Shown here: positions 1 through 64,000 of the stretch, in pieces
Position numbering within the stretch: the first letter of the stretch is position 1
Layout: each line of letters starts with the position of its first letter
Sequence record: PZ445447.1
Direction: 5' to 3' (one strand)
Source of the DNA: a phage
Length of the DNA: 64,000 bases
Program-made: the position numbers and the translations under genes
The notes under the pieces: generated by a model
The model's database searches: none
Told to the model about the DNA's origin: nothing
The model's input: the letters and a program-made list of their open reading frames with translations, nothing else

Positions 1-2
1 AA

Positions 3-341
3 GAGCTTGCAGAAGTTCTGAATAGTGGATATACTTTGCTATCATGCGCCTGCTCAGACACCTACGTTGTGTGGACACTTATCCGGAAGGAAGAGCCTGC
101 AGGGATCTTGGTGCCAAACCCTAAGATTATTAGTGAGGTGGATGACTATTCCCAGGACGGCCTGCCAGAAGGCTGGGAAGTATGGGAAGGTGGTGAAAAC
201 CCTGCACCAGGTAAGTGGGTAAAATATAAACTACGTAGTGGTGCACAGTACGCTGACTACTCTGATGACCTAGACTGGAGTCATTCTTCACCAGGATCGT
301 CTGCAAGTTCATATGATATCGTTGCTTTTCAGGAAGAATAA
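3..341 (+). CDS. hypothetical protein, 5' end outside window
   Basis: Open frame runs from window edge to TAA at 339-341; no recognisable motifs. Confidence 0.4.
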   Translation, partial: ELAEVLNSGYTLLSCACSDTYVVWTLIRKEEPAGILVPNPKIISEVDDYSQDGLPEGWEVWEGGENPAPGKWVKYKLRSGAQYADYSDDLDWSHSSPGSSASSYDIVAFQEE

Positions 342-353
342 GGAGATAGTGTT

Positions 354-836
354 ATGTCAGATTTTATGTGGAAAGTAGGTTACGCAGCTCCTGAAATGTG
401 TGAGGCTTGCTTTGTGAAAATAGGCCGCGAGGATATCGACAAAGTGATCCTTAAGTTTCGTGATGTGGCTGTGATCGGCAACCGAGTGCTTAAGCACTTA
501 AAGAATCTGAAGCTCACCAAAAAGAAATTCTTCGGGCTTTTCGAAGAGAAAGTTGATGCTTGGACCCATTGCATTCAGGAAGCTAAATCTCACTACAGTG
601 CTATCGTTACCCCAGAACGGGTAGCCAAGATGGAAGGACTCATCAACAGCACAGAGTTTGAGTGTCTGAAAGCTGCACTCGATAGTTATCCGAAATGCCT
701 CAAGCACTTGGACAAGTATGTAGAAAAGGATGGGGAAATGTATCTCACCCTGGACGCATATTATGAGATGCAAGAAATTTTAAATTTAGATTTGACATTG
801 GTATCCACCGAGTATACAATAGGTATCCGGGTTTAA
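354..836 (+). CDS. hypothetical protein
   Basis: ATG preceded by GGAG RBS; 160 aa; followed by hairpin terminator. Confidence 0.6.
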   Translation: MSDFMWKVGYAAPEMCEACFVKIGREDIDKVILKFRDVAVIGNRVLKHLKNLKLTKKKFFGLFEEKVDAWTHCIQEAKSHYSAIVTPERVAKMEGLINSTEFECLKAALDSYPKCLKHLDKYVEKDGEMYLTLDAYYEMQEILNLDLTLVSTEYTIGIRV

Positions 837-842
837 CACTAG

Positions 843-869
843 GCCCTGCCCGAAAGGGTGGGGCTTTTT
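843..869 (+). terminator. rho-independent terminator hairpin
   Basis: GCCCTGCCC-GAAA-GGGTGGGGC stem-loop followed by TTTTT; identical copy at 11629-11656. Confidence 0.7.
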
Positions 870-887
870 GCATTAGGAGACAGCAAA

Positions 888-1652
888 TTGAAATTTATCT
901 ACAAAGAACACTACCACAAAGGTGTTGTGTGGAGCCTATTTGACGGATCTGGTGGTGCAGTCATTGACTGGGCAAAAGCTGGATATCTGTGCCTGTGCTT
1001 TAACGCAGAAGGTGCTGACCACGGCAGTTATGCAGAGGTGATCACCGATCATCCAAATATTCACTATGTAGATTATTGGATTGATCCATGGTTCCCTCAG
1101 GAAACTTTCTGCATGTACCCAGCTCCGGACTTTGTTCTTGCATTTCCTCCGTGCACCCACTTAGCGGTGTCAGGTGCTGCACACTTTAAGAAGAAGCTGG
1201 CTAAGGACCCGTTGATCCAGATTAATGCTGTAAAGGATGCTCGGGTTGCAGAAGAGTTGGGAGAGATTTACGATTGCCCGTGGCATGTAGAGAATCCTGT
1301 GGGTGTTATGTCCACACTGTGGCGCAAACCTGATTACCGTTTTCACCCTTCTGACTATGGCGGGTATTTACCGGAGGATGATGTAAACCCCTGGTTTCCT
1401 GAATTTATAGCTCCACGTGATGCCTATCCAAAAATAACTTGCGGCTGGATAGGTAATGGATTTATAATCCCGGCCACAAAACCTGTCCCGCAAATAGTTG
1501 ACGCGGTTAGCGGGTATTCCATGCAACACGCCAAGCTGGGTGGAAAGAGTGCAAGAACGAAGATGATCCGAAGCCTCACACCACGTGGCTGGGCAAAAGC
1601 CGTATTCTTAGCAAACGAGCCTGTAGTAAGGAGCAGAATTAATGGGAAGTAA
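888..1652 (+). CDS. putative DNA (cytosine-5)-methyltransferase-like protein
   Basis: Motifs LFDGSGG (motif I-like), PPCTHLAVSG (PC motif IV-like), VENPVG (ENV motif VI-like); start moved to in-frame TTG after AGGAGA RBS because the ORF-track start lies inside the terminator. Confidence 0.5.
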   Translation: MKFIYKEHYHKGVVWSLFDGSGGAVIDWAKAGYLCLCFNAEGADHGSYAEVITDHPNIHYVDYWIDPWFPQETFCMYPAPDFVLAFPPCTHLAVSGAAHFKKKLAKDPLIQINAVKDARVAEELGEIYDCPWHVENPVGVMSTLWRKPDYRFHPSDYGGYLPEDDVNPWFPEFIAPRDAYPKITCGWIGNGFIIPATKPVPQIVDAVSGYSMQHAKLGGKSARTKMIRSLTPRGWAKAVFLANEPVVRSRINGK

Positions 1653-3720
1653 ATTTATGGCATCTGCATACAACCGTTTCGGTGAGCCAAACCCGAAAGC
1701 AACTAAGTATAAAAGTGGGGGAAGTGTGAAACGAGACTATCGTGATGAAAAAGAGGTTGAAACTGTAGAGACTGTTTTAGAAAATACTAAAATTGTCCCT
1801 GTTCCACAACAAAATATCGGTCTGATGGCTGCACAATATTTTGGTGTGCGATCAGCATTGTCTCAAGAAGACGGTGTGACAGTTACTGCAACATATTTCC
1901 CATATTACGACCGCTACGGAAATCTGTCAGGTTTCAAAAAGCGTGACTGGACGATTCCTAAAGAGCAAAGGGGCCATTTCTCAGTTGTTGGCATAGTAAA
2001 GGCTAACTCTCAGATGTTTGGGCAAAAGCTGTGTGCATCTTCCAACAACCGTAAGCAAATTAACGTTTGTGAGGGGGAAGGTGATGTTATTGCAGCATGG
2101 CAGGCTGCATATCAGATACAAGTAAAAGGGATTCTCACCAACGCTAAAGCCCCGGCAAAGGTGAAGCAGTGGGCTAAAGAGGTCCAGGACGGGATCGATG
2201 CAGTTATCAACGGTGGTGATCTGGCAGGAAAACCCTGCCTACCTTTTGTTGGAATTAACTGTGGATGTGCAAACGCAGTAGATACTTTTGCAAACAATGA
2301 GAAGTTTATCCGTAGCTATGGAACAGTTGTGCTGGCAATGGATAACGATGCAGCTAACGAGGTAGAGAAGCAAAAACACGTCATTAAAGGTGTCGAGGCC
2401 ACGCACAATATCGCAGCATTTTTGATGGCTGATAACGTTTACCACGTAGAATACCCTGGTGAAGTAAACGACCCTGACGGTGTAAAAGATATCCGAGACA
2501 TGCTGAAGGCTAAAAAGCTGGAAGATATTGTCAACATGTTCCGGCATCCTGTTAAATATGTGCCTGATGCTGTGTCGGATTTAGAAGACTTCTCTATCGA
2601 GTCTTTGCGGAAAAAGACTTCCAACGGGGTAGATATCAGCGCAGAGTTCCCAAAACTGCAAAAAATGCTAAAAGGCTTGCACAAAGGTACACTCGTAATG
2701 CTTACAGGCCCATCAGGTGGCGGTAAAACAACCGTAGCTAAAAAACTGGAACACTGTATTGCAAGATACCTAATGGACCCGACATGCCCGAAGGCTGATG
2801 ACTATGAAGAGGATGATCGTCTATGTATGATCCATCTTGAGGAGGACCCAGAGGAAGCAATTAACTCCTTGTATGCAAACCAGTTAGGGTTTGATGTTAA
2901 AGAGTTTGTTGAAGATCCTAGCCAGTTTTTAACTGATCAAGAACACGCAGAGATTCATCAGTCATGGGCAAAAGCTGGAAAAATCAAAGTGTTCAAACAT
3001 TTCGGGTCTATTCCGGTGGATGAGTTGATTACCAAGCTTAAGCAAATGGTTTGCCTGTACCATTGCCGTTATATTGTGCTGGATCACCTGTCCATGGTAA
3101 TTTCAGGGCTTAATGTTAAGGATGAGCGAAAAGAACTGGACATGGCTATGACCCAACTGGCTGCGTTTTGTAAGCAGTTTAATGTGTTTATCTTGGTGAT
3201 CGCTCACCTCAAACGTACAGAGATTGTGCCTCCTAAGGACAAGGATGGTAACCCGTTACCTTTCTGGTATCCTGTGCGAAAAGAGAATTTGCGAGGATCG
3301 GCTGGGCTTGAACAGTTGAGTTGGGTAGTTATAGGTGTCGAGGCCGAAGAAATGGTGGATCGTTCTCGTGGGCGTGTCCGTCTGGTAGGTCTTAAAAACC
3401 GTCCAGCAAAAACTTTAGGTATTGCTGACACTTTAGTTATGGACCCGCACACAGGTAAGTTCCATGATGCCAGTAACTGGTACTGGGACAAAGAAATGCA
3501 AATGTTTACAGACGGAGAAGGTGGGGAGGTTGTTTGGAGACCTCAGGCTATGTTTGAGGATCAGGAGCATGCAGTTGTAGAAACACCTATGGGCAAGGTT
3601 GTGGCTGATAAGGTTGTAACTCCTACTGTTAAGCCTGTTGACACGCAGGAAGACCTCCAGTACGATGATCCGTCCTCTGACCATGTTCCTGGTTTTGAGG
3701 ATGATGAAACACCTTTTTAA
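1642..3720 (+). CDS. DNA primase-helicase (TOPRIM primase domain plus DnaB/T7 gp4-like helicase)
   Basis: TOPRIM motifs CEGEGD and VLAMDNDAAN; Walker A GPSGGGKTT; Walker B-like IVLDHLS; 692 aa. Confidence 0.8.
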   Translation: MGSKFMASAYNRFGEPNPKATKYKSGGSVKRDYRDEKEVETVETVLENTKIVPVPQQNIGLMAAQYFGVRSALSQEDGVTVTATYFPYYDRYGNLSGFKKRDWTIPKEQRGHFSVVGIVKANSQMFGQKLCASSNNRKQINVCEGEGDVIAAWQAAYQIQVKGILTNAKAPAKVKQWAKEVQDGIDAVINGGDLAGKPCLPFVGINCGCANAVDTFANNEKFIRSYGTVVLAMDNDAANEVEKQKHVIKGVEATHNIAAFLMADNVYHVEYPGEVNDPDGVKDIRDMLKAKKLEDIVNMFRHPVKYVPDAVSDLEDFSIESLRKKTSNGVDISAEFPKLQKMLKGLHKGTLVMLTGPSGGGKTTVAKKLEHCIARYLMDPTCPKADDYEEDDRLCMIHLEEDPEEAINSLYANQLGFDVKEFVEDPSQFLTDQEHAEIHQSWAKAGKIKVFKHFGSIPVDELITKLKQMVCLYHCRYIVLDHLSMVISGLNVKDERKELDMAMTQLAAFCKQFNVFILVIAHLKRTEIVPPKDKDGNPLPFWYPVRKENLRGSAGLEQLSWVVIGVEAEEMVDRSRGRVRLVGLKNRPAKTLGIADTLVMDPHTGKFHDASNWYWDKEMQMFTDGEGGEVVWRPQAMFEDQEHAVVETPMGKVVADKVVTPTVKPVDTQEDLQYDDPSSDHVPGFEDDETPF

Positions 3721-3735
3721 TGTTTAACAAAGAGT

Positions 3736-3764
3736 GGGAGGGGTAGTACAACCGCCTCCCCTTT
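3736..3764 (+). terminator. putative terminator hairpin
   Basis: GGGAGG...CCTCCC stem followed by CTTT, between primase-helicase and polymerase. Confidence 0.45.
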
Positions 3765-3778
3765 AAGGAGAACTGTAT

Positions 3779-6556
3779 ATGAGCATGTGGTCGTTCGATT
3801 TTGAGTCATCCGGTTTGCTGGAAGACCCAGATCTTTATTATCACTGCGGCCTGTTTAAAGAGCTGAATAAGAACCGTTTTATGCTGTTCCTTCCTCTGAA
3901 TGACCGCACACACTACTCCGAGGAGGATATAGAGAAGGCCAAGAACTTTATTCTGGCAAAGAAAACTCTTTATAAGGATTTTGAAGTTCGCATAGCAGAT
4001 TTTTCGGAGTTGGAAGGTTGGCTTACAGGAAATTCTGACTGGTCACCAACAGCTTTGAACTGCCATAACTGCTACAGTTATGACTTTATGCTGATGGAGA
4101 GATTATCCGGTATTCATTTTGATATGTTCCGTGATCCTAAATGCATGGGGACTATCAACGACCACCAGGTTAACCTGTTTGATACGTTGGCGATGAGCAG
4201 AATCTTGTGGCCTGATCGCCCTTTACCAAAAGGTTGTCCGGACTCTGTATTCAACCCGGTTACTAAGAAAATGCAGCCTGTTGGTCCTCACGGCCTTATG
4301 GCATGGGGCTACGCCCTTGGTAACCAGAAAGTTCAAATTGATGACTGGCGCGATCTTCCGTTGTGGAAGTATGTGGATCGTGTATTCGAGGACGTTATCA
4401 TCCAGGAGCTGCTCTGGAAAGAGCTGGTAGCGGAATCAAAAGGTGTATTCTACGGCAAATCTGACATGCAGAACTTTATGTACGATCCAGCCAAAGAGAA
4501 GCCGAAAGGGTTCAAGAAAATCACCTGGAAGAACGCATTACGCCGAGGCATGCTGCAGCACTTCCTGATGGAGCTGCAGGCCCGTCAGGGTGTGTATTTC
4601 GACATAGATGGGGCTATTGCTTTACGTGACCGTTGCGATGCGTGGATGAAAGAGATCGCTGATCGTGTTGAACCTCAACTTCCTTTAAAAGAGTTGTCAA
4701 TGTCTCAGCGACCCAAGTTCCCTGAAAAGCCGTTTAACCAAGATGGGACAATCTCCAATAATGGTTGGAAATGGTTAAAAGATAAGCTTGGCTATCCTGT
4801 AGACATGAGCGCTTTAGAATTCAAAGCCCCGCCTAAGCGAGCATTTACCTCCACAGGAGATGTCAGCAAGATGGGGATAAAATGGTGCGAAGAGATGGGC
4901 TGCAAAGACCCCGACAAGATGGCTGATTTCTTGAGAGGTTATATTAAGGGCACCTCCACACCACAACCTTTACCTAAAGAGCTGATGGATCAGGCAATAA
5001 GTGATCTGCAGCAGAAGCGAATGCCTGACTGCAAGATACCTATGAAAATCAGCAATCAGGACGACATTAAGCGATACCTGATCAGTGCTGGTTGGCTTCC
5101 GACAATGTGGAGAACTAAGGATGTAACTAAGGACAGCAAGAAGAAAGCTCTACCTGATGCAGATGTTGATGCACGAGTATATGCATACATGGACGAGCTT
5201 TTAGAGTCAGAGTATTGTGACCTAATTATCAACTTCTGGAACAAAACTGATGCTAAGTTTCAGACAACAGTGCACAAGTTCCGAAGCTTTCCTAACTCCG
5301 AAAGGATTAAAAAGGAAGTGTTCGGGAAAATACGCAGAAAAGCCAGGGCACTTATTACTTCTCCGCAACTGAAAGATACGTTTGGACACCTATGTCCGAA
5401 TCTTGAAAAATTGAACGGAGAGATGGCTAAAGATATCGTCTTGTGGTTATCATTGCGAAACCGCAGATCGGTCCTTGATCCAATCAAGGAGGATAAGGTT
5501 GATACTGGTCTTCTTAATCACCCACGTTTGAAGATTGACCATAAGCTTCCTGCTAAAAGCTCTGGATTAACAAACACTTCCCGACAGAAACACAGTATTT
5601 GTGCAAACATGCCTAAACCATCTCCTAAAGTGGTTATGGGTAAAGAGATGCGTAGCTTGTGGGGTGTTCCTCCTGGATATTTTGAGATCGGTATTGACGG
5701 GTCCAACTTAGAGCAGCTTATCGGGGCTTGGGGTGCCTTTGAGTTCGACAACGGCTTGTACTATGATGTTGTAAGTAACGGAGACGCACACCAAAACAAT
5801 GCTGAGGCATATACAAAAGTAGCAGGCAGAGAGGTGTCTCGTAACGACGGTAAACCTATCACGTATGGGGTTATGTACGGGGCACAAAAAGATAAAGTTG
5901 CAGATATGCTGGATATCTCCCCAGAGTTGGGGCAAAGGGTGATCGATGCACTTTGGGATGCCAACCCCGGTCTTAAGGGGCGCAAAGAGGATCTGGAGAA
6001 ATTCTGGGAAGCAACAGGTAAGAAGTTTATCTACTCTTTTGATGGTCATGCTATCTGGACCCGATCTAAACACTCTTTACTTAATGCATACCAACAAAAT
6101 GGTGGTGCATCGCTGTGTGACTTAGTTGGGATACTCATGCACCACCAAATGGTGAAGCGTGGGTGGTACGATGAAGGTGTCCGTCGTATTATTTATTACC
6201 ATGATGAGTACCAACTTCAGGTCCCTGACACACCTAAGTATAAGACTGTGTACACCTTCGACACAATTGAAGAATTGGAAGCATTTAAGGCAGAGCAGGA
6301 GGCCAAACTTCATGTGTTCGACGGTCATAAGTACAAAAAGGCACGCAAGGATGAAAACGGAAACGAAGTGGTTGACAGAGACGGAAACACGGTGTACGAT
6401 CCTATCCTGAACGATGACGGAAAGCTTGAACTTATCTGGAGCCCTGTGGGTGAAATGGTGGTGCATTGCTTCTGGCAAGCTTCTAAAATGATGGGCGTTC
6501 CATTCCAGATCACAGGTGAATACTTGTGCGGTCGTAACTGGGGTGATTGTCACTAA
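3779..6556 (+). CDS. DNA polymerase, family A (Pol I/T7-like) with 3'-5' exonuclease domain
   Basis: Exo I FDFES; motif A DGSNLEQL; motif B RNDGKPITYGVMYG; motif C YYHDEYQ; AAGGAGA RBS; 925 aa. Confidence 0.9.
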   Translation: MSMWSFDFESSGLLEDPDLYYHCGLFKELNKNRFMLFLPLNDRTHYSEEDIEKAKNFILAKKTLYKDFEVRIADFSELEGWLTGNSDWSPTALNCHNCYSYDFMLMERLSGIHFDMFRDPKCMGTINDHQVNLFDTLAMSRILWPDRPLPKGCPDSVFNPVTKKMQPVGPHGLMAWGYALGNQKVQIDDWRDLPLWKYVDRVFEDVIIQELLWKELVAESKGVFYGKSDMQNFMYDPAKEKPKGFKKITWKNALRRGMLQHFLMELQARQGVYFDIDGAIALRDRCDAWMKEIADRVEPQLPLKELSMSQRPKFPEKPFNQDGTISNNGWKWLKDKLGYPVDMSALEFKAPPKRAFTSTGDVSKMGIKWCEEMGCKDPDKMADFLRGYIKGTSTPQPLPKELMDQAISDLQQKRMPDCKIPMKISNQDDIKRYLISAGWLPTMWRTKDVTKDSKKKALPDADVDARVYAYMDELLESEYCDLIINFWNKTDAKFQTTVHKFRSFPNSERIKKEVFGKIRRKARALITSPQLKDTFGHLCPNLEKLNGEMAKDIVLWLSLRNRRSVLDPIKEDKVDTGLLNHPRLKIDHKLPAKSSGLTNTSRQKHSICANMPKPSPKVVMGKEMRSLWGVPPGYFEIGIDGSNLEQLIGAWGAFEFDNGLYYDVVSNGDAHQNNAEAYTKVAGREVSRNDGKPITYGVMYGAQKDKVADMLDISPELGQRVIDALWDANPGLKGRKEDLEKFWEATGKKFIYSFDGHAIWTRSKHSLLNAYQQNGGASLCDLVGILMHHQMVKRGWYDEGVRRIIYYHDEYQLQVPDTPKYKTVYTFDTIEELEAFKAEQEAKLHVFDGHKYKKARKDENGNEVVDRDGNTVYDPILNDDGKLELIWSPVGEMVVHCFWQASKMMGVPFQITGEYLCGRNWGDCH

Positions 6557-6605
6557 TGTAAACTATCAGCACAGGGAGGTGCTGTTGAGCAAAGAGGAGA
6601 CTTTT

Positions 6606-6890
6606 ATGGTAGTAGAGCCAACAAAAACATTTACATCCATGACCATTCCTGTTATTATGCAGGTGGAGTGTGTTCAGGTATCTCAAGTGTGGCCTGGCAC
6701 CAAAATCCCAACAGGGCCTGATTTCTTTCAGGTTGGGAAAGTGTACAATGTCTGGAAGGCACCAGATTGTTACCCTTTCATTAAAGATGACCGTGGGATG
6801 CTGTGGTATCTTGGAAATGACTTGACACTGCACCTTGGGAATGCTATTATTGCAGTATTCAGACTTAACAAGAAGGAGACCGATCAATGA
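6606..6890 (+). CDS. hypothetical protein
   Basis: ATG after AAAGAGGAG RBS, in frame within ORF 6516-6890. Confidence 0.6.
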   Translation: MVVEPTKTFTSMTIPVIMQVECVQVSQVWPGTKIPTGPDFFQVGKVYNVWKAPDCYPFIKDDRGMLWYLGNDLTLHLGNAIIAVFRLNKKETDQ

Positions 6891-7114
6891 CGACTTTGGT
6901 TAAAGCTACCTTTGTAGAAGAAAAGATGACAGACCTGTCATTCTTTAAAGAAGGAAAGACCTACGAGGTTTATTACGATAAAGCTCGTGCAAACAAAATG
7001 ATTAAAGACGAGGAAGGGGTTGCCTGGTATATCTCTCACCTGGCAAACGGTGAGTATCATATCTACGGAACCACTTTGCTTGCCAAGTTTGTAGTTGTTG
7101 AAGAGGACCTATGA
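6887..7114 (+). CDS. hypothetical protein
   Basis: ATGA stop/start overlap with upstream gene; AGGAGA RBS. Confidence 0.6.
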   Translation: MTTLVKATFVEEKMTDLSFFKEGKTYEVYYDKARANKMIKDEEGVAWYISHLANGEYHIYGTTLLAKFVVVEEDL

Positions 7115-7305
7115 AAGTAAAGTATCTTGCTGAAGGTATGAATAGGTATTTTACCCTTGGTGAAGAATATTGGCCCTTTACAAACAACGGTGATGTCTAC
7201 GTGAAAGATAATTTCGGCACGCCGTGGTTTCTGCACTCTAATGGGCTGGGATACTCCATTTACTGCGGTGCAGTGAACAACACAACTCTTGCAGAGTTCG
7301 TTTAG
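7111..7305 (+). CDS. hypothetical protein
   Basis: ATGA overlap, translational coupling. Confidence 0.55.
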   Translation: MKVKYLAEGMNRYFTLGEEYWPFTNNGDVYVKDNFGTPWFLHSNGLGYSIYCGAVNNTTLAEFV

Positions 7306-7315
7306 AGGAGGTAGG

Positions 7316-7687
7316 ATGTTAGTAAAAGGTACCCATACAGTCAAACAACGTATTGAAGTTGAGATTGATGATTGTGAGCTGAAGCATATTTTACGGTCAT
7401 GCTCCAACGTTTTGCTCCTTAGTATTCTCCAGGAGCGAGCGGAGAACGAGTTCTTAAATGCACTGGCAGGCCGCCCTGGTGATTTCTGTGTGCGTAAGCG
7501 TGGTGACAACAAGTCATGGCTGTGGGAGATAGACGCAGAATGGGATTACCATAAAAATGAGGGTATAGATGAACCTATTCGTGAATTGACGGACAACGAG
7601 GTTCAGATGTACAATGAAGTTTGTCAGTGGGCAAAAAGTCAACAAACTTATCTTGATCCTTGGTGGATGATCGAAAATAGTCGTTGA
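7316..7687 (+). CDS. hypothetical protein
   Basis: ATG after GAGGAGG RBS; in frame with ORF 7289-7687. Confidence 0.6.
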   Translation: MLVKGTHTVKQRIEVEIDDCELKHILRSCSNVLLLSILQERAENEFLNALAGRPGDFCVRKRGDNKSWLWEIDAEWDYHKNEGIDEPIRELTDNEVQMYNEVCQWAKSQQTYLDPWWMIENSR

Positions 7688-7763
7688 CAGGAAGTAAGAT
7701 TAGATATAAGATGCTTCACACAAACAGAGCGTTGATTGTTTAACACTTAAGGAGACCGCTAAG

Positions 7764-8018
7764 ATGAAAATTACTCTGAAGCCAGAATGCGTTGAAAATG
7801 ACCGAGCTTTTAAAGATTGCACAATCGGTGCAATTTATGAAGCAGAGTTTTGTGAGAACCCTTTGGTAAAAGCCCTTCTGGAAGAAGGAGCTCCTCTATC
7901 ACAGGAAGAGCTTGATGAGTTGGAAAACTCAGCACAGTGCCTTACCTTTAAAGATGATGAAGGAGACTCTGTCTGGTGCACTGTTAATGAAGTAGTTTTT
8001 GTAAAACCTGAACATTAA
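7764..8018 (+). CDS. hypothetical protein, paralog of 8082-8354
   Basis: AAGGAGA RBS; shares AF(K/R)DCT and KDD(E/Q)GD..(W/C)CT motifs with the next gene. Confidence 0.65.
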   Translation: MKITLKPECVENDRAFKDCTIGAIYEAEFCENPLVKALLEEGAPLSQEELDELENSAQCLTFKDDEGDSVWCTVNEVVFVKPEH

Positions 8019-8021
8019 TGC

Positions 8022-8050
8022 TTGACAACAGTCATAGGGCCTACTATAAT
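8022..8050 (+). promoter_or_regulatory. sigma70-type promoter
   Basis: TTGACA, 17 nt spacer, TATAAT; spacer and -10 lie within an inverted repeat ATAGGGCC...GGCCCTAT. Confidence 0.7.
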
Positions 8051-8081
8051 GGCCCTATCAAAACGGAAGGGGACCACAGCA

Positions 8082-8354
8082 ATGACCAAACAATATCAAC
8101 GAATTAAAGCCAAGGTTAAGCCAGACTATCTGGAGAAGGACTCTGCTTTTCGGGACTGCACAGCTGACAAAGTTTACACAGGGGCCGTCCTGTTGAACGA
8201 TGAACTTGAAGTAGATATTCTGGGTAAAGAGGCCACTATTAAGGACGACCAAGGCGATTATGTTTGCTGCACCACACGTGAGCTAGAAATCTTAGAATAC
8301 TTCGGTGAAATCTTCACCTCTCTTGATGATTACTTAGATGATGAGGAAGCGTGA
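8082..8354 (+). CDS. hypothetical protein, paralog of 7764-8018
   Basis: ATG downstream of promoter at 8022; in frame with ORF 8022-8354. Confidence 0.6.
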   Translation: MTKQYQRIKAKVKPDYLEKDSAFRDCTADKVYTGAVLLNDELEVDILGKEATIKDDQGDYVCCTTRELEILEYFGEIFTSLDDYLDDEEA

Positions 8355-8743
8355 TGAAAAATATTTGGGATATCGATATCTTTGAAGCCTCTAAGCTTGA
8401 TGGTGCTGATGGAGTGATTATGGTGTCTGATGGCAAGGCAACACTAACTTCTGGGGATATCATCTATGCCTTGGACGAGCTGGCGCTTCTGAAATCTACC
8501 GGTAACACTTTAGAGGAGCGTCTTCAAGGCTTCGCCTTCAAAGAAGGCACAAATACCGCCATGATGTGCACCACACGGACAGTTCAAGTTGGTAACGGTG
8601 TCTATATGATCATTGCTGTGTGTCCTAAATTCAGCAACGTCAACAAAGATGATGCTGACGCTGTCAACGATGTGGTTGTTCTCTTCGTGGGTGACGCTAT
8701 GGCAGATCTGATGAATGCAGGAGAAGCAGCAAATGAAGACTGA
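8354..8743 (+). CDS. hypothetical protein
   Basis: ATG after GAGGAAG RBS; 129 aa. Confidence 0.6.
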   Translation: MKNIWDIDIFEASKLDGADGVIMVSDGKATLTSGDIIYALDELALLKSTGNTLEERLQGFAFKEGTNTAMMCTTRTVQVGNGVYMIIAVCPKFSNVNKDDADAVNDVVVLFVGDAMADLMNAGEAANED

Positions 8744-9035
8744 AAACATCACCCCCGCAGGGTTCTTAAAAGTATACCGTGAACTGCTATATACTACAGA
8801 GGACAGTGTTCTAGAGTATCCAGAATATCTTTTGCTGTATAAGTATCTGCAGGAGGCTGGTGAAAATCTGCCAGTTAGTGCAGAAGGTGGTCCGAACTGG
8901 ATATACAGCGCATGGAGAAAGGTTGACATTCTCCCCGACCCAGGTAAAGATATGGTAGTTTGGCAGCTTATTAACAACATCGGGATTCCAATCTTTGATG
9001 AAGCTGTTAAAATCTATTTTGAACTTGACGATTAA
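8733..9035 (+). CDS. hypothetical protein
   Basis: ATG after GGAGAA RBS, overlaps upstream stop. Confidence 0.55.
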   Translation: MKTENITPAGFLKVYRELLYTTEDSVLEYPEYLLLYKYLQEAGENLPVSAEGGPNWIYSAWRKVDILPDPGKDMVVWQLINNIGIPIFDEAVKIYFELDD

Positions 9036-9052
9036 TATCAGGAGACCTTAAG

Positions 9053-9298
9053 ATGACTGAAGTAGTTGCTCGCGCAGGACAGAAAGTACGTTGTGTTGAA
9101 GTAGGTTTTGGTGGCAAAGGGTGTCAAAACTTGACTCAAGGTAAGGAATACGCTGTTATTTCTGGTGGTGGCGACGAAAGTATTGTGTTCGAGGGCCACA
9201 TCCTGGATGCTGAAAACTTTGAAATCTTTGACGACGATGGGGATCCGATCACCTGCCTGCTGGACGGGAATTGGGGAACTTTCGAAGTGATTGGCTAA
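9053..9298 (+). CDS. hypothetical protein
   Basis: CAGGAGA RBS; 81 aa. Confidence 0.6.
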   Translation: MTEVVARAGQKVRCVEVGFGGKGCQNLTQGKEYAVISGGGDESIVFEGHILDAENFEIFDDDGDPITCLLDGNWGTFEVIG

Positions 9299-9381
9299 CA
9301 AATACCTATTGTAATTTACAGAAGGGGATGCTAAAATAGTGTCTCCTTCTATGTTGTTCAAATAAAATCGGAGATTCCATA

Positions 9382-9747
9382 ATGGAACAAATGAACGATC
9401 AAGCGTCGGTTGCGATGAACGAGCAAGAACAACCTCAAGAATTTTTCTTAGGGTTAAGTAAAGATCAAGTGTCTCTTTTGCTAGTGCTTTCTTCTTTCAT
9501 GGGAAGACTTCAGGAGCTCACACAACAACCGGAGGCTGAACAATTATTTCAGGCTCTGCGTGAAGAAGAAAAATATCGTCGTTTGGACTATGCCTTAGGT
9601 TGGGTAGCTCAACAACGAGATATGCTGATGGCCCTCTCTGGGACCACAAGTTTTGCAATGGGCCTGTTGGCTCAAGTTCAGGACAAATTAATTCAAGCAG
9701 GGTTTGCACACACGGCAAACACTAACGAAGAACAAGGAGACAAATAA
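9382..9747 (+). CDS. hypothetical protein
   Basis: GGAGA RBS; 121 aa. Confidence 0.6.
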   Translation: MEQMNDQASVAMNEQEQPQEFFLGLSKDQVSLLLVLSSFMGRLQELTQQPEAEQLFQALREEEKYRRLDYALGWVAQQRDMLMALSGTTSFAMGLLAQVQDKLIQAGFAHTANTNEEQGDK

Positions 9748-11018
9748 TGAGCGTTATTCAACAATTCGCTAACCCGATGAATCCGCGTGAAACTGTTTTA
9801 CTGGCTCACGGCATGATTAAACGCGTCAGCATCAAGCCTATCAAAGGTGCTGATCCTACAACAGGTATTAAAACCACTGTGTGGCAAGGTAAGAAAATTG
9901 AGTCCAGCCACACCATCTCTTTACTGATTTCTGAACTGGATTCCTCTGATAACCTGCTTCAAGGTGGTGAAGAAGTCTGGATCAGCATGGGTGATAAACT
10001 GCTTAAACCGGGTCATCAAGACTCTGTCTCTGTTAAGATTGATGACAAGTGGGAAACCGTAACGCCAGGATGGATCGTAAATATCCCTTTGAAGGCAAAC
10101 GAGCATAACGGTAAGACCTACTACAAGGGCTCACTGGCTAAGATGGTTAAGCTGGGTGCAGGAGAGGCTCCAGCAGCGACTCAGCAGCAAAAACAGCAAC
10201 AAGGTGCACAATCACAAGGCCAGAAGCAGAAACCTCAGCAGAATGCCAATCAGGACGTTTTACGCATCTATGGCGATGTGACTCAGATTGTTGGCAACGT
10301 GGTTACTGTTAATGACCACAAGATTGGCGAAGGTGCTATGGTTGTCACTGATGAGCAGCTTAAAGACCTGGTGGTAGGTGGTCGTGTTGCAGCCATTGTT
10401 GACAAAGACACCGGAAACATTATCAGTGGTTTCAAAGCCTACCCACCTAAGGCAGAGAACGGCACTCAAGGCTCTGGTGGCAAGCGTAAATCCTCTTACG
10501 ACCCTATTGGTGTGGAGACGGGGCATAGCATCAATGCGTTGCAGATCATCCTGGATCGCGGGTTTAAGGTGGACGACCCACTAGGCGTGGCTAAAACACT
10601 GCACGTAGTCACCATTGAGCTTAAGAAAGAGTATGCTCAAGCCACCAACCGAACTGAAGATGAGGTAGGTGCCAGTGTCGGTAATGCGGTGTTGAACGCT
10701 TGTCGCCGTATTGACAAGAAAACGAAAGTTGATGATTTTGCAGTGGCAATTACTGCAGAAGCAAAAGATGTCTTGACTAATCTGGCTGAGCCGTTGTACG
10801 ATTGGATCAAGAACGGTGCTGGGTCCACTGACCATCAAGAACCTCAAGCTGCCAAACAGGAAGCTGCTTCACAGCAAAATACTGTAGACGCTCCTCCTGT
10901 AAATGACGAGGAAGATGACCCAATGGATCAGAATCCAGCACAGTATGACTTCTGTGATGACATACCTTTCGCTCCGGTGGGTTTGCAATATGGCAAAAGT
11001 AGAATCCACGCATTGTAA
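9747..11018 (+). CDS. putative single-stranded DNA-binding protein
   Basis: Q-rich flexible linker between two folded regions; acidic tail ending DFCDDIPF (bacterial SSB-tip-like) followed by 15 further residues; ATGA-coupled start. Confidence 0.5.
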
Positions 11019-11613
11019 GAGGTGCATCAAGTGTGGAGAGGTGAAAAACCTCTCCGAGTTCTACAAACATCCAAAGATGTCTGACGGTCATCTTAATAAG
11101 TGCAAAGAGTGTTGCAAGAAGGCCAGCAGGGAGGCTGACCAATTTTCCCACGACTCTTCAGAAAAAGGTGTGATCCGCGTGTTGTACAAGACTCAAAAGT
11201 GCAACAGTAAGAAGAGAGGTCACCCACCTCCGACTTACACCAAAAAAGAGTTTAAGGAGTGGCTATACCTAAACGGTTACAAAGAGTTGTATGATCAATG
11301 GGTAGCCAGCGGATACGACAAAAGGAAAAAGCCTTCTTGTGACAGGATAGATGATTTCAAAGGGTACTCTTTTGATAATATCCGTTTAACGACTTGGGGA
11401 GAAAATAAAGACAAGCAGACAGAGGATATTCTGTTACATAGAAGCACCAGCGGTAGACGGTGCAAAAATGTAAGGAGGTTGGACATGAATGGTAACGTTC
11501 TTAAAGAATGGGTATCCCACAATTCTTGCCGAAGAGAAACAGGGATATGTGTTGATTACTACATTCATGAAAAAATTCCAGCTCCCGATGGATACCTCTA
11601 TGAATACTTCTAA
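10990..11613 (+). CDS. putative HNH-type homing endonuclease
   Basis: N-terminal CxxC..CxxC zinc-binding segment; [18 protein letters not shown] motif; overlaps 3' end of SSB-like gene in another frame. Confidence 0.5.
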
Positions 11614-11628
11614 CATTTAGTTAACATA

Positions 11629-11656
11629 GCCCTGCCCGAAAGGGTGGGGCATTTTT
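11629..11656 (+). terminator. rho-independent terminator hairpin
   Basis: Same GCCCTGCCCGAAAGGGTGGGGC hairpin as 843-869, followed by T-run. Confidence 0.7.
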
Positions 11657-11675
11657 GTATAAGGAGATCTAAAAA

Positions 11676-12092
11676 ATGACATTAGAAGATATCATTGTTA
11701 AACCTGAGAACTATGACCAATACAACCTGTCAACTCAATCTGTAGACCTTGGATGCGCCACGGTCAGTGCGTGGCTGGTTAACGGAAAAGAGCTGGATAA
11801 ATGCTTAGAAGCTCACATGTCTATTAACAAGTTTCTGGATGAAAATACTCACTGGCTTGAGGGTGCAGGCGTATATGCTTCATGGTTGGAGAGTATGGGA
11901 TTCGACTACCAATCTGAAGAGGGGTGGTGGAGCTATTTAGCTATCTGCCCAGAGACGCTGCAATGCTTCATGAAATATTCTGAAGATTTGGAGTACCGGG
12001 CGGTGGTTGATAGTGCTATTGCCCGTTATAGCCGTAAACCTTTTTCCCACGACATTAAAACTGTGGAAGAATTTGTTGAAGTTTTCTGTTGA
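11676..12092 (+). CDS. hypothetical protein
   Basis: AAGGAGA RBS; 138 aa. Confidence 0.6.
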   Translation: MTLEDIIVKPENYDQYNLSTQSVDLGCATVSAWLVNGKELDKCLEAHMSINKFLDENTHWLEGAGVYASWLESMGFDYQSEEGWWSYLAICPETLQCFMKYSEDLEYRAVVDSAIARYSRKPFSHDIKTVEEFVEVFC

Positions 12093-12188
12093 CACAAGTT
12101 GAAAGGTGTGTAATTATAACTTCATAGAACGGGAGGACGTGATGAACGAAGAAAACTGGGATGTATAACTAACAGGAGGCCACTGCCC

Positions 12189-12386
12189 ATGATTTATAGA
12201 ATCCGTGTAAGAGAAGATGCACCAGGCTGTTACTTTGACTGGCGTGGGTGGTGGTTTCTCCACCCGATGGATGGACTCACAGATAGAATGCTGGATGCTG
12301 CCCTTTATACAGATACCGATATAGAATATAATCTCTATCTGAAGGACGGTATAGATAACGGCCTATTTGAAGCAATTCCTGTGTAA
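12189..12386 (+). CDS. hypothetical protein
   Basis: AGGAGG RBS; 65 aa. Confidence 0.55.
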   Translation: MIYRIRVREDAPGCYFDWRGWWFLHPMDGLTDRMLDAALYTDTDIEYNLYLKDGIDNGLFEAIPV

Positions 12387-12454
12387 GAAACTGTGATAGC
12401 CATGTTTTATGATCTTCCTGTAGCACCACCACCTGTTGAACCCGGAGAACTAAG

Positions 12455-12880
12455 ATGATCTATGAAATGCCAAAACTGATTCGTGATGATGCCCAAAACG
12501 CTCACACCATTATTATGGGCAAACGCATGGATATTATTTGTCATAAAGACTTCTGGGAAGGGAGTTACTTCACAGAGTATTTTGGTAAACTGGACAATGG
12601 TCTGCTGATCCAGTTCTACACCGATGCGGAAAACAACATTCACTGGGAGTTCGAAACTGAAGATATCCATAAACTTTTCACCTTCCTTGGTATTAAGGTT
12701 GAGGCCAAGTTTGAAGAAGGTGAGTGCGACGATTGTGGATTCTATGAGGTAACAGATTTCTACCTTCCAAGTGGTAAAAATCTCTACTACGAAAGCCATT
12801 TCGGCAACTCAAATATGCCACAGGGTTGGGATGAGTTTTTGGAAATTGCAGAAGAGGAGCTGGAATACCGTGATTATTGA
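12455..12880 (+). CDS. hypothetical protein
   Basis: GGAGAA RBS; 141 aa. Confidence 0.6.
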   Translation: MIYEMPKLIRDDAQNAHTIIMGKRMDIICHKDFWEGSYFTEYFGKLDNGLLIQFYTDAENNIHWEFETEDIHKLFTFLGIKVEAKFEEGECDDCGFYEVTDFYLPSGKNLYYESHFGNSNMPQGWDEFLEIAEEELEYRDY

Positions 12881-13328
12881 TACTGTAAAGGGAGATCTAA
12901 TCTCCATTTTCAAGAAAGGGTCAGGCCACATGATCCACGGTTGTAACTGCTTTCACACAATGGGTGCAGGTATAGCGAAAGATATTGCCCGTGAGTTCCC
13001 TCAAGCACTGGCAGCCGACAAAGAGACTGCTTATGGTAATCTAGACAAGCTGGGTATGTTTTCTTGTTGGGAGCATTTTGCCAAGGCCAGGGTCGTATAT
13101 GGAATCAACCTGTATACCCAGTTCTACCCAGGGCCCAATGCTGAATACTTCTCAATCATGAAAGGTTTTGAGCGAGTCAACGAGGTATTCAAAGGTATGT
13201 CATTGCCGTTCTACATTCCTAAAATCGGATGCGGTATTGGAGGTCTAAAGTGGGAACATGTAGAAGATGTAATTAATCTTGCAACCACAGATATTGATGT
13301 GGTTGTAGTAGAGTACAAAAAGTGTTGA
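12870..13328 (+). CDS. macro domain protein (ADP-ribose binding/hydrolase fold)
   Basis: Motifs IHGCNCFHTMGAGIAKDIA (NxxN...GxG-like) and IPKIGCGIGGL (FPAISTGVYG-like); GTG start inferred, overlaps upstream stop. Confidence 0.6.
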   Translation: MIIDTVKGDLISIFKKGSGHMIHGCNCFHTMGAGIAKDIAREFPQALAADKETAYGNLDKLGMFSCWEHFAKARVVYGINLYTQFYPGPNAEYFSIMKGFERVNEVFKGMSLPFYIPKIGCGIGGLKWEHVEDVINLATTDIDVVVVEYKKC

Positions 13329-13352
13329 CGACCATCTTCTGAGGTGATATAG
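13324..13352 (+). promoter_or_regulatory. sigma70-type promoter
   Basis: TTGACG, 17 nt spacer, TATAGT. Confidence 0.55.
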
Positions 13353-13579
13353 TTTCCACAACAACTAAGAGAGGAGAGCACTGTGGAGACTAAAATCTTA
13401 ATTCTTGCTGTGGTAGATACAACCGAAGGAGCTATATTCGAATCTGCAGGAGGGTATTTCTACCTACCATACGGAAAAAGAACTTCCGAGCCAAGTAAAG
13501 ATTCAATCCTCAAAGTGTTCCCGTGTGCTTTCTGGCTGGAGATTTTGGTATAAGATTGCAGATGATTTGGGAGAGAATT

Positions 13580-13774
13580 ATGAGAAACAAGAAAGAACTT
13601 TACTCTGGTGAGTGGATCAACGATCAACAGGTGGGAGAGGTAACCTGCTTCCGATGTTTTACCAGGTACAATCTTAAAACTGCACCAAAAAGTGTTCCAA
13701 AGACTGATGGTTATTATATAAAAGAACCTCATTGCCCAAAATGTAAATGCCGATTGTACTGGAGCAATCTGTAA
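13580..13774 (+). CDS. hypothetical zinc-ribbon protein
   Basis: GGGAGAG RBS; CFRC...CPKCKC cysteine pairs; 64 aa. Confidence 0.55.
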   Translation: MRNKKELYSGEWINDQQVGEVTCFRCFTRYNLKTAPKSVPKTDGYYIKEPHCPKCKCRLYWSNL

Positions 13775-13778
13775 GAGG

Positions 13779-13806
13779 TTGACATCTGAAAACTGCAGTG
13801 TATAAT
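13779..13806 (+). promoter_or_regulatory. sigma70-type promoter
   Basis: TTGACA, 16 nt spacer, TATAAT. Confidence 0.65.
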
Positions 13807-13837
13807 ATACGCATAAACTAACAGAGAGCGATGTATT

Positions 13838-14029
13838 ATGGTAATTTTTAACCGGGATGGTATCATAGTTAGACAGCACCCGTTCCTTGAATACTATCAA
13901 ATTGAGCAATGGTGCTACGGGGATTGCAGTCACTCCTATGGGCAAAGTTGGGGATATCGTACAGTTTTTGAATCAACAGACCTTGACAAAGTAAGACAGA
14001 AAGTTTTAGAACTTATTAACAACAAGTGA
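13838..14029 (+). CDS. hypothetical protein
   Basis: Downstream of promoter 13779; 63 aa. Confidence 0.5.
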   Translation: MVIFNRDGIIVRQHPFLEYYQIEQWCYGDCSHSYGQSWGYRTVFESTDLDKVRQKVLELINNK

Positions 14030-14038
14030 GTATGATAT

Positions 14039-14371
14039 ATGGTAACATTAGAAAGACGTAAAGCTATCGCTGCCACACTGGCAGACATCTTTTGGGATTG
14101 TAATTTAAAATCTACCCGAAATTGTGGCGCATCTGTAGATGTATTATTCCCACGGCCTACTATTGTTGCAATGGGCAACCTTCTTGATGTGGTATATGGA
14201 GCATGGGACAAGGAAGGTGGATTCTATATCTGGCAACCTGACTACGGGACTTGGAAAGAGGTTAGTGGTTCTACGGACTTCACTCCTGCAGTGGCTAAAA
14301 TGGATGGCTGGAAAATCTATGTCGGTAACGACATGGAACTGAAAGGCGAAATTGTTTACTGGTTACCTTAA
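14039..14371 (+). CDS. hypothetical protein
   Basis: ORF track; weak RBS. Confidence 0.5.
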   Translation: MVTLERRKAIAATLADIFWDCNLKSTRNCGASVDVLFPRPTIVAMGNLLDVVYGAWDKEGGFYIWQPDYGTWKEVSGSTDFTPAVAKMDGWKIYVGNDMELKGEIVYWLP

Positions 14372-14391
14372 GAAAGTGCAGGGGATAAAGT

Positions 14392-14637
14392 ATGAACAAA
14401 GGGTGGACATTTGTAGACGGCGTTGAAAACATGCCTCTAGGAAAGTATATTGTAGCCATGGCAGATGAGAATGGCAAGGTTGATTTCGGAGCTTGCGAGA
14501 TTGTTCTTGCAGGATCTGGTGACCATGTGCACAAAACTGGGATAATTAACGGTCATTTCTACTTTGATTACAACCCTGTTGTGGCGTATATGGCTATGCC
14601 AGAGTTAGAGCTCCCAAAGGAGGGTGCAGATGTTTAA
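14392..14637 (+). CDS. hypothetical protein
   Basis: AGGGGA RBS; 81 aa. Confidence 0.55.
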   Translation: MNKGWTFVDGVENMPLGKYIVAMADENGKVDFGACEIVLAGSGDHVHKTGIINGHFYFDYNPVVAYMAMPELELPKEGADV

Positions 14638-14827
14638 GCTTAAATCTGCATGGAACATCGCTGTGGGGGATGAGATCCGCATCCCAGGTGGAAAGACCAT
14701 TATGAAGATATCACGTATCGAGTATGAAGGTGATCGTGTATTTCATATCTTTGCAGAAGATGGTCGAGAAATTTATATACAGGCAGGCTCTCACATCTAT
14801 ATTCGTAAGAAAGGGGACGACAAATGA
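14624..14827 (+). CDS. hypothetical protein
   Basis: AGGAGG RBS; 67 aa. Confidence 0.55.
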   Translation: MQMFKLKSAWNIAVGDEIRIPGGKTIMKISRIEYEGDRVFHIFAEDGREIYIQAGSHIYIRKKGDDK

Positions 14828-15156
14828 CAGAGATCATCGTTTCAACTGCAGGGTATGTATTCCTGACAATCATTGCGTTGGCTATTCTGGTGGCGGTGTA
14901 TGGATTTGTTATCCTGCCTATTCTTGAGACATTTAGCTTGTGTCGGTGTTGGAGAAAAGCTTACGGACCACAACCGTGGAAAGACTGGTTTCATTTGGTG
15001 CGTATAGCGTTCTCTTATGCCTATGATCACTCCAGCAGTGCATGCGTAACCGGGTACCATGCCTACAACTGGAACTGGGAAGGGCTTGGGAGATGGACTG
15101 TTACAAAAACTATACCCTTACGGTTGTATAAAGGAAAGAACACACTGGGAGCCTGA
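14824..15156 (+). CDS. hypothetical membrane protein
   Basis: ATGA overlap; N-terminal hydrophobic helix. Confidence 0.55.
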   Translation: MTEIIVSTAGYVFLTIIALAILVAVYGFVILPILETFSLCRCWRKAYGPQPWKDWFHLVRIAFSYAYDHSSSACVTGYHAYNWNWEGLGRWTVTKTIPLRLYKGKNTLGA

Positions 15157-15179
15157 TATTTTAAGTTATCAGATTGCCA

Positions 15180-15660
15180 GAGATCAGGAGGATTTCTAAA
15201 ATGGATTTCCTCCTTTTGATATTTTACCTACCAGGATATTTTAAAATCCTTAGAAAATCAGAAAATGGATCGAAAACTAAAATGGATTTTTCAGAGCAGG
15301 CACGACGAGATGAACCACTCATCCTATCGTCTGCACCATATTCCAGACCACCATTACAGATTTCCCGCACATGCTCACATCCTTCTACTAGAACTTCCCC
15401 CACTTACCCTTGACCTTTTATAGTAATAATCCAACCACTACCTTGAAGTTGTGGCGCAGCTTTCCAAGTACTCGATCTGTTTTTCGTTTCAAAGATTGAA
15501 TTTTCTGAAAATTTTTCTCGATAAATTTCTCAGTACTCGATCTGTTTTTCGTTTTCTGAATCGGATTTTCTGGAAATCGTTCCGGCTCTCGACCTGAAAT
15601 TTTTGGGGACGAAATCGATTTTTCGTTTTCAGAAATGGATTTTTAAAATTTCTATATGGG
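15180..15660. repeat. non-coding direct-repeat tract (iteron-like)
   Basis: GTACTCGATCTGTTTTTCGTTT at 15468 and 15534 plus degenerate copies; four or five AATGGATTTT-type repeats. Confidence 0.6.
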
Positions 15661-15757
15661 AATATTTTAGTGGATACTATTTTATAGGAAATTGTTACGG
15701 AGGGTAATTAGCGTGCTAATTAAATTTATTAAATGCGAGGAGTTCTCATTTAGAATT

Positions 15758-15776
15758 TTGAATGATAATCATTCTC
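15758..15776 (+). promoter_or_regulatory. Fur-box-like operator (copy A)
   Basis: TTGAATGATAATCATTCTC matches Fur consensus GATAATGATAATCATTATC at 15 of 19 (ATGATAATCATT core exact). Confidence 0.5.
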
Positions 15777-15790
15777 GTTTGCAGAATAAC

Positions 15791-15832
15791 GGGCAGGCCC
15801 GGTGATTGTCTCCCGGCCCCTACTGCCCCGGC
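15791..15832. repeat. GC-rich imperfect palindrome element (copy 1 of 3)
   Basis: GGGCAGGCCCGGTGATTGTCTCCCGGCCCC...; related copies at 15926-15970 and inverted at 25152-25199. Confidence 0.55.
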
Positions 15833-15893
15833 TTGTTATTATAGTAACACACAGGACAAAGAAAGCAAGAAGTTTTTGCATAAATTTTTAGAC

Positions 15894-15912
15894 GATAATG
15901 ATAATCGTTCTC
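15894..15912 (+). promoter_or_regulatory. Fur-box-like operator (copy B)
   Basis: GATAATGATAATCGTTCTC matches Fur consensus at 17 of 19. Confidence 0.55.
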
Positions 15913-15925
15913 ATTTCATGCAGCG

Positions 15926-15970
15926 CCCATCCCCGGTGGTTGTCTCCCCCGTCACCGGTGCCTGCCGTCC
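15926..15970. repeat. GC-rich imperfect palindrome element (copy 2 of 3)
   Basis: CCCCGGTGGTTGTCTCCCCCGTCACCGGTGCCTGCCG. Confidence 0.5.
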
Positions 15971-16176
15971 TTTCGATAGGTATATTTTGCCACCTGGCGG
16001 GGCCGCTGTCAACACTTTTCAAAAAAAAAAAAATTTCTAACCTGATGCGCTGACCGCTGCAACCTGGCGGGGCCAGCCTGGCAGGGCCTAACTGACCAGG
16101 TAGGAGAGAATGAAGGCTTGCAAACCTGGTGGGCCTATGCTATAGGATAGGTAACAATTGAAGAGGAGGTACAAAA

Positions 16177-16353
16177 ATGGAAGGTAATATGATCCCCCTG
16201 GAAAATGTAGCTATTAATGACGCTGAGGCTATCGCCCTGGTTGAAAAGGCTATGGCGGGAGCGTTGGAACATAAAGAAGAGTACGAAAAAATGGTGGTTA
16301 ACCTGGCAGGGGCGGCGGCTGGAGAATTCTACCCAAAAAATAATTTTAACTAA
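16177..16353 (+). CDS. hypothetical small protein (58 aa)
   Basis: Not in ORF track (under 60 aa); ATG 7 nt after GAGGAGG RBS; clean 58-codon frame. Confidence 0.5.
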   Translation: MEGNMIPLENVAINDAEAIALVEKAMAGALEHKEEYEKMVVNLAGAAAGEFYPKNNFN

Positions 16354-16438
16354 TGGTTGACAGCTCGGACAGTTCTTGTTATTCTTATCCTCGCAAGGTG
16401 AACAACACCACACCAATTAACAGAGAGGATAAAAAATC

Positions 16439-16636
16439 ATGAACGCCTACGGAATTAAAGTACGTCGCAACACTCGCCAGGTGGTCACCAATCAAGTGAT
16501 TTGCCGGGTGGATGTAACCATCAACAACGGGCAAGGCCTTTATAAATTTCGTCGCGGTCATAGCTATACCCTGCAACAGCTTAACCGTTGCGCCCTGACA
16601 AAAGGTCAGATCAACCACTGGTTTAATAAAAAATAA
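16439..16636 (+). CDS. hypothetical protein
   Basis: AGAGGATAAAAAATCATG RBS context; 65 aa. Confidence 0.55.
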   Translation: MNAYGIKVRRNTRQVVTNQVICRVDVTINNGQGLYKFRRGHSYTLQQLNRCALTKGQINHWFNKK

Positions 16637-16638
16637 TG

Positions 16639-16667
16639 TTGACATATGGTCTGACACAAAATACACT
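16639..16667 (+). promoter_or_regulatory. sigma70-type promoter
   Basis: TTGACA, 17 nt spacer, TACACT. Confidence 0.55.
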
Positions 16668-16699
16668 GAAATCACAAAAGACACTAAGAGGATAAAATC

Positions 16700-17098
16700 A
16701 TGAAAACCACTACCTTTAATTTTGATAATGCGGACTTTTCTTTTTCTGATGTCAAGAACTGCCGCCGTGATCGTGGATTTTACAAGGCTTATAATCTGGT
16801 GGGCCTGGACGATGACAATAATTTGCACGAAGTAGCTGAGATCCGGTATTATGCCGCCGCCAGTGGTAACACTCACTACTGCGTGTTTTGGATTCACGAC
16901 AACAAGAACAATAAGTACGGTTATACTGGCGGCAAGGCGAGCGGTCACGGTTACGATAAAGCTAACGCAGCACTTGAGAGCGCATTAAATGCTATGGGGA
17001 TCACTGCCGACGGCTGGATCTACGAAGAAGAGTTTTTGTCGGCACTTGCTGACCACCTGGGCTATAAAAAGCACATTGTGACATGCGCCCACGAATAA
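16700..17098 (+). CDS. hypothetical protein
   Basis: AAGAGGATAAAATCATG; 132 aa. Confidence 0.6.
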   Translation: MKTTTFNFDNADFSFSDVKNCRRDRGFYKAYNLVGLDDDNNLHEVAEIRYYAAASGNTHYCVFWIHDNKNNKYGYTGGKASGHGYDKANAALESALNAMGITADGWIYEEEFLSALADHLGYKKHIVTCAHE

Positions 17099-17142
17099 AA
17101 ATCATTGACACGCTGCAAAATTTAAGTAAACTAGACACAAAA

Positions 17143-17161
17143 GGCGGGAATGTTTCCCGCC
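17143..17161 (+). promoter_or_regulatory. 5' UTR hairpin (GGCGGGAA..TTCCCGCC family)
   Basis: Perfect 8 bp stem between promoter (TTGACA at about 17104) and RBS; related hairpins at 19689-19707 and 23788-23804. Confidence 0.5.
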
Positions 17162-17181
17162 AGCACAAAGGAAAAAAGATC

Positions 17182-17577
17182 ATGAATAAGAACGTACGCC
17201 GCATCATGAACGAACTGGCAAACGATGAAAAAATTATTGACATGCATTTAGTCAACATTTGCCGCCGTTGTGTAACATATAACAACCGCGCCGCAAAAGC
17301 GCGTGAGATGAACGCAAAAGGCACCTTAAAGCCCTTTCAGGTGGTTGTAAAATCTATAACCAGTGCAGCAGGCCAGGCGCATGACCACAACAACGGGAGC
17401 ACTAATATTGATCCGTCTTACGTAATGAAACGGATCCGGACTTGCAAGAATAAAGAGCAGGTGTATAATGTCATAGACTGGTTGGATTCTATGGGCGATG
17501 TGGTTTACAATAGGTTTTCTGCAGCTATCGAGATCCAGCTTGACAGGTTGGACGGTAAAGTACTGAAAACTTACTAA
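17182..17577 (+). CDS. hypothetical protein
   Basis: Start moved to ATG downstream of promoter, hairpin and AAAGGA RBS; in frame with ORF 17083-17577. Confidence 0.55.
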   Translation: MNKNVRRIMNELANDEKIIDMHLVNICRRCVTYNNRAAKAREMNAKGTLKPFQVVVKSITSAAGQAHDHNNGSTNIDPSYVMKRIRTCKNKEQVYNVIDWLDSMGDVVYNRFSAAIEIQLDRLDGKVLKTY

Positions 17578-17578
17578 G

Positions 17579-17626
17579 ATTATTTTTAGATGGCCTTGAC
17601 TTCAGGGCCATCAATAAAGTAAACTA
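17579..17626 (+). repeat. repeated intergenic cassette (promoter-plus-stem-loop-like), copy 1
   Basis: GATTATTTTTAGATGGCCTTGACTTCAGGGCCATCAATAAAGTAAACT; near-identical copies at 18209-18256 and 21949-21994. Confidence 0.7.
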
Positions 17627-17657
17627 ATCCCAGTTAAGCGAAAAAGGAGGCTTGAAG

Positions 17658-17777
17658 ATGAGCACTGCACGCCAACACACAAAGGTAACGATTATCGTTT
17701 GCATCATTGGTTACATCCTGGCGCAAATGTTGATGGGTAGCGCCAATGATTTCGCAAAATTTTTCTTAGACTTTTAA
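17658..17777 (+). CDS. hypothetical small membrane peptide (39 aa)
   Basis: AAAGGAGG RBS 7 nt upstream; hydrophobic core VTIIVCIIGYILAQMLMG; not in ORF track. Confidence 0.45.
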   Translation: MSTARQHTKVTIIVCIIGYILAQMLMGSANDFAKFFLDF

Positions 17778-17805
17778 TTGACAAGCTAACTTAAATCAGT
17801 ATAAT
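17778..17805 (+). promoter_or_regulatory. sigma70-type promoter
   Basis: TTGACA, 16 nt spacer, TATAAT. Confidence 0.7.
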
Positions 17806-17857
17806 ACTAAGCACATAAACGGGAAAACTTCCCAGAACACCAAAAGGAGAAAACATT

Positions 17858-18208
17858 ATGAATACTTCCATCACTATGACCGCCGAAGAAAAAGCCCTGC
17901 AGATCGCCGCTCTGAAAAAACAGATTGCAGAACTTGAAGACAAGATCGACAATTTTGAAATCGACGAAGACAAGTACGACGATAAATATGATGAATGGTT
18001 AGACGAGATCTACGGCGAAATTATGATCGGAAACATCTCTTTTCTTCCGTCGCGTATCCTCAAGGAGCTAGATCCTATCGCTTACCGCTGCGGATTTAGC
18101 GACTACATCGACAGCCTGGATATTGAGGACGATGAAGAATACCAGGAATTACAGACAGAGTTAGAAGAAGCAAAAGAAGAGCTTGCAGAACTGGAAGAAA
18201 ACGAGTAA
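17858..18208 (+). CDS. hypothetical highly acidic protein
   Basis: AAAGGAGAAAACATTATG leader; many D/E residues; 116 aa. Confidence 0.6.
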   Translation: MNTSITMTAEEKALQIAALKKQIAELEDKIDNFEIDEDKYDDKYDEWLDEIYGEIMIGNISFLPSRILKELDPIAYRCGFSDYIDSLDIEDDEEYQELQTELEEAKEELAELEENE

Positions 18209-18256
18209 GATTATTTTTAGATGGCCTTGACTCCAGGGCCATCAATAAAGTAAACT
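18209..18256 (+). repeat. repeated intergenic cassette, copy 2
   Basis: GATTATTTTTAGATGGCCTTGACTCCAGGGCCATCAATAAAGTAAACT directly after a stop codon. Confidence 0.7.
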
Positions 18257-18297
18257 TTATACTGTTAACACTGAACTAATGCATAGGAGTTAAAACC

Positions 18298-18543
18298 ATG
18301 GCAGCACTAATCACCAAATATTATGCCCCTACCAACACCAAAAGCGCCCGTATCATGGTAAAAGGATTCGGACGTAAAAAGGTGTACACCTGGGATTATG
18401 CCTTAGACACGGAAGACAACTACACCAACGCGATGACCGATTTTATTAATGATCTGAACACGCGGATCTTGACAAATTATAAAATTACCGATATTGCCTA
18501 TATAGGGGAAGGCGGGATCTGTTTTGTCGGTATCGTCAAATAA
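18298..18543 (+). CDS. hypothetical protein
   Basis: ATAGGAGTTAAAACCATG leader (same as gene at 22912); 81 aa. Confidence 0.6.
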   Translation: MAALITKYYAPTNTKSARIMVKGFGRKKVYTWDYALDTEDNYTNAMTDFINDLNTRILTNYKITDIAYIGEGGICFVGIVK

Positions 18544-18554
18544 GCTGTTTTTTC

Positions 18555-18590
18555 GGTGGTCCTGGTAGCAGGGCCATCTATAAAGATAGT
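18555..18590 (+). repeat. degenerate copy of the intergenic cassette
   Basis: GGTGGTCCTGGTAGCAGGGCCATCTATAAAGATAGT shares the GGGCCATC-ATAAAG core. Confidence 0.4.
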
Positions 18591-18618
18591 TTATCAATAC
18601 AATGAAAGGAGAAAGTAC

Positions 18619-18972
18619 ATGATCAGCGGGGCAAGTTTTATTATTGGCGCTATTGCTACGGCTTTAATTGTAAACAAGATCCAATCTAAAAACGAAAAAG
18701 ATAGCAACGCCCTTACAGAATACCCGTTTTGGGTATTCAACGACAATGAAGACTATATTATCAAGTACAAGAATGAGAAGGGCGACCAGGTAACACCGCG
18801 ACCGATCCCGGCTTACAAGATGCAAGAAACACTATACCGCCTAAAGGCTGGAGGCGCAAAAATCGTAGACTTTTGGGGATACGATCACACAGATCAGGAA
18901 GTTATAAAGCGCCGTATCCGGGCTATTCAGGCCAATATTGAAGTTAGCAAGGGGGGAATATATGAAGATTAA
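18619..18972 (+). CDS. hypothetical membrane-anchored protein
   Basis: AAAGGAGAAAGTACATG; N-terminal TM helix; in frame with ORF 18556-18972. Confidence 0.55.
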   Translation: MISGASFIIGAIATALIVNKIQSKNEKDSNALTEYPFWVFNDNEDYIIKYKNEKGDQVTPRPIPAYKMQETLYRLKAGGAKIVDFWGYDHTDQEVIKRRIRAIQANIEVSKGGIYED

Positions 18973-19159
18973 TTTTGAGAAGATTGTAAAGCGATCTCAT
19001 GCTTCCGAAGAGCTGCCGGAACGCCGCCAGCGCAACAATAAACTGAATAAGCCAAAAAGATTTGGGAAGATCTGGCGGAATCATTATGATCGCAAATTAC
19101 CGGGCCTGCTTTTGGAACGTGAACGACAGGCGGAACGATACCGCCACAAAGGCAAATAA
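18962..19159 (+). CDS. hypothetical small basic protein
   Basis: AAGGGGGG RBS; R/K-rich; 65 aa. Confidence 0.5.
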   Translation: MKINFEKIVKRSHASEELPERRQRNNKLNKPKRFGKIWRNHYDRKLPGLLLERERQAERYRHKGK

Positions 19160-19167
19160 CAACCAAC

Positions 19168-19194
19168 GCCCCGCCATTGTGCGGGGCTTTTTAT
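19168..19194 (+). terminator. rho-independent terminator
   Basis: CGCCCCGCC-ATTGT-GCGGGGC then TTTTT. Confidence 0.7.
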
Positions 19195-19340
19195 TTCTAT
19201 CCTACAAATAGCGCCCCTGGTTGGCCCTGTAAGCGCCAAAAAGGCCCCACCTATGCAATCGCCCCCCTTTAACCTGAAAACATCGCTTAGGGCCGTTTTA
19301 TGGCGTTAAAAATATCATTGACAGTGATTTTATTTAAAGC

Positions 19341-19368
19341 TTGACATCTTAAACAGGTTAGCTATACT
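19341..19368 (+). promoter_or_regulatory. sigma70-type promoter
   Basis: TTGACA, 16 nt spacer, TATACT; a second TTGACA lies 25 nt upstream. Confidence 0.6.
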
Positions 19369-19400
19369 AACCACATCAAAGAGAGAAAGGAGTAAACGCC

Positions 19401-19661
19401 ATGCGTAAATTAAAAAATTTTGATAAAGTTGATGTTGTCCTGAATAATTTTTACTACTGCAACAACAAGGCCATTTGGTGGCGTGATAGTTCCACCGATA
19501 AAGTCAAGGCGCGCTTTCTCCAGGGGCACTGGCAAGGCCGCCCAGTGATTAAAATCATGGGGCAATTGGTAGCGTTTAAAAATTGCCGCCGTGTTGATGA
19601 CGTTGAAGAGATCTTGAATATTTTACGCCACAATAATTTAAAAAATAGTGTTGACAAGTAA
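19401..19661 (+). CDS. hypothetical protein
   Basis: GAGAAAGGAG RBS; 86 aa. Confidence 0.6.
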   Translation: MRKLKNFDKVDVVLNNFYYCNNKAIWWRDSSTDKVKARFLQGHWQGRPVIKIMGQLVAFKNCRRVDDVEEILNILRHNNLKNSVDK

Positions 19662-19679
19662 ATCTCAATAAGTATACTT
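19651..19679 (+). promoter_or_regulatory. sigma70-type promoter
   Basis: TTGACA, 17 nt spacer, TATACT; followed by hairpin GGCGGGAAGTTTTCCCGCC. Confidence 0.65.
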
Positions 19680-19735
19680 AAGCACACAGGCGGGAAGTTT
19701 TCCCGCCACTAACAAAGAAAATAGGAGAAAATATC

Positions 19736-20359
19736 ATGACCACCGTTAACATTACCACAGGTTGCAATTTATCTTTCGACGTGCTGACCGACGAACAAAA
19801 AGAAAAAGCTATTGAAATGGTCCGCGAAAGAGAAGAACACAGCGGAGAGGATTTTTTCGCAGAAAGTGTAATTGAATATTATAAAGAACAAGTTTTTCCA
19901 GAGTACGGCCTTGAAGATACCGATGTACATTGGTCCGGCTTTTGGTGTCAAGGCGATGGCGCGTCAATTAGTGCTGAAAATGTAGACTTAGAGAAATTCT
20001 TGCGTAAAGTCAAGGCCCTGACCAAGTTCCGATCAATTCGTCACTTGTTCGGCACAATGCACGATGGCGAACTATCAGCCAGTGTTGAACGCGACAAGTA
20101 CAGCCATTACAGCCATGAAAACACTGTAAGCGGATATATTGATACTACCTGGCTAGATCTGACCGCAAAACAAGAAAATAAAGTAGAAGATCTGGAAGAG
20201 CTGATCACCGAGACGGTACGGGAGCTATCCCGCAAGGTTTATGTAGACCTGGAGGAGGCCTATCTTGAACAGTTTACTACCGAAAACCTGATCGGCCTTA
20301 TTGAAGCCAATGATTGGCGGTTTGATGTGGATGAATATGGAGAAATGAGTTTTTCATAA
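19736..20359 (+). CDS. hypothetical protein
   Basis: AATAGGAGAAAATATCATG leader; 207 aa; no confident family. Confidence 0.6.
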   Translation: MTTVNITTGCNLSFDVLTDEQKEKAIEMVREREEHSGEDFFAESVIEYYKEQVFPEYGLEDTDVHWSGFWCQGDGASISAENVDLEKFLRKVKALTKFRSIRHLFGTMHDGELSASVERDKYSHYSHENTVSGYIDTTWLDLTAKQENKVEDLEELITETVRELSRKVYVDLEEAYLEQFTTENLIGLIEANDWRFDVDEYGEMSFS

Positions 20360-20450
20360 ATAAAGTGTTGCAATAATCTAAAAACCTGCTATATTAAAAC
20401 TTAAGGGGGCGAGATGACTTGCCCCCACACAAAACAAAGAGGAAAACATC

Positions 20451-20831
20451 ATGAAAAACACTACTAAAGCTATTGACACCGTTATGTTTAACCTGGTTAC
20501 ATTCCGTGAAGATATGAAAGATCTTCCACGTGAAACAGTGTGCGACCATATCGAAAACTATCGCAAACTAATCAAAGAGTTGCCTTTAAAACGTGACCAG
20601 TACGCGGCTAACGCTATGCTTAACGCCATGATCAAGAAAATGATTCAGTGCGATTTGACTTTAGCTTATGATTATGCAGGTGGTCGTTTTGCAGTATACA
20701 ATCAGCCCGTGCCTGGTATGAGCACCACAGAAGAATTGCACGCGTTAAATCTAAAACAAGACGTATGGGATAACATGCCCCGCGTGGTGGTGTGGGCAGA
20801 AAGCGGAAAGATTTACGGCGATAATTTTTAA
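20451..20831 (+). CDS. hypothetical protein
   Basis: Promoter, hairpin GGGGGCGAGATGACTTGCCCCC and AAAGAGGAAAACATCATG leader. Confidence 0.6.
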   Translation: MKNTTKAIDTVMFNLVTFREDMKDLPRETVCDHIENYRKLIKELPLKRDQYAANAMLNAMIKKMIQCDLTLAYDYAGGRFAVYNQPVPGMSTTEELHALNLKQDVWDNMPRVVVWAESGKIYGDNF

Positions 20832-20840
20832 TCAGGTAAC

Positions 20841-20866
20841 AGGCGGCATATTTGCCGCCTTATTGT
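20841..20866 (+). terminator. rho-independent terminator
   Basis: AGGCGGCATATTTGCCGCCT then T-rich. Confidence 0.65.
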
Positions 20867-20895
20867 TAAACAGAACTGCAAAAGAGGTACATAGA

Positions 20896-21267
20896 ATGGA
20901 ATTTATTATTTTGGCTGTAGTAGTTGCCTTGTTCAACGCCTGGATCGCTGGCAAGATGGGTAGATCCGCTTTTCTATGGTTTGTTATATCTATTTTCCTG
21001 GGAGTGGTTGCAACTATTGTATTGGTTATCCTTGCAATTGTTGACAAGGGGAATAATAGAAAGGGTAAAGTATTTTCAGACCTGTACGACGCTCAAACGT
21101 TTGTCAACGCCTATTATAGTGATCTTCCAGTCTCCCTACGTTGCAGCCTTGCACAACAGGTTTTCGATGAAGCTAAAACCAGAGATCACGCCCATGAGAT
21201 TTGTTTAACTGAGGCGGATCGCCTATTTGAGAGGAATAGAAAATATGTGGACCAGCCGTTTAAATAA
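20896..21267 (+). CDS. hypothetical membrane protein (two predicted TM helices)
   Basis: AAAGAGG RBS; in frame with ORF 20863-21267. Confidence 0.55.
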   Translation: MEFIILAVVVALFNAWIAGKMGRSAFLWFVISIFLGVVATIVLVILAIVDKGNNRKGKVFSDLYDAQTFVNAYYSDLPVSLRCSLAQQVFDEAKTRDHAHEICLTEADRLFERNRKYVDQPFK

Positions 21268-21377
21268 TGCCACGTTAATTAACCCCTTTAGTGAAGATTT
21301 GAAGCCAGCCGCCTGGCGGGATGGATTCAATAACGAAAGCTTTATTTTCAGGCCTGATCTTAAGGAATTTTATAACA

Positions 21378-21503
21378 ATGGATCGAACAACGACAGAGAT
21401 AATTTTTCTTGTAATGTGCGTGGTGATAATACTCCTGGGGGCCATTGCAAACCACGTCACTGCTAACAGGAGGAAAGGGGGAGACGATGACACCCAAGGA
21501 TAA
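21378..21503 (+). CDS. hypothetical small membrane peptide (41 aa)
   Basis: AAGGA upstream; TM helix IIFLVMCVVIILLGAI with charged tail; the overlapping ORF 21245-21466 is N-rich low complexity. Confidence 0.4.
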   Translation: MDRTTTEIIFLVMCVVIILLGAIANHVTANRRKGGDDDTQG

Positions 21504-21606
21504 GCCCCGCACCGATAAGGCGCGCCGTGTTATGGTATGGCTTGAGATCATCGCCCTTGAAATATTGTTAGGCGTAGGGATGTATTTTATCGCTGTAAGT
21601 AACTGA
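21487..21606 (+). CDS. hypothetical small membrane peptide (39 aa)
   Basis: AGGAGGAAAGGGGGAG RBS; basic N-terminus then TM helix; not in ORF track. Confidence 0.4.
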   Translation: MTPKDKPRTDKARRVMVWLEIIALEILLGVGMYFIAVSN

Positions 21607-21745
21607 TAACGGCCCCGATCCCTGGGGCCTAACTTTTCAAATTTTTTCTCCCTGAGTGTTGCAATCCGATCCAGAATATGGATAATAACAATCAACGGGG
21701 AGACACTCCCCACCGCATAGACAAAGTTCCAAAAGGAGAAACAAA

Positions 21746-21946
21746 ATGAGCAACAATATCCGCGTTATTAACTTCAAAAAAGAAGAAAAAATTGCCGTGC
21801 TGATTGACGGTCAAGAAATCTTTAAAGGTGATTATGAAGATCATCAAACGGCGATTAGTATCACTCGCGTGATTGGTTACCATAATTTTTACCCTCAAGG
21901 CGCTGAGGCAGCAGTAAAACGAATTAAAGAGATTGTAGGCCTGTAA
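21746..21946 (+). CDS. hypothetical protein
   Basis: TTGCAA...TGGATAATAA promoter-like sequence, hairpin GGGGAGACACTCCCC, AAAGGAGAAACAAAATG. Confidence 0.6.
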   Translation: MSNNIRVINFKKEEKIAVLIDGQEIFKGDYEDHQTAISITRVIGYHNFYPQGAEAAVKRIKEIVGL

Positions 21947-21948
21947 AA

Positions 21949-21994
21949 TTTATTTTTAGATGGCCTTGACTCCAGGGCCATCAATAAAGTAAAT
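21949..21994 (+). repeat. repeated intergenic cassette, copy 3
   Basis: TTTATTTTTAGATGGCCTTGACTCCAGGGCCATCAATAAAGTAAAT. Confidence 0.7.
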
Positions 21995-22031
21995 TTAAAC
22001 CCTGTTAAAATAATCAGTGCAAAAAGGAGTA

Positions 22032-22337
22032 ATGATCATGTTTATCCAGGCTAATAATCTTTATTTCTTTGATGGTCAGATCGTAGACGGCGTGGAGGTG
22101 GAAATCACCGGGTGCCCTGGCGGTCAGGTTATGACTTTTCGGAATAATGCCTTTGATGATTCTCATATCGTTATGAGAATGGAAGTTAGTAAGCTGGATG
22201 ACAAGAAAACACTTATCGACTATTCCGTCAAAGATCATCCAGACTACCACATGATCTATGGTGATTTGTGCATTGTTGACCGTGACAAGGTGGGCGGCAT
22301 TGTGATCGCTATTGTGAACGATGTTTTCTCAAACTAA
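22032..22337 (+). CDS. hypothetical protein
   Basis: AAAGGAG RBS; in frame with ORF 22017-22337. Confidence 0.55.
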   Translation: MIMFIQANNLYFFDGQIVDGVEVEITGCPGGQVMTFRNNAFDDSHIVMRMEVSKLDDKKTLIDYSVKDHPDYHMIYGDLCIVDRDKVGGIVIAIVNDVFSN

Positions 22338-22354
22338 TTTCAGCAGGTGATTTT

Positions 22355-22705
22355 ATGAAAGTAAAACTATATTACCTTAATGAGCTTAACCCCCTTGCCC
22401 AGGTCCGCGCCCTGGCTAATACCTTGATTTGTGAGAAATCTGTATATTGTGTTGAGCTTAACGCCATGCGTGAACGTCTCAAAGGTGGTTACTTTGACAT
22501 CCATGCTGCAATCAACGGCCTGAATATGGAATTTATCCGCTTACGTAACAGCCGCCAGAATCTGGCAAGAATGGAACAAGATCCGGCCCACCTTCGTAAG
22601 CTGGTTATTGAAAATCATCTGATGTTTAATGCCGATGGTGATTATTACCATTTTCACCGTAAACGCTGGTACCGTAGCGGCAATATAGGAAAGAATGCAA
22701 AATAA
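22355..22705 (+). CDS. hypothetical protein
   Basis: 116 aa; followed by two hairpins. Confidence 0.55.
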   Translation: MKVKLYYLNELNPLAQVRALANTLICEKSVYCVELNAMRERLKGGYFDIHAAINGLNMEFIRLRNSRQNLARMEQDPAHLRKLVIENHLMFNADGDYYHFHRKRWYRSGNIGKNAK

Positions 22706-22742
22706 GGCCCCTGGCAGGGCCTGCAGCGATATAATCACATAA

Positions 22743-22774
22743 AGGCTATGCGGTTGCATAGCCTTTATTATTTT
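22743..22774 (+). terminator. rho-independent terminator
   Basis: AGGCTATGCGGTTGCATAGCCT then TTATTATTTT. Confidence 0.7.
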
Positions 22775-22911
22775 GGCGTTACAGCGGCCCCCAAGGCGCT
22801 TAAAAAATTTTTAAAGAAGTACTTGCATCAAGTCCTACAATATGGATAATAAAGGGTGTCGGGGGGCGGGGAGGCCTCCAATCATTAACCGGATAGATAG
22901 GAGTTAAAACC

Positions 22912-23196
22912 ATGGCTATTGTTACCGTTGGCGATGTAATAGAAATGGAAGCCAAATACTTAAAAGCTGGTATGCATATCATACGGAATGATCAAGAATT
23001 GTTATTAACCATGGTTGAATATAATCCCGGTCAGGATTATCCAAGCATTGACTACTTTTTCCAGTATGTTGATGAAGAATTAAAAGAGGATGAGGCTTAT
23101 CAGGGTGAATTTTGTAATTTCTTTTGCTCTGATGAGGTTGTAAAAGTTATCTATCAACCTGGCGTACCTTTCCCGCTGCACGCTATCAATAAATAA
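22912..23196 (+). CDS. hypothetical protein
   Basis: ATAGGAGTTAAAACCATG leader; 94 aa. Confidence 0.6.
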   Translation: MAIVTVGDVIEMEAKYLKAGMHIIRNDQELLLTMVEYNPGQDYPSIDYFFQYVDEELKEDEAYQGEFCNFFCSDEVVKVIYQPGVPFPLHAINK

Positions 23197-23252
23197 ACCT
23201 GGCGGGGCCGAAAAGGCCCCCCAATTATGAAAATAAAGAGAGGCAAATCATC

Positions 23253-23486
23253 ATGATGGAACAAATTAAACGCGCCGAGGCTATTAATGGCAACGTGATC
23301 TATTTTGTCAGCAAAAACGAAAAAGGCGTACCCTATGCGGCTGTAATAGTACAGCCTGACGGCGATTATTGGTGCACTGTGTACGGCGCTTATTCTTTTG
23401 GGCGTCCAGTGCATGATAAAATTTTGAAAGTAGCGAACCCTACCGGGAAAAATATTACAGCAGAAAAATTTTTTGAAAATAGTTGA
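23253..23486 (+). CDS. hypothetical protein
   Basis: AAGAGAGG RBS; 77 aa. Confidence 0.55.
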   Translation: MMEQIKRAEAINGNVIYFVSKNEKGVPYAAVIVQPDGDYWCTVYGAYSFGRPVHDKILKVANPTGKNITAEKFFENS

Positions 23487-23510
23487 CATGACCTTATAAG
23501 ACTGTAGAAT
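23483..23510 (+). promoter_or_regulatory. sigma70-type promoter
   Basis: TTGACA, 16 nt spacer, TAGAAT; followed by hairpin GGGGGCAACAAGCCCC. Confidence 0.6.
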
Positions 23511-23561
23511 ATAAATCAAAGGGGGCAACAAGCCCCACCAACCACAAAGAGGATAAAAATC

Positions 23562-23741
23562 ATGGCTATTATTGCAAAGACTGAGATCGTAGGCTTAGAT
23601 TCTATTCTCCTCGCATATGAGGAAGCTATAGAAATGTATGTGGTTTCCTATGGTGAATATATCCGTGAATATAAATCTATTGATCTAGCTTTTGAATGTT
23701 ATATTCGCCAGGTCAATAAAGCATATGATGATTATCGTTAA
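23562..23741 (+). CDS. hypothetical small protein (59 aa)
   Basis: Complete promoter-hairpin-AAAGAGGATAAAAATCATG module; clean 59-codon frame; not in ORF track. Confidence 0.5.
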   Translation: MAIIAKTEIVGLDSILLAYEEAIEMYVVSYGEYIREYKSIDLAFECYIRQVNKAYDDYR

Positions 23742-23747
23742 AATAGT

Positions 23748-23776
23748 TTGACAACAGTCAACAATCTGGTAAAGTG
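23748..23776 (+). promoter_or_regulatory. sigma70-type promoter
   Basis: TTGACAACAGTCA (same -35 context as the promoter at 8022); followed by hairpin GCGGGAATACTTCCCGC. Confidence 0.5.
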
Positions 23777-23823
23777 TACTACATAGCGCGGGAATACTTC
23801 CCGCCATTAATGAGGGTAATTTA

Positions 23824-23961
23824 ATGAAAACTTTCAACGCAACAGCCTCGACAATTGGTTATATTATTACAGTACAGGCCGTGGATCTGGTAGCAGCAGC
23901 AAACAAGATTAAAAAGATGATTCCGCCAGGTAGTGAATTTTCCGTTTGGGAAGTAAAATAA
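23824..23961 (+). CDS. hypothetical small protein (45 aa)
   Basis: ATG after AATGAGGGTAA leader; frame verified codon by codon to TAA at 23959. Confidence 0.4.
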   Translation: MKTFNATASTIGYIITVQAVDLVAAANKIKKMIPPGSEFSVWEVK

Positions 23962-24044
23962 ATCTTGACAATAGTTTATTACTTGATAGACTGTATTTCG
24001 TAGGGCGGGGCAATAAGGCAACGCCCATTAATGAGGGTAGAATC

Positions 24045-24149
24045 ATGTTAGAGAAAATTTTCACGGTTGTAGTAGTTGGCCTGGCATTATCGGTTGGAGT
24101 GGTTGCAACTATGGCTAACATGATCCTATCTTCCCACGGTATCGGTTAA
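24045..24149 (+). CDS. hypothetical small hydrophobic peptide (34 aa)
   Basis: Promoter (TTGACA 23965), hairpin, AATGAGGGTAGAATCATG leader; sequence LEKIFTVVVVGLALSVGVVATMANMIL. Confidence 0.45.
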   Translation: MLEKIFTVVVVGLALSVGVVATMANMILSSHGIG

Positions 24150-24159
24150 GGTGAATCAA

Positions 24160-24375
24160 ATGATCACGAATAAGACAGGTAAAACAGAATTTTTACGCGG
24201 CTTGCAAATAGGTAAGCCTGAGATCTGGCATTGCACTAAAACACCACGTGACGAAATGAAAGACTTCACCGCCACGCTGCAACGGGTAAAGATATCCATC
24301 ACGCAGAAAAAGGCCTTGATAGTGGTGGAAGGTGAGATCCCTCAAACCGTTGTTATAGTTGAGCGTACAGCATAG
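24160..24375 (+). CDS. hypothetical protein
   Basis: AAGGTG RBS; 71 aa. Confidence 0.5.
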   Translation: MITNKTGKTEFLRGLQIGKPEIWHCTKTPRDEMKDFTATLQRVKISITQKKALIVVEGEIPQTVVIVERTA

Positions 24376-24466
24376 TTTAATTTATAGCGATACCTGAAAA
24401 TTAACCAATAAATCATAAACAGGCGGTTACCGCCGCCTTAAACGTAGCAGAAAGAGGCTAGACACA

Positions 24467-24751
24467 ATGAAAAAGATGATCGCAGTAGTTGCCCTGGTTG
24501 TTGGACTTAATGCGCCTGTAATGGCTAAAGAGCTGGCAAAAGAGGTTAATCTAACGGATATCCATGCCGTCAATCAAATCGGGGTTACTTATCGCTTATG
24601 CCTTGCCGCTAAAACTTTTAATGACGGCACAACAGAGTACTACGGATTCGAGGGTATCCGGTGCGGTGAGCTTGCTCGCGACCTTAAGGAAGATCCAGAC
24701 CTGGAAGATCTGCCCATCACCGTAAACGGTAAAGCTTACGTAAACCGTTAA
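24467..24751 (+). CDS. hypothetical secreted protein
   Basis: AAAGAGG RBS; N-terminal signal-peptide-like MKKMIAVVALVVGLNAPVMA. Confidence 0.6.
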   Translation: MKKMIAVVALVVGLNAPVMAKELAKEVNLTDIHAVNQIGVTYRLCLAAKTFNDGTTEYYGFEGIRCGELARDLKEDPDLEDLPITVNGKAYVNR

Positions 24752-24900
24752 CCGTGAAAAAGATAATCATTACCTTGGGGATTGTGGCGGGATCGCTGGC
24801 GCTCTTTCCCCTTATGGTTAGATATGTGCTGATCAGTATTGTCCTGGTGGTCAGTGATCTACTAGAAACGGTTGGCACCTTGTTTTAAAGAGCGATAAAA

Positions 24901-25092
24901 ATGAATGTTGAACAAGTTAGAAAGGTATTGGCGGTACTGCGTTATCATAATCATAGAAAGGTCATAGACGATCCTGATTATGTTGATTCAAGTCTGGAAG
25001 AGGATACACTACAAGCCATAAGTAACATGCAAGAATTGCTAAAGCGCATGACAGAGAAAAACCGACCGGACTACATAGGCGAAAAAATATAA
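24901..25092 (+). CDS. hypothetical protein
   Basis: ORF track; weak RBS; terminator-like hairpin downstream. Confidence 0.45.
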   Translation: MNVEQVRKVLAVLRYHNHRKVIDDPDYVDSSLEEDTLQAISNMQELLKRMTEKNRPDYIGEKI

Positions 25093-25151
25093 TCCTTATT
25101 AACTAGAAAACAGGGCTTGCAATGGTCCTGTTTTTTGTTATACTTATTACA

Positions 25152-25199
25152 CGGCAGGCACCTGGCGACGGGGGGAGACAATCACCGGGCCTGCCTGTC
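25152..25199. repeat. GC-rich imperfect palindrome element (copy 3, inverted)
   Basis: ACGGCAGGCACCTGGCGACGGGGGGAGACAATCACCGGGCCTGCCTGT; reverse complement matches the elements at 15791 and 15926. Confidence 0.55.
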
Positions 25200-25220
25200 A
25201 TATAAGAACTATAAAAACCG

Positions 25221-25249
25221 TTGACATCTGCCAGGTGGTGGGGTAACAT
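25221..25249 (+). promoter_or_regulatory. sigma70-type promoter
   Basis: TTGACA, 17 nt spacer, TAACAT; followed by hairpin GGGCAAAAGTGCCC. Confidence 0.55.
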
Positions 25250-25303
25250 TTATCTTGAAGGGGCAAAAGTGCCCACACAACAACCAGAAGAGAGGAAAAC
25301 ATT

Positions 25304-25576
25304 ATGTCAAGCTGGATTAATCAAGAAGTCGAATCACGTTTTAATGCTATTTGGGATCTCATCGAAAAAGAGGACGGAACATCAAGCCCTTATCTCAATA
25401 ATCTTGAATTCCATTTCGTGGAAGCGATGAACGCAGAACATGATCACGAAGGTGGTGCGGATGAGTTCGCTAAAGGGTATGGCTTCAACAATGCCAACGA
25501 AATGATCGAGGCGGTTGTACTCCAGGCTGAGGAAGATTATCAATTAAAAACGCTTGAATTCTGCCGCCGTAAGTAA
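25304..25576 (+). CDS. hypothetical protein
   Basis: AGAAGAGAGGAAAACATTATG leader; 90 aa. Confidence 0.6.
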   Translation: MSSWINQEVESRFNAIWDLIEKEDGTSSPYLNNLEFHFVEAMNAEHDHEGGADEFAKGYGFNNANEMIEAVVLQAEEDYQLKTLEFCRRK

Positions 25577-25636
25577 TAAGATAATGACACGGGCCAAAAG
25601 GCCCACTAATCAGAACCACACAAAGAGAGAAAGAAA

Positions 25637-25855
25637 ATGACAACCCGTAAAATTAAAGTTGTTTGCATTGAATCGACTGGGGGCGCTTTTGTAGTTGGTC
25701 AGGAATATAATGCGGTTTTAATGGGTACGGATTGGAAGGTTAAAGGCCTTAATGGTTACGAGTACGGCACTACTTGCGGCTTGCGTGGTCGAATCGGATA
25801 CGTGAGTTTAGACAACAAAGAAAAATTTGTTTTCGACACCGTTGTGAGTAAATAG
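25637..25855 (+). CDS. hypothetical protein
   Basis: AAAGAGAGAAAGAAAATG leader; 72 aa. Confidence 0.55.
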   Translation: MTTRKIKVVCIESTGGAFVVGQEYNAVLMGTDWKVKGLNGYEYGTTCGLRGRIGYVSLDNKEKFVFDTVVSK

Positions 25856-25933
25856 CATGAATTGCTAAAGACTGATCTGCGAACTGCTGTATTATCAACT
25901 AATCAAAACGAACCGCATAAAGAGGAAAACATC

Positions 25934-26197
25934 ATGAAACGTCTGGATCAGCTTAAATTAGTTCAGTACATGGCCTACAGAATTCTTGAAGTCCAAAAAG
26001 GTAGCAAAAAAGAGGTTTGCGAGAAAGCTTATAAGATCTTTACTCGCAAAAAAGATGACTGGATGCTACGCCAGACCAAAAAATCCGATATCCTGGGGTA
26101 CCTGGAAGAAGAGATCCGGCTTGAAGAACAAGAAGAGATCCGCCGCAGTGAGGCAGATTATCAGGCAGCTTGGGAAAACTGGATGAGCAACAAATAA
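25934..26197 (+). CDS. hypothetical protein
   Basis: AAAGAGGAAAACATCATG leader; in frame with ORF 25862-26197. Confidence 0.55.
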   Translation: MKRLDQLKLVQYMAYRILEVQKGSKKEVCEKAYKIFTRKKDDWMLRQTKKSDILGYLEEEIRLEEQEEIRRSEADYQAAWENWMSNK

Positions 26198-26263
26198 TAC
26201 AACAAGTTACGGTCAGGGGGGTAATAAAGCCCCTTGATCACATAAAAATTATGCTATCCCTGG

Positions 26264-26292
26264 TTGACAGGGATCGGCAGTTTTGCTATATT
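26264..26292 (+). promoter_or_regulatory. sigma70-type promoter
   Basis: TTGACA, 17 nt spacer, TATATT. Confidence 0.65.
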
Positions 26293-26341
26293 CTTTTTTG
26301 AAGGGGAGTTGTAAGAAAATTAACTAAGAGGTAAAAACACC

Positions 26342-26761
26342 ATGAACATTAAATCTAATAATCCGGCATATAGCTTTGATAACGCTTTTTGTCACGGTCC
26401 GGCGGCGAAAGGATTCGAAATCGATGGTAAACTAATTATTGTCAATGTTGACGGGGAAGAGGTTGCAGTATATCCGGTGGCAGACGTTAAAAGCCGTCTA
26501 CAATGCCGCATGGATGTTACCGCCTATCAGCTTGATCCGGTCCGCATAGTTGCCCTGGTCCTGGAAGAAGAAATTAAAGCCATGCACCATAGCAACAGAT
26601 TTATTGGTGACGCGCAGGATAATATGAAAGTATGCCGCCATAAAGTTAATGAAGTGCTTAAAGAGTACGGCTATAAAGATCTTATGATCAAACGCGAGGA
26701 AAAATTCCGCTACCGTAACGACCTGGCAAATCGGATTTTTGAAATATACGAATCATTATAA
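26342..26761 (+). CDS. hypothetical protein
   Basis: AAGAGGTAAAAACACCATG; 139 aa; last plus-strand gene before the convergent hub. Confidence 0.6.
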   Translation: MNIKSNNPAYSFDNAFCHGPAAKGFEIDGKLIIVNVDGEEVAVYPVADVKSRLQCRMDVTAYQLDPVRIVALVLEEEIKAMHHSNRFIGDAQDNMKVCRHKVNEVLKEYGYKDLMIKREEKFRYRNDLANRIFEIYESL

Positions 26762-26780
26762 TTTTTTAACTGAATTATCA

Positions 26781-26805
26781 AGGGGCTTAGGCCCCTTTCT
26801 TTTTG
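26781..26805 (+). terminator. rho-independent terminator
   Basis: AGGGGC-TTAG-GCCCCT then TTCTTTTTG. Confidence 0.7.
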
Positions 26806-26806
26806 T

Positions 26807-29273
26807 CTGCTCTTCCCCCTACCATAAACGGCCCTACCTGGCAAGTGGAATAATTGACGAGCCATCAATCCCACACACTGTACAAACATACATATAAAAT
26901 AACTATTGCATAATTTTTCATTGTGTGGTAGCAGGGCCATTTTTACACGTTTTTCCTTCCAAAATTGCACGTAATGCAGCATTTGCACAAAATTTAACCT
27001 GATGCATATATTCAATAGCTTGTCAACAACTAAAAATCTTTATAAGTCATACACTTACATAACTACAAAAGCGTTTTCTACGTGAAAAATCGAGTATAAC
27101 TATAGCCGCCAGATCTCAGAATTTACGTACGCTCGCCATTCTATAGCCTGCTAAGCATTTATTCCAACCATAGAATAACGGAATAGTCAATACCTGCATA
27201 AAATAATTATTCGTGTAAACTGCATAACATAAATCGGCCCAGGTGTCAACATTTTTCGTAAACAGTCTGGAATTGTCACGTTAGGTTACCATAAGCAGAG
27301 AAATCTTCAGTCGTCTAATGTTTACTGTACGTTACTATATTAACTGAAATCATTAGATGACTAATAGAAAGATAAGAAATAATTAACAATACAATTATTT
27401 TATCTGTAACAATAAGGCAACTATGCAAACGAATGGCATGGCGCGACGGAGTCGCGACATAATATAAAAGCAGTAACCATCACCCCCGTGATAGTTTGTC
27501 TGCAAACTATTAATCAGATCATAGTTGCCTTGTATTTAGTTAATCATGACATAACAAGCAAGGCAACTATAGATCTGCTAATAGTTGCCCTGCTTTTATA
27601 TTATGTCATGCTAATTATAATCAGTGCGATTATTGTCATGTATAATTATTGTCATGCAAACGAATGGCATGGCTGATTATCGGTGTGTAAACAGTCAATC
27701 ATGTAAATGGTTAGCATGTGAACAATCAGGAATGTAAACAATCCAGTGTGTAAACTAATAGGTGTGTAAAAGTGTCATGTTGTGTCAGTTAGGTCACATT
27801 ATGTCAGACAAGTTTTTCTCCTCTTTGTCAAGTGCTGCATGAAAAATTTACAAGCTTGTATGGTAGCATTTTTGCGGCCCTGTTTACATTCAGGAGTGTA
27901 TGTATAATCCTTGGTGTGTGGGCGTTTAGACGTCTGGACGGTAAGAAGTCTGCAGGTTAATATCTAATCTATCGGCTGCTAACTATATCCCACACAAATA
28001 GTAAGAAATATAATTGTTATGTGCGTAAACAGTAACCCATGTTATCAATCCCTGTATGTATCGCCAGTGGTGCGCATAATGGGTATTATGTTAAATTGCC
28101 CGTAATGATAAAGGTTCTCACAATGATAGGTATTCTCATTCACCCTCACAAAATAGATTGCAAATGTTGTGCCACTGTGTGAACGGCCTCACCTATTAAT
28201 TTGCCTCACTGCCTCGATATTTGAGAATTATTATAAGAATGAGAAGTATTCCCATTTCGTCCGCCTGGCAGCACTCCAGTCGCTACGGCTCATGACAGGG
28301 CAGCACTCCTGTAGGTCAGGTCAAAATCGTGGTAGAATTGGGCCTGTTCAGATATTTCTGGCTGACTCTTCAGGTCTGTGTGGGAAAAGCCAACCTCTCC
28401 GGCGGGGCAGGGGGTCATGACGGGAAAATTGCAGGTCAATTAAAAAATTTACGTGGTGTATGAAGCGCTCTTCAGGTAAGGCAGGTATTAGAGGATGAAA
28501 CCCTCTTCAGGCAATGATATTTGTGGGTGTGATATTTGCTGGAAAGCCAGATATGACGGGACTCCCGGCGGGGATGGGGTAGTACAGACAGGGAAAATAT
28601 GGGGATGTAGTTGGGTAAATTGATCAGGCAGGTAGAGTATGGATTATGTTACAGGTATGTTAAATATGGAGGTTGAATATCTGTAAGATTTGTGTGTAAA
28701 ATCAAAGACTTAAGTGGTGTTGTGGTATTTTCTATAAATAATTCAAGTTTAATAGGTAATATTTGTCTCTATCCACTTTGTGTGGTAAACAGATTCAGAT
28801 GAAATTGGTTTACAAGTGTATACATAATATACAAATTAAAGATACAAGAAACCCCCCTCCCCTTCGGCTACCATTCACCTTTTCCTCTGACTGGTACTTA
28901 AACACTTATTCAGACTCTTCAGGTTATCACCCATATATCATATGGCAGTGACTGGTGTCCTCCGGCCCCTCTTTCGTCACCCGTCCGCTTCGCCATGCTA
29001 ATGCCATAGCCAATGGTTCGGTTGTTCACCCTGTTCACTCAGGTGTATCTCCATACCCCTTCAAACCGAAGAGAACAGAAAACCCGAATTACTCGGTAAA
29101 AGAAAAGAGAAGAACTTAATTTTATCAAGATAGGCAAGAATGTCAAGGCATGACTGCTCACTAAACAAGCAAACAGTCATGTGTGGGAGGTAAGTGATTG
29201 TGGTTGTAGGAAATTTAGTTGAAAGATGTGTTATAGGTGCTTCCAGCACTTTAGCCGGGTAGCTAATTGTGTG
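26807..29273. other. large non-coding, repeat-rich region between convergent gene blocks (candidate origin, packaging or regulatory hub)
   Basis: No ORF with credible RBS; AT-rich; inverted repeats around 27425-27610 (ATAGTTGCC in alternating orientation); five TGTAAA(C) repeats 27680-27770; CTCTTCAGG four times 28366-28930. Confidence 0.5.
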
Positions 29274-29489
29274 TCAGTCCAGCGGTTCATCCTCTACTTC
29301 ACTGAAATCAATGTTCATGGTCTCTTCCCAACCATCGATCTCAGCACAAGAGTGGAGTTCTTTAGGGTTTACTCCCAAAGCCTCAGCAACAGAGTCTATA
29401 TTTAACACCTCTGGCAGGTATGATTCATCGAATTCAAGGTAAATCAGGCCACGAGTGTTGTCAGCTCCACCAAATATCTCTATCTTCAT
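29274..29489 (-). CDS. hypothetical small acidic protein
   Basis: GAGGAG RBS; starts MKIEIFGG like several array members; 71 aa. Confidence 0.55.
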   Translation of the reverse strand: MKIEIFGGADNTRGLIYLEFDESYLPEVLNIDSVAEALGVNPKELHSCAEIDGWEETMNIDFSEVEDEPLD

Positions 29490-29610
29490 AAAATCTCCTC
29501 TGGGAATGAAAGTGTGAACAGGGTTTTATACGTTCTAATGCACAGGAATTATACACGTTTGCCTCTTCAGGCCATGCTTTAGCATGAGGAACCTGTGTGG
29601 GCTCGGTGCT

Positions 29611-29778
29611 TCATAGTCTACCACCTCTGAACTCTTCGTGCTCAGGCATAATAGAGAACCAGATATCTACGATGTCCTCCCACGTCAGGTCATCAGCCTC
29701 AGGATCTATCTGGGACGAAGATGAAGAGTCCTCAGAATCTAAGTTTTCCTCTTTAACTGGCTCAGCCAAGGGACACAT
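29611..29778 (-). CDS. hypothetical small acidic protein (55 aa)
   Basis: ATG 6 nt after AAGGAG RBS; in frame with ORF 29611-29850. Confidence 0.45.
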   Translation of the reverse strand: MCPLAEPVKEENLDSEDSSSSSQIDPEADDLTWEDIVDIWFSIMPEHEEFRGGRL

Positions 29779-29780
29779 GG

Positions 29781-30026
29781 TCACTCCTTTGGATGTCTCT
29801 TCAGATGCATGTGTGTGTTGATCATGTTCCACCCGTGAGTATTCCGGCAACAGCTGCTATGGACGTAATGATCATCAGGATCACCACCAAAACCTCTGAC
29901 AATGTTTTCATTGTGTATCCCATATTCTCCAAATGATGTGTGGATATTATCACTGGAGCGGTAATGTGTCAACAGAAACGCCGCGAGGGTTTGGTTAAAA
30001 TCCGAGCGTATGGTGATTTGGGTCAA
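29781..30026 (-). CDS. hypothetical protein
   Basis: ORF track only; weak RBS. Confidence 0.3.
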   Translation of the reverse strand: MTQITIRSDFNQTLAAFLLTHYRSSDNIHTSFGEYGIHNENIVRGFGGDPDDHYVHSSCCRNTHGWNMINTHMHLKRHPKE

Positions 30027-30130
30027 AACGGACGTGCGTTCTCGCTACGCTCGAAAGAGAGACTTGTTTGTAGAAAGCTCTTAAACGCTCTGTAACGAGA
30101 TTATCTGTCCAAGGTATGCAATCGTGCACC

Positions 30131-30161
30131 AGATAAAGAAAAGGACGCCACAGAGCGTCCT
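30131..30161 (-). terminator. rho-independent terminator (minus strand)
   Basis: AGGACGC-TCTGTG-GCGTCCT hairpin followed on the minus strand by TTTTCTTTATCT. Confidence 0.6.
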
Positions 30162-30185
30162 AGGTGTCTTAAATTTGATATTTTG

Positions 30186-30485
30186 CTATACCCATGAGGG
30201 CTTATCAAGGTTGGAGTAGCTGAAAGGTGTCAAAAGGTGACTGTCAAAATCTCTCAAACTATCCAAATCTTTTTCCTCGTCCTGACACCATCTGTGCCTA
30301 CATTTATTGTTGTAGTGCATAGAATGCATAGCGTTCTGCAACTTAACAGGTACAAGTGATTCAGGAGTAGATAGTATTGTTGGGTATGCCAGAATCACCT
30401 CAAACAGTGGAAACACATCGAAACTAAAGTCTACCTCTGCAGAGGTTGATGGCATATAGGAGTATTTAGCCGCCTTTGTAGACAT
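30186..30485 (-). CDS. hypothetical protein
   Basis: ATG after GAGGTGG RBS. Confidence 0.55.
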   Translation of the reverse strand: MSTKAAKYSYMPSTSAEVDFSFDVFPLFEVILAYPTILSTPESLVPVKLQNAMHSMHYNNKCRHRWCQDEEKDLDSLRDFDSHLLTPFSYSNLDKPSWV

Positions 30486-30493
30486 AATCCACC

Positions 30494-30820
30494 TCACACA
30501 GGTTTGATAATACCTTTACCGAATAATTCTTCGTATCTAATCTTATCCGGATCCCATTCTTGGATAATTTCGAAGACAATATCCAACCCAGGGATAATCA
30601 CTTCTCCAGTGTCAAGTTTGGCAAGAACAAAACCAGAAGGCTGAATGGTTTCCCAGTTGCGCCGATTGGAATAGAAGACCTCGAAAATATCGCCGACCTT
30701 TATCTGTTGATCAAGATGTTCAAGATTCTCTTTCATATAGACGCAGCGGATTTTTCGTGCAGGCCATAGACCACCTGCATCACGTTCATTTAGCTCTTTT
30801 ACAGTAATCGGTATACCCAT
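30494..30820 (-). CDS. hypothetical protein
   Basis: AAGGAGA RBS; 108 aa. Confidence 0.6.
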   Translation of the reverse strand: MGIPITVKELNERDAGGLWPARKIRCVYMKENLEHLDQQIKVGDIFEVFYSNRRNWETIQPSGFVLAKLDTGEVIIPGLDIVFEIIQEWDPDKIRYEELFGKGIIKPV

Positions 30821-30841
30821 CTCAAATCTCCTTCATAGATA

Positions 30842-30875
30842 GTAAAAAGAGGGGCCCAAGCCCCCCTCTTTGTCA
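30842..30875 (-). terminator. hairpin terminator (possibly bidirectional)
   Basis: AGAGGGGCCCAAGCCCCCCTCT with T-runs on both strands. Confidence 0.6.
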
Positions 30876-31181
30876 TTATTCTACAGAGCGTTTGAACAGA
30901 ATGTCTGCCTCAGACATGTGCTCAACCTCTTCTTCGATTTTAGCGCGACGTTTTTCAGCCTCATAGCGAATATCGAACTCGGTAGCCACCAGAGATTTGA
31001 TGAATTTAGGAGAATACAGGTGATCCTGCTTCTCAACGAGAATGATATCCTTAATGGCATCTTTCAGATCTTTAATCTGAAGTTGGAGTTCTACCAGTTC
31101 TTCGATTGTTTTGCGAAGGCGATCACGCTCTGCAGTGTCAGAAGGAAGAGAGGTGAACAGTTCAACTTTAGATTTAGCCAT
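30876..31181 (-). CDS. hypothetical coiled-coil protein
   Basis: AAGGAGA RBS; 101 aa. Confidence 0.6.
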   Translation of the reverse strand: MAKSKVELFTSLPSDTAERDRLRKTIEELVELQLQIKDLKDAIKDIILVEKQDHLYSPKFIKSLVATEFDIRYEAEKRRAKIEEEVEHMSEADILFKRSVE

Positions 31182-31209
31182 AGTAAGAGTCTCCTTATGT
31201 TGTTTTAAA

Positions 31210-31461
31210 TTAACGTTCTACAAAAATACCGTTCAGTTCAATAACCAGGAATTTCTGGTCTTCACTATCGTCTCGTGCCAGCACCTCACAGACGTATCGG
31301 TCATCCCCATCATCATCGCAGTCAAATACAAGACTGAGGACTTTATCATGGTAAACCTTCGCCACTACCGCCTCGTAAGTATTGCCGATTGTGAATCCAA
31401 GATAATCTCCGATGCATTTGACAACAACATGGTCTCCAGCATTTAAGTCAATCTTCGTCAT
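31210..31461 (-). CDS. hypothetical protein
   Basis: ATG after AAGGAGC RBS; acidic DCDDDGDDRY segment. Confidence 0.55.
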   Translation of the reverse strand: MTKIDLNAGDHVVVKCIGDYLGFTIGNTYEAVVAKVYHDKVLSLVFDCDDDGDDRYVCEVLARDDSEDQKFLVIELNGIFVER

Positions 31462-31588
31462 TACTGCGCTCCTTGGGTAATAATACTGTATGTAAAACTT
31501 TAACCAGAGATGTGAATAACGCCCCAAAACACACCGATAGCGCTAAAACAGACAAGGCCATCATTAAAGCTTCAGTAAAATCAGTCAT
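31448..31588 (-). CDS. hypothetical small membrane peptide (46 aa)
   Basis: AAGAGGTGAGGA RBS then ATG; sequence MTDFTEALMMALSVLALSVCFGALF...; not in ORF track. Confidence 0.4.
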   Translation of the reverse strand: MTDFTEALMMALSVLALSVCFGALFTSLVKVLHTVLLPKERSNDED

Positions 31589-31616
31589 TCCTCACCTCTT
31601 GTTAGTCACTATACTA

Positions 31617-31880
31617 TCATTTATCCTTGTCGTCAAGAACTTTTTTAAATCTTTCAGGGATATCTCCCGTTCTTAGATAGTTCATGACCTCGCAAGGTTC
31701 CCACTTGAATTTCTTACAGAGCAGGGCGGCTGAGATTGTTTCATTGCGAAAAGAAAGGATATTAATATCCCACTCTGAGAACCCCAACTTCCGAAGGGTA
31801 GCTACAGAAATCCTCACCGCAACCCAGCAGCAAAAACATGCAACAAACGCCACTGCTACAACCCACATCAGGATGTTCAT
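31617..31880 (-). CDS. hypothetical membrane protein
   Basis: AAGGTG RBS; N-terminal TM helix; 87 aa. Confidence 0.55.
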   Translation of the reverse strand: MNILMWVVAVAFVACFCCWVAVRISVATLRKLGFSEWDINILSFRNETISAALLCKKFKWEPCEVMNYLRTGDIPERFKKVLDDKDK

Positions 31881-31889
31881 ATAAGCACC

Positions 31890-31973
31890 TTACTGAAATA
31901 CAAGACACAGTGTTAAGGTTACTGACCAGCAAATAATTAGCAGGACCATTGCAACCTTGGCAAGATTTATCAT
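31890..31973 (-). CDS. hypothetical small hydrophobic peptide (27 aa)
   Basis: ATGA overlap with upstream stop; AGAGG upstream. Confidence 0.3.
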   Translation of the reverse strand: MINLAKVAMVLLIICWSVTLTLCLVFQ

Positions 31974-32257
31974 AGTGCCTCTAAGATTTCATATCCTTCA
32001 GGTCGAAATACAAGCCACTCCGTGGCTCCGTTTGGTCGATACGCTTTATACAGAACAACCTGGTCTCGGCACATGCACATGGCTACATAGTTTTCATCCA
32101 CACCTGCAGCCTGCATTGCATCTTCTTCTCCGGCAACTGCTTTGCTTACAACTTCCTTGGTAGGCAGGTGTGCGATCAGCTCGTCACCATCATTAATTCC
32201 AAAATGGCTGAGTTCGCCGTTGGTATCTTTAATCTTAATCTTAACCAGATCTTTCAT
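31970..32257 (-). CDS. small acidic protein, paralog array member
   Basis: GGGGGAAG RBS; C-terminal ...PEGYEILEAL. Confidence 0.6.
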   Translation of the reverse strand: MKDLVKIKIKDTNGELSHFGINDGDELIAHLPTKEVVSKAVAGEEDAMQAAGVDENYVAMCMCRDQVVLYKAYRPNGATEWLVFRPEGYEILEAL

Positions 32258-32586
32258 TAGTCTTCCCCCAGGTTCAAAGGTCCTAAGATTTCATATGCCA
32301 GATTAGAAGTTACAAGAGGGTCTTCTGCGTCTTTAGTATTATACCACCCGTGAATAACCAGAGTCCCACTTTGTTTCATGTCCAACTGGAACTCTTCTGC
32401 CGTTTCCTCATCCAGCTCCAAGATTTCCATAAGGTATTTGATGTTAGGGAGGTATGCAGCTGTTACAGTCCCCTCTACCAGACCTTCAGGCCAACCTACA
32501 TCTGGATGACAAGTAGGAACCAGGTTGGTCAGCTTAATGGTGTACGCTTTTTCTGCACGAGCCTTCAGTAACGGGTCAATCTTCAT
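32257..32586 (-). CDS. small acidic protein, paralog array member
   Basis: GAGGAGGA RBS; ends ...YEILGPL. Confidence 0.6.
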   Translation of the reverse strand: MKIDPLLKARAEKAYTIKLTNLVPTCHPDVGWPEGLVEGTVTAAYLPNIKYLMEILELDEETAEEFQLDMKQSGTLVIHGWYNTKDAEDPLVTSNLAYEILGPLNLGED

Positions 32587-32936
32587 TATTCGTCCTCCTC
32601 TTCGGTACCTGCTTCCAGTAATAAGTTAAGAATATCTTCTGCACAAGGTTCATAGAACTCTTGGCCTTCATTATCGATGATTTTGTAGTCATCTCCACGA
32701 ATAATCAGGGGATCACTCTCAAAATTATCGAGACCTTTAACAACGACAACACGATCGATTGCCATCATTGTAAGAACTTTATCGACATCTTCCTCTGCTA
32801 CACCATACTGCAGCAGAATGTCTTTGGTAGGAGGAACAGCATCCACCACAACGCCGTTACCAAAACCTTCTGGAAGTTTAGCTAAAATATCTTCCGGAAC
32901 CACATTCACATCAAAACCGGTAATTTCTACTTTCAT
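32586..32936 (-). CDS. small acidic protein, paralog array member
   Basis: Starts MKVEITGFDV; acidic C-terminus. Confidence 0.6.
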   Translation of the reverse strand: MKVEITGFDVNVVPEDILAKLPEGFGNGVVVDAVPPTKDILLQYGVAEEDVDKVLTMMAIDRVVVVKGLDNFESDPLIIRGDDYKIIDNEGQEFYEPCAEDILNLLLEAGTEEEDE

Positions 32937-33197
32937 TTACAGCACCTCTTCGTCAACTACTTCATAAAAATGGCCTGGGATTGCAATAGCGTTCTCACCT
33001 TCACCTACAAACACAGTTCCGTCAAGAATCAACATCATAAGAATTTCTGTAATATCCTCTTCCGGAACATTGCCAAAACCTTTAATCAGCTCGTAGGTTG
33101 GAATATTTACCTCTAAGATGTCACCATCTTTAGAACGGAAATCAACACCGTCCTGAATCTCTGCCGTTTCAAGGTTTTTCAATTTAATCTTCATCAA
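32937..33197 (-). CDS. small acidic protein, paralog array member (family C)
   Basis: Minus-strand promoter TTGACA, 17 nt spacer, AATAAT upstream; ends ...HFYEVVDEEVL, similar to 34361-34630. Confidence 0.6.
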   Translation of the reverse strand: MMKIKLKNLETAEIQDGVDFRSKDGDILEVNIPTYELIKGFGNVPEEDITEILMMLILDGTVFVGEGENAIAIPGHFYEVVDEEVL

Positions 33198-33273
33198 TCG
33201 GTCCCCTGTCTTGTTAAGATGAAGGTATTATTTCACACAGGGTTGGCGTTGTCAACACCTGTGTGCAAGAAAA

Positions 33274-33669
33274 TTACTGAAACAGTGCGGATAAATTACC
33301 TTCTGGTGGGAACTTATCTGCCAAAAACGGTGTTAGCACAGTAGCCTTCTGAAGATCTGGGGTCCACTCGTTGTTCAGAACATCCCAGTAGTACGCAATG
33401 TTGCTGTGTGGGTGCCGCATTACGAACTTTTTCCCTTCGTAGTCATCTGAAACCTCTACAGAAGAAATAACAACAGAATCTTCAAGGGTTTCTTCATAGA
33501 AGGATCCACCTTCAAATTTCCAACGAGATGCAAGAGCCCCTGCCTTGAACGCTGCAGATAACGGACTGTCGGCAAGAACATACATTTCTTGCACTCTGTC
33601 GCTGCGATCTTTGCTTCTTACGTTGTATACAGTATCTGAGCTATACTTAACACGGTATAGGCTTACCAT
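33274..33669 (-). CDS. hypothetical protein, paralog of 35481-35879 (family B)
   Basis: GAGGAGG RBS; shared VMRHPHSNIAYYWDVLNNEWTPD versus VIVHPDSRVKHYWNARTKTWTPF. Confidence 0.6.
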   Translation of the reverse strand: MVSLYRVKYSSDTVYNVRSKDRSDRVQEMYVLADSPLSAAFKAGALASRWKFEGGSFYEETLEDSVVISSVEVSDDYEGKKFVMRHPHSNIAYYWDVLNNEWTPDLQKATVLTPFLADKFPPEGNLSALFQ

Positions 33670-34001
33670 TACCGCACCTCCTCAATAACTTCCACATCTG
33701 AACCTACCACAAATGCAAAAGGACAGGTTTCATGAAAGATATCCGGATCGCCGCCAAGCTTGCTAACAATTTCTCCACCACTAATAAACACAAGCTCACC
33801 GATATTCATCAGATTGCTGAAATAGTACCCATAATGATTAAAGAATGCAGCAGGGTCAGGTAGACTAGTAGCCTCAAGCACTACATCGGTTGAGGTTACT
33901 TTCTTATCATAACCTCTCGCCTTTTGAGATGCAAGATCTGCAGAATCCTCAGGCGACCGGAGATGCACAGGAATTGTTTCACCAATAAAGCGTACTTTCA
34001 T
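33669..34001 (-). CDS. small protein, paralog array member (family A)
   Basis: ATG (MKVRFIGE) in frame with ORF 33669-34028; ends ...DVEVIEEVR. Confidence 0.55.
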   Translation of the reverse strand: MKVRFIGETIPVHLRSPEDSADLASQKARGYDKKVTSTDVVLEATSLPDPAAFFNHYGYYFSNLMNIGELVFISGGEIVSKLGGDPDIFHETCPFAFVVGSDVEVIEEVR

Positions 34002-34005
34002 ATTA

Positions 34006-34269
34006 TCACCCAACAACCATAGCTTCAAAAGGAGTCATGAACGAATAAACGGCATCATCATCTGCTTCAGGGAATGCTCCCAAAGACTTCATATCTGAGC
34101 CCTTGACAAATACAAGGTTTTGATCAAAGGCTTCTTGGGGGTCAATCCGATACATATTTCGTAAAATATCGCTTACCTCCTCATCAAGAGGTGAGTATGC
34201 TGTGCACGTTTTTCCGATCAAGCTTTGAGAATCAGGGTATCCACCTGAAGTTTTAAAATAAACAATCAT
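34006..34269 (-). CDS. small protein, paralog array member (family A)
   Basis: GAGGTGA RBS; 87 aa. Confidence 0.6.
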   Translation of the reverse strand: MIVYFKTSGGYPDSQSLIGKTCTAYSPLDEEVSDILRNMYRIDPQEAFDQNLVFVKGSDMKSLGAFPEADDDAVYSFMTPFEAMVVG

Positions 34270-34360
34270 ATAGTATCACCTCTGGTAAGAGATTGGGACT
34301 CCTTTCCCACAAATAATTACAAATCTTCCTTAGCGAGGAAGTATGCTAATCCAAGCAGGA

Positions 34361-34630
34361 TTATTCCTCTACAATCTCATACACATCAGGAGTTACAATC
34401 AACTCTTCTCCGTTACCCGGTGCAACAAACACCACCAAACCTTCAGGTGTGTGCTTTTTAGCCATCTCGATAACATCTTCTCGCAGAGCTGGCTCCATAA
34501 GATCAAAACCTTCACCTAGGGCATCACGAACCACCTTCATATAGTCCACTGGTTGTGCTTCAACAATCATGCCTTCAACCAGTCCACAATTTTTGTCTGC
34601 CAGCTCAGTTTGGAATAATTTAATTTTCAT
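34361..34630 (-). CDS. small acidic protein, paralog array member (family C)
   Basis: GAGGAG RBS; ends ...DVYEIVEE. Confidence 0.6.
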   Translation of the reverse strand: MKIKLFQTELADKNCGLVEGMIVEAQPVDYMKVVRDALGEGFDLMEPALREDVIEMAKKHTPEGLVVFVAPGNGEELIVTPDVYEIVEE

Positions 34631-34656
34631 TTAGAGGTCTCCTCAATTATTTGATA

Positions 34657-34758
34657 TTAATAGCCGTAACCTAACACATTAACTACAACTGCGATTGCAA
34701 ACATAATTTCAAAGCATGCAATCTCTACATTTGGGACTAATTTCTTAATCACACCCAT
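34657..34758 (-). CDS. hypothetical small hydrophobic peptide (33 aa)
   Basis: GAGGTG RBS then ATG; not in ORF track. Confidence 0.3.
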   Translation of the reverse strand: MGVIKKLVPNVEIACFEIMFAIAVVVNVLGYGY

Positions 34759-34767
34759 TGTAGCACC

Positions 34768-35088
34768 TCATTCTCCAAAGTCAATCTTTACTTTGCCTTT
34801 CCCCTTACCTTTCTTTCCACCGCATTTAGCCAGCTGACGTGCTGCAACATCTACCATACGGTCAGTTGCCTCGTAAGCATCACTGCCTTTAGCCTTGGCA
34901 ATAACTTCTTTTCCAGAATTGTCAAAAATGAACGCCATAACTTCCTGGTGATCATTTTCAACTTTTACACTCACACGTGCATAGTTAACAGAGGGATGTA
35001 AACGCTCCAGCTTGGACATTTTGCGGGAAATAAAAGATACCATACCTTCTGTGATTTCTACATTGTTGCCAGTGATTTCAATCTGCAT
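34768..35088 (-). CDS. hpf: ribosome hibernation promoting factor / RaiA (YfiA) family protein
   Basis: MQIEITGNNVEITEG...KVENDHQEV...GSDAYEATDRMVDVAARQLAK lines up with E. coli HPF as I recall it (MQLNITGNNVEITEA...KVEKV...GQDMYAAIDGLIDKLARQLTK); own minus-strand promoter. Confidence 0.85.
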   Translation of the reverse strand: MQIEITGNNVEITEGMVSFISRKMSKLERLHPSVNYARVSVKVENDHQEVMAFIFDNSGKEVIAKAKGSDAYEATDRMVDVAARQLAKCGGKKGKGKGKVKIDFGE

Positions 35089-35137
35089 AACGTGTTCCTT
35101 TTAAGGAAGAGGGAATAACTATCTCTCTTTGAAAACA

Positions 35138-35166
35138 ATGATACTAAATCTGAAGCGTTGTGTCAA
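35138..35166 (-). promoter_or_regulatory. sigma70-type promoter for hpf (minus strand)
   Basis: Minus-strand TTGACA, 17 nt spacer, TATCAT. Confidence 0.6.
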
Positions 35167-35172
35167 CAGTTT

Positions 35173-35463
35173 TTACAGCTTGTTGTCGATAGTTTTTAAA
35201 ATATCCACAGCAAGATCTGCCATTTTTCGAACATACTCTGCAAACTCAACAGGATCCTTGATCAAAGAATTCACAGGGTCGTACCCTAGAGCGTTTAAAA
35301 TGGCTGCAGCATCTACAACCTTCTCATCATTTGCGAAGATCTCTCCGTCAAACTTGTAGGTCCATTTTGAGTCAACCTTAGCAGAGCAGGGTTTGTCCAT
35401 GCTTGTTACACCATCGTCTTTAAACTCTCCTGCGTTATCAATATTTAGAATTAAATCCATCAT
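35173..35463 (-). CDS. hypothetical protein
   Basis: GAGGTG RBS; 96 aa. Confidence 0.6.
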   Translation of the reverse strand: MMDLILNIDNAGEFKDDGVTSMDKPCSAKVDSKWTYKFDGEIFANDEKVVDAAAILNALGYDPVNSLIKDPVEFAEYVRKMADLAVDILKTIDNKL

Positions 35464-35480
35464 GGTGACACCTCACTGTT

Positions 35481-35879
35481 TCAGTTTAGCTTTTCTTCAA
35501 CAACCCCATAACTTGGGGCAGAGTCAAGAGCTTTCTGGTTTAAAAGTGGCGTAGCAGAATCTGCAAACGGTGTCCAAGTTTTTGTTCTGGCATTCCAGTA
35601 ATGCTTCACTCTGGAATCTGGATGCACTATAACAAAAACTTTTTCACTTGTCAACACATTAATTTCTTCTACACCCTTGCTGATAATTTCTCCGTCATAG
35701 CCCCCAGTCTGGTATCCTTCGTACCAGGTTCTTGCATAGGCATAGCCAGCCTGCCAGCATGCAGCCTCCTCCGAGGTGGAGACTACGTAGAAGTCTTTCT
35801 CAAATTCTGGAATACGCCCTTGCTTTACGCTCCAAGCCCCGCGAATTTTCATTGTAACTTTAAACAGTTTATTTTTCAC
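35481..35879 (-). CDS. hypothetical protein, paralog of 33274-33669 (family B)
   Basis: 132 aa; HP..YW..TW/TP motif shared. Confidence 0.6.
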   Translation of the reverse strand: MKNKLFKVTMKIRGAWSVKQGRIPEFEKDFYVVSTSEEAACWQAGYAYARTWYEGYQTGGYDGEIISKGVEEINVLTSEKVFVIVHPDSRVKHYWNARTKTWTPFADSATPLLNQKALDSAPSYGVVEEKLN

Positions 35880-35891
35880 AACGGTTACCCA

Positions 35892-36146
35892 TCACAGCTC
35901 TACAATATCTGCATCTGACCCTACCCCAAAGGCATAGTAGGACTCTTCCCCGAAATAATATTCAGGTGCACCAGCGGTGATCAGGTCTGATCCCAAGATA
36001 AACACCACGTTGTGGCCTACATAACTGTGATGTTGCCGCACAGGATCATCCCACGGCAACCCTTCAAAGTATACCGCAGGAACGACCTTTCCATTCAGGA
36101 AGGATTGTCCCAAGTAGACGTTAGAATCAAGAATTTTAACCTTCAT
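35892..36146 (-). CDS. small protein, paralog array member (family A, MKVK-LDS type)
   Basis: GGAGGA RBS; starts MKVKILDSNVYLGQ. Confidence 0.65.
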   Translation of the reverse strand: MKVKILDSNVYLGQSFLNGKVVPAVYFEGLPWDDPVRQHHSYVGHNVVFILGSDLITAGAPEYYFGEESYYAFGVGSDADIVEL

Positions 36147-36360
36147 GATCGTCCTCCACTACCTCTACATCCTCACCTAGGGCAAAGTTATAGGTCCACT
36201 GACTGTCAAAGCATTCCTGAGATGCACCAGCGGCAATAAGATCTGCTCCTTTTATTTTTAAAAGGTCAGGGTAATCTTCGTTATGGACAGCAGTAAACAC
36301 TTTTCCTACTAAAGGCTCCTGACCAATATAGAAGCTTGAATCTAAAACTTTAACTTTCAT
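36136..36360 (-). CDS. small protein, paralog array member (family A)
   Basis: GGAGA RBS; starts MKVKVLDSSFYIGQ; ends ...DVEVVEDD. Confidence 0.65.
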   Translation of the reverse strand: MKVKVLDSSFYIGQEPLVGKVFTAVHNEDYPDLLKIKGADLIAAGASQECFDSQWTYNFALGEDVEVVEDDHEG

Positions 36361-36641
36361 CAACGGTCTCCATCAGGTGGTTGTGGGACGTAAACACTGT
36401 TACGAATATCGTCAGCAGTGTAGTAATAAGTGGTTCCAACCCTGTCTCGGGCTGCAATGTACTCTGCTATACCAATAAGTGCCATTGATTTGGTGGCGTA
36501 TCTTCCCCACTCGTTAGCTCCCCAGTAGAATTTAGACCAGTAAGGAATAAGACCGAACAAATATACCTTTTGACGAACTTCCCAGTAAGTGCCTTTTCCG
36601 ACAAGTTTAAACTCGACTTCACTACTGTTAATCTTTTTCAT
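36360..36641 (-). CDS. hypothetical protein
   Basis: GAGGGAG RBS; W/Y-rich. Confidence 0.55.
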   Translation of the reverse strand: MKKINSSEVEFKLVGKGTYWEVRQKVYLFGLIPYWSKFYWGANEWGRYATKSMALIGIAEYIAARDRVGTTYYYTADDIRNSVYVPQPPDGDR

Positions 36642-36728
36642 TATCAATCTCCCTCTACCGTGGTAGGATTGTCAGTAAGAAATTGAGCATTGGCTGGAGG
36701 CACGTTTTTACATATTTAACAAACATCG

Positions 36729-36914
36729 TCACCCCTCATCGCACGTCTGATATAGCCACTCTATAAAATCTTGATACCATTCGCCCTCTGAGCGCTCCGT
36801 AGGCCAATAATCTTCACCCTCTCGTGCATTAAAATCTGAGTATTCAACTTTCCACTCCTTTACCAGCTCGTGGAGAAGGTTTTCAGCCTGCTCTAAAGAT
36901 TTATTTTTTACCAT
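36729..36914 (-). CDS. hypothetical small acidic protein
   Basis: AAGGAGA RBS; 61 aa. Confidence 0.5.
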   Translation of the reverse strand: MVKNKSLEQAENLLHELVKEWKVEYSDFNAREGEDYWPTERSEGEWYQDFIEWLYQTCDEG

Positions 36915-36997
36915 TGCTGTCTCCTTTTTCAAGATAGTTATACATCAGAACTGCACCACCTAAGATGGCTACCAGTAACAATACCCCAGATAGCATC

Positions 36998-37150
36998 TCA
37001 ATAAACATGGCTTGAAACACTGGAAGGCCTCCCTAAATTAACGCACCATTTTAAATACATGCTCTTTTCCCATAAAGGTGCCTGGCTAAGATCTGCGTAG
37101 AACGCAATCTCTTTAAGAACAGTATAAACAGTTTTAGGTGCGGTCTCCAT
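36998..37150 (-). CDS. hypothetical small protein (51 aa)
   Basis: AAGGAGGG RBS 6 nt before ATG; in frame with ORF 36998-37195. Confidence 0.35.
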   Translation of the reverse strand: METAPKTVYTVLKEIAFYADLSQAPLWEKSMYLKWCVNLGRPSSVSSHVY

Positions 37151-37370
37151 CCCTACCCTCCTTTTTCTCCTTACGGATATTCTTGTAGTAATCAACCAGG
37201 CACATTATCACGATGAAGATAACAACAGGCCAAAAAGGTGCAGCAGTGATGATGGTGATAAAATCATCAAACTTCACCCTTCGTCTGGACACGATGCATA
37301 CACCTGTCAAGAATACCGCTGTTATAACGGACATTACCAGGTAACCTATTAGCACAACATTTATACTCAT
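37134..37370 (-). CDS. hypothetical membrane protein (two TM helices, charged C-terminal tail; holin-like topology)
   Basis: GGGAGGA RBS; 78 aa. Confidence 0.55.
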   Translation of the reverse strand: MSINVVLIGYLVMSVITAVFLTGVCIVSRRRVKFDDFITIITAAPFWPVVIFIVIMCLVDYYKNIRKEKKEGRDGDRT

Positions 37371-37400
37371 TGGTCCTCCCTTTGTAGGTTAAACTGTATA

Positions 37401-37925
37401 CTACAAATGGCAACTGAGGGTGTCAAGAAAATTATCCCGTTCTTTCTCAGAGTTTTCATGGGTGTAGCTGAAAAACATATCGAGAATAACCTTATTGATA
37501 TATTCCAGCTCCTCTGTGTTCAGATGCTTAGCAGGATCTACAATGACATCCCAAATATCATACAGACCACACTCATGATACCCATAACGCCACTCAATTG
37601 TCAAGCTGAGCGGCAAATCTTTACCGTCACAAACAACCTTCCATCTACATATGTTGGTATCTGGTCGTATCTGTGCACGGTACACCTGTACAAAATCCAA
37701 TTTGAATTTGAGGTACTCGTCATACAATTTAAGCACAAAGCTCTCGATTTGTGGAGACACTTTTGCAGCAAACTGTGCGTATTTGTACTTGCACTGGATG
37801 ATCTTTCTGCGTTTTGCAGTTAAATTTTTTGCCGCCAGTTGTTCTTCAGTGTATCTCCACCTACGATCAACAAACGCAACAGGGTCTTTGTCCCCATAGA
37901 GGTCTTCCCAGTTAATCAGAAGCAT
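37401..37925 (-). CDS. hypothetical protein
   Basis: GGAGGAG RBS; 174 aa. Confidence 0.6.
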   Translation of the reverse strand: MLLINWEDLYGDKDPVAFVDRRWRYTEEQLAAKNLTAKRRKIIQCKYKYAQFAAKVSPQIESFVLKLYDEYLKFKLDFVQVYRAQIRPDTNICRWKVVCDGKDLPLSLTIEWRYGYHECGLYDIWDVIVDPAKHLNTEELEYINKVILDMFFSYTHENSEKERDNFLDTLSCHL

Positions 37926-37930
37926 ACCTG

Positions 37931-38164
37931 TCACTCCTCCACAACTTCAAGGCCTTTACCGCCTCGCTCTGGCAGATTACTTAAAGATAGGTAATACATA
38001 TAATCAGGAGAGATCCTGCCAGACTCTGCACCTGCAGCTAGTAAATCCTTCCCTTTAACCAGGACAACATTCTCGTTTGCAGATAGCCGTTTTGCTTCCA
38101 CAATTTTACCAACACAGTCAACCAAGGAAGGGTACCCTAAATCTGTAAGAAATTTAACTTTCAT
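37931..38164 (-). CDS. small protein, paralog array member (family A)
   Basis: AGGAGG RBS; starts MKVKFLTDLGYPSLVD; ends ...GLEVVEE. Confidence 0.65.
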   Translation of the reverse strand: MKVKFLTDLGYPSLVDCVGKIVEAKRLSANENVVLVKGKDLLAAGAESGRISPDYMYYLSLSNLPERGGKGLEVVEE

Positions 38165-38203
38165 GCTACCTCCTGCTTCTACCGTCCCCGGTAAGATAAA
38201 TTA

Positions 38204-38602
38204 TTACTGAACAGAGCGCGGAGCTGGGAAGGATAACTCTTCTAAAGAGAAGATTTCATTCCCCACAATCCATGTTGCAGGATCATCTGGGTTGACTGGA
38301 TAGATAATCATCACCTCGTCAGTGTTACATACCCGCTTTTTACCTGTGGAGTCATCAGCAACCAGCATGCGCGGTTCTTCAGAAATGCACAGGTAGCCTC
38401 CTCGGCCCACTGTTCCTTCCACAGGATCTTGTCCTTTGATCACGATGATTATCTTCTCTCCTGAGGTGATATTACCTTGCACACTCACCGTTTGACCAAC
38501 TTTAGATGTGCCGAACTTGGTGGTTTCAAACATTAAATCTCGAATTACTGTTGCATAGTCTCCAGACACTTTCTTACCTTCTTTAGTGATCTCAATCTTC
38601 AT
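38204..38602 (-). CDS. hypothetical protein
   Basis: 132 aa; starts MKIEITKEG. Confidence 0.55.
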   Translation of the reverse strand: MKIEITKEGKKVSGDYATVIRDLMFETTKFGTSKVGQTVSVQGNITSGEKIIIVIKGQDPVEGTVGRGGYLCISEEPRMLVADDSTGKKRVCNTDEVMIIYPVNPDDPATWIVGNEIFSLEELSFPAPRSVQ

Positions 38603-38838
38603 ACACTGGGCTCCTTAAATGAATCTATGTAATCAATTAAATCCCAAGCATCCCTATGACCTGTCAGAGGGTATACTTCTCCAAGAGGGATCATAGCAAT
38701 AAGTCTATCAAAAACCCAAGCTGGACGCAACATTTTATGGTGATACTCCCACTCACCCTCTACAGATTTTTTCTGAGTAATCAGGATCTCTGTGTAGTGT
38801 TTCGCCTGTCTTGAGTAAATTGAAAATGACTTGTACAT
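38599..38838 (-). CDS. hypothetical protein
   Basis: ATG after AAGGGGGTCA RBS; in frame with ORF 38599-38865. Confidence 0.55.
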   Translation of the reverse strand: MYKSFSIYSRQAKHYTEILITQKKSVEGEWEYHHKMLRPAWVFDRLIAMIPLGEVYPLTGHRDAWDLIDYIDSFKEPSV

Positions 38839-38872
38839 AAATGACCCCCTTGTTGATAACAACAATACACAA

Positions 38873-39157
38873 CTACCAGGTTACTGTCAAGTAGGCAACC
38901 GTGTTATTTTTCTCTGGAGAGATGCCAACAACATCTACCTGCAGACCTCCTGCCCTCAAATCCCCAACAATATGCGGGAAGTAATCTGAGAGATGTGAGG
39001 GTAGATTTATCGAAAATCCGCATCCCAGAAAGCCTGCTAACGCTTTATTTTGTATCTCCCCTACAATCGCATCATAAATGGAGTTAAGCTCGTCAGGGAG
39101 CGTTACAGGACGTTTTAGCGCTAACTGGTGCAACTTGTCCTTAGCACTCATTTTCAT
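38873..39157 (-). CDS. hypothetical protein
   Basis: ATGA overlap with methyltransferase stop; in frame with ORF 38873-39226. Confidence 0.5.
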   Translation of the reverse strand: MKMSAKDKLHQLALKRPVTLPDELNSIYDAIVGEIQNKALAGFLGCGFSINLPSHLSDYFPHIVGDLRAGGLQVDVVGISPEKNNTVAYLTVTW

Positions 39158-39687
39158 TTCAAATCTGCCTCTGGTGGTGCCAACCACATAAATGGCGGCA
39201 AGTCTAGACGGTTTTTCTTGTCCCATACAAAATATGCATATGCCTGACCATCCGTTCTACCATTGGATTGGAATGACGGGCGCTTAGATATTGTGATCAC
39301 AGTGGTAGGTGCATTATCAAGCCACCATTCAAATCTGGCCTTGCTTTCCAGAAAATTAAGACGCAAAAGCATAATAACTACGTCGGCATCTTTCAACGCC
39401 TTGTCTACAAACTCACGAGCCAGACTGTATGGTGGGTTGGTGATAATACAGTCAACATGGTTGTATTCTGTATTCAGATAGTCAACACCTTCTTGGATTT
39501 CTCCCCATGCAGATCCTAACGGCATACGGGAGTAGAACACACCTGAGGCACTATTCCTGCAAGGCTCTAAGTAGGTCCAGTCTTCTGGGAACGGAATAAG
39601 GTCATACAGCCCTTCTGCACACCACTCCGGTGTTACATACTCATCGTAGGCGTTACGTTGTTCATCAGGTTTTCTAGCACAAGTCAT
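39154..39687 (-). CDS. DNA adenine (N6) methyltransferase, phage Dam-like
   Basis: Catalytic motif IV ITNPPYS; GGAGA RBS; 177 aa. Confidence 0.65.
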   Translation of the reverse strand: MTCARKPDEQRNAYDEYVTPEWCAEGLYDLIPFPEDWTYLEPCRNSASGVFYSRMPLGSAWGEIQEGVDYLNTEYNHVDCIITNPPYSLAREFVDKALKDADVVIMLLRLNFLESKARFEWWLDNAPTTVITISKRPSFQSNGRTDGQAYAYFVWDKKNRLDLPPFMWLAPPEADLK

Positions 39688-39738
39688 GCAAATCTCCAGA
39701 TCATAAAAGCCCTCCGAAGAGGGCTTTAGAATTAATGT

Positions 39739-40788
39739 TTAAGCTTCTTCGACAATTCCTGCACCCAGGATTTTTTCATTGAGCTCTTTTGCTGTTTTAA
39801 TAATATTGTCCACCAGACGCTTGCGCGTCTTATCTTTCACCTTAACCTCTTCACCGCCGTTCAGAGTAGTCTTCAATTGAGACAGAATATCCTGAAGTTC
39901 AACGACAGAGAATCTCTGCAGATCTTCTGAAGTAATCTCACTCAGGGCAATTCTGACAGTCTCGCCACTTTCCATCTGCAGATTCAGGAACACAGTGTGA
40001 ACATCACCTTTCGAACCACCCGCTTTTGCAGATTCAACAGCATGAACTAACTCATCTAAAGATGTGCACTGGTGAATCTCCGGAAGACCTGCTTCACCTA
40101 ACACGCCTTCTTCATCACCTTTTGCCAAAAGCTTTTTCGGTTTTTGTCCGTTCTGGATGCGTTGTATGTTGCCTTCATCCAGAATAATAGCTCCAGTGCG
40201 TGCTGCCAGCTCTTCTCCGTCCAACCACACTTCGCCACCAGCTGTGATGGATGCGATCTCATCTTCTGTCAGCACCCCACCGTAGTATTTTTCGATCAGG
40301 CGTTCAAAACGTTTTTTCCAGTAGCTGACCTGAGTATTCATGTTCACACCGTTACCATAAGTGCCACCTTGATAGTAGTGGAACATAAACTCTGTGTCCG
40401 GAGCCACAGTACGTTCTTTACAACCAAGCCATAAGATTGTTCCAGCAGAGCAGCACATCCCTTCAGCATGTGCAACAACGCTTGCCTGAGACTCGCGGAA
40501 TGCCTGCAGATAAGCCATTGCAATGTGCACGCAACCCCCAGGACTATTGATGATCACCCGAATGCTTTCTTCCGGCTGAGCCATACGGATCGTCTGCAGA
40601 CGAGACATATGATCTTGTAAGTCTTCCAAATCGTCGATATAAAGAACGTGGTCAACAACAGGTGTTGGGTAGCTGTATGTTTCCATAATACCACCCGGCA
40701 TACCAAACATTTTATTACTCATAGGTTCGAAACCGTTCTGTTTTTCTTTCATGCCGTGTACCATGGTGCTGCGAGGTGTTAAATTCAT
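39739..40788 (-). CDS. ClpP/S14-like serine peptidase with C-terminal extension
   Basis: INSPGGCVHIAMAY (ClpP INSPGG-like) and GMCCSAGTIL (catalytic Ser region); about 150 aa extra C-terminal helical domain. Confidence 0.65.
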   Translation of the reverse strand: MNLTPRSTMVHGMKEKQNGFEPMSNKMFGMPGGIMETYSYPTPVVDHVLYIDDLEDLQDHMSRLQTIRMAQPEESIRVIINSPGGCVHIAMAYLQAFRESQASVVAHAEGMCCSAGTILWLGCKERTVAPDTEFMFHYYQGGTYGNGVNMNTQVSYWKKRFERLIEKYYGGVLTEDEIASITAGGEVWLDGEELAARTGAIILDEGNIQRIQNGQKPKKLLAKGDEEGVLGEAGLPEIHQCTSLDELVHAVESAKAGGSKGDVHTVFLNLQMESGETVRIALSEITSEDLQRFSVVELQDILSQLKTTLNGGEEVKVKDKTRKRLVDNIIKTAKELNEKILGAGIVEEA

Positions 40789-40848
40789 GAGAAATCCTTA
40801 ATATTGGAAGTTGAAAGCTATTTATTTAAACCTGATTCACATTTACCT

Positions 40849-41160
40849 TTATTTAGCAATCACTAGGGAATACTTACGATTGTCAGAAGCATCACAGCTC
40901 AATGATTGCCAGTCTACCACATACCACGTATCATTGTCAACAATTACTTTATCGCCTGTTCTGTAGCAGGTGCTGCTTTCAATAATCCGAGACTCGATAA
41001 AGAATCTGTGTCGGCGCTCACGTAGCAACGCTAAGTTGATTATATTACCACCACTGTCCTTGATCCACACATTCTTGGATCCTTTATTTGCCAAAATTGT
41101 CTCGCCGTTATAGACAAACAGGCAGTATATTTTATTCAGTCTCTCTTGTATTGTAGCCAT
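40849..41160 (-). CDS. hypothetical protein
   Basis: AGGAGA RBS; own promoter 41191-41219. Confidence 0.6.
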   Translation of the reverse strand: MATIQERLNKIYCLFVYNGETILANKGSKNVWIKDSGGNIINLALLRERRHRFFIESRIIESSTCYRTGDKVIVDNDTWYVVDWQSLSCDASDNRKYSLVIAK

Positions 41161-41190
41161 ACTATCTCCTTCTACTTGTCTTGTCCGATA

Positions 41191-41219
41191 ATAATATCTA
41201 AATCTTACCTGTTTGTCAA
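41191..41219 (-). promoter_or_regulatory. sigma70-type promoter (minus strand)
   Basis: Minus-strand TTGACA, 17 nt spacer, TATTAT. Confidence 0.65.
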
Positions 41220-41263
41220 CAACTGTTTTAGATATTTAAGGGTGGAATAACCACCCTTCTGTA

Positions 41264-42052
41264 TTACTCGGAAACAGGGGTCCAAATATGATTTGCACGA
41301 TCCTCGATAAGATTGAGTGCAATCTGACGACCCAACCCGGAACGAACGACATCATCTGGACTATCAAAGCTGATCATTCCAACCTCAGGATCTGGATGGC
41401 GAGTAAAGAAATCCGTCACCCATGCAAGGCCAGATTTACCAGGGATGTCACGTTGGCTATTATCACCCATAATTACAAGGGTGGCTTGATCAGAGATCCT
41501 TGTGATAATTGACAACATTTCTTCAGGGTTAGTTTGCTGTGCCTCGTCAATCAGGACAAAGCATCGCTCATCGAAACTACGACCACGAATGCTTTCAACT
41601 TCACAAATCTCGATACGACTGTTCTGACCGTCTCCCAGCATTGCGGCAAAAGCACCTTTGCCAACACGGAGACAAATCGTGTCCATCATGCTTCGAAGAT
41701 AGGGCCACAGTTTCTGCATTGCATTTCCAGGTTTAAATCCTGAAGTCTTTCCTGTCTGAACGTAAGGGCGTGCAACAATGATCTTATCAATCTCGTTCTT
41801 ACGCAGAAGATCACCTGCATATGCAGATGCCATGAACGTCTTACCAGACCCAAACACACCGTTTACAATAATAATCTTACGTGACCCTAGATAATCAAGA
41901 TACTTTTGCTGCTTCTTGTTCATTGGTCGGAGAGCTGGAGCGGTGTGCTCTCTTTCGTCAGCAAATTTCTCAGCAGCCTTACGCAGGCGATCAGATTTTC
42001 TAGCCTCTCTAGCTTCATCACGCATGCGTTTTGTTTCTTTAGCTCGACCCAT
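41264..42052 (-). CDS. phoH: PhoH-like ATPase
   Basis: Walker A GVFGSGKTF; LIDEAQ; GDNSQRD; AAAGGAG RBS. Confidence 0.85.
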   Translation of the reverse strand: MGRAKETKRMRDEAREARKSDRLRKAAEKFADEREHTAPALRPMNKKQQKYLDYLGSRKIIIVNGVFGSGKTFMASAYAGDLLRKNEIDKIIVARPYVQTGKTSGFKPGNAMQKLWPYLRSMMDTICLRVGKGAFAAMLGDGQNSRIEICEVESIRGRSFDERCFVLIDEAQQTNPEEMLSIITRISDQATLVIMGDNSQRDIPGKSGLAWVTDFFTRHPDPEVGMISFDSPDDVVRSGLGRQIALNLIEDRANHIWTPVSE

Positions 42053-42090
42053 GTTGGGACTCCTTTCAGATTGAGATGTGCCAAGTACTT

Positions 42091-42441
42091 TTACTGCAAC
42101 AGTTTTTCAATAGCCGCTTCCATGCTGCTTGCAACAGCCTGAACTCGGATATTCATCTCTTCTTGGTGGATCAGCTCCTTAAGCTCTTTAATGGTAAATT
42201 CTTTAGAGAAACCTTCCACCATAATCTTGTGTAAGGCTTCTTGCGTGTCTACTTGCAAGAACTTTTCCAGTTTGTTGGCAGAGGCTTCTAAATCAGCCCG
42301 AATGCGAGGGTCATCTGTGCGATTCAGCATTAGGCGTAAGCCATCAAGATTAGTAGAAATAGCGTCTGCATGTTGAGTAACTAACCGTGGCAAAATGAGA
42401 TCTACAAACTTATTAGCCAAATCGATACGTTCTTGTGTCAC
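42091..42441 (-). CDS. hypothetical protein
   Basis: GTG start after AGAGGGGGTG; 116 aa. Confidence 0.5.
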   Translation of the reverse strand: MTQERIDLANKFVDLILPRLVTQHADAISTNLDGLRLMLNRTDDPRIRADLEASANKLEKFLQVDTQEALHKIMVEGFSKEFTIKELKELIHQEEMNIRVQAVASSMEAAIEKLLQ

Positions 42442-42551
42442 TGTTGCACCCCCTCTTCATCCTCATGATGTTTCTTTTCACGCTTGTGTTTTTTCTTGAG
42501 CTCAAGCGCAATTTCTTTTTTGTACGCCTTCTTCAAGGCTTTTTTAGCCAT
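42438..42551 (-). CDS. hypothetical small lysine-rich protein (37 aa)
   Basis: GAGGAGGTG RBS then ATG; MAKKALKKAYKKEIALELKKKHKREKKHHEDEEGVQQ; promoter 42583-42612 upstream. Confidence 0.45.
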   Translation of the reverse strand: MAKKALKKAYKKEIALELKKKHKREKKHHEDEEGVQQ

Positions 42552-42582
42552 TTGGCACCTCCTCTGCTTTCATTTTACGATA

Positions 42583-42612
42583 ATTATACCTATCTGAACA
42601 AAGCTTTGTCAA
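42583..42612 (-). promoter_or_regulatory. sigma70-type promoter (minus strand)
   Basis: Minus-strand TTGACA, 18 nt spacer, TATAAT. Confidence 0.65.
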
Positions 42613-42615
42613 CAG

Positions 42616-43089
42616 CTAGTCTACCTGGACCCAACCGCCTGATACTTTTTTAAACATTCTTTGGTTATCGCTGCCTCGGAACGGTTTCTTGGTTGGTAAA
42701 TCTTTTACATACTTACCGTCAATGATGATATCAGCCAGTTTAAGAACATCACTAGAGATATGGTCAAATGTGAACCCAGTATATACAAGAATAGTTTTCT
42801 TGTCACCAAATTTTTCCTTAATTTTCTCCATCAGGCTAATAATATCTGGCTCATTATAGTATGCTAAGGGTTCTCCACCCAGCAGAGAGATACCGCACAC
42901 AGACGGGTTATCTAAATCTGACAAGATTTTTTGCAAGTCTTCTTCAGTAAACTCTCTCCCCTTATCTTTTGACCAAAATGCCTGATTAAAGCAACCAGGG
43001 CAAGCGTGTGGGCACCCAGATACCCATAAGGCAGTTCTAATACCTGGCCCTTCGGTGTAAGATATTTCTGTGTATCCGGCAATATTCAT
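42616..43089 (-). CDS. nrdG: anaerobic ribonucleotide reductase activating protein (radical SAM)
   Basis: CPHACPGC cysteine motif; 157 aa; downstream of nrdD. Confidence 0.8.
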   Translation of the reverse strand: MNIAGYTEISYTEGPGIRTALWVSGCPHACPGCFNQAFWSKDKGREFTEEDLQKILSDLDNPSVCGISLLGGEPLAYYNEPDIISLMEKIKEKFGDKKTILVYTGFTFDHISSDVLKLADIIIDGKYVKDLPTKKPFRGSDNQRMFKKVSGGWVQVD

Positions 43090-43202
43090 AGATACTCCGC
43101 ATCACATTTAGGGCAATGCCAAATAAAATCGTCCAGTGCCTTGCACCAACGAAGATTGCAACGACAACCACACTTGCAAATTTTATAAATACCTGTAGAC
43201 AT
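43086..43202 (-). CDS. hypothetical small cysteine-rich (zinc-ribbon-like) protein (38 aa)
   Basis: AGGAGG RBS; CKCGCRC...CPKC; ATGA-coupled to nrdG; not in ORF track. Confidence 0.45.
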   Translation of the reverse strand: MSTGIYKICKCGCRCNLRWCKALDDFIWHCPKCDAEYL

Positions 43203-43265
43203 ACTGTACCTCCTAGCTCACTGTATGTCAATAATATGCCACATCCTTGTGGCTTTTGTCAAGTA

Positions 43266-44471
43266 TCAGCAACCACAACTTCCGTAGTGCTTAACCCGTT
43301 CTATAACTTCCGCTTGCTTACCTTTATTGTAAGGACGGGAGTTTGGACTAGACAGGTACCCGGATACACGTCTGATCACACTGATCGTTCCCTCTTCATG
43401 GTTTCCACACTCTGGGCATACGAATCCCTTAGCTGTTGCACTGAACTCACCAGAGAAACCACACTTAAGACATTTATCCACAGGCTGGTTGATACCAAAA
43501 TACATAATGTGTTTATATCCGAAATCAACAAGAGCTTCCAAAGCATCTAAGTTGTTTTTCAGATTTGGTGTCTCTACGTATCCGATGTTGCCACCAGAGG
43601 ATATCATAGCAAAACCTTCTTCATACTCCCACTTATCAAAAGGAGAGCTATTGATCCATACTGGCTGATGGAAACTGTTGGTGAGATATTCATGCTCGTG
43701 CTTCAACACTTCAGGATATTCACGATCCAGACAGGTTGCAGCTTTATAGCATAGACTCTCAGAAGGGGTGCCGTACAAACTAAACGCTAGTCTACTTTTC
43801 TTCTTGTATCGCTCACAAGCATCTCTCATGTGCTGAAGTATTCCAAGAGCTAAAGCCTTGTCACCCTCTCTGCCCAAAATCTGACAGGTTTCATACACAC
43901 CAATATACCCAATACTGATGGAAGCGTACCCGTCATAGAAGAGTTTATCAATACTCTCTTCAGGATCCAGGCGAGCAAGAGCGCCTTCACACCACATGAT
44001 AGGGTTCTGCCCTGCCTTAGTGCCTTTCAGACGGTTAACCCTTACAAGGTGAGCTTCATATGCCAAATCCAGATACTCGTCAAGAACGGAAAAGAAATCA
44101 ACACCTTCCGTCTTAGCTTTTGCCGCAATCATTGGCAGGTTAAGACTAACAACACCCAAGTTGAATCTGCCGAGGTATTTCTCCTCACCTGTTTCCAAGT
44201 CATTGTATTTGCTAAGAAAACTCCGGCAACCCATGCTCGTTACTTTACCATCTGTCGAGCCTGTCACTTTACGATTTAGTGGAACAGAAACAAAGTCAGG
44301 ATAAATCCGCTCTGCAGAGCATTCCAGAGCTAATCGTTTCAAATCATAGTTAGGATCTCCAGGGTTCATGTTGACACCCTCTTCTAGGAAGAACAACACT
44401 TTAGGGAACACAGGTGTGATACGTTCTTCACCAAGACCCATTTTGTGGACTTTCAAGTAGTTTTTGGTAAT
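43266..44471 (-). CDS. nrdD: anaerobic ribonucleoside-triphosphate reductase, exon 2 (C-terminal part)
   Basis: C-terminal CxxC pairs and glycyl-radical-like RVSGYL; exon start placed right after intron terminal G (inferred). Confidence 0.7.
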   Translation of the reverse strand: MTKNYLKVHKMGLGEERITPVFPKVLFFLEEGVNMNPGDPNYDLKRLALECSAERIYPDFVSVPLNRKVTGSTDGKVTSMGCRSFLSKYNDLETGEEKYLGRFNLGVVSLNLPMIAAKAKTEGVDFFSVLDEYLDLAYEAHLVRVNRLKGTKAGQNPIMWCEGALARLDPEESIDKLFYDGYASISIGYIGVYETCQILGREGDKALALGILQHMRDACERYKKKSRLAFSLYGTPSESLCYKAATCLDREYPEVLKHEHEYLTNSFHQPVWINSSPFDKWEYEEGFAMISSGGNIGYVETPNLKNNLDALEALVDFGYKHIMYFGINQPVDKCLKCGFSGEFSATAKGFVCPECGNHEEGTISVIRRVSGYLSSPNSRPYNKGKQAEVIERVKHYGSCGC

Positions 44472-45325
44472 CATTCTACCAAAGACTGAGGTGTCCAGAC
44501 CTAAACTTAATGTGATGAATGGAGTCTGCTGTCTCCTCCCTGTGTTTCCACAGGGCCAGACTATCTCTTACTCTACTTCAATAAGATAATAACCCTTTAT
44601 TGTGAGATGCTTACCTTCGGCATTTCCTTCGATAGCCCTATGAACGTTACCTACGTTCAAATTTAAGGCTTTTGCACAGGCATAGAGTGAAGGATATTCA
44701 CCCACCAAGGTTTTACCTTTGTATGCCTGCACTTTCCTATAGCACTTACCTGGACAAAGTCCTGTTCGGAAAGCATGTCTCTTATTATCTTCCGGCAAAA
44801 CCCACTCTAGGTTAGACGGATGATCATTCAATGTATTGCCATCTTTATGATTCACTTCCCAGTTTTCAGGGTCTACTGGGACATCTGGCAAACAATACAA
44901 GGCAACAACCCTTGAGGTTTGGATTCGAATCTTTTTGCCTTTGTGGTTGAAAGAGTACATATAACGGCGTTTAACATGCTTGTTACCTTTTCCATAACCT
45001 CCCCACAATATTGGGTGCAGCATTCCACGTTTTCCGTATACGTTTCCAACCTCATCAATCACATAGTTTGATTCTTCACCATTAAGAATGATCTTTTTCA
45101 TAGAGCCTCTCCATTTCGAAGTTAGCATTTCAACTAACCCCTACACTACTTGGTTCAGAAATGTTTGTCAAGCATCTCTGCCTTTCGTTAGTCGTTACAA
45201 CCGTTCCAACTCCTGTAAGAACTAGTCACGGGATTGGCATAGCTTTCGCCTTAGCGTTCCCCGTTAGCCGGATTTACCGACCCCTCTTATGAGGTTAGGA
45301 GAGTTTTACAACGGCCAGTTTGTTA
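44472..45325 (-). mobile_element. group I intron interrupting nrdD, carrying an HNH homing endonuclease ORF
   Basis: Begins UAA right after exon 1; contains AACGGGGAAC and CAAUCCCGUGACUA elements resembling the T4 td/nrdD intron core as I recall it; ends AAUG before exon 2. Confidence 0.7.
44568..45128 (-). CDS. HNH homing endonuclease (intron-encoded)
   Basis: NHKDGNTLNDHPSNLEWV HNH motif; same strand as nrdD. Confidence 0.8.
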   Translation of the reverse strand: MLTSKWRGSMKKIILNGEESNYVIDEVGNVYGKRGMLHPILWGGYGKGNKHVKRRYMYSFNHKGKKIRIQTSRVVALYCLPDVPVDPENWEVNHKDGNTLNDHPSNLEWVLPEDNKRHAFRTGLCPGKCYRKVQAYKGKTLVGEYPSLYACAKALNLNVGNVHRAIEGNAEGKHLTIKGYYLIEVE

Positions 45326-46186
45326 ACCGTTGACAGAAGTTAACGTATTGATTTGATAGAGCAAAGTCTGCATGCTGTCAAATACGTCTTTATCTGTCAT
45401 TTGCATTGCAACAGTCTCAGCATCTGGCAACCAATGTTCCTGGCAAAATTTAAGGTTCTTCTCATAGGTCGCTTCAGCATACTGTGCCAGATAATGATCA
45501 ATATGGCTCATAGTCTGACCACCATATTGAGCACTAGCTACTGCACTAGAGATTTGGCTAAGGATTGTTGTTGCAACCCCTATTGACTTCGGCTTACTGA
45601 CATGGGCGTTACCAATGTTGAATCCGTTTTCCAACATATCTGGATAATTTACCAAACAACAGTTTGTTAACGGACTGATCAAGTAGTCAAGATCATGCAC
45701 ATGGATGAAGCCCCTATTGTGCTCTTCTGAGACACGGTCTGGCAGGATCTGTGTTGATGCAAGGTGTTTGCTAAGGATGCCTGCAAGCAGGTCACGATGA
45801 GTGTGTACATGATTGGTAGGCTTATTTGCGTTTTCTTTTGTAAATTCATCACAAGTTCGATCCAAGAAGCCACTAATATCTGCAAGCAGTTTTCCACCTG
45901 CCTCTCTGTTATTATCTCTTGTCTGTCTATACTGGATGTATTCTCTGGCTGCACATTTTAAACCCATATCCATAAGAGCGTCTTCAACAAGGATATGGAT
46001 ATTTTTTACAGAGATCGTGCACTGATCGGTTGGTAGATTGTTAGCAACAACTTCATTAACCGCGCAGGCGATCCGGTAAGCTTCTTCTTCAGTATGTCCA
46101 GACTCAAGTAAGGCGGACTCTGCCGCCTTGATCACCTTAATTCCGTTATAGAACTCTTCTCTACCGTCCCGTTTTACAACTTTCAC
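45326..46186 (-). CDS. nrdD: anaerobic ribonucleoside-triphosphate reductase, exon 1 (N-terminal part)
   Basis: ATP-cone-like N-terminus MKVVKRDGREEFYNGIKV; ORF ends ...TSVNG with stop at intron start. Confidence 0.7.
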
Positions 46187-46461
46187 TTTTTCTCTCCAAA
46201 ACCATTCTTAACAAAAGAGATGAAATCGTCGGCACCGCCTATATGGACACTTTCAAGAGCGCTTTCTAAAAAGATCTGCGGCAACGTTCTGGGGACGATT
46301 GGACTACACTTCTCAATAAGCTCTTCTTTTGTGTAGCCCTCTCCAAGTGTCTTATATACAAAAGGTATACCTTTGCTGACTGCAAATTCTTTTGCTCTGA
46401 CACAATGTGGGCAGTTATCCTTACCGTAGATGATGATGAAAAAAGATTTTTCGCAGCTCAT
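46183..46461 (-). CDS. glutaredoxin/NrdH-like redoxin
   Basis: CPHC active site; 92 aa; adjacent to nrdB/nrdA. Confidence 0.7.
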   Translation of the reverse strand: MSCEKSFFIIIYGKDNCPHCVRAKEFAVSKGIPFVYKTLGEGYTKEELIEKCSPIVPRTLPQIFLESALESVHIGGADDFISFVKNGFGEKK

Positions 46462-46464
46462 ATA

Positions 46465-47553
46465 TTAAAACTCCCAAATTTCTTCTTCAGCGTCGTTAAC
46501 AGTTGTGTTGACGCGGTAGTCAGTGTTCGACATTTCTTGGTTTGCCGTCTGTTGCAATGAAGGTTTCATCCACACCTGCATAAACGGTAGCGGGTCCTTT
46601 GTTGGCGGCACAAAGTCTTTGTCGATGTCGTAGTAATCATAAATCGGTGAGCAGTTATAGTCAACCCATTCTTTAAGCAACGGTGAGTTAAGACCTATAA
46701 TCGCTCTTCCTTCGCTGAAAATATAGTCACTCCAACCGTACTCTTTGGTTCGTACTTCATCAAGAATCTCTTTTAACTCCCCCTTTATCTCAAGGAAGCT
46801 TTTCTCCCATGCGGGATCATTAAGCAGGATATCAATGATGGCAAAATCACCTTTCGAATGCAGCATTTCGTCAAGCATGATTTTTTGAACAAGCTGCGCC
46901 ACCTGAACAAAGATACCCTGTTCAGCTACTGCGAAAGTGCATGCAAAACTTGCAATAAACTCAATACTTTCCAGGGCTAAAAGTGCAAAAAGCGCTCTAA
47001 GAATGCATTTCCGCACAATATCTTCTTCAACACTAGAAGGATCCAGTCGGTATTTTGCACCAATAACCTCAAGCTCTTGCATGTATTTGACAATAACGCC
47101 AGATCTGCTCAGAACGTTTTGGTTTTCCTGAATCTCTTCTATAATCTCACGGGCATTTGGGAGGCATTGTCTAACAATCTCTGAGTAAGTTAGTGCGTGA
47201 AGAACTTCAATCTCTGACTGTTTCATCAATAGAGTGAAAAGCTCACTATTAGTGATGAATGGTGAAAAGAGGCAGATGATCGATCTTGCCGCAACGCTAT
47301 CAGCCTCCCATTGCCACATCAAGGTCTGCACCATCACGTCATAAGTTGACTTGGAGCATGTTACAAAATCTGAAATAGATTGCGACAAATCCACTTCATC
47401 CTCTGCCCAATCTTGCTCTTTTTGTTTTTTGTATAGTTCAAACAGTTGTGGATATTTTTTGTTGATAGAGTCATACATACCCATTTGCTGTCCTAGAAAC
47501 AGCGGATAGTCACCAGTTTTATGAGCGGTGTTCTCAGCATTAAATACAGCCAT
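46465..47553 (-). CDS. nrdB: ribonucleotide reductase small subunit (class I, beta)
   Basis: Di-iron ExxH motifs (EIEVLHALTYSE, DEMLHSKG); C-terminal acidic tail EEEIWEF. Confidence 0.85.
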   Translation of the reverse strand: MAVFNAENTAHKTGDYPLFLGQQMGMYDSINKKYPQLFELYKKQKEQDWAEDEVDLSQSISDFVTCSKSTYDVMVQTLMWQWEADSVAARSIICLFSPFITNSELFTLLMKQSEIEVLHALTYSEIVRQCLPNAREIIEEIQENQNVLSRSGVIVKYMQELEVIGAKYRLDPSSVEEDIVRKCILRALFALLALESIEFIASFACTFAVAEQGIFVQVAQLVQKIMLDEMLHSKGDFAIIDILLNDPAWEKSFLEIKGELKEILDEVRTKEYGWSDYIFSEGRAIIGLNSPLLKEWVDYNCSPIYDYYDIDKDFVPPTKDPLPFMQVWMKPSLQQTANQEMSNTDYRVNTTVNDAEEEIWEF

Positions 47554-47592
47554 TATTCTAACCTCTAAAATGGGGCCGAAGCCCCTTTAAAA

Positions 47593-49908
47593 TTATAGTG
47601 CACAACTTTCGCAATACGGATCTTCAACCGAACTATCTGCAATCAAAGGGTAGTTCTTTCTGGTTTCATCTTCAGCCTGTTTCTTGGCATGAAGTTCCTC
47701 TGCCAATGAGTCACCAGCACCAACCCTGGAGTTTAAATAATACCATGTCTTCATCCCGAATTTAGTGGCACGGATAAGGTACCCTAGCTGCTCCTTCATT
47801 GAAATTTTACCATCTTTCAACTTGGTGTAATCTATGTATAAATCCGCGCTGATTGCCTGACCTGTAAATTTTTGAATCACAGCATACATATCGATCATGT
47901 CGTTAGTATCAACGTCCCAAGCCGAGGTGTAATACTCTTTCAACTCATCATAGTCAGGAACGATAAACAGCACCTGCCCTTGTGGCGACTTTTTAAAGAT
48001 AATGTGCTCACGGACAGGATAAACCCCGTTAGTGGTGTTTGTTGCCAGCGAAGAGCTTTCATTAGGCATATATGCTTCAAGAACGCTATTACGTAGCCCA
48101 CCATTCTCAATGATTTCTTTACGTAACCCTTCCCAATCCTGTTTAAGAGAAGGATCTTTCACCACGCTATCGACCTCTTTGTTATAGGTGTCGATTGGTA
48201 ACCAACCTTCTGGATATTTTGTTTTATGCATCCACTCGCAGACACCACGCTCTTTTGCCAACCGTAAACTTGCCTTATGCAAGCTGTAGCTGTGAAGTTC
48301 TGCAAGATCGTGAACGAGCTGTTTACTTTCAGGAGACCCGTAAGTAACCTTGTGGCTGGCAATAAAATGTGCAACATTGGTAAGGCCAACCCCGATGGAT
48401 CTGCGTTTTTTAACTGTGCTTTCCATATTTTCATACGGATATGTCATGATTTCCATAACATTGTCAATCATAAGCACCGTATAGTATGCAACATCCTCAT
48501 ACTCCTCTGGAGTAACCCTCCCAGCTACAAGAGATGACAGGAAGCACAATGCAACCTCTCCATCATCAGCATCGTACTTGAAGATATTACGCATATCTGA
48601 ATAGCCTTTTGTCGGGAGGGCTATTTCTGCACACAGGTTGCTTGAATAGATCACATCTTTAAAAGGTGTATGTCTATTCATCTCATCTGTCCAGTATACG
48701 TACAGCCTTCCCACCTCAGTGCGCTGCGTGATCAGTTCAACAGCAAGATCTCTAGCTCGGATCCATGTTTTAGGAATACTGTCATCTTTAGCAATACGAT
48801 CAACCTCTGCATCAAACTCCTCCATAGACATGGTGAAGATACCCTCATGCAGTTGAGGCGCGTGCTTATAAGAAACAAGCATCCAATCTAAATTCTTAGC
48901 CACACGGTTGATAAACGACCTATTAATACCGATGGAGTAGTCCATGGTGTTGATTCTTTTTGAAGCAACAGTCATAGGGTTTCTCAAACGGATTAGCTCA
49001 TCAATCTGCGGGTCCAGTGCAAGGAATGATACTGTTGCAGAACCACCACGTGATTGTTGTCTGTTCTCCTTAACCCCAGCATCAATACCTCGATAATATG
49101 GAATCTTACCCATATGTTTAATAGTGTTACCACGAACACCATCGCCTGCAGATCTTGAGGATAAGTAGTAGCCGATACCTGCTTGGTTAACCGTCATTGT
49201 GTACGCAACTTCACGTGCCACACCAATAGATTTTGCTGTATCGTCAGCTTTTATTACACAACAAGATGCATACCCTGTCTTACCTGTGCGCAGCCCGTTT
49301 AAGTACGGTGTTGGGGCATTGATCTTTAAGTCGGACAGATAAGTGTATAATTTTACAACATCGTTGATACGACGTTCTTTCGGCATATTCTTCATGACAG
49401 CCATTGCTATCCCCATAAACATCATCTGGGGAGATTCAAACAAGGTGTCTTTAAGAGTATCCTTGATCCCGTATTTGTCGCGAAACTGTTTAAGGACTGC
49501 ATAGCCATAACCGAGATCTTTACTGTGGTCAATAACAGCGTCTAAAGTGTTTAGCTCGGTAAAGCTATAACCCATATCCTCCCAATAACCTTTCTCAACC
49601 ATGTCATTGTAAAATGATGGTAAGGAAGGGATCTTTGTAAACCCTCCAAAAGCCTCTTTATAGATCTGACCAATAAGAACACGACCAGCCATACGGGAAT
49701 GTGCTTCGTCTTTACGGCTAACACAAGAGTCTATAATAGCTTGGTTAACTTCTTTGGTTGTACATCCATCATACAACCGCTTGTAGGCATCCAGTGCAAT
49801 ATGTGACCAATTGCCGTTACCATCGTCACCGAAAATAGCTGCCTTATTTAAACGTTCTGGATCGAATGCCACTTCACATCCGTTGCTTTTAATTACCTTG
49901 GTGATCAA
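47593..49908 (-). CDS. nrdA: ribonucleotide reductase large subunit (class I, alpha)
   Basis: ATP-cone N-terminus; NLCAEIALPT active-site motif; C-terminal CESCAL; 771 aa. Confidence 0.9.
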   Translation of the reverse strand: MITKVIKSNGCEVAFDPERLNKAAIFGDDGNGNWSHIALDAYKRLYDGCTTKEVNQAIIDSCVSRKDEAHSRMAGRVLIGQIYKEAFGGFTKIPSLPSFYNDMVEKGYWEDMGYSFTELNTLDAVIDHSKDLGYGYAVLKQFRDKYGIKDTLKDTLFESPQMMFMGIAMAVMKNMPKERRINDVVKLYTYLSDLKINAPTPYLNGLRTGKTGYASCCVIKADDTAKSIGVAREVAYTMTVNQAGIGYYLSSRSAGDGVRGNTIKHMGKIPYYRGIDAGVKENRQQSRGGSATVSFLALDPQIDELIRLRNPMTVASKRINTMDYSIGINRSFINRVAKNLDWMLVSYKHAPQLHEGIFTMSMEEFDAEVDRIAKDDSIPKTWIRARDLAVELITQRTEVGRLYVYWTDEMNRHTPFKDVIYSSNLCAEIALPTKGYSDMRNIFKYDADDGEVALCFLSSLVAGRVTPEEYEDVAYYTVLMIDNVMEIMTYPYENMESTVKKRRSIGVGLTNVAHFIASHKVTYGSPESKQLVHDLAELHSYSLHKASLRLAKERGVCEWMHKTKYPEGWLPIDTYNKEVDSVVKDPSLKQDWEGLRKEIIENGGLRNSVLEAYMPNESSSLATNTTNGVYPVREHIIFKKSPQGQVLFIVPDYDELKEYYTSAWDVDTNDMIDMYAVIQKFTGQAISADLYIDYTKLKDGKISMKEQLGYLIRATKFGMKTWYYLNSRVGAGDSLAEELHAKKQAEDETRKNYPLIADSSVEDPYCESCAL

Positions 49909-50135
49909 TTTGCTTCCTCCACTTCACTAACGTATTTATCAAGGCAGGTATCAGTATCTTGCTGGATAAAAGTATCCTCTTCTACAGAGATATTTATAAT
50001 TTTACCTGTATACTCGTCATAATAGACATCATCATACATTTTAATATCGTTTGTCAGGCCATTGAACCAAAGCCAACCAACATACTCTGCCCGACTTGCA
50101 AAACCAAGATCCTTCCACTTGGAGTTATGACTCAT
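49905..50135 (-). CDS. hypothetical protein
   Basis: ATG after AAGGTGGTG RBS; in frame with ORF 49905-50213. Confidence 0.45.
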   Translation of the reverse strand: MSHNSKWKDLGFASRAEYVGWLWFNGLTNDIKMYDDVYYDEYTGKIINISVEEDTFIQQDTDTCLDKYVSEVEEAN

Positions 50136-50145
50136 CTTCACCACC

Positions 50146-50646
50146 TTAGCTTTCAATACCGAATAATTTTTCCAGGCGATGCAGATCTTCAAAATTGAAA
50201 GGTTCATCAACAATATGAATATCTTCAGCCTTTTCAGATTGTTTTGTATACTTTCTTACATTAACACGATCCTCTACAGGGATATCATACGGGAGATCTT
50301 GAACAAGCATTGCCTCACCAGGTGCTTTATCTACATCTAAAATATCTACACCGTTATACATTTGTGGGTATCTAAAGTCTGCACGCATGACACCAGCAAA
50401 TACATCTGCCTTTCGATAATGTGTTGGCTTATTTTTGCATCGAACGTTTTTTCCACGAAGAACATCAATACTTTTTAAATCAAACCCTACGGCAAAGAGT
50501 GCAGCTCGGAGACCGTTTCGTGTGCGAACGTTAAACCCGGGGACGGTAGATAGAAAATCTAAAGTAACTGAAATAAATGTCTTTTTAGGAATCATAACAT
50601 TACTCATATCTGTCTCCATTTCTGGCTCACCAACAAAGTGAGCCAT
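50146..50646 (-). CDS. hypothetical protein
   Basis: 166 aa between nrdA and ThyX-like gene; no confident motifs. Confidence 0.5.
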   Translation of the reverse strand: MAHFVGEPEMETDMSNVMIPKKTFISVTLDFLSTVPGFNVRTRNGLRAALFAVGFDLKSIDVLRGKNVRCKNKPTHYRKADVFAGVMRADFRYPQMYNGVDILDVDKAPGEAMLVQDLPYDIPVEDRVNVRKYTKQSEKAEDIHIVDEPFNFEDLHRLEKLFGIES

Positions 50647-50705
50647 TATTATAGATTATCTAATACTATTAGTCAACACAAAAGTTACCTATCGCTGTGA
50701 TAGGA

Positions 50706-51689
50706 TTAACCTTTCACGAAGTGGTTATTAAGCAGTTGTCTGTGCTGAACCCACCCACAAAAGTTGGCAGACCAGAATTTACCATCACGGTCTTGATGGG
50801 TTACACCTTCCTGCCAAGTACTGATGTCTTGTGTGATTTCACATGAAGACAGGTAGTAGTTTAAACGTTCCATTGCGTTATCGTGATCCATAGGTGTTGC
50901 CTGGTGCTCGTAAGGGCTTGCATGAATACGATCCCCACCAATCAATTTTTTAGCCACACTATCTGCCTTTTCAAACGTGCTGTCAATATTTCGATAAGAT
51001 ACTTGTGCACAGCAACTAGCACTGATAGACAGAGCTTCTTTAGTATCGAGAATGCAGAGCTTTCCTTCTGTGTCACGTACAGCGTAGTTAAACTCCCCGT
51101 CCAAATAAACGTGCTCTACATATGGAGTGTGCCATTGACCCGGTTTAAGGATTTCAGGAGTGCTATTCACAAGAGCCTCCCACATACAATTAGCTAACAT
51201 CTGAATCGTAGGATCCGCATCGTGCCAGCAACGGAGGTGGAAAAAATTATTCCACTCGGTGCTTGTTACAACTGTTTTCATGCGCTGAAAAGGCTCCACT
51301 AAGCGGTTACATACTTGCTTATGGTAACCAGCAAGGGCAAACTTCTCTGCATGCCAAGCGGCGTTTTTTGCAGCTTCTTTCCAAAACTCTTCCGGAGTTA
51401 GCTCCATATCAGTGTACTCTACACGGATCTTTTGATCGTGTTCCCCACCATCTTCCATTCCTCGCTTATTTACACCGAAGCGAACTGGCATTGCCGGATT
51501 CTCCACAATCTGTTGCAGCATCTTTCCGACAGGCACTGCACGGGAAGACATGGCGTTTCGGCTGAACACTCGGTGCGTCATAAGCTCTGAGTGAATAATT
51601 CGAGGATACTCTAGCTCAAAAGTGGTGATGCGCTTACCTTTCTCGGAAATGCTGTCAGCAATGATCTTTGCAGTGCACAGTTTTAGCAT
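50706..51689 (-). CDS. flavin-dependent thymidylate synthase (ThyX)-like protein
   Basis: LMTHRVFSRNAMSSR resembles ThyX RHR-x7-S signature (T in place of first R); 327 aa. Confidence 0.5.
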   Translation of the reverse strand: MLKLCTAKIIADSISEKGKRITTFELEYPRIIHSELMTHRVFSRNAMSSRAVPVGKMLQQIVENPAMPVRFGVNKRGMEDGGEHDQKIRVEYTDMELTPEEFWKEAAKNAAWHAEKFALAGYHKQVCNRLVEPFQRMKTVVTSTEWNNFFHLRCWHDADPTIQMLANCMWEALVNSTPEILKPGQWHTPYVEHVYLDGEFNYAVRDTEGKLCILDTKEALSISASCCAQVSYRNIDSTFEKADSVAKKLIGGDRIHASPYEHQATPMDHDNAMERLNYYLSSCEITQDISTWQEGVTHQDRDGKFWSANFCGWVQHRQLLNNHFVKG

Positions 51690-51889
51690 TATTTAGCTCT
51701 CCTTGTTTTAATTTTGGAAATTTCGTCTGGGTTTATGTTGGCCTTAAATGCAAGGTATCTGTTGAACATATCGGAGCACATGTCTTGGGTGATCCTGGAG
51801 GCATACACCAGCTTACCTCCCAGATCATACACCTCTAGCCAGTCACCGTATCTGACTACAGGATCGCCACCTTTAGAACATCTGCCCAT
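51689..51889 (-). CDS. hypothetical protein
   Basis: ORF track; 66 aa; coupled to downstream gene. Confidence 0.45.
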   Translation of the reverse strand: MGRCSKGGDPVVRYGDWLEVYDLGGKLVYASRITQDMCSDMFNRYLAFKANINPDEISKIKTRRAK

Positions 51890-51890
51890 T

Positions 51891-52484
51891 TCAAATACCT
51901 TCTAAAAACTTTCCTATTTTATACCAGCTATTAGCGGTATAGTCAACACTGACCTTTAACTCCTCAAATTGCTCATAAGGCGTATCTTTTAGGATTTTAA
52001 TAACTTCAGGGCGTGAAGCGAATTGGTTCAGGTATTCATGCCTGTCGTCAATTATAACATCTACAGCCACATTTCCCTTGAAATGCGTGGCGTAGAAGCC
52101 GTGACCCTGGGTGTGATCGTCCAGATCCATAAAATCACTAGTCCAACGCTTTAAGAACCTTGATTTAGATGCAAGGTGACCTTTCTTGCATACCGAGATA
52201 AATGCAAGCTTGTGACCACGAGCCACCAAATCTTTCATAACCTCAATAGCCCCCTCTTCAGGCTTAAGAAAGTCGTAGAGGAACGGGTCACTCCAGAAAT
52301 CAAAAGGCCCTATGATGTTTTCTTTGGGGCGATCAGGCCAATACTTTGACAGATCGTAATACATCAGCCCATTAGAAGGTTTAGCGACTGTCTTACTGGC
52401 TGGACCATATAAACGCTCCAACCACTCCCACCATGCTGTTCCTGAATCTACCAGTGTCAAATCTACATCAATACCGATTAACAT
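51891..52484 (-). CDS. HAD-family phosphatase, putative 5'-deoxynucleotidase
   Basis: HAD motif I IDVDLTLVDSG; 197 aa. Confidence 0.6.
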   Translation of the reverse strand: MLIGIDVDLTLVDSGTAWWEWLERLYGPASKTVAKPSNGLMYYDLSKYWPDRPKENIIGPFDFWSDPFLYDFLKPEEGAIEVMKDLVARGHKLAFISVCKKGHLASKSRFLKRWTSDFMDLDDHTQGHGFYATHFKGNVAVDVIIDDRHEYLNQFASRPEVIKILKDTPYEQFEELKVSVDYTANSWYKIGKFLEGI

Positions 52485-53095
52485 TCTTCTTGGGCCTCTT
52501 TAGAATCAATATACTTGCACACAATCTCCGATGCACATTCCCAAGGTGCACCTTCAGGGTTTACAACATCGAACTCAATTCCTTTTATTCCGTTCTTTTC
52601 CAGACTTAGATAGGTTCTGGAATCATTTCCCCAGTCATATCCGACACGGTGAATACGGAACAACAACAGATCTCCACCTGTGCTGTACGCGTACTCGCTA
52701 AGGCATGCCAGCTCCTCTTTGAATCCACCATCGGAGTAAACAACAACCCCTTTACCTTTAGGGAAATCTTTCTTCAAAGATGCGACTGCGGCTTTACCGA
52801 AAGCATCTTCACCAAAGATAGGTTTAATCAGATTTTCACTACAATGGATCATCCATTCTCGCGGAGAAACATGCTTGCCGTCTATCATTAAGAAAGGGCA
52901 AGGCTCTTCTTTGTAGTGGCGGTCATAAAGTGCATTCCAGATTTGAGGAGTTACGCCAGCTGCCTTAATTGCCACACTGAAGAGCATCTCCTTAACCTCA
53001 CGGTGGTGTGAGTTAGGAATAGCTTCCAACAAGAGATCTGCAATGTGATCCTTACCACTGCTGGGTGGGGCGTTAAGAACAATAATATCCATCAA
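52478..53095 (-). CDS. deoxynucleoside monophosphate kinase (T4 gp1-like)
   Basis: P-loop NAPPSSGKDHIADLL resembles T4 dNMP kinase N-terminus as I recall it. Confidence 0.6.
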   Translation of the reverse strand: MMDIIVLNAPPSSGKDHIADLLLEAIPNSHHREVKEMLFSVAIKAAGVTPQIWNALYDRHYKEEPCPFLMIDGKHVSPREWMIHCSENLIKPIFGEDAFGKAAVASLKKDFPKGKGVVVYSDGGFKEELACLSEYAYSTGGDLLLFRIHRVGYDWGNDSRTYLSLEKNGIKGIEFDVVNPEGAPWECASEIVCKYIDSKEAQEEC

Positions 53096-53295
53096 AAACC
53101 TCCGTGGTATTCTTCAACTGCATCAATAATACTTTTACACTTATCTACCAGCTCGTTAGCCACTACAGCATCGTCTTCCCAAACAGCTTCCTCGATCTGA
53201 TCAAGTAATGATCGCATCTTACCCATCATTTCTGGGATAAAGTCTTCTGAAAAGCTGTCTGGAATTGTTAACTTTAGTGTCATTGCGGTCTCCAA
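53092..53295 (-). CDS. hypothetical small acidic protein
   Basis: ORF track; 67 aa. Confidence 0.5.
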   Translation of the reverse strand: METAMTLKLTIPDSFSEDFIPEMMGKMRSLLDQIEEAVWEDDAVVANELVDKCKSIIDAVEEYHGGF

Positions 53296-53310
53296 TCATA
53301 CTATGCGTTA

Positions 53311-53769
53311 TTAGAAGTTTGTTTTTACACGTCCCTTTTCATCAACCTCGTTGTTGGCTAGAAGCGTTACAAAGTCTGTGAAACGGACATGAAGAACTCT
53401 TTTCTTATCAAGGTATCCTAAAGCCACCCCTGAGAAATTTAGCATCAAAGGGGCTAAAGAAGCTCTGGCACTGAAATGCTGTTGTTCTACCCTTCCAACA
53501 CCCTTAGTGTAGGATGGGTTAAGATTGTAAGTTCTGAATCCCAGTTTTGTTGGAGCTTTAGAATTAAAAACAACTTTATAGCGTTTCTTACTCAACTTAT
53601 GCTCCAGGATAAGCATTCCCTTATCACCCTTGATGAGTTGAAAATCTGTAAAGTGTTCTTTTAAGACAAAAGGTAGTGCCAGCCCCATCGCCTGCCCCCT
53701 TTGTACCGCTGTCTCACCAAAAGCTTTTGCATCAGTAAGTTCTTTGGTCAAGTCTATGCTTTTGATCAT
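53311..53769 (-). CDS. hypothetical protein
   Basis: ORF track; 152 aa. Confidence 0.5.
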   Translation of the reverse strand: MIKSIDLTKELTDAKAFGETAVQRGQAMGLALPFVLKEHFTDFQLIKGDKGMLILEHKLSKKRYKVVFNSKAPTKLGFRTYNLNPSYTKGVGRVEQQHFSARASLAPLMLNFSGVALGYLDKKRVLHVRFTDFVTLLANNEVDEKGRVKTNF

Positions 53770-54550
53770 ACCTAGTCTCCAAAATGTATTGTAGTTCTTT
53801 CTTACCTATACTCTTCATTCCAGCAGTCTTACCTGCTTCTTCTTGAAAAGAAGAATAGCATTCAGCAAACACTCTGTCAACACCGTCGACTAAAGATTTT
53901 ATGAAATATGTCGATTCTTCAGATTTTGGATCATCATCCCCCAATACTTTTCCAGCATTATACCCAACACGTCTTACACAGAAGTCGTAGTCATCTGGAG
54001 TGCTAAAAGAAAATAACTTATTCTCTCCAATCTCTACAGGATCCCTGTTGCACGCCTTTTTCTCCCAAATTTGGAAAACACACGGCACGTCATAAGGTTT
54101 GCCATTAAGTAGAAACGAGTTCTTAGGGCACCTTTCACTGTAGACAAGGTGCATCGACATGTCCAGTTTGTTTGCAAAAAATATTTTTTCAAATGTCCGT
54201 GGCAAGATGAAGGCTATAGCCCCTCCAAGCTCTAGCAATGATGCACAATGGTTAAAGAATTTGCAAGCTAAAGATGAATTCTTGCCAAATGGTGGGTTAC
54301 CTATGAAGACATCTGCCTTGGGATGCACCTCCAAGAAGTTTGCCTGAATGCACGGTGCTGGTCCTTCAAATTCAGGATCTGGTACTAGATCGTAAGACAG
54401 TATCTCTGAAAATAGTTTTGAAAAAGAACCCCTTCCAGCAGAAGGCTCAACGTATGCACAATTTCCATACTTATCTTTTACTTTACCAACAAGATATTCT
54501 GCATACTCAGGGTTTGTGTAATATTTGTCGTTGGACTCTTTCTTGCTCAA
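53732..54550 (-). CDS. DNA methyltransferase (N6-adenine or N4-cytosine type)
   Basis: Motif I VEPSAGRGSF and motif IV FIGNPPFG; TTG start after GGAGG RBS (no in-frame ATG before the motifs). Confidence 0.6.
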   Translation of the reverse strand: MSKKESNDKYYTNPEYAEYLVGKVKDKYGNCAYVEPSAGRGSFSKLFSEILSYDLVPDPEFEGPAPCIQANFLEVHPKADVFIGNPPFGKNSSLACKFFNHCASLLELGGAIAFILPRTFEKIFFANKLDMSMHLVYSERCPKNSFLLNGKPYDVPCVFQIWEKKACNRDPVEIGENKLFSFSTPDDYDFCVRRVGYNAGKVLGDDDPKSEESTYFIKSLVDGVDRVFAECYSSFQEEAGKTAGMKSIGKKELQYILETRYDQKHRLDQRTY

Positions 54551-54560
54551 AGTGCCTCCA

Positions 54561-54587
54561 AAAGGAAAAGGGAGGCGCAAGCCTCCC
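54561..54587 (-). terminator. rho-independent terminator (minus strand)
   Basis: GGGAGGC-TTGC-GCCTCCC followed on the minus strand by TTTTCCTTTT. Confidence 0.65.
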
Positions 54588-54596
54588 TATACTTGA

Positions 54597-55586
54597 TTAG
54601 ATTATCTGAATCAGGGTGTTTTTCATTTCTTCTCTGGTACGGATGTTGTTACGGTCACGAACAACAGATCCACAACCTTCGCAGCGATATGTTTTAAATG
54701 CACTCAGTTGAGTATACGCCAAAGCTTCTTCCTCGTGAAGGTGTTCTCCACCACAGCGTGGGCAACGAACTTTTGGCTCCTCATCCTGGTAGTACAATGA
54801 CATGTTGGGGTGCTGCTTAGCAAACGGGCGTGCCAGCAAATACAGGCCTTCCAGAGATAGGATATCACCAACATTGTACTCCCGCATCTGTTTAAACGCC
54901 TCAAGATCACCATGAACACACTTGATCCACATTTCAAATGTGTGGTCAATCAGTTTCTGTCGGGCAAGTTGGAAGTATTTGCATGCATACTCCAAAGTGT
55001 TTGCATTCAAACGGAATGCCTTCTTGATCATTTTAAGGGTGTCAACCTCTTTGTATGGGCTTGTTGGCGGCAACCCGTGAAATGCAAATCGTTGGTTTGC
55101 CCACCCACAGTCAAAACCTGAATTGTGGGCTACTGCGACATCACATTTATCCAGATAATACCACAAGTCCTGAATCAATTCGAGGTCATTGTGAATATCC
55201 TCATCCCACATTTTGTAATCTGGAAGAGCGCAGTCAACCACACTAGGACTGTCTAACCACTTACCTGCGAAAGTTAGCATATAGGGCATAATTTCAATAC
55301 CGCAGGTTTGAATGTTGGTCTTATAGTGCCCAAAGAACCAGCCGTTTGTTGGTGATGTTTCTGTATCATACACCCAAACTTTAGCTCCTTTGTGTTCTTC
55401 AAGGAAGCGCTCCGTTGCTTCTCCTACAATCTCTGACATATTCTCTTGTGCACGTTTAAGCTGTAGTCGGATCCAACTCTCACGTGACTCACGGCCTAAA
55501 AATTCACGAGCAATTTGTCTATTAGTGTATCCCTGCTGCTTTAGTGTTAAAATTTGCTCAAGAGTTAACTTTGTCATCATCGTCAA
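54597..55586 (-). CDS. putative 3'-5' exonuclease (DEDD family) with N-terminal HTH and C-terminal zinc ribbon
   Basis: VWVYDTET (Exo I-like), VAHNSGFD (Exo II-like), C-terminal CPRCGG...CEGCG. Confidence 0.5.
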   Translation of the reverse strand: MTMMTKLTLEQILTLKQQGYTNRQIAREFLGRESRESWIRLQLKRAQENMSEIVGEATERFLEEHKGAKVWVYDTETSPTNGWFFGHYKTNIQTCGIEIMPYMLTFAGKWLDSPSVVDCALPDYKMWDEDIHNDLELIQDLWYYLDKCDVAVAHNSGFDCGWANQRFAFHGLPPTSPYKEVDTLKMIKKAFRLNANTLEYACKYFQLARQKLIDHTFEMWIKCVHGDLEAFKQMREYNVGDILSLEGLYLLARPFAKQHPNMSLYYQDEEPKVRCPRCGGEHLHEEEALAYTQLSAFKTYRCEGCGSVVRDRNNIRTREEMKNTLIQII

Positions 55587-55592
55587 AATTCC

Positions 55593-55814
55593 TTAGTAAA
55601 ACTGAAGAATGTCTTTTAAAGCGAAGTCACGATATTCGCCCTTGTCTACATCAAAGGCATGCATCAACCACTGCTCTTCTTTATGATACTCTGTAGAGCC
55701 AAACCATAAATTAGGCTCAGTAACGCAGCGATCTGCAACAACACCTTTACAGTTACGGTATTTCATCCTGATCAGGACTGAGTCGCAAGGATTGAATACC
55801 TTTTTCATCCCCAT
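55593..55814 (-). CDS. hypothetical protein
   Basis: GAGGAGAGAG RBS; 73 aa. Confidence 0.55.
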   Translation of the reverse strand: MGMKKVFNPCDSVLIRMKYRNCKGVVADRCVTEPNLWFGSTEYHKEEQWLMHAFDVDKGEYRDFALKDILQFY

Positions 55815-56358
55815 AGAAATCTCTCTCCTCAGTTTTCTTTATAAACTCCTGCATGTAGAACTCAATAGCCTCATGCTTGGTGCACTCCGGATTAATGACA
55901 AGATTGAGATCTGATTCTGCTCGTGCAATGATCGTAGCTTTAGAGCATCTCCTCAAGAACTTTGTCATATCATCTCTGTAGTTTTTGTGGAGCGGGAAGT
56001 CGCTGTAGTCTTTCTCCAAATAGTCAGCCATCCGGCGCAACGCCTCTGATAAACTGCAATCTGTATACTCGTTACAGTATTTCATCCAGTATTTAAGCAC
56101 ATACCCCTCAAAGGTATTAGTGCATTGAGACAAAACACCCCTGCAACGACCAGTCAGATGATCATGATCTAAACAAGGCTTACGAAGTGGCTCGCACAAG
56201 ATTGGATCAAGACCATCCTGCTCCTCTGACAATTCTTTTCGAAAGTTGGCTATGTCCTTAGAATCTTTTAACCACCCGTTATGAACGGGAGCTTTGACAG
56301 CTTTCTTTCTTATTTTACGCTTTGCGATAATCCCTCCAGATGCGCCCTGCCTATCCAA
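55753..56358 (-). CDS. recombination endonuclease VII-like (T4 gp49 family) Holliday junction resolvase
   Basis: CEPLRKPCLDHDHLTGRCRGVLSQCTN matches Endo VII zinc/His-Me finger signature; start uncertain (TTG). Confidence 0.65.
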   Translation of the reverse strand: MDRQGASGGIIAKRKIRKKAVKAPVHNGWLKDSKDIANFRKELSEEQDGLDPILCEPLRKPCLDHDHLTGRCRGVLSQCTNTFEGYVLKYWMKYCNEYTDCSLSEALRRMADYLEKDYSDFPLHKNYRDDMTKFLRRCSKATIIARAESDLNLVINPECTKHEAIEFYMQEFIKKTEERDFYGDEKGIQSLRLSPDQDEIP

Positions 56359-56939
56359 TAAGCATCTGCAAGATCGGCCTTACCTTGTACCAAATTGATC
56401 CCATCTAGGAACCCAGGTTCAGATACTTCGCAGGCCTTAACCATCAACTTTTTATCCATCGTAACAGGTTTCTTCACAGTATGCTCTTTACCTGTCCTTT
56501 TGTCAAGCTTTTTCTTCTCCTCAAAAGCAAGTTCCTCAGGAAGATGACTACGAGCAAACTTTTTGGCAGTTGTTGGTGTCACTGTGTGGACCTTAAACAG
56601 GCCGTCATTTTCACAATCAGCTAAAGCATCCCAAAGCATAACTTCGAGACCGTAAAACAACCCAGCCAGTTCACGTGTGGCATCCCCGCGTGATCCAAAG
56701 GAAAGCCCTTCCATAACCACGGTGTCAACGTGGTGCGTGTGGATATAATATCTGACCTGTTTGCAGATCCAGTCAATACGCTCAGCAGCTGTTGCAAAAG
56801 AAACCGTCCCTGGTTTCTTCTCTTTTGCAGATGAGCTTTGAGTTCGTAACACAACCTTGTGAACAGGCTTTCCATCGTCCCATACAACGCAAGCTGTGTG
56901 TGTCAACGACTGGTCTATGGATAATAGACGCTCTCTCAT
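56310..56939 (-). CDS. RuvC-like Holliday junction resolvase
   Basis: LSIDQSLTHTACVV (IDPG-like N-terminus), VVMEGLSFG, C-terminal ADLADAYWIG. Confidence 0.55.
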   Translation of the reverse strand: MRERLLSIDQSLTHTACVVWDDGKPVHKVVLRTQSSSAKEKKPGTVSFATAAERIDWICKQVRYYIHTHHVDTVVMEGLSFGSRGDATRELAGLFYGLEVMLWDALADCENDGLFKVHTVTPTTAKKFARSHLPEELAFEEKKKLDKRTGKEHTVKKPVTMDKKLMVKACEVSEPGFLDGINLVQGKADLADAYWIGRAHLEGLSQSVK

Positions 56940-57271
56940 GCTTCCTCATCCTCCTCTCCTTCATCAGGAGCATAAGCCTTATCTTTGAACAGGACGAGAG
57001 AGCAAAGCTTAACATCTGTTTCCACACTGGTGAACATGCATAACCGCTCACCCTCAATCAGCTCACAATCCTCTTTTAAAACAGCAGACCATACACGGTC
57101 ATCTGCGTAATCATCCGTGTACAGGATGTATGAAATAGTGTCATCTTCATACAACCGCCACATACCTGTGGCAACAATAAATGTATTTTTTGTTTTAATG
57201 GTCCCTGTTGTATGATCATCCTCAAAAACAGCTTCCATAATTGCATTATCTACAGAATTTTTAGTCATCAA
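56936..57271 (-). CDS. hypothetical protein
   Basis: ORF track; 111 aa. Confidence 0.5.
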   Translation of the reverse strand: MMTKNSVDNAIMEAVFEDDHTTGTIKTKNTFIVATGMWRLYEDDTISYILYTDDYADDRVWSAVLKEDCELIEGERLCMFTSVETDVKLCSLVLFKDKAYAPDEGEEDEEA

Positions 57272-58407
57272 ATTGCTCCAACATTTCTAAGAACGTTAAC
57301 AAGTTTTGTTTGATCATTGAATGTTCGCTTCATATACAAACAGTCAAAAATTATACTCATCCATTGACCTACGGAAATTCTACGATCAACACCATTGAAG
57401 TCAGTATACTTAACAACACCTTTCGGGAACCACTTCTTGTACTGATCAATAATAGCCACCCACATCTCCTTTGGAGTGCTGCACTGAGACAGTAGGTAGA
57501 ATGCTGAGGCATCCCCGAACTTACCCTTACCGATAAGTCCTTGATACGGCTTGATATTGTCAGCAGAGTCACCACACAGCATTTGGTATCCGAAGAACAG
57601 CATTCCGTAACCACCAACCTCTCCATTAGGCTTCATGAAGATGTTTCCCATACCGTTATCGATCAGCATAGGGGTTTCCCTTACAAAATCTCCCTTATCG
57701 TTTCGCATGGGATCGAACACAAGCCCCGGTAGTGTTCTTTGGTCCTTATCAATAGAGATAATAAACTTGTTGAACTTACCTGTTTTTTGGTAGTGGTTCC
57801 AACCTTCAAATTGCTGGATAGCTAACCAGTCGTCAGCCTCGATACCGTTGATCACTTGAGCATTATACTGCTTTTGGAGATACTGTCTTGCATCTCCAAG
57901 CAGCAGTGGTCGAAGAGTATTGTTACGGTTGGCTTTGTATCTTTCCGGCATGGGAAGATCTAGTCTGAAATTACCTGTGCCTCCAAGTACCCCCACGCAC
58001 CGATCTTCCGGAATACCGAGATAATTAAGGACTGCATTAGCTTTACACTTAATTGTGTGCAAGCAGTTCTCTACAGGATCAGGGGTTTGGATATCCAAGA
58101 CATCGAAATCTTCTCGTGTCCACGGAATAAACTCCTTGCCAGCCTTTTTACATGCAGCTTCACGGTTGGTATTCTCAGCTTTTAACCAACCACCAACGGT
58201 GTTCTTCTGCCGCCCCCAGAACTCTGTCCGTGTTTTAAACATCTTCTTACGTCCGGAGGCTTTGTGTGTTACCTCAATTGTCCTTTTTTCACAACTTGCT
58301 GCAGCTTGATATGCAACCTGATCGAAGTCATAATAAACTATAGCGTCAGGTTCAAGAAGATCAGCCAGACAATCTATGGACTCAATAAGTGGATATTCTC
58401 TACTCAA
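57268..58407 (-). CDS. 5'-3' exonuclease / flap endonuclease (FEN, RNase H-like)
   Basis: ERYKANRNN, GIEADDWLAI and ISIDKDQRTL motifs. Confidence 0.8.
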   Translation of the reverse strand: MSREYPLIESIDCLADLLEPDAIVYYDFDQVAYQAAASCEKRTIEVTHKASGRKKMFKTRTEFWGRQKNTVGGWLKAENTNREAACKKAGKEFIPWTREDFDVLDIQTPDPVENCLHTIKCKANAVLNYLGIPEDRCVGVLGGTGNFRLDLPMPERYKANRNNTLRPLLLGDARQYLQKQYNAQVINGIEADDWLAIQQFEGWNHYQKTGKFNKFIISIDKDQRTLPGLVFDPMRNDKGDFVRETPMLIDNGMGNIFMKPNGEVGGYGMLFFGYQMLCGDSADNIKPYQGLIGKGKFGDASAFYLLSQCSTPKEMWVAIIDQYKKWFPKGVVKYTDFNGVDRRISVGQWMSIIFDCLYMKRTFNDQTKLVNVLRNVGAI

Positions 58408-58708
58408 AGACCCTCCTGTTAGTTATTCTGCAAGATGGTTGGATGCTGTAATGGAATGCATCATCACTTTCTGCAATAAGTGACTCAACATCCCAATACT
58501 TTTCAAAAAGGAACGGATTAGAACCCCAGTGATGAGTTATTTTCATCAAGGAGTCTGGTATCAGATAACCAGAGATCTTAACTACATCGCCAGGTTGAAT
58601 TGTGTTTTCATGAAGGTTGCTTGCCTTCTTCAGGATCATACCTTTATGATTCTCGTTTGCATACAACTGGACAATATCTTTATCTTCAATAATAAAAATT
58701 TTAAGCAT
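58400..58708 (-). CDS. hypothetical protein
   Basis: Minus-strand TTGACA, 17 nt spacer, TATTAT promoter upstream; 102 aa. Confidence 0.55.
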   Translation of the reverse strand: MLKIFIIEDKDIVQLYANENHKGMILKKASNLHENTIQPGDVVKISGYLIPDSLMKITHHWGSNPFLFEKYWDVESLIAESDDAFHYSIQPSCRITNRRVFE

Positions 58709-58767
58709 ATCTAGTTCTCCTGGTTTATAAATATCTGAACGATAATATCAGATTAATAACACTTTTG

Positions 58768-59061
58768 TCAAGACTTTTTAGTCTTTCTTGGAGAGCTTTT
58801 TGTTGATCTTTTCCTTTTGTGGTAGATTCCAAGTGCAGCGTTTTCTTGGGCGCACGTTTTAACAGTTCTCAGACAAGAACTTTCAGCTTTAGGCAGGTTT
58901 AACTCCCACCAACCAAGCCAGTAAAGTTCTGATTCAGACAACTGCTCAGATTCAGCCTTCCGATACAAGGCTTGCATACCTCTGATGATATCGTCCAGAG
59001 GTGTATCGAATACAAAAGCTGTCTTATCGAATTTCTCTTTTACAGGTCTCTTAGCCATCAA
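58768..59061 (-). CDS. hypothetical protein
   Basis: ORF track; basic C-terminal tail. Confidence 0.5.
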   Translation of the reverse strand: MMAKRPVKEKFDKTAFVFDTPLDDIIRGMQALYRKAESEQLSESELYWLGWWELNLPKAESSCLRTVKTCAQENAALGIYHKRKRSTKSSPRKTKKS

Positions 59062-59515
59062 GGTAACCCTCTATCCACGAAAAGTCAGTCTTCCATTCTG
59101 GAACTTTACTAAGCTCACGCCACTCTGCAAAGCAGTCTCGGTAATACGCCTCTGCCATACTCTTGGTGATCTTATTCACCTTAGCCAACTGATTAACTGC
59201 CTGAGCATACTTTCCACGGATATTTGCTAACCCAGGATGCACCGATGTGTGACAATCCGGGCACAGTGCTATCAGTCCGACAAGCCGGATCACTCCCTCT
59301 TCGAAAGTGTAAAGTTCATGACACTCCACTGGGTGTTTGCTGCCTTTACCGCCGCACACCTCACAAGTGTAGTTGGCTTCTCTATAGCACTTCTTACGTA
59401 TCTTATCCCACTCACTCTTCTTCACAGCGTTTCGGAGGTTATTATACCAAGCTGTTTCTGGGATCAGTTGCACAATAAGCCTGCGTTCAGACTTCATTAA
59501 ACGTCCGTCTTCCAC
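59051..59515 (-). CDS. hypothetical zinc-binding protein (possible HNH-like nuclease)
   Basis: CEVCGG...HPVECHE...CPDCH; GTG start after GAGGGAG. Confidence 0.4.
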   Translation of the reverse strand: MEDGRLMKSERRLIVQLIPETAWYNNLRNAVKKSEWDKIRKKCYREANYTCEVCGGKGSKHPVECHELYTFEEGVIRLVGLIALCPDCHTSVHPGLANIRGKYAQAVNQLAKVNKITKSMAEAYYRDCFAEWRELSKVPEWKTDFSWIEGYLDG

Positions 59516-59525
59516 GTGTTCTCCC

Positions 59526-59732
59526 TCATTCAAAGAAATGGGTGCGAGGGCAGGAACCTGCCTCACCTTGTTTCACAAGCTCGTAGAGCTCACCTTGACT
59601 TGTCTCATAAAGGCAAATACGTTTACCATTGTCCCGATATACATCGACAAGATACGCTGTTTCACCTGCAAACACGACACCACAGGACAGACATGCTACC
59701 ATGAACAAAATTGCCAACAGAAAATCTTTCAT
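59526..59732 (-). CDS. putative small lipoprotein (spanin or exclusion-like)
   Basis: AGGAGGG RBS; signal peptide with lipobox-like ...FMVACLSCG; 68 aa; directly downstream of endolysin. Confidence 0.55.
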   Translation of the reverse strand: MKDFLLAILFMVACLSCGVVFAGETAYLVDVYRDNGKRICLYETSQGELYELVKQGEAGSCPRTHFFE

Positions 59733-59795
59733 GGTTAAGCCCTCCTAAACATTTTATGAGGTAACAATACCACGTCCGTGTGGTTATGTCAATGA

Positions 59796-60266
59796 TCAAT
59801 CAAGGACAACACCGCCTGCCTTTTTAAACACCTCGATCAACTTCTCGATCTTCTGTTCATGCTGACCATATCCAGCACCAGGTAACGAAGCCCAGCGGGA
59901 ACGGCATTTATGGATAGCCTCGTGGATACGCCCTTCGTCAATGTCGGCGAGAGCCTTGCACTCACGGATCAGTTGCAACGCAATCTTGTCCTGACTGGCG
60001 GGGCCAAAATCTGGCAATCCTAACTGTTCCATGTAGTGTTTAGCAAACTTCTCCAAAACCTGGTAACGACCAGCAGCGGAGGAGGTAAGTTTAGCATTTA
60101 GCTTAACGTACACACCTGGATGCTTGCTGTAATCGCTAAACAGCTTGCCACCAACTATGACATCGTATCCCCGATCCTTAGTGGGTTGCCTACCATTATC
60201 TGTGCCTTCCGAATATGCGATCATGTCCAAGAAAGCTTTTCGTTGAACATTTTTATCAAGTTTCAT
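59796..60266 (-). CDS. endolysin, phage lambda R-like lytic transglycosylase
   Basis: QRKAFLDMIAYSEGTDNGRQ...GYDVIVGG...AGRYQ...WASLPGAGYGQHEQK matches lambda R nearly end to end as I recall it. Confidence 0.9.
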   Translation of the reverse strand: MKLDKNVQRKAFLDMIAYSEGTDNGRQPTKDRGYDVIVGGKLFSDYSKHPGVYVKLNAKLTSSAAGRYQVLEKFAKHYMEQLGLPDFGPASQDKIALQLIRECKALADIDEGRIHEAIHKCRSRWASLPGAGYGQHEQKIEKLIEVFKKAGGVVLD

Positions 60267-60389
60267 TTTTCATACTCTCCAGTTTACTCATAACTAACAC
60301 GATCAACAACACTACACAGTGTGGTTATGTAGGTGCCGATTGAAAACCATCATTCAATTGGCTACCGTTACCTACTGAACCTTCCTACA

Positions 60390-61673
60390 TCATTCAAGCA
60401 CCTCCCAAGTGTCTGGGTTAACATTTCGGACGCAGATACCGACAGGGAATTGGTAGTTGTTGTCTTCTGTCCTTGCTTGGTATTTGAAGGTGACAAACTT
60501 GCCGATCATTTCCTGCATCCTGTCATAGCTACGCTCCTCGTGCGTGCCTTTCATCTTCATTTTAACAACAACACCTTCCTTGTCAACACAGATAAGAACA
60601 CCTTCATCATTCTTATCTTTCTCAACGTCAATAACTTTCACCTCTGCGTCGTTGAACTTTTTCCATTTCAATGCTTCAGATGTTCGCTGACCATACTCAT
60701 ATTTACCGCAGAAATTACGCATGATAGTACCTTCATATCCTTCGGACATGAATATACCAACAGATTCTTCGCAATGATCAACTGTGTACGCAAGCTCCGC
60801 GTCAACAACCTTGATATGATCAAGCATCAGAGTGGTAACGGTATCCTCTGCATCCATAAGATCCTTGCAGCGTCCAGACTCTGTTTCTGGATCCCACCAC
60901 ACCTTGTCGCTAGGAATATCAAAAATGTGATACTCCAGATCGTAGCTACAGTATCCACCGTAACGCAAATCATCACGAACAGGCTCAACATCGACAGGAA
61001 TATCTACCTTGTTGAAGTTTTTGTATGTTGATAAGCCTGCCTTAATTGCTGCATGACGGCGTTTTTTATCTGCCTCATAGTCTTTATCGATCTCGGCCTG
61101 AATCTCTTCCTGTGTGCGCCACCGTTTAGCAAGAGACACTATTTTCTGCAAAGGAAGACCATGAATGTATAGTTCCCCATCAAGTTGTTTAATCCCAGTG
61201 GTAGAATGGAAAGAACGAAGTTGCTCTAAAAGCTTTCCTTGAATAGGGTAGGACTTATTACCACGGGAAATAAATTTAGGCTCACCATTTTGGAAAACAA
61301 CAAGCAGACGAAGGCCATCTAACTTACGCAAGATCCAGCAAGGTAATTTAAGTGCCTTGCCACGCTTCAGGTAGTCATGCACCAGCATAGGTAAAAGATC
61401 AACACCCTGCTCGCAATCTTCCATGTTTTCAACATACCCCAGACGGACTTGTTTTTCCCACTTGCTGATAGCCTCAAGCTCGGCCTGTTGCTCAGCTGTA
61501 GTCTCGTTGGCACGACCTACGTTTTTAGGTGTACATACCGTCTCTTTGTACTGCAATTTACCGTCAAGCTTGCCAAACTCTACGATAACCTTTTCGCCAT
61601 CAGTGAATACTTTCCACTGTTGGTAGCTGCCATCTTTGTTCAGTGCGTACAGTGTTGTTTTGATTTGATGCAT
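60390..61673 (-). CDS. ATP-dependent DNA ligase
   Basis: Nucleotidyltransferase motif I KLDGLR; 427 aa. Confidence 0.7.
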   Translation of the reverse strand: MHQIKTTLYALNKDGSYQQWKVFTDGEKVIVEFGKLDGKLQYKETVCTPKNVGRANETTAEQQAELEAISKWEKQVRLGYVENMEDCEQGVDLLPMLVHDYLKRGKALKLPCWILRKLDGLRLLVVFQNGEPKFISRGNKSYPIQGKLLEQLRSFHSTTGIKQLDGELYIHGLPLQKIVSLAKRWRTQEEIQAEIDKDYEADKKRRHAAIKAGLSTYKNFNKVDIPVDVEPVRDDLRYGGYCSYDLEYHIFDIPSDKVWWDPETESGRCKDLMDAEDTVTTLMLDHIKVVDAELAYTVDHCEESVGIFMSEGYEGTIMRNFCGKYEYGQRTSEALKWKKFNDAEVKVIDVEKDKNDEGVLICVDKEGVVVKMKMKGTHEERSYDRMQEMIGKFVTFKYQARTEDNNYQFPVGICVRNVNPDTWEVLE

Positions 61674-61942
61674 TACTCGGCCTCTTCCTTAAAAATTTTA
61701 AACATCTCTTCTTTACTCATTACCAACCAGTCTCCCATAAAGTCAACTAACCAATCTCCCTGGTACAAAACCAAGTTGCCAAACGGCTCAACAAGCTCAC
61801 ACATGCGACGAATATCTCTGGTCCGAACAGGTGACGATGTAAACACACCTGTATCAATCCACCGTTGCAGATCAGATACTGATGAAGAGCTTCCATCAAA
61901 CTGGTGTGCTTCTACAGGTTTAGCAAGATTAAATAACGGCAT
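61673..61942 (-). CDS. hypothetical protein
   Basis: ORF track; 89 aa. Confidence 0.5.
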   Translation of the reverse strand: MPLFNLAKPVEAHQFDGSSSSVSDLQRWIDTGVFTSSPVRTRDIRRMCELVEPFGNLVLYQGDWLVDFMGDWLVMSKEEMFKIFKEEAE

Positions 61943-62237
61943 TGCAGTCCTCCTTCTGTAGTAGGTCTTTTATAGGATAAACAAGTAAGTGTGGATCGGA
62001 ATAACGTATAGTCCTATTCTGCCACACTATGAACTTTATTACAACCAAATTTACAATATCTTTATCACCATGTAGCCCAACACACACATTTGTCCATATT
62101 TTGTGGTTGAAGATCTTGCTATCGATGTAGATTTTAGTGTCAAACTTATCTTCCATTCTACCTATAAGTTTGATCAGCTCCTTCATCTGGTCGCCAAACA
62201 CAGCATCTTTTTCAAGATCTCTGGAATGCTTGTACAT
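61929..62237 (-). CDS. hypothetical protein
   Basis: ORF track; 102 aa. Confidence 0.5.
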   Translation of the reverse strand: MYKHSRDLEKDAVFGDQMKELIKLIGRMEDKFDTKIYIDSKIFNHKIWTNVCVGLHGDKDIVNLVVIKFIVWQNRTIRYSDPHLLVYPIKDLLQKEDCNAVI

Positions 62238-62299
62238 AACTAACTACCTCACTGCATACTTTCCATAATAAGTAAAGCCGGGTAATCCCGGCTATGTTG

Positions 62300-63013
62300 T
62301 TAAATATACTCTGTTACATCCTTGAAGCTCGAAGGCTTCATAATCTTACCTTTACTGTCAAGGAATATAATAACTTTATTACCGTTGTAGAACTCCTCTT
62401 TAGCAACGAAACCTTCGTAGCGACCACCAAAACGACGCTCAAGATCTTCAATCTCTAACTCTATGAGCAATTCAGTAGACATATCTGCACTGGCACCGTG
62501 AGAATATCGTAGATGGTTGATCCGTGCAAACTTGCTGTCATTAGATTTGAGAACCTTCCGCATCATCCCACACACATCGCCGCGAAGCTGGAACAGCAAA
62601 GCTGTTGACAACTCCGCTAAGCGGTAAGCTGACGCTCTTTGCTTGGATGTGTTTTTCGCAGCGATCAGTGTATCATAGAACTCACCGATCTTGAACTTAA
62701 GACCTCGTGGATTATCAAACAGGTTTGACCACTTTTCGTGATTATCATTAACAAGATAAGCGGCATAACTTGTGACAACGTGAAGATCGCAGGCCTCTTT
62801 TAGCAGGTGATCTCCACCATCACCTTTCTCCAGCTCTTCCAAAACCTCATTGAACTCTTCCTCAATGAAGCTAAGCTGTAATTCGAATGGTGTGTATGAT
62901 TTTTTCACTTTAGCTGCCACACGGTTCCAGTTTTCCACCCAGTTGGCAGACCAAAGGTAGTTTTCAGGCTGAGACAGTTTTTCCAGGTTGTCGATCAGTT
63001 TAGTATTCAGCAT
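62300..63013 (-). CDS. hypothetical protein
   Basis: 237 aa; EE-rich helical N-terminal segment; no confident family. Confidence 0.55.
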   Translation of the reverse strand: MLNTKLIDNLEKLSQPENYLWSANWVENWNRVAAKVKKSYTPFELQLSFIEEEFNEVLEELEKGDGGDHLLKEACDLHVVTSYAAYLVNDNHEKWSNLFDNPRGLKFKIGEFYDTLIAAKNTSKQRASAYRLAELSTALLFQLRGDVCGMMRKVLKSNDSKFARINHLRYSHGASADMSTELLIELEIEDLERRFGGRYEGFVAKEEFYNGNKVIIFLDSKGKIMKPSSFKDVTEYI

Positions 63014-63026
63014 TAAAGGTCTCCTT

Positions 63027-63788
63027 TTAAAGTTCCATAAAGTTTTCTACGGTCTCAATGAATGTTTTATCAGAGAAAGCGTCAACCGCCCCGTTAAACC
63101 AAACCGGGATGCCGCGATCCTCGTACTGGTAAATATCACTACGTGAAATGCCATTCTCCTCTAGATGCTGTGAGTCGTATTTGTTAACGATCAGCAGTTT
63201 GGTGCCCTTATTGCAGGCAGGGAATAGCTCCCAGTTAAAATTGATAACTGTGTTGGAACACCCTACAAGGATAACCATATCATTGCTTGTAAGAGAAGTC
63301 AACAGGTCATACATGTCTGTATACTTCGGAGCTACTTCTCCGAAGAACACCACATTAGGTTTAACCCAGGTATACTTTCCTGCATCTACCTCAGAGTATC
63401 CAATGTCCTTAATGACGTCACTTCCTTCATCGTCCTCATAGACTATTTCTGGCAAATACCCGTGAACATGTAAAATATCTTCATGTTTTACACCAGCACG
63501 CTCCAGCAAATCATCTACATTGGTGGTAAGGTTGATCACACGACCAGACCAGCGGGAATACCACTCAGCGATCCGAAGATGTGCAAGGTTAGGCTCAACA
63601 CCGCCTAGAGCTACACGACGTGCATTGTAAAAGTCATGCACCTTGTAGTAGTTCTTGGCAAAGGTGTGGATGTTGCACACCTCATCGATGCTGAAATTCT
63701 CCCACATTGCAGTGCTACCAGATCGGAAAGTGGGAATACCAGATTCAGCGCTCAAACCAGCACCGGAGATAATAATCAGTCGTCGCAT
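63027..63788 (-). CDS. SIR2-family (sirtuin-like) protein lacking zinc ribbon
   Basis: GAGLSAESGIPTFRSG, TTNVDDL, catalytic-His HVHG, VVFFGE; no CxxC pairs. Confidence 0.75.
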   Translation of the reverse strand: MRRLIIISGAGLSAESGIPTFRSGSTAMWENFSIDEVCNIHTFAKNYYKVHDFYNARRVALGGVEPNLAHLRIAEWYSRWSGRVINLTTNVDDLLERAGVKHEDILHVHGYLPEIVYEDDEGSDVIKDIGYSEVDAGKYTWVKPNVVFFGEVAPKYTDMYDLLTSLTSNDMVILVGCSNTVINFNWELFPACNKGTKLLIVNKYDSQHLEENGISRSDIYQYEDRGIPVWFNGAVDAFSDKTFIETVENFMEL

Positions 63789-63796
63789 AAGTGTCC

Positions 63797-64000
63797 TCAG
63801 TAGATGTTTTGTTTAATCTCTATTCCAAACTTTTTAAACGAGTCAGCTGCAAGCATGAATTTACGAGCCGCTGATGGGTTAGAAGTATGCACGAAAATCT
63901 TCACGTTGTCAACTACAGGGGGCTCACCAAATACAAATTTTTCCTCCAACATAGATAGGCAATCGTACCCTTCGAACAACTCTCCAAGGTCGTTGTCCAT
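63797..64000 (-). CDS. hypothetical protein (ATG at window edge; may be complete or 5'-truncated)
   Basis: Open frame reaches the last base of the window. Confidence 0.35.
   Translation of the reverse strand: MDNDLGELFEGYDCLSMLEEKFVFGEPPVVDNVKIFVHTSNPSAARKFMLAADSFKKFGIEIKQNIY

Follow-up and report, generated by a model that had tools for sequence, protein, structure and literature searches.

Do the very short open reading frames at positions 21378-21606 of this phage genome encode membrane proteins, and what could such proteins do during infection? We addressed this question in a 64,000-nucleotide stretch of sequence record PZ445447.1 (the window), which comes from a Vequintavirus (an rV5-like phage of E. 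coli) and is 99.8-100% identical to Escherichia phage MaxBurger (Bas54). The original prediction had grouped the two frames at this locus with five others in the window as genes for single-helix membrane peptides. Conservation supports this core reading, as do a synonymous excess confined to the proposed frame in six of the seven cases and published transmembrane (TM) calls for five (one of them through an allelic peptide).

Seven frames for single-helix peptides

All seven frames are present exactly as described, at the same coordinates and with the same lengths. All begin with an ATG that is 4-11 nt downstream of an SD-like motif, as expected from the ribosome-binding sites attributed to them, and each contains a single hydrophobic stretch whose mean Kyte-Doolittle score over 19 residues (KD19) is 2.08-2.77, where 1.6 is the usual threshold. 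The peptides, which we call A through G, are 27-46 aa long with one hydrophobic helix apiece, and they agree in size (at most 50 aa) and helix content (one of about 19-23 residues) with small single-pass membrane proteins. A screen of the whole window for ATG-initiated frames of 25-60 aa with KD19 >= 1.8 and an SD motif recovers exactly these seven and one further candidate (48395-48484). The latter lies antisense within a 771-aa NrdA-like gene and was rejected as a false positive. In 100 first-order Markov random sequences, the number of such ORFs is 1.6 +/- 1.3 and never exceeds 5, versus the 8 observed.

Among 12-20 related Vequintavirus sequences, nearly all keep the seven frames open. An IMG/VR scan gave two loci, and relatives were taken from GenBank phage records instead. 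The predicted single TM helices also agree with the literature, where TMHMM/Phobius calls of "1 TMD" have been published in rV5 for gp173, the allelic peptide at the D locus, as well as for the orthologues of A, C, E, and G. Across 20 distinct relatives, six of the frames (A-F) have an excess of synonymous changes in their own frame only, and the two alternative frames are neutral or close to it everywhere (the +1 frame of E is borderline, p = 0.05); these and the following selection p-values are approximate, as the sequences are related and event counts are parsimony-like. Because the frames are conserved and six of the seven carry this frame-specific synonymous excess, we regard them as genuine genes. 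We found no Vequintavirus ribosome profiling, peptidomic, or transcriptomic data covering these genes in the literature.

The suggestion that the ORF track had missed these genes applies to two of them. The frame at 21378-21503 (B) is overlooked in most records and the one at 31890-31973 (F) in all annotated records sampled, whereas the five that begin at 17658, 21487, 24045, 31448, and 34657 are already annotated as CDSs in MaxBurger and other records. These five belong to PHROG families of unknown function (16391, 13629, 14631, 16755, and 15151, respectively). In rV5, gp193, gp181, gp173, gp156, and gp145 are each listed as "membrane protein, 1 TMD" (Kropinski et al. 2013, Table S3). Matches in position, length, and sequence make A, C, E, and G direct orthologues of gp193, gp181, gp156, and gp145; D is allelic to gp173 and not its direct orthologue, and B and F are absent from both the rV5 annotation and PHROGs. 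Five of the seven peptides add nothing new, as they are already annotated and published as hypothetical membrane proteins. What is new here is the choice of frame at 21378-21503 and the unannotated 27-aa gene at 31890-31973, which together represent a modest annotation gain within an ordinary gene class.

Two similar genes are absent from the predicted set. One of them (24754-24888, plus strand) is annotated as bas54_0128 and encodes a 44-aa small membrane protein from a GTG start with a KD19 of 2.49. It can be matched by size and position to rV5 gp170, which is also described as "1 TMD" (Kropinski et al. 2013, Table S3). The other (29822-29923, minus strand) encodes a 33-aa membrane peptide that is annotated in MaxBurger (bas54_0138; KD19 2.95).

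Peptides B and C and the tail of ORF182

The flagged locus contains, in order on the plus strand, the gene for a 123-aa membrane protein (20896-21267), ORF182 (21245-21466; bas54_0116, named after its rV5 counterpart and also denoted B0), peptide B (21378-21503), peptide C (21487-21606), and a terminator. The first of these genes corresponds to rV5 gp183 (dN/dS 0.07) and opens a stretch that is bounded by two terminator-like hairpins. The hairpin that closes the gene string (21611-21629) has seven pairs, six of them GC, followed by a T-rich tract, and a terminator is annotated at the same place in Murica. An AlphaFold model of the 123-aa protein has two TM helices and a three-helix domain (pLDDT 71). 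BASEL records label this protein a "putative holin", but it has no significant Pfam match, and a fold search (BFVD) hits only its own family, with holin entries at E > 1. Lacking support from either search, the label was not used as a functional clue. An antisense 117-aa ORF at 21360-21713 was also set aside, as stops or frameshifts break it in all 18 other distinct relatives.

Peptide B (41 aa) consists of one TM helix and then RRK, and its gene is overprinted on the tail of ORF182, with a 3' end that contains the SD and start of peptide C. The N-terminal ~45 codons of ORF182 are constrained (synonymous excess in 21245-21377, p = 3e-4). Within the overlap, dN/dS is 0.35 in the B frame (p = 0.003) versus 1.2 in the ORF182 frame (p = 0.74), and the mean BLOSUM62 score of replacements is +0.19 in B versus -0.85 in ORF182. 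Those in B are conservative and hold KD19 at 2.5-2.9, whereas those in the ORF182 tail are radical. The ORF182 stop also varies by phage, falling at codon 74 or 82. Judged by these substitution patterns, the peptide frame is the constrained one in the overlap, and the ORF182 tail evolves freely.

The B frame is open in 15/15 aligned relatives, with its C terminus altered in one, and each of the 119 records with this region has tblastn matches that cover >= 80% of B and of C. Among the records inspected, B is annotated only in Gotham; elsewhere the longer ORF182 is called over it, and a database of 5.8 billion proteins contains only two clusters of B. Its SD (AAGGA or GAGGA) is located 11 nt from the ATG, a spacing longer than optimal. 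An extended, 60-aa version of B that would begin at the ATG at 21321 was rejected, as 21321-21377 is unconstrained in that frame (pN/pS 1.02, versus 0.54 in the ORF182 frame).

As a small membrane-protein gene that covers the 3' portion of a longer ORF in another frame, B is comparable to the out-of-frame overlapping phage genes lambda Rz1 within Rz and phiX174 E within D. B is not an embedded o-spanin like Rz1, however, since it has no lipobox: in FLVMCVVIILLG the Cys is inside the helix and has Met at -1, and no periplasmic domain follows this Cys. The overlapped part of ORF182 also seems unconstrained, unlike these precedents, and the arrangement looks like overprinting on a dispensable tail, not true dual coding.

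It is highly improbable that ORF182 and B constitute a single ~85-aa membrane-anchored protein whose synthesis involves programmed +1 frameshifting at TTT_T (21367-21370). With respect to ORF182, B is in the +1 frame, and this frame is open from 21321; a TTTT run with AAGGA before it stands just upstream of the ATG of B, and constraint on ORF182 stops about where B starts. In prfB frameshifting, the slip site is followed by a stop or rare codon and the SD-like element is 3 nt away. Here the next codon is a common Tyr codon, which is neither, and the SD-like element is 1 nt from the slip site. Moreover, B has a conserved ATG and SD of its own, its frame is unconstrained upstream of this ATG (see above), and its positional analogue in a distant relative stands alone.

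Peptide C (39 aa; bas54_0117, rV5 gp181) starts inside the end of B and matches phrog_13629 at E = 7e-32 over 39/39 positions. It has a basic N-terminal tail that is followed by a C-terminal TM helix with two glutamates. Its dN/dS is 0.18-0.25 (synonymous excess p = 5e-5), and the helix is nearly invariant, with one conservative A/S change in 1 of 20 sequences. C is 77-100% identical in 119 genomes. A distant 132-kb Logan contig (SRR24653869_7377) that shares under 3% nucleotide similarity encodes a C homologue that is 62% identical, retains both Glu, and lies between two other TM ORFs, one of 33 aa with a perfect SD and one of 26 aa. In this contig, C is preceded by a positional analogue of B that is not overlapped. 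The charge distribution suggests that the basic N terminus of C is cytoplasmic and that its two Glu are buried in the helix. For B, the reverse orientation is probable, which would place its RRK motif inside.

Peptides A, D, E, F, and G

Peptide A (17658-17777, plus strand; 39 aa) is annotated as bas54_0107 and corresponds to rV5 gp193 and phrog_16391. Its one TM helix is accompanied by a short amphipathic C-terminal tail with little net charge, and the frame is open in 13/13 relatives with a synonymous excess in its own frame only (p = 5e-5). Peptide D (24045-24149, plus strand; bas54_0125, phrog_14631) is a TM peptide encoded by the last gene of a variable cassette. It occurs in two allelic 34-aa forms that have ATM(A/S)NMILSS(N/H)GIG in common, and every genome has one D allele despite 197-718 nt of variable content upstream. 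The synonymous excess for D (p = 0.02) comes from 12 events. The 46-aa rV5 gp173 appears to be over-extended at its N terminus relative to the conserved 34-aa form.

On the minus strand, peptide E (31448-31588; 46 aa) corresponds to bas54_0144, rV5 gp156, and phrog_16755 and has a TM helix with a charged C-terminal tail. It is open in 14/14 relatives with an ATG or GTG start (synonymous excess p = 0.002), and a promoter-like site (31636-31608) occurs just upstream. Peptide F (31890-31973, minus strand) is a 27-aa TM peptide with a start that overlaps the upstream stop (ATGA). Between F and E is a gene for an 87-aa protein with an N-terminal TM helix (31617-31880, minus strand; bas54_0145, KD19 2.62), such that three membrane proteins are encoded in a row. 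Peptide G (34657-34758, minus strand; 33 aa) is an annotated TM peptide (bas54_0154, rV5 gp145, phrog_15151) encoded 9 nt downstream of the phage RaiA/HPF-like gene. Its frame is open in 12/12 relatives, with the start lost in one, and is too conserved (94.8-100% nt identity, six substitution events) for the selection test.

The 27-aa F frame is open, with its start, stop, and ATGA coupling all kept, in 18/18 relatives down to 84.5% nt identity, and its changes across 18 sequences are all conservative. Its synonymous excess is restricted to its own frame and comes from 19 events (p = 0.03-0.035). F is conserved in 118 genomes; of 60 records sampled, 46 are annotated, and none of these has a feature where F matches. 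A regulatory site or RNA element in this spacer was considered and rejected, as its RNA fold is not unusual (z-score -0.04) and consensus promoters and terminators are absent; Rfam has no match anywhere in the window.

Some of these frames might not be genes at all: B could be a by-product of the ORF182 frame, and F and G could be spacers that are open by chance and hydrophobic through T-rich second codon positions. The window holds 31 hydrophobic ATG ORFs of 25-60 aa, among which the SD motif is not significantly enriched (OR 1.6, p = 0.24). The screen described above did yield one clear false positive, gene callers almost never predict B or F, and G carries no selection signal over its few events. 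We consider this reading very unlikely, however. The selection signal in the overlap is carried by B and not by ORF182, and a non-overlapped analogue of B precedes C in the distant relative. F retains its length and signals in every relative and changes only conservatively, G is annotated and has a "1 TMD" call in rV5, and the number of such ORFs exceeds that in the random sequences.

Possible functions of the peptides

Our best explanation, held with moderate confidence, is that these are real genes for 27-46-aa single-pass inner-membrane proteins in the early gene blocks of rV5-like phages, and that the proteins act via helix-helix contacts. All seven are located in two blocks of small genes in which a consensus scan finds sigma-70-type promoters. 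We read the blocks as early because of these promoters, with timing judged from the promoter consensus and gene context. Searches of Pfam, NCBIfam, PHROGs, and PDB sequences for families of known function returned only Vequintavirus orthologues or insignificant matches, the best of which were DUF6524 (E = 0.04), YqzM (0.08), and TimP (0.03). Nor did any family of known function emerge from 5.8 billion proteins searched by word index or from 1.84 billion representatives searched exhaustively with HMMER. Because no homology to characterized proteins was found, the mechanism is proposed by analogy. The peptides may insert into the membrane through SRP, as in the analogous case of YohP. Once inserted, they could contact larger host or phage membrane proteins helix to helix, and these contacts might tune or block membrane functions during host takeover instead of forming a lysis hole.

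Bacterial AcrZ, MgrB, MgtS, KdpF, and YohP are likewise shorter than 50 aa and have a single helix without a catalytic domain (PMC12648545; for YohP, PMC7549839), and YohP has the same length as F, 27 aa. AcrZ, MgrB, and MgtS act by helix contacts with larger membrane proteins, and there are precedents for small membrane proteins as regulators (PMC11237401; PMC7549839; PMC12648545). The bacterial small membrane proteins were recognized, like those described here, from a ribosome-binding site and conservation. The present peptides differ from them in being phage-encoded and limited to one genus, and they have no sequence similarity to them. The model that we adopt is Gp11 of the S. aureus phage PhiNM1, an early small membrane protein that binds the host membrane-associated proteins MurG and DivIC (PMC11237401). 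Its host and phage are different, it has no homology to the peptides, and function has been shown for Gp11 only.

Cell lysis is probably not the role of these peptides, and of the functions put forward in the original prediction, holin or antiholin is the least favored because the endolysin is 25-42 kb away. In a lysis-timing role, one or more peptides would serve as a holin, pinholin-like protein, antiholin, or holin modulator, possibly together with the 123-aa protein at 20896-21267. They are small membrane proteins with the one TM helix that is the minimum for a holin, B and E have charged C-terminal tails (RRKGGDDDTQG and PKERSNDED), the BASEL annotators call the 123-aa protein a putative holin, and the rV5-like holin is not experimentally defined. 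Lambda S105/S107, T4 T/RI, and BSPM4 ORF52 are small phage membrane proteins too, and the last is a single-TM modulator of holin timing (PMC11657625). However, the peptides are shorter than typical holins, have no homology to them, are found among small genes with sigma-70-type promoters in an early-type context, and are unlinked to the endolysin and to the spanins, which are reported beside the terminase. The endolysin (59796-60266, minus strand) is identified by the MaxBurger annotation, a visible YSEGT motif, and rV5 gp89 lysozyme (matched by length and relative position); a Pfam scan of this ORF gave nothing at E <= 0.001. The BASEL holin labels, applied where a holin homologue was absent, rested on small size, TM helices, and blastp/InterPro comparison, and neither Pfam nor the fold search supports a holin here. 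Kropinski et al. proposed a different gene, gp129, for this role. Finally, C, D, F, and G end 0-6 residues past the helix and have no charged C-terminal domain. On balance, involvement in lysis timing is unlikely.

The peptides could be superinfection-exclusion or injection-blocking factors that shield the infected cell from secondary phage, in the manner of Imm and Sp, two small membrane proteins made early by T4. Their early-type context and inner-membrane location agree with this role, and an arms race would fit both the fast divergence of B and the existence of two D alleles. Nevertheless, the peptides do not resemble Imm, Sp, or any exclusion family in sequence, and C and G are extremely conserved and not diversifying, which makes this function rather unlikely. 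We consider it quite unlikely that the peptides are membrane-perturbing toxins or viroporin-like pores of the TisB, Hok, TimP, or YohP type that depolarize the membrane for host shut-off. TimP, TisB, and Hok are similar in size, single hydrophobic helix, and inner-membrane location, and the two conserved in-helix glutamates of C are compatible with an ion-conducting oligomer. There is also the precedent of the 27-aa YohP, which depolarizes membranes according to a preprint (bioRxiv 10.1101/2025.05.06.652344). B does weakly match NCBIfam toxic_TimP (NF040796; E = 0.03), but its 14.5 bits are not significant against a cut-off of 45 and do not place it in the family. No antisense RNA partner or other type I hallmark was identified (consensus promoter and terminator scans gave nothing convincing on the opposite strand, and Rfam gave no match), and the setting is a lytic phage. 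The near-invariant C helix suggests a specific partner over generic membrane damage.

A more speculative and unlikely reading is that B and C form a small hetero-oligomeric membrane assembly, and that F, E, and the 87-aa protein between them form another. The B and C helices would be oppositely oriented, and the two buried glutamates of C would serve in an ion-conducting or partner-clamping complex early in infection. The B-like/C pairing would then be an old module that persists even in the 132-kb relative despite almost no nucleotide similarity, and B would have arisen, or would survive, by overprinting the dispensable ORF182 tail.

Standard gene callers overlook many of the tiny genes in phage genomes or place them in the wrong frame. 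The frame that most annotations ignore at 21378-21503 is the selected one, and the commonly annotated tail of ORF182 is not. A growing number of regulators and growth inhibitors are small membrane proteins, and C is a strongly constrained and deeply conserved candidate for functional work in Bas54, a widely used BASEL phage. If their partners are identified, the peptides could lead to host membrane targets that therapeutic E. coli phages of this common family exploit.

Small membrane-peptide frames in the rV5-like genome

The 20000-24500 segment has 248 matches among phage records, the top one being Escherichia phage MaxBurger (Bas54, MZ501093.1) at 99.8% identity, and the match is perfect (100%) over 20850-21750. 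The window therefore represents an rV5-like myovirus of the genus Vequintavirus, and adding 66024 converts its coordinates to those of the MaxBurger record. Only 119 records, every one a Vequintavirus, contain the 20850-21750 segment (85.8-100% identity); 17 of them are 'UNVERIFIED Campylobacter phage' entries that are Vequintavirinae by taxonomy.

The original prediction proposed seven short frames with good ribosome-binding sites that encode single-helix membrane peptides: A (17658-17777, +, 39 aa), B (21378-21503, +, 41 aa), C (21487-21606, +, 39 aa), D (24045-24149, +, 34 aa), E (31448-31588, -, 46 aa), F (31890-31973, -, 27 aa), and G (34657-34758, -, 33 aa). This observation is confirmed. 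All seven are located there and translate as described, each with one hydrophobic stretch (Kyte-Doolittle 19-residue mean of 2.08-2.77) and a Shine-Dalgarno-like (SD) motif 4-11 nt 5' of its ATG. A blind six-frame screen of the window for ATG-initiated frames of 25-60 aa with an SD motif and a 19-residue mean of >= 1.8 recovers these seven and one extra, 48395-48484 (+). This 29-aa hydrophobic ORF with an SD motif is treated as a false positive, lying antisense within a 771-aa NrdA-like gene (47593-49908, -). First-order Markov random sequences of the same composition contain 1.6 +/- 1.3 such ORFs. In the real sequence, hydrophobic ORFs show no significant enrichment for the SD motif (p = 0.24), so the pattern by itself is no more than suggestive and has to be backed by comparative data.

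Between 14.4 and 36.9 kb, 12 of the 65 annotated genes have a TM-like segment, as do 7 of the 13 genes of <= 50 aa. Two small single-helix membrane genes absent from the original list are annotated: 24754-24888 (+, 44 aa from a GTG start; bas54_0128), assigned to rV5 gp170 on size and position, and a 33-aa gene at 29822-29923 (-; bas54_0138).

The suggestion that the frames had been missed by annotation is mostly not borne out: it holds only for B, in large part, and for F in the sampled annotated records. Peptides A, C, D, E, and G are annotated in MaxBurger as bas54_0107, bas54_0117, bas54_0125, bas54_0144, and bas54_0154, and they belong to PHROGs 16391, 13629, 14631, 16755, and 15151, each of unknown function. 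The rV5 genome paper reports 15 proteins with transmembrane domains (Kropinski et al. 2013, PMC3606486), and its Table S3 lists gp193, gp181, gp173, gp156, and gp145 as 'membrane protein, 1 TMD'. Four of these five are direct orthologues of the window peptides, and gp173 is an allelic peptide at the 24045 locus. This class of gene is ordinary, and five of the seven are already in the literature. B has no PHROG, forms just two clusters in 5.8 billion predicted proteins, and among the records inspected is annotated in Gotham alone (F10B_0188). For F, 60 records were sampled from the 118 that contain it, and no feature lies beneath the match in any of the 46 that are annotated.

The roughly 2.5 kb between 26800 and 29270 has no annotated genes in MaxBurger, and an equivalent gap was noted in rV5 (PMC3606486). 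Here the plus-strand block (1-26.8 kb) and the minus-strand block (29.3-64 kb) converge and the GC skew changes sign. Short repeats are dispersed through the stretch. They comprise GTGTGTAAAC-type motifs at 27683, 27746, 28021, and 28692, a 20-nt sequence repeated exactly and in direct orientation at 27423 and 27654, and a perfect inverted repeat with 18-nt arms (27456-27473/27590-27607). Rfam gives no match. It may contain an origin, iterons, or a non-coding RNA.

Selection on the proposed frames

Minimum spanning trees of codons served to count substitution events in homologous regions from rV5, MiataMamis, phita32, Murica, ime, PDX, two IMG/VR contigs, and several unannotated records, among others; as many as 20 distinct sequences covered the B/C region. 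The frames are conserved in related phages, with every one open at the same length in essentially all relatives collected. Synonymous events exceed expectation solely in the proposed frame for A (p = 5e-5), C (p = 5e-5), E (p = 0.002), and D (p = 0.02 from 12 events). F also shows an excess (p = 0.026, or 0.035 with five more divergent genomes added; 19 events), and all p values from these counts, here and below, are approximate, as shared ancestry and recombination are ignored. For A and C-F the two alternative frames are at or near neutral, the +1 frame of E being borderline (p = 0.05), and pairwise Nei-Gojobori ratios agree with the event counts. The general reading of the frames as small membrane-peptide genes is supported.

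B belongs to a string of plus-strand genes that starts at a terminator-like hairpin (20841-20860) and continues with a 123-aa membrane protein gene (20896-21267), ORF182 of rV5 (bas54_0116, from 21245), B, and C, ending at a terminator hairpin (21611-21629) 3' of C. B and ORF182 use different frames where they overlap. Ahead of B, over 21245-21377, constraint falls on the ORF182 frame (p = 3e-4), whereas within the overlap (21378-21466) dN/dS is 0.35 in the B frame (p = 0.003) and 1.2 in the ORF182 frame (p = 0.74). Replacements in B are conservative, hydrophobic for hydrophobic (mean BLOSUM62 +0.19), and its 19-residue hydropathy stays at 2.5-2.9 in all variants; those in the ORF182 tail are radical (mean -0.85) and include one stop. 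The ORF182 stop also moves: the window and five relatives (Murica and PDX among them) encode 73 aa, one of them via an indel. In rV5 and eight more sequences the protein is 81 aa long, and its frame closes with an ATGA overlap onto C. The evidence at this locus leads us to conclude that B is a genuine gene, overprinted on an ORF182 tail that is dispensable, and that most annotations have chosen the wrong frame here. The final codons of B (KGGDDD) are conserved because they also encode the SD motif and start codon of C. A 60-aa extension of B from an ATG at 21321 is unsupported (pN/pS 1.02), and a 117-aa antisense ORF (21360-21713) is interrupted in all 18 of the other distinct relatives.

D is the last gene of a variable cassette (23742-24159) between the ORF174 and ORF172 homologues. 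The cassette spans 197-718 nt and its inserted genes differ by phage, but a 34-aa hydrophobic peptide is invariably last. D has two allelic forms that share ATM(A/S)NMILSS(N/H)GIG, and rV5 gp173 as annotated (46 aa) is probably over-extended at its N-terminus. F shares an ATGA start-stop overlap with the gene 5' of it. An 87-aa protein whose helix is N-terminal is encoded 9 nt after F, and E comes next, so that three membrane proteins occur in a row; promoter and terminator consensus sequences are absent from the F spacer, and its RNA fold is unremarkable. G is 94.8-100% identical across 118 genomes within a stretch of unusually low diversity (34.0-35.5 kb, pi 0.005-0.08 across the genus). It lies 9 nt 3' of a phage gene for a RaiA/HPF-like ribosome hibernation factor (34768-35088, -), annotated in rV5 as 'sigma 54 modulation factor'.

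Possible functions

Pfam, NCBIfam, PHROGs, PDB, and Rfam provide no functional link for the peptides. A holin role is a weak candidate. The endolysin gene (59796-60266, -) is 25-42 kb distant, spanins are reported beside terminase, and the published holin candidate is a different gene, gp129 (PMC3606486). BASEL 'putative holin' labels without a homologue derive from small size, TM helices, and blastp/InterPro comparison, and the one on 20896-21267 finds no support from Pfam or fold search. Moreover, the small genes that surround the peptides have sigma-70-type promoters and intrinsic terminators, a context suggestive of early or middle expression. Possible roles are in superinfection exclusion, in depolarising the membrane, or in the timing of lysis. 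By analogy, we think the most likely mechanism is that the peptides would bind larger host or phage membrane proteins by helix-helix contacts during host takeover. The analogues are bacterial small membrane proteins (PMC12648545); YohP, which is inserted by SRP (PMC7549839); and Gp11, an early phage protein that binds MurG and DivIC (PMC11237401).

The soluble C-terminal domain of the 20896-21267 product has homologues in E. coli genome contigs, perhaps in prophages; these are 92-94-aa single-TM proteins that align with roughly one-half to two-thirds of the query at 73-80% identity. The annotated endolysin (156 aa) has a YSEGT motif. Our Pfam scan gives it no family at E <= 0.001, unlike the rV5 paper, which reports PF00959 for gp89 (PMC3606486); this discrepancy may be a search-filter effect.

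Peptide C and its distant relative

C (MTPKDKPRTDKARRVMVWLEIIALEILLGVGMYFIAVSN) starts with a basic tail, continues into a helix containing two glutamates, and ends just two residues past that helix; the positive-inside rule predicts an N-in, C-out topology. Among 20 distinct sequences the helix from W18 to V37 varies by a single conservative substitution (A to S in one of them), and every nucleotide change except the one behind A/S is at a third codon position. Both this near-invariance and the buried glutamates favor a specific partner. When C is searched exhaustively with HMMER against 1.84 billion representatives, a single cluster is recovered; its representative (MKNKDKPKPDGKWNHAIVWAEIIALELMLGLGMYFIAVGR) shares 62% identity with C and retains the two glutamates.

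This C homologue is encoded on a 132-kb Logan contig (SRR24653869) with <3% nucleotide similarity to any Vequintavirus (6 kb compared). Its 5' neighbor is a hydrophobic ORF of 33 aa whose TAAGGAGGT ribosome-binding site is perfect, and a 26-aa hydrophobic ORF lies 3'. The 33-aa ORF is a stand-alone positional analogue of B, to which it has weak similarity (pairwise E = 0.01). About 600 nt 5' of the C homologue, the same small-gene block encodes a 39-aa protein (L027:2285-2404) with a precomputed Pfam Lambda_Kil match; Kil is an FtsZ inhibitor.

The gains over existing annotation are modest: selection acts on the 21378 frame and not on the commonly annotated ORF182 tail, and the 27-aa gene F is conserved yet annotated in none of the sampled records. 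C is the best candidate for experiments in Bas54. On the coding strand of the 6-kb Logan stretch there are six small hydrophobic ORFs, each with an SD motif, and dense small membrane-peptide genes thus seem to be characteristic of this phage lineage.

Follow-up and report, generated by a model that had tools for sequence, protein, structure and literature searches.

A gene-free gap in Escherichia phage MaxBurger probably marks the genome ends of a phage with short direct terminal repeats

Two convergent blocks of genes in Escherichia phage MaxBurger (Bas54), a Vequintavirus, are separated by 2512 bp in which the record annotates no gene, and we asked what function such a region might serve. 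The analysis was carried out on a stretch of 64,000 nucleotides (the window) that is 100% identical to MaxBurger. The gap spans 26762-29273 and is bounded by the stop codons of bas54_0134 (26761, + strand) and bas54_0135 (29274, – strand). A 2013 paper on phage rV5 drew the region as a "non-coding" box, and nucleotide matches to the gap were limited to Vequintavirus. We scored the 14 gap ORFs of at least 40 aa for intactness in relatives and for substitution bias toward codon position 3. Two control coding sequences were intact in relatives, with 12/7/54 and 19/16/86 substitutions at the three codon positions. None of the 14 ORFs combined intactness with this bias, and protein coding was rejected for all of them. 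Some vequintavirus records annotate up to 15 tiny coding sequences inside the gap. ARAGORN reported no tRNA or tmRNA, the gap contains no Chi site, and no Pfam domains were detected in the proteins that flank it. The gene annotation, the two stop codons and the coding test all agree with the initial annotation, which had described a non-coding gap between convergent blocks, and every repeat and inverted repeat that it listed is present in the sequence.

Records of relatives that are ordered by their virion ends begin or end within the gap. The HdK5 record carries an exact 459-bp repeat as both prefix and suffix, which maps to 27807-28265 of the window. Six further records (EdH4, ECP2309, ECP2303, bov10K2, bov22_2 and bov11CS3) start or end at 27807 or 28265, bringing to seven the Vequintavirus records that agree on the two end positions. 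Korf et al. (2019) reported terminal redundancies of 458 bp for the vequintaviruses EdH4 and HdK5; the ambiguity between 458 and 459 bp stems from a chance match of one flanking base. The direct terminal repeat (DTR) of HdK5 and EdH4 is the same element as that of MaxBurger, about 95% identical here, and is present once in the circularly assembled MaxBurger record. Both of its boundaries coincide with an abrupt change from conserved repeat sequence to indel-rich arrays. The end positions of MaxBurger are thus shown through relatives, being carried over from genomes that are 92-97% identical in this region. Because the ends of virion-ordered relatives fall at 27807 and 28265, we consider it likely that the gap is the concatemer junction, where the genome physically ends, and that the phage packages its DNA with short exact direct terminal repeats of the T7 type. 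The packaging region that the initial annotation had offered as one of three possible functions is therefore supported.

Short DTRs have also been reported in other members of the subfamily Vequintavirinae. KPP-1 has a 514-bp repeat, identified by a doubling of read coverage together with PhageTerm and classed as T7 type. The record of phage DP annotates a 514-bp repeat_region, and PhageTerm gave a 443-bp repeat for PBES-02. The "repeat_region" of naswa, nomo and magaca was rejected as a terminal repeat, since it is no more than a trivial tandem repeat of 34 bp, located at about 28106-28140. One paper that applied PhageTerm to a phage cocktail inferred pac packaging with partial permutation for the vequintavirus BpE1AUH. 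If MaxBurger likewise packaged by the headful mechanism with permuted ends, the gap would hold at most a pac site and the 459-bp repeat would be an artefact of assembly or annotation. This is very improbable, given that seven Vequintavirus records share both end positions, that repeats were called from coverage doubling and PhageTerm in KPP-1 and by PhageTerm in PBES-02, and that the two ends have a motif in common whose spacing is conserved in three genera, as described below.

Short DTRs have already been published for relatives, and MaxBurger is a further case. The phage belongs to a widely used reference collection, and its record, like most of the approximately 120 vequintavirus records, opens at an arbitrary point and leaves the 2.5 kb blank: the DTR, the nick motif, the palindrome, the CTTCAGG repeats and the promoter (Table 1) are all unannotated. 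The published DTR reports state no more than how long the repeat is and where it lies; the passages and record annotations consulted mention neither a nick motif nor a promoter, and likewise no covarying palindrome and no CTTCAGG repeats of uniform orientation. Placing the true ends at record positions 93831 and 94289 is useful for annotation and genome comparison, and also matters for phage rebooting or synthesis and for packageable vectors.

Table 1. Sequence features in and beside the MaxBurger gap, in window coordinates.
Feature	Position	Strand	Remarks
Intrinsic terminator-like hairpin AAGGGGCTTAGGCCCCTT, then T-run	26780-26797	+	Closes the + strand gene block
Non-coding flank	26807-27399		C-rich (+ strand) at 26750-27200; AT-rich at 27300-27399, 24% GC
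20-mer ATGCAAACGAATGGCATGGC, copy 1	27423-27442	+	From repeat family search
Palindromic element	27442-27607	.	Hairpin CGCGAC-GGA-GTCGCG at 27442-56, plus three-way structure closed by 18-nt arms
Fast-evolving short-repeat array	27611-27801	+	Outside left DTR boundary
20-mer ATGCAAACGAATGGCATGGC, copy 2	27654-27673	+	Conserved island inside variable array
Left boundary motif TGTCA^GAC	27802-27809	+	Putative top-strand nick 27806^27807
Direct terminal repeat, 459 bp	27807-28265		From HdK5 repeat mapping and shared record ends; MaxBurger record 93831-94289
Right boundary motif TGCCA^GGC	28263-28270	–	Putative bottom-strand nick between 28266 and 28265
Two copies of GGCAGCACTCC(A/T)GT	28267-28312	+	Directly outside right boundary; indel-prone zone 28278-28350
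CTCTTCAGG, three copies (28366, 28468, 28503)	28366-28511	+	One orientation; 99% conserved
Two G-run elements	28399-28582	+	CCGGCGGGGCAGGGGG..GACGGGA at 28399-28425; ATGACGGGACTCCCGGCGGGGATGGGG at 28553-28582
AT-rich stretch, 27-29% GC	28650-28850	.	Between G-rich and invariant blocks
Variable-length homopolymer tract	28852-28862	–	C6TC4 on + strand, GGGGAGGGGGG on – strand; downstream edge of invariant block
Nearly invariant block, ~250 nt	28864-29112	–	Downstream of promoter; putative transcript or R-loop region
Predicted sigma70-type promoter TTGACA, 16-nt spacer, TGaTAAAAT	29119-29146	–	11/12 matches; extended -10
8-bp stem CATGACTG (29149-56) / CAGTCATG (29174-81)	29149-29181	.	17-nt loop; directly upstream of -35

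The two DTR boundaries carry the same motif, 5'-TGYYA^RRC, on opposite strands. It occurs at the boundary in every checked Vequintavirus relative in which the anchor sequence was located (13 on the left and 12 on the right), and KPP-1 and DP also have it at both boundaries on opposite strands. Across nine phages of three genera, the paired motifs lie 459 or 514-516 bp apart. The gap contains three copies, two of which are the boundaries. In the 64 kb of the window, 18 and 24 copies were observed on the two strands where about 16 per strand are expected; the motif, which we defined after the boundaries had been seen, is short and degenerate and therefore cannot alone determine cutting. Its presence at independently determined boundaries suggests that it marks the nick sites. 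With a shared boundary motif, the ends of related genera can be predicted from the sequence itself; for PVP-SE1, the prediction is a 515-bp repeat. The boundary motifs and the palindrome of MaxBurger recur in KPP-1, DP and PVP-SE1, as does the syntax of its flanks. The regulator gene near the MaxBurger gap is located elsewhere in PVP-SE1 and KPP-1 and so provides no anchor for other genera, and the proteins that flank the KPP-1 gap have no homologs within the MaxBurger window.

These features fit the general nick-and-extend mechanism of DTR formation summarised in PMC5557969. Replicating DNA would contain the 459-bp repeat once per junction, a step that is shown or nearly so. Terminase would then nick the top strand at the left motif and the bottom strand at the right motif, and the 3' ends would be extended through the repeat, thereby leaving a copy at both ends of every packaged chromosome. 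The two non-coding flanks of about 1 kb may hold cis-acting elements that position and regulate cutting and duplication; on the right, these would include the CTCTTCAGG repeats with their common orientation, the G-runs and a promoter of host type directed at the terminal repeat.

We analysed the T7 junction with the same tools for comparison. T7, like MaxBurger, has an exact short direct repeat once per junction, with short degenerate repeat arrays directly outside it (13-bp ACCTAAAG units at 175-341 and weaker copies before the right repeat) and promoters in the flanks that face the repeat, namely phiOR at 39229 and, reading leftward, the E. coli promoter A0 at 224. The general nick-and-extend mechanism of duplication would also be common to both. 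The same layout is seen in MaxBurger, where arrays flank the repeat and a promoter predicted from sequence reads into it. The two phages differ in that the repeat is 459 bp in MaxBurger and 160 bp in T7, and the end sequences are different. MaxBurger is a 136-kb myovirus without phage RNA polymerase promoters and has only a host-type promoter; its non-coding flanks measure about 1 kb, and the genes nearest both ends point outward. At identical tool settings, T7 showed no large three-way palindrome. From conservation and the T7 parallel, we infer that the palindrome, the repeats and the promoter have packaging roles.

The palindrome lies to the left of the repeat, where the initial annotation had noted four alternating copies of ATAGTTGCC in nested inverted repeats at 27425-27580. 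That description is accurate, with a true span slightly wider: the copies are at 27416-24 (–), 27521-29 (+), 27562-70 (–) and 27581-89 (+), and the perfect 18-nt arms of the nested inverted repeats are at 27456-73 and 27590-607. The three-way element of about 150 bp holds the copies at 27521, 27562 and 27581, and the fourth is just outside. Five copies of ATAGTTGCC occur in the window compared to 0.56 expected, a number reached in none of 100 shuffles. Within the genus, the palindrome is 99-100% conserved, and the two 20-mer direct repeats that flank it are 100% conserved. Its fold z-scores are -9.2 and -8.4 for RNA of the two strands and -10.8 for DNA. The homologous element of Mydovirus and Seunavirus, 199-403 bp beyond the equivalent nick, has six pairs with compensatory changes, with 98.8% of cells paired; double-change cells numbered 17, compared to 5.4 ± 2.0 in shuffles (0/500). 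All of the compensatory changes are from Watson-Crick to Watson-Crick, the changing pairs show no one-sided G-U intermediates, and the covariation is equal on both strands. Because the element folds equally on both strands and one-sided G-U pairs are absent, a DNA palindrome fits better than a strand-specific RNA. Together with the adjoining short-repeat array, which is prone to slippage, the palindrome and its ATAGTTGCC sites are probably a processing element that binds protein or forms a hairpin. A hairpin intermediate in the duplication of the T7 terminal repeat was proposed by Chung and Hinkle (1990), as cited in PMC4281155. As far as that citation describes the proposal, MaxBurger resembles it in having a self-complementary element near the junction, which could act as a fold-back primer when the repeat is copied.

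Between the palindrome and the left boundary, six TGTRAA units are found at 27686-27765 with spacings of 16, 15, 16, 16 and 16 bp. Markov simulations never produced more than three copies per 90 bp, and Tandem Repeats Finder called no array in 26700-29400. TGTCA/GGTCA pentamers follow the units at 27783 and 27792, and a third TGTCA at 27802 is within the nick motif. The earlier reading of five TGTAAA(C) copies at about 15-bp spacing in 27680-27770 thus holds as regards a regular array; the 7-mer itself is not enriched across the window (25 versus 21). The array varies in copy number and length among relatives, which have one to seven TGTRAA units. These units are 76-87% conserved and no part of the gap is less conserved than the array, so that the label of iterons is not supported. 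Absence of repeat conservation in related phages, which would have counted against the initial annotation, was not observed for three of its features: the palindrome with ATAGTTGCC, the CTCTTCAGG repeats and the stem near 29150 are all 99-100% conserved. The TGTAAA array is not.

On the opposite side, the predicted sigma70 promoter would direct transcription toward the terminal repeat across the nearly invariant block. In the most divergent relative, the promoter hexamers are kept, whereas the spacer differs in sequence and is longer, at 18 nt. This pattern suggests that the promoter is under selection, with its activity a prediction, and a transcript from so well-conserved a site is plausible. 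The block itself hardly varies, including in cases where protein identity for the adjacent gene falls to 85-86%. It has no match in E. coli, and a host origin was rejected on that ground; no counterpart of it was seen in KPP-1 or PVP-SE1. A promoter-like site on the corresponding flank of KPP-1 doubles as a terminator-like hairpin, and we did not count it as a conserved promoter. The 8-bp stem noted near 29150 was confirmed, with CATGACTG pairing with CAGTCATG; the stem is 99-100% conserved and could serve as an operator.

We considered whether the gap is a non-coding RNA locus, as the initial annotation had offered. The RNA would be a regulatory or decoy transcript of about 250 nt running from 29112 to about 28864 on the – strand; alternatively, the palindrome would be a structured RNA. 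A promoter with 11/12 matches and an extended -10 and the near-invariance of the transcribed block beside a more variable gene are consistent with such a transcript, as are its CU-rich 5' segment and the small, weak hairpin at 29096-29084, which has a U-run; the palindrome, for its part, folds with z about -9. However, the covariance search that had been proposed for structured RNAs gave no Rfam match at E ≤ 1 in 26000-30000, the fold z-scores of the block (-0.65 and -0.22) are nothing unusual, and no clear terminator is evident. The block is also too constant for covariation: scans with bas54_0135 recovered three loci from IMG/VR and five from metagenomes, all too similar for this purpose. 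The palindrome folds equally on both strands and its compensatory changes fit a DNA palindrome better, and our literature search found no transcriptome for this genus. We think an RNA locus somewhat unlikely.

A replication origin, the third function offered earlier, is compatible with genome ends in the same gap. In one version, an initiator would bind the palindrome with its ATAGTTGCC sites and the adjoining AT-rich DNA at 27300-27399. In another, the promoter (29146 to 29119) would make a G-rich transcript that ends at a G-run beside an AT-rich zone and primes replication through an R-loop, as at the T7, T4 and ColE1 origins. AT-rich regions of the unwinding type are indeed present, one of which (27300-27399, 24% GC) adjoins invariant inverted sites, and the other (28650-28850) has 27-29% GC. 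The promoter is conserved and the approximately 250 nt downstream are invariant; the RNA-like strand is G-rich at 28800-29100, beyond which come first the GGGGAGGGGGG tract and next the DNA of 27-29% GC. The rV5 primase/helicase is homologous to enzymes of Podoviridae members, with no origin located. Yet the cumulative GC skew has its terminus-like maximum here rather than its minimum (although skew follows the direction of transcription), and Pfam identified no initiator-like domain in products of neighbouring genes. The ATAGTTGCC sites are inverted stem partners and not direct iterons, whereas the directly repeated TGTRAA units are unconserved. Moreover, the invariant block is without counterpart in KPP-1 and PVP-SE1, and matches to the gap end with Vequintavirus. 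None of the analyses demonstrates an origin, which appears rather unlikely.

Returning to genome-end formation, we offer tentatively, and with little confidence, that in rV5-like phages it may need two elements: a three-way palindrome that is folded back or protein-bound, and the invariant RNA or R-loop of about 250 nt. If so, the palindrome, self-complementary across genera, would be a processing or priming element for duplication of the terminal repeat. Host RNA polymerase, starting from the consensus-like promoter that faces the genome end, would synthesise the RNA or R-loop, which would then either link transcription with cutting by terminase or prime replication; such a link would resemble T7, which uses its own polymerase. 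The covarying palindrome and the inward-reading host promoter are mutable targets for the study of T7-style end formation in a large myovirus.

Alternatively, the main function of the gap might be to end transcription of the two convergent units and keep them insulated, by means of terminators, C-rich stretches resembling Rho-utilisation sites and the palindrome as a roadblock. The hairpin at 26780-26797, whose equivalent is annotated as a terminator in the Alma and HdK5 records, is in keeping with this function, and C-rich RNA would arise from the + strand block at 26750-27200 and from the – strand at 28400-28750. The authors of the rV5 study expected bidirectional terminators in the region but found none. 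The palindrome lacks a free U-tract, the promoter points into the zone, and termination would need far less than 2.5 kb of DNA that has islands of invariant sequence, oriented repeats and exact genome ends. We regard a mere transcription buffer as improbable.

Phage T5 also has a gene-free zone near a genome end, the "injection stop", with direct repeats, inverted repeats and palindromes. The kilobase-scale zone of MaxBurger, rich in repeats and palindromes at a genome end, is similar. In T5, pre-early genes lie within terminal repeats of about 10 kb, unlike in MaxBurger, and rV5-like phages are not known to have a two-step DNA entry.

The right flank contains the remaining repeats, which had been noted at 28366-28930 and were all found. 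A fourth copy of CTCTTCAGG is at 28915-28923; the window holds seven copies, all on the + strand, compared to 0.59 expected. CCGGCGGGG likewise exceeds expectation (two copies versus 0.06), and the two copies of ATGACGGGA are not significant alone (6/100 shuffles). The same heptamer, CCTGAAG, recurs at the corresponding flank and on the corresponding strand in eight other phages of three genera. The G-run elements have G-quadruplex potential as judged from their sequence, and a similar element lies 94-158 bp outside the equivalent nick in MaxBurger, PVP-SE1, 4MG and GAP31.

The window matches Escherichia phage MaxBurger (Bas54, MZ501093.1), a Vequintavirus (rV5-like) myovirus, at 100%, and MaxBurger record coordinates minus 66024 give window coordinates. 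The initial annotation had described a non-coding hub between convergent gene blocks, and the record bears this out with 2512 bp lacking any annotated gene between bas54_0134 and bas54_0135. This gap is common to ~120 vequintavirus records at 88-97% identity. Both flanking CDSs are intact in 16 relatives, with 12/7/54 and 19/16/86 substitutions at codon positions 1/2/3, whereas the 14 gap ORFs measuring at least 40 aa include none that is both intact and position-3-biased in those genomes. Judged by this substitution test, the gap is truly non-coding, and the 13-15 tiny "hypothetical protein" CDSs that some pipelines place there (MiataMamis and Mangalyan records) are spurious. A 2013 paper on rV5 drew the region as a grey "non-coding" box and expected bidirectional terminators in it, which were not found there. 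A pure terminator or insulator is an improbable account of the gap, being insufficient for the anatomy observed. At its edge, bas54_0134 (26342-26761) is missing from HdK5, nomo and Alma, and one metagenomic relative carries a 164-bp insertion at 26770; by this comparison, the ends of the adjoining gene blocks are variable cargo sites.

Korf et al. (2019) reported 458-bp terminal redundancies in the vequintaviruses EdH4 and HdK5. The HdK5 record has an exact 459-bp repeat at both start and end; its left end corresponds to window positions 28265 down to 26781 and its right end to 30366 down to 27807. The records of EdH4, ECP2309, ECP2303, bov10K2, bov22_2 and bov11CS3 also begin or end at 27807/28265. 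Because HdK5 carries this exact repeat and six other records share both end positions, we assign the direct terminal repeat (DTR) to the interval between them, which is single-copy in the circularly assembled MaxBurger record. The gap is thus probably a concatemer junction with a short DTR, the MaxBurger ends being carried over from those of its relatives. Among the functions first proposed (origin, packaging region or non-coding RNA locus), packaging and termini gained support from the virion-ordered record ends and the terminal repeat inside the gap, with an origin and a non-coding RNA less probable. Other genera provide parallels: KPP-1 has a 514-bp repeat of T7 type, determined by coverage and PhageTerm, the DP record annotates a 514-bp repeat, and PBES-02 has a 443-bp repeat. 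Headful packaging has been claimed for one vequintavirus; the concordant record ends and the results in other genera contradict it, and we consider it highly improbable. The core identity of the junction has already been published for close relatives; the boundary motif, covarying palindrome and subfamily-wide junction syntax add modest new detail and are directly testable.

Features of the gap and its borders (window coordinates)
Feature	Position	Strand	Remarks
bas54_0134	stop 26761	+	left neighbour of gap
Left boundary motif, TGTCA^GAC	27806^27807	top	
Direct terminal repeat	27807-28265		MaxBurger record 93831-94289; from ends of relatives' records
Right boundary motif, TGCCA^GGC	at 28265	bottom	
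Sigma70-type promoter	29146-29119	-	TTGACA, 16 nt, TGaTAAAAT; 11/12 matches; reads toward DTR
8-bp stem	29149-56 / 29174-81		
bas54_0135	stop 29274	-	right neighbour of gap

The motifs at the two boundaries are kept in all Vequintavirus relatives checked in which the anchor was found (13 left, 12 right), even with a scrambled upstream array, and two of only three TGYYARRC copies in the gap are the DTR boundaries. The published KPP-1 boundaries read TGCTA^GAC and TGCTA^AAC, and that of DP reads TGTTA^AAC. The motif pair occupies opposite strands in nine phages of the genera Vequintavirus, Mydovirus and Seunavirus, with spacings of 459, 514, 514, 515, 516, 515, 515, 516 and 516 bp. TGYYA^RRC fits a staggered nick site, a role that we only infer, given the brevity of the motif and its post hoc definition, with the boundaries already known. 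Nicks at these positions would create the 5' ends of mature DNA, and 3' extension would then proceed through the repeat, following a general mechanism described for terminal repeats (PMC5557969). The motifs also predict terminal repeats of 515 bp in PVP-SE1 (GU070616.1 116171-119806; locus positions 1048-1562) and 515-516 bp in 4MG, SPLA5a, EspYZU08, EC152 and GAP31, whose records all lack a terminal repeat annotation.

Sixteen relatives with 89-97.5% overall identity were aligned with MAFFT. Per 50-bp bin, conservation of the flanking genes is 90-99%, in most bins 92-96%. Within the gap, conservation changes abruptly at 27807 and just past 28265, and an indel-rich zone lies directly outside each DTR boundary (27611-27806 and 28266-28460). 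Two islands, 27400-27600 and ~28864-29200, are 99-100% invariant.

The first island contains a palindrome (27442-27607) that folds into a small hairpin and a three-way structure with perfect 18-nt closing arms (z-scores of -9.2 and -8.4 for RNA from the two strands and -10.8 for DNA). Its stems hold ATAGTTGCC sites, and two 20-mer copies on either side are 100% conserved. The KPP-1 repeat is weakly similar to the window DTR in opposite orientation; with the orientation set by this similarity, a KPP-1 palindrome with 21-nt arms occupies the same relative position. Seunavirus homologs of the KPP-1 gap are 70-77% identical to it. Across nine Mydovirus and Seunavirus sequences, double substitutions in the closing arms and inner stems (A-T to T-A, G-C to A-T and C-G to T-A, for example) retain Watson-Crick pairing. 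RNAalifold returned 54 pairs, 6 of them compensatory, 98.8% of cells are paired, and 17 cells are double changes compared to 5.4 ± 2.0 in shuffles (0/500); sliding the stem partners brought scores near zero. Since the changing pairs include no one-sided G-U intermediates and folding is equal on both strands, we favour a palindrome that acts at the DNA level. The window arm GCGACATAATATAAAAGCAG and KPP-1 arm GCGACACAATAACACGGGAG are alike at 13/20 positions by manual count, and we regard the palindromes as homologous on that basis.

Phage C9 has a 33-bp insertion at 27551, in the loop of the long hairpin, with the stems untouched; RudolfGeigy, phiWec189 and C9 share a 29-bp insertion at 27615, just past the palindrome, which forms its own GC-rich hairpin. 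KPP-1 carries four operator-like palindromes, ATGATAAnnnTTATCAT, in and around its large palindrome and beside its repeat boundary (locus positions 3547, 3941, 3999 and 4143). The half-sites covary in Seunavirus (ACGATAT..TTATCGT), which suggests recognition by a dimeric DNA-binding protein.

All repeated motifs listed in the initial annotation were found in the gap. The four copies of ATAGTTGCC there alternate in orientation (the whole window has 5, versus 0.56 expected); CCGGCGGGG is present twice, and so is ATGACGGGA, the latter not significant alone. The four gap copies of CTCTTCAGG are 99-100% conserved; the window holds seven (0.59 expected), all on the + strand, and in other genera the heptamer lies almost exclusively on the same flank in the same orientation. 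Its copies outside the gap (29563, 43956 and 52254) are also on the + strand; from ~29274 on, coding is on the - strand, judged by annotated CDSs to ~32.4 kb and negative GC skew farther on. TGTRAA occurs six times at 15-16 bp spacing, simulations never exceeded three per 90 bp, and Tandem Repeats Finder did not call the array. These direct repeats, earlier read as TGTAAA iterons, make up a rapidly evolving array and are not conserved sites. In MaxBurger, PVP-SE1, 4MG and GAP31, G-run elements occur 94-158 bp beyond the putative nick.

The minus-strand promoter in the second island has the same hexamers in the most divergent relative, where the spacer has a new sequence and has grown to 18 nt, so by this comparison the promoter is under selection. 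Downstream of it, ~250 nt (29112 to 28864) show almost no variation, including in cases where the protein encoded next to them is down to 85-86% identity; the stretch ends at a G-run of variable length adjoining AT-rich DNA. This block could serve as a regulatory RNA, as an R-loop primer or as a transcript required in end processing. It has no unusual fold, Rfam match or host homolog, the covariance-model search proposed earlier having returned nothing from Rfam, and a non-coding RNA locus here is at best a tentative reading. The G-run corresponds to a C6TC4 tract (28852-28862) whose length differs among otherwise identical relatives and which recalls the slippage-prone tracts of transcription-primed origins. 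In favour of a replication origin are the AT-rich stretches, the invariant sites and the promoter followed by a G-rich block; against it are the terminus-like sign of the GC skew, the poor conservation of the direct repeats and the lack of an evident initiator. We consider an origin unlikely.

T7 was analyzed with the same tools. Arrays of 13-bp ACCTAAAG follow its 160-bp repeat directly, and weaker copies precede the right-hand repeat. Promoter phiOR is directed into the repeat, and A0, a leftward E. coli promoter at position 224, faces the left end. MaxBurger and T7 thus share the order promoter, short repeats, terminal repeat, short repeats, but differ in repeat and flank sizes. Unlike T7, MaxBurger has a large covarying palindrome, relies on host-type promoters and has terminal genes that point outward. 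PMC4281155, citing the original description, mentions a hairpin intermediate close to the T7 junction; as speculation, the MaxBurger palindrome might play that role.

TGTGTGG, often as TGTGTGGGA, occurs 21 times in the window (8.6 expected; 0/100 shuffles as high). Most of its seven gap copies (26871, 26922, 27915, 27990, 28377, 28779 and 29180) are 97-100% conserved, and it matches no known binding site. One candidate binder of the repeated motifs is bas54_0142 (30876-31181, - strand), a 101-aa protein without a Pfam domain whose identity reaches at least 99% in 115 of 223 matching records. Some records label it "transcriptional regulator" or "double-stranded DNA-binding protein"; its homolog lies elsewhere in the PVP-SE1 and KPP-1 genomes. 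Over the gap, MaxBurger shares 87-96% identity with nineteen records titled "Campylobacter phage" (MG0656xx; some of them UNVERIFIED and lacking annotation), which probably represent rV5-like genomes that were mislabelled or present as contaminants.

Follow-up and report, generated by a model that had tools for sequence, protein, structure and literature searches.

Phage accessory and counter-defence clusters, such as the hyperplastic regions of T4-like phages, the morons of lambdoid phages, and anti-defence islands, consist of small genes of unknown function that the phage can do without on its laboratory host but needs on certain strains. Tandem small host-interaction genes are also found in the gene-amplification "accordions" of virus-host arms races, as exemplified by poxvirus K3L and by amplification of the T4 tifA/dmd region. 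The DNA mimics Ocr, ArdA, and Arn, in turn, are small and strongly acidic proteins from phage accessory locations. For most genes of large lytic phages, no function is known. In the array described here, twelve small genes probably reduce to two lineages, one of them with a confidently predicted fold, and four of the twelve (g05, g06, g07, and g11) carry a strong host-specific phenotype that is public but has passed unremarked.

Composition of the array

The window, i.e., the whole stretch of 64 kb that was analysed (PZ445447.1), belongs to a coliphage of the rV5 group, namely Escherichia phage MaxBurger (Bas54; Vequintavirus), and is 100% identical to MZ501093.1. The array occupies positions 31970 to 38164 on the minus strand, which carries all features given below, and holds five genes of family A, two of family B, and five of family C, plus a gene for HPF. 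All twelve family genes are present at their predicted coordinates and correspond to bas54_0146 to 0153, 0157 to 0159, and 0166 of MZ501093.1. Family A comprises g18 (bas54_0166; 37931 to 38164; 77 aa, pI 5.4), g13 (bas54_0159; 36136 to 36360; 74 aa, pI 4.2), g12 (bas54_0158; 35892 to 36146; 84 aa, overlapping g13 by 11 nt), g07 (bas54_0152; 34006 to 34269; 87 aa, strands 2 and 3 being separated by an insert), and g06 (bas54_0151; 33669 to 34001; 110 aa, with long inserts). Family B is represented by g11 (bas54_0157; 35481 to 35879; 132 aa, or 123 aa in the GenBank call) and by g05 (bas54_0150; 33274 to 33669; 131 aa), which closes the g07-g06-g05 unit. To family C belong g08 (bas54_0153; 34361 to 34630; 89 aa), g04 (bas54_0149; 32937 to 33194; 85 aa), g03 (bas54_0148; 32586 to 32936; 116 aa, pI 4.05, with an acidic C-terminal tail), its weakest member g02 (bas54_0147; 32257 to 32586; 109 aa), and g01 (bas54_0146; 31970 to 32257; 95 aa). 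A search of the whole window revealed no further member, so that the "12 or more" genes of the original prediction become exactly 12. Their description as small acidic proteins is borne out, with a pI of 4.05 to 5.4 throughout except for g11 (7.8). The succession A-A-B occurs twice, as g13-g12-g11 and as g07-g06-g05.

The remaining genes are not related to these families. The gene g09 (34768 to 35088; 106 aa) encodes an HPF/RaiA-like ribosome hibernation factor, as had been proposed, and matches PF02482 above the gathering threshold (E 4e-15; 56.7 bits versus a cut-off of 23.7). The product of g10 (35173 to 35463) is another small acidic protein, and its comparison with the family A and C profiles by hhalign gave P values of at least 0.013. 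Finally, g14 to g17 (36360 to 37925) separate the family A members; at this site MaxBurger lacks a 1.75 kb block of six genes that other rV5-like phages possess.

Paralogy within the families

The 19 array proteins were compared in all 171 pairs by Smith-Waterman alignment, each against 300 shuffles. The best 14 of the 171 pairs all fall within the families as first delineated, and 10 of them survive Bonferroni correction. Shuffle P values are, for example, those of g12-g13 (4e-15), g05-g11 (3e-9), g13-g18 (1e-8), g03-g04 and g06-g12 (1e-5 each), g01-g03 (1e-4), and g07-g18 (2e-4); g04-g08 narrowly misses the correction (4e-4), and g02 reaches only 2e-3 in any pair. With phmmer, g05 and g11 find each other at E 1e-9 to 3.5e-10, and g03 and g04 at 1.5e-4. 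Leave-one-out hidden Markov models were then run against all 399 open reading frames of the window, and every left-out gene was the top match outside its training set: all five family A members were recovered (range 5e-8 to 4e-24; g18 3e-14, g07 5e-8, g06 2e-7), as were g03 (2e-8), g04 (1e-7), g01 (3e-5), g02 (9.5e-4), and g08 (1e-3) of family C, the top non-family frame having an E value of at least 0.1 every time. By these sequence comparisons all members are supported, with g02 and g08 the weakest, and the proposed paralogous array holds. The paralogs are 22 to 47% identical, the upper value being that of g12 and g13.

PHROGs independently groups g12, g13, and g18 in phrog_5009 (E 4e-32, 1e-38, and 8e-36; overall range 1e-32 to 1e-39) and g05 with g11 in phrog_7379 (5e-66 and 4e-74). 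In addition, g07 matches phrog_5009 weakly (1e-4) and g06 forms a separate PHROG. Among the relatives of family A, 34 of 35 match phrog_5009 and 19 match phrog_13367. The families have no match in Pfam, NCBIfam, or PDB, and match only PHROGs of unknown function; in Pfam this applies to the array family proteins at E ≤ 0.1 and to the 35 family A relatives at E ≤ 0.01. The PADLOC models likewise gave zero matches for the 10 family members searched. Family A is currently without a Pfam entry or a solved structure. For g05 of family B, just 6 clusters exist among 5.8 billion proteins.

Predicted fold and the relationship of families A and C

AlphaFold models of one family A protein (g13) and one family C protein (g04) are SH3-like barrels with pLDDT values of 88 to 90; they are five-stranded, show the SH3 strand order, and have SH3-like barrels as their structural neighbours. 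A shared fold, which the original prediction proposed to test, is thereby upheld at the level of models. The ten A and C genes are accordingly predicted to encode single-domain SH3-like five-stranded β-barrels of 74 to 116 residues, mostly acidic, beside which family B (131 to 132 residues) stands as a second family. The barrel proteins have a signature of their own, MKVKLL..GGY.G...VGKVV.A ... G.DLI.AGA ... Y.F..G.E.EVVEE. Family A has neither Cys nor His at its family-wide conserved positions, and family C carries a two-helix insert. The N-terminal motif MKVK/MKIK is conserved across both families, and residues 2 to 5 form barrel strand 1 in both models.

From sequence profiles and models together, A and C probably constitute one superfamily, so the three families first recognised would collapse to two lineages. 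The alternative, that unrelated families converged on a small barrel and owe their similar termini to compositional or translational-coupling constraints, is unlikely but deserves serious weight: the SH3-like barrel is a very common fold, the C-terminal Glu codons serve also as Shine-Dalgarno (SD) sequences, an HMM of either family fails to detect the other, and with shallow profiles hhalign aligns A and C with a P of only 0.005 to 0.03. Against it, enriched profiles align over their full length in a consistent register with P values of 6e-5 to 9e-5, far past all controls (40 column shuffles gave at least 0.087, the reversed profile gave 0.14 to 0.26, and the 16 neighbouring proteins gave 0.013 or more), and the models share their strand order, with the C-specific helices placed exactly where g06 and g07 have their inserts.

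Promoters and translation signals

As anticipated, most genes have their own ribosome-binding site: an SD-like sequence precedes 17 of the 20 real starts checked, and g06 is without a clear one. The GAG and GAA codons at the C-terminal gene ends form the SD sequence of the following gene. Two intergenic near-consensus σ70-like promoters, TTGACA-17-TATCAT (35138 to 35166) upstream of HPF and TTGACA-17-AATAAT with an extended -10 (33227 to 33255) upstream of g04-g01, coincide in position with the annotated rV5 promoters P144 and P150, respectively; the total of promoter-like sites in the region (28) is not above the shuffle expectation (21 ± 4.7). A further σ70-like site (TTGACT-16-TACAAT, with TG; 34757 to 34784), found by consensus scan only, lies at the end of the HPF gene and is a candidate promoter for s154-g08-g07-g06-g05; no clear promoter was found in the g08-g07 spacer.

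Conservation and distribution

The array had been thought to consist of rapidly duplicating genes, which our data contradict. The five A and five C genes keep the same order in a relative with 28 to 80% identity, the paralogs are as divergent as given above, and all array genes are under purifying selection (dN/dS 0.03 to 0.3). Natural losses, replacements, and recombination do occur: a g13/g12 chimera (P0014) exists in metagenomes, Bas59 carries a deletion and is without g11, and in L012 g11 is replaced. Furthermore, g01 is frameshifted in rV5 (ORF153/154), and a divergent allele exists for g04. Unrelated phages, too, carry family A, always as a single copy set in a variable region beside other small hypothetical genes. 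In lambdoid prophages (P0031, whose nearest paralog in the window is g18) it lies between Q and the holin gene, in the T4-like Phi1 it lies between dam and gp38, and a further copy is found in a Klebsiella phage of the T1-like group.

Phenotypes and proposed function

Of immediate interest is a published Tn-seq analysis of MaxBurger itself, on K-12 and on the uropathogenic clinical isolate CFE311 (10.1101/2025.11.20.689424). On K-12, disruption is tolerated in all array genes (in g05, 25 of 25 TA sites were hit), with g06 to g08 rated "intermediate" (10.1101/2025.11.20.689424). The rating suggests that these three may matter for fitness in general. On CFE311, insertions are strongly depleted in g07, g05, and g06 (log2FC -7.16, -6.77, and -6.17, each q~0) and four-fold down in g11 (-2.14, q~0); the value for g08 (-2.78) is not significant, and HPF insertions are neutral on both hosts (10.1101/2025.11.20.689424). 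Eight of the ten A and C genes show no phenotype on either host. Since the transposon carries no terminator and insertions upstream (s154; g12 and g13) are neutral (10.1101/2025.11.20.689424), simple polarity is argued against; because g06 has no clear SD sequence, the phenotypes of g07 and g06 could in part reflect a loss of translational coupling. These CFE311 values stand in a supplementary table of the preprint and are not discussed by its authors, whose follow-up was restricted to bas54_0063 and bas54_0140, the latter a validated anti-defence gene (anti-DS-28) situated 1.5 kb downstream of the array (10.1101/2025.11.20.689424).

That K-12 tolerates disruption while g05, g06, g07, and g11 matter on CFE311 is what one would expect of host-range or counter-defence genes. 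Building on the paralogy, predicted fold, conservation, K-12 dispensability, and conditional CFE311 requirement documented above, we give an about even chance to the view that the block encodes host-specific accessory binders, possibly for counter-defence, that act by stoichiometric binding to host macromolecules. The block would then be an old, stably inherited accessory set within the non-structural transcription unit of Vequintavirus, presumably expressed early from host-type promoters. Each paralog would bind a host macromolecule stoichiometrically and neutralise or redirect its target, and separate paralogs would count in separate hosts. The A-A-B unit g07-g06-g05 is needed for growth on CFE311, and the B paralog g11 contributes on this host as well; the unit probably counters a barrier peculiar to the strain, for instance a defence system, although the CFE311 factor need not be one. 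A bolder version, which taken as a whole we find rather doubtful, has A and C as a diversified repertoire of SH3-like binders, every protein adapted to its own target in host immunity or housekeeping, the repeated A-A-B succession as a counter-defence module of three proteins, whose copy g07-g06-g05 would disarm a barrier in CFE311, and family A elsewhere as an anti-defence class.

The original prediction saw in the array a host-takeover or anti-defence repertoire. Its anti-defence side gains from the Tn-seq phenotypes and from the proximity of bas54_0140. A general host takeover, with KOW- or ribosomal-like barrels binding ribosomes, RNA polymerase, or RNA and joining HPF in reprogramming gene expression in every host, seems improbable to us: no KOW or ribosomal-protein family of Pfam is matched, HPF disruption is neutral on both hosts, K-12 growth does not depend at all on most members, the strong phenotype is tied to one host, and other phages have family A by itself with no HPF beside it. 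Nor is there any sign that the twelve genes act as one undescribed system, as had been suggested, HPF being merely embedded among them.

The acidity of the proteins (pI 4.05 to 4.7 and a strongly negative net charge in most members) and the accessory region beside a validated anti-defence gene had brought DNA mimicry to mind, i.e., anti-restriction or anti-nuclease analogues of Ocr, ArdA, and Arn that would titrate restriction or RecBCD-type enzymes. This we judge very unlikely, as the structure prediction yielded an SH3-like barrel, to our knowledge not the fold of any known DNA mimic; moreover, the Pfam families of Ocr, ArdA, and Arn are unmatched, the phenotype-bearing g11 is not acidic, and part of the C-terminal acidity is otherwise explained by the SD-forming Glu codons. 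It is hardly credible that the proteins are packaged and injected with the DNA in the manner of T4, MK(V/I)K being a capsid-targeting signal. The conserved N-terminus of A and C recalls the T4-type internal proteins, anti-restriction factors that are likewise small with conserved N-termini (10.1101/2025.11.20.689424); yet both models place the N-terminus in strand 1 of the barrel and not in a detachable leader, and the genes lie in a non-structural unit with σ70-type promoters. In a shallow mass-spectrometric survey of the rV5 virion only gp52, 53, 60, 61, 64, and 133 are listed, and none belongs to the array families (PMC3606486), in line with the array not encoding virion components.

A function established for the array would also annotate family A where it occurs elsewhere, in T4-like phages, in T1-like phages, and in prophages common in E. 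coli; in the bolder version, the scattered family A genes of T4-like phages, T1-like phages, and lambdoid prophages would form a widespread, unrecognised anti-defence class. Host-range determinants of rV5-like phages moreover have practical value, because these phages serve in therapy and biocontrol cocktails.

Comparison with known systems

With the phage accessory and counter-defence clusters the array shares its small genes, dispensable on the laboratory host and in part required on a particular strain. Like them it adjoins an anti-defence gene that has been validated, and some of its members are exchanged between unrelated phages. Rather than a shuffled mixture of unrelated morons, it consists mainly of ancient paralogs with a single predicted fold, and its content and order are very stable across the genus. 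Its tandem layout recalls the accordions, and the g13/g12 recombinant indicates that unequal crossing-over occurs, but its copies are diverged and fixed, each one conserved and subject to purifying selection, rather than recent and unstable. Small size, strong acidity, and accessory location are common to the array and to Ocr, ArdA, and Arn, from which it differs in predicted fold and in having no sequence relationship. The SH3 domains, the KOW domains of Spt5/NusG, and PsaE are not matched by the array proteins in sequence models, and unlike them the A and C proteins stand alone and carry their own sequence signature. In PHROGs, lastly, phrog_5009, phrog_13367, and phrog_7379 are all labelled "unknown function", and g06, g07, and the five family C genes are scattered over singleton-like entries, so that both the paralogy of the array and the probable link between A and C are missed there.

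Organization and paralogy of the array

Record MZ501093.1 (Escherichia phage MaxBurger, Bas54) is 100% identical to the window, with window position 31900 corresponding to record position 97924. All array genes lie on the minus strand and correspond to coding sequences annotated as 'hypothetical protein' (bas54_0146 to bas54_0167). In the order of transcription they are g19, g18 (family A), g17, g16, g15, g14, g13 (A), g12 (A), g11 (B), and g10, followed by the ribosome hibernation factor HPF, the 33-codon ORF s154, g08 (C), g07 (A), g06 (A), g05 (B), and g04, g03, g02, and g01 (all C); this order presents an A-A-B cassette twice, as g13-g12-g11 and as g07-g06-g05. The family genes extend from g01 (31970-32257) to g18 (37931-38164).

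The original prediction of an array of paralogous small proteins is borne out, and the families are real as they were then grouped. In a shuffle-calibrated Smith-Waterman comparison of all 171 pairs of 19 array proteins, the 14 top pairs all fell within these families, and 10 of them passed Bonferroni correction. Searching with phmmer against all 399 ORFs of the window linked g12 with g13 (6e-12), g05 with g11 (1e-9), g13 with g18 (3e-5), g03 with g04 (1.5e-4), and g06 with g12 (5e-4). With leave-one-out HMMs, each omitted member was the top match outside the training set (E of 5e-8 to 4e-24 for family A, and 2e-8 to 1e-3 for family C), while the top unrelated ORF always had E >= 0.1; the weakest members are g02 and g08. 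PHROGs independently groups g12, g13, and g18 (phrog_5009), and g05 and g11 (phrog_7379). No additional members were found across the 64 kb window, and none emerged when 16 further neighbours, among them bas54_0140, HPF, and the family B proteins, were compared with A and C by hhalign. Two further tandem pairs of small paralogs (phmmer 2e-5 and 2e-9) lie downstream of the DNA polymerase at 6516-7114 and 7764-8354 (+); one pair is acidic, starts with MKITLK, and recalls the array proteins, and is undetected by the family HMMs.

Shine-Dalgarno (SD)-like sequences precede 17 of the 20 real starts checked. In five cases, the acidic C-terminal codons of one gene (g03, g04, g06, g13, and g18; VVEE, IEE, or EEE, i.e. 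GAGGAG and similar) double as the SD of the next, at 32936-32960, 33669-33690, 36146-36170, 37925-37950, and similar junctions. This dual use probably contributes to the acidic C-termini that the array proteins share, and may be part of the reason why the VVEE endings are conserved. Two near-consensus, intergenic sigma70 promoters, upstream of HPF and of g04, coincide with the annotated rV5 promoters P144 and P150.

Distribution of the families

Scans of the array proteins against Pfam, NCBIfam, and PADLOC gave no match except for HPF, and a sequence search of the PDB with profiles of A, B, and C returned no entry. Word-indexed homologue searches of 5.8 billion proteins yielded only 37 clusters for A, 53 for C, and 6 for B, and rV5-like contigs of 120-140 kb account for nearly all of them. 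An exhaustive HMMER search with the family A profile recovered 40 representatives at E <= 1e-3, about 30 of which are new: distant, full-length, small proteins missed by the word-indexed searches. The remote members have in common the signature MKVKLL..GGY.G...VGKVV.A ... G.DLI.AGA ... Y.F..G.E.EVVEE. Of 35 family A members none matched Pfam, and 34 matched phrog_5009, a group of unknown function.

Outside the array, family A occurs as a lone gene among small hypothetical genes: between the Q antiterminator and the holin in common lambdoid prophages of E. coli, between dam and gp38 in the T4-like phage Phi1, and in a T1-like Klebsiella phage. The neighbours of the prophage gene share nothing else with the array, and tblastn of one remote member (P0113) against phage genomes found no match. 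A 264-aa protein encoded at 858-1652 (+) of the window is closely matched (phmmer 1e-86) by a protein of the E. coli lambdoid prophage that carries the family A gene (L003, 2709-3503), which suggests, from sequence likeness, that rV5-like phages and lambdoid prophages exchange genes.

Predicted fold and the probable relationship of families A and C

AlphaFold2 was run with family alignments on one member each of families A and C. The model of g13 (A; pLDDT 89.8, pTM 0.78) has five strands and a short helix; that of g04 (C; pLDDT 87.7, pTM 0.75) repeats these five strands and carries two additional helices between strands 2 and 3, in line with the shared fold for which structure prediction had been proposed as a check. 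Comparison of shallow A and C profiles by hhalign was uninformative. Only after remote relatives, and orthologues taken from a divergent phage, had been added to the profiles did a full-length alignment appear in the register predicted by the models (local probability 59%, P 9e-5; global P 6e-5); controls gave 0.14-0.26 for the reversed profile, at least 0.087 for 40 column shuffles, and at least 0.013 for 16 real neighbouring proteins. Profiles and models together make it fairly likely that families A and C form one superfamily. If they do, ten genes of the block descend from one small SH3-like protein.

Evolution and natural variation

The array is syntenic within Vequintavirus (Murica, rV5, AlexBoehm, and Aya), and every array gene has a dN/dS of 0.03-0.3, well below 1, which rules out junk ORFs. 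In a metagenomic relative (L012), at only 28-80% identity, the order is unchanged and nothing is missing from families A and C (five genes each); g05 and HPF are retained as well. It follows that the duplications are ancient and that the repertoire is stable: synteny and conserved content exclude the rapid duplication originally proposed, and equally a recent one. In L012, g11 is swapped for an unrelated 96-aa ORF, and the g05/g04 junction, at the site of promoter P150, holds an additional gene with Pfam domain PF27050 (Phage_P22_Y8K6) (the two genes at L012 7692-7982 and 10092-10388); both sites look like hot spots of gene replacement.

Variation among related phages does exist, as deletion, chimera, and replacement, within this stable repertoire and with no rapid turnover. 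A natural deletion in EduardKellenberger (Bas59, MZ501061.1) takes out g11-g16, including the family A genes g12 and g13, and leaves a fusion to which g17 ('putative glycosidase') contributes its N-terminal part and g11 its final 33 residues (L011 5635-6102). One metagenomic relative (P0014) is a g13/g12 chimera, g01 is frameshifted in rV5, and a g04 allele exists at 52% identity. MaxBurger itself is without a 1.75 kb block of six genes that most rV5-like phages carry in the g14/g15 interval (between 36641 and 36729 in the window; L002 7744-9599). This block includes a homologue of rV5 gp133, reported as one of the predominant components of rV5 virions by mass spectrometry (PMC3606486); as MaxBurger is without it, this protein is evidently dispensable for a viable phage. 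Another relative (P0088, 98 aa, on a 657-bp ENA contig) combines an unrelated N-terminal part (Pfam PF24132) with the C-terminal 53 residues of g02, and would have arisen either by natural recombination or by chimeric assembly. Eighteen GenBank records titled 'Campylobacter phage' (MG0656xx, host C. jejuni) match window 31900-38700, at ca. 97-98% identity to the array region among the five listed; these records have the look of coliphage sequences that were mislabelled or present as contamination.

Published transposon data and surroundings of the array

Exactly this phage, Bas54, was subjected to saturated transposon sequencing in a 2025 preprint (10.1101/2025.11.20.689424). On K-12, its Extended Data Table 8 lists the array genes as non-essential, except for g06, g07, and g08 ('intermediate'). 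On the uropathogenic isolate CFE311, compared with K-12, insertions in g05 (33274-33669), g06 (33669-34001), and g07 (34006-34269) drop to zero (bas54_0150, 0151, and 0152, with log2FC of -6.8, -6.2, and -7.2; q~0), and those in g11 (bas54_0157, 35481-35879) are down four-fold (q~0); g08 has a log2FC of -2.8 (not significant), and HPF and the remaining array genes are neutral (10.1101/2025.11.20.689424). The transposon carries no terminator, and its authors make a case against polarity as a widespread effect (10.1101/2025.11.20.689424); in keeping with this, insertions are neutral in s154, which lies upstream of g07, as they are in the two genes upstream of g11 (g12 and g13). For clinical isolates the comparison covers one strain, CFE311; the sheet 'resampling_K-12_vs_CFE303' of supplementary file 9 repeats the CFE311 sheet in both command line and numbers (10.1101/2025.11.20.689424). 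The authors are silent on these array genes; their follow-up was confined to bas54_0063 and bas54_0140, two genes that act against the predicted system DS-28 (10.1101/2025.11.20.689424).

The gene bas54_0140 (30186-30485, 99 aa) lies a short way downstream of the array and was validated experimentally as needed, along with a MoxR ATPase encoded at another genomic site, against the predicted DS-28 of E. coli CFE311 (10.1101/2025.11.20.689424). It is unrelated to A and C by hhalign, and matched neither the A, B, or C HMMs nor NCBIfam. Beyond it, about 2.5 kb (26761-29274) between divergent transcription units is gene-free. According to a second preprint, this is the terminal-repeat region, where the Bas54 genome physically ends (record 92785-95298), ca. 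2.7 kb from the array end; another preprint describes zero tolerated transposon insertions. Tandem Repeats Finder detected no tandem repeats in it.

Interpretation

The data fit a reading of the array proteins as small, non-enzymatic binding proteins that would act on their targets as host-specific accessory factors, the A-A-B unit g07-g06-g05 being required on CFE311 and the B paralog g11 contributing there. We infer a defence system as the target on three grounds: the phenotype is host-specific, an anti-defence gene lies nearby, and family A is distributed in the manner of morons. The main rival is that the proteins serve host takeover in general, beside HPF, for instance by acting on the machinery of translation or transcription. 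The original description as an anti-defence or host-takeover repertoire stays plausible for some members, and finds no support where it spoke of one system.

DNA mimicry, originally raised as a point to check, has little in its favour and is not supported. The same holds for packaging in virions: the rV5 genome paper puts the array genes in a non-structural unit, leaving the paralogs unmentioned, and rV5 virion mass spectrometry, a shallow survey, detected none of the array proteins (PMC3606486). A Vequintavirus 'proteomics' paper (PMC10698182) offers no useful virion mass spectrometry data.

Relation to known systems

The literature on Vequintavirus paralogs or early-gene transcription yielded no description of these families. 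Phage accessory blocks of small host-interaction genes are in themselves a familiar feature; the points that appear to be unreported in the searchable literature are the reduction of 12 genes to two lineages, the predicted SH3-like fold, the wider family A, and the tie of array genes to a Tn-seq phenotype that had passed unremarked.
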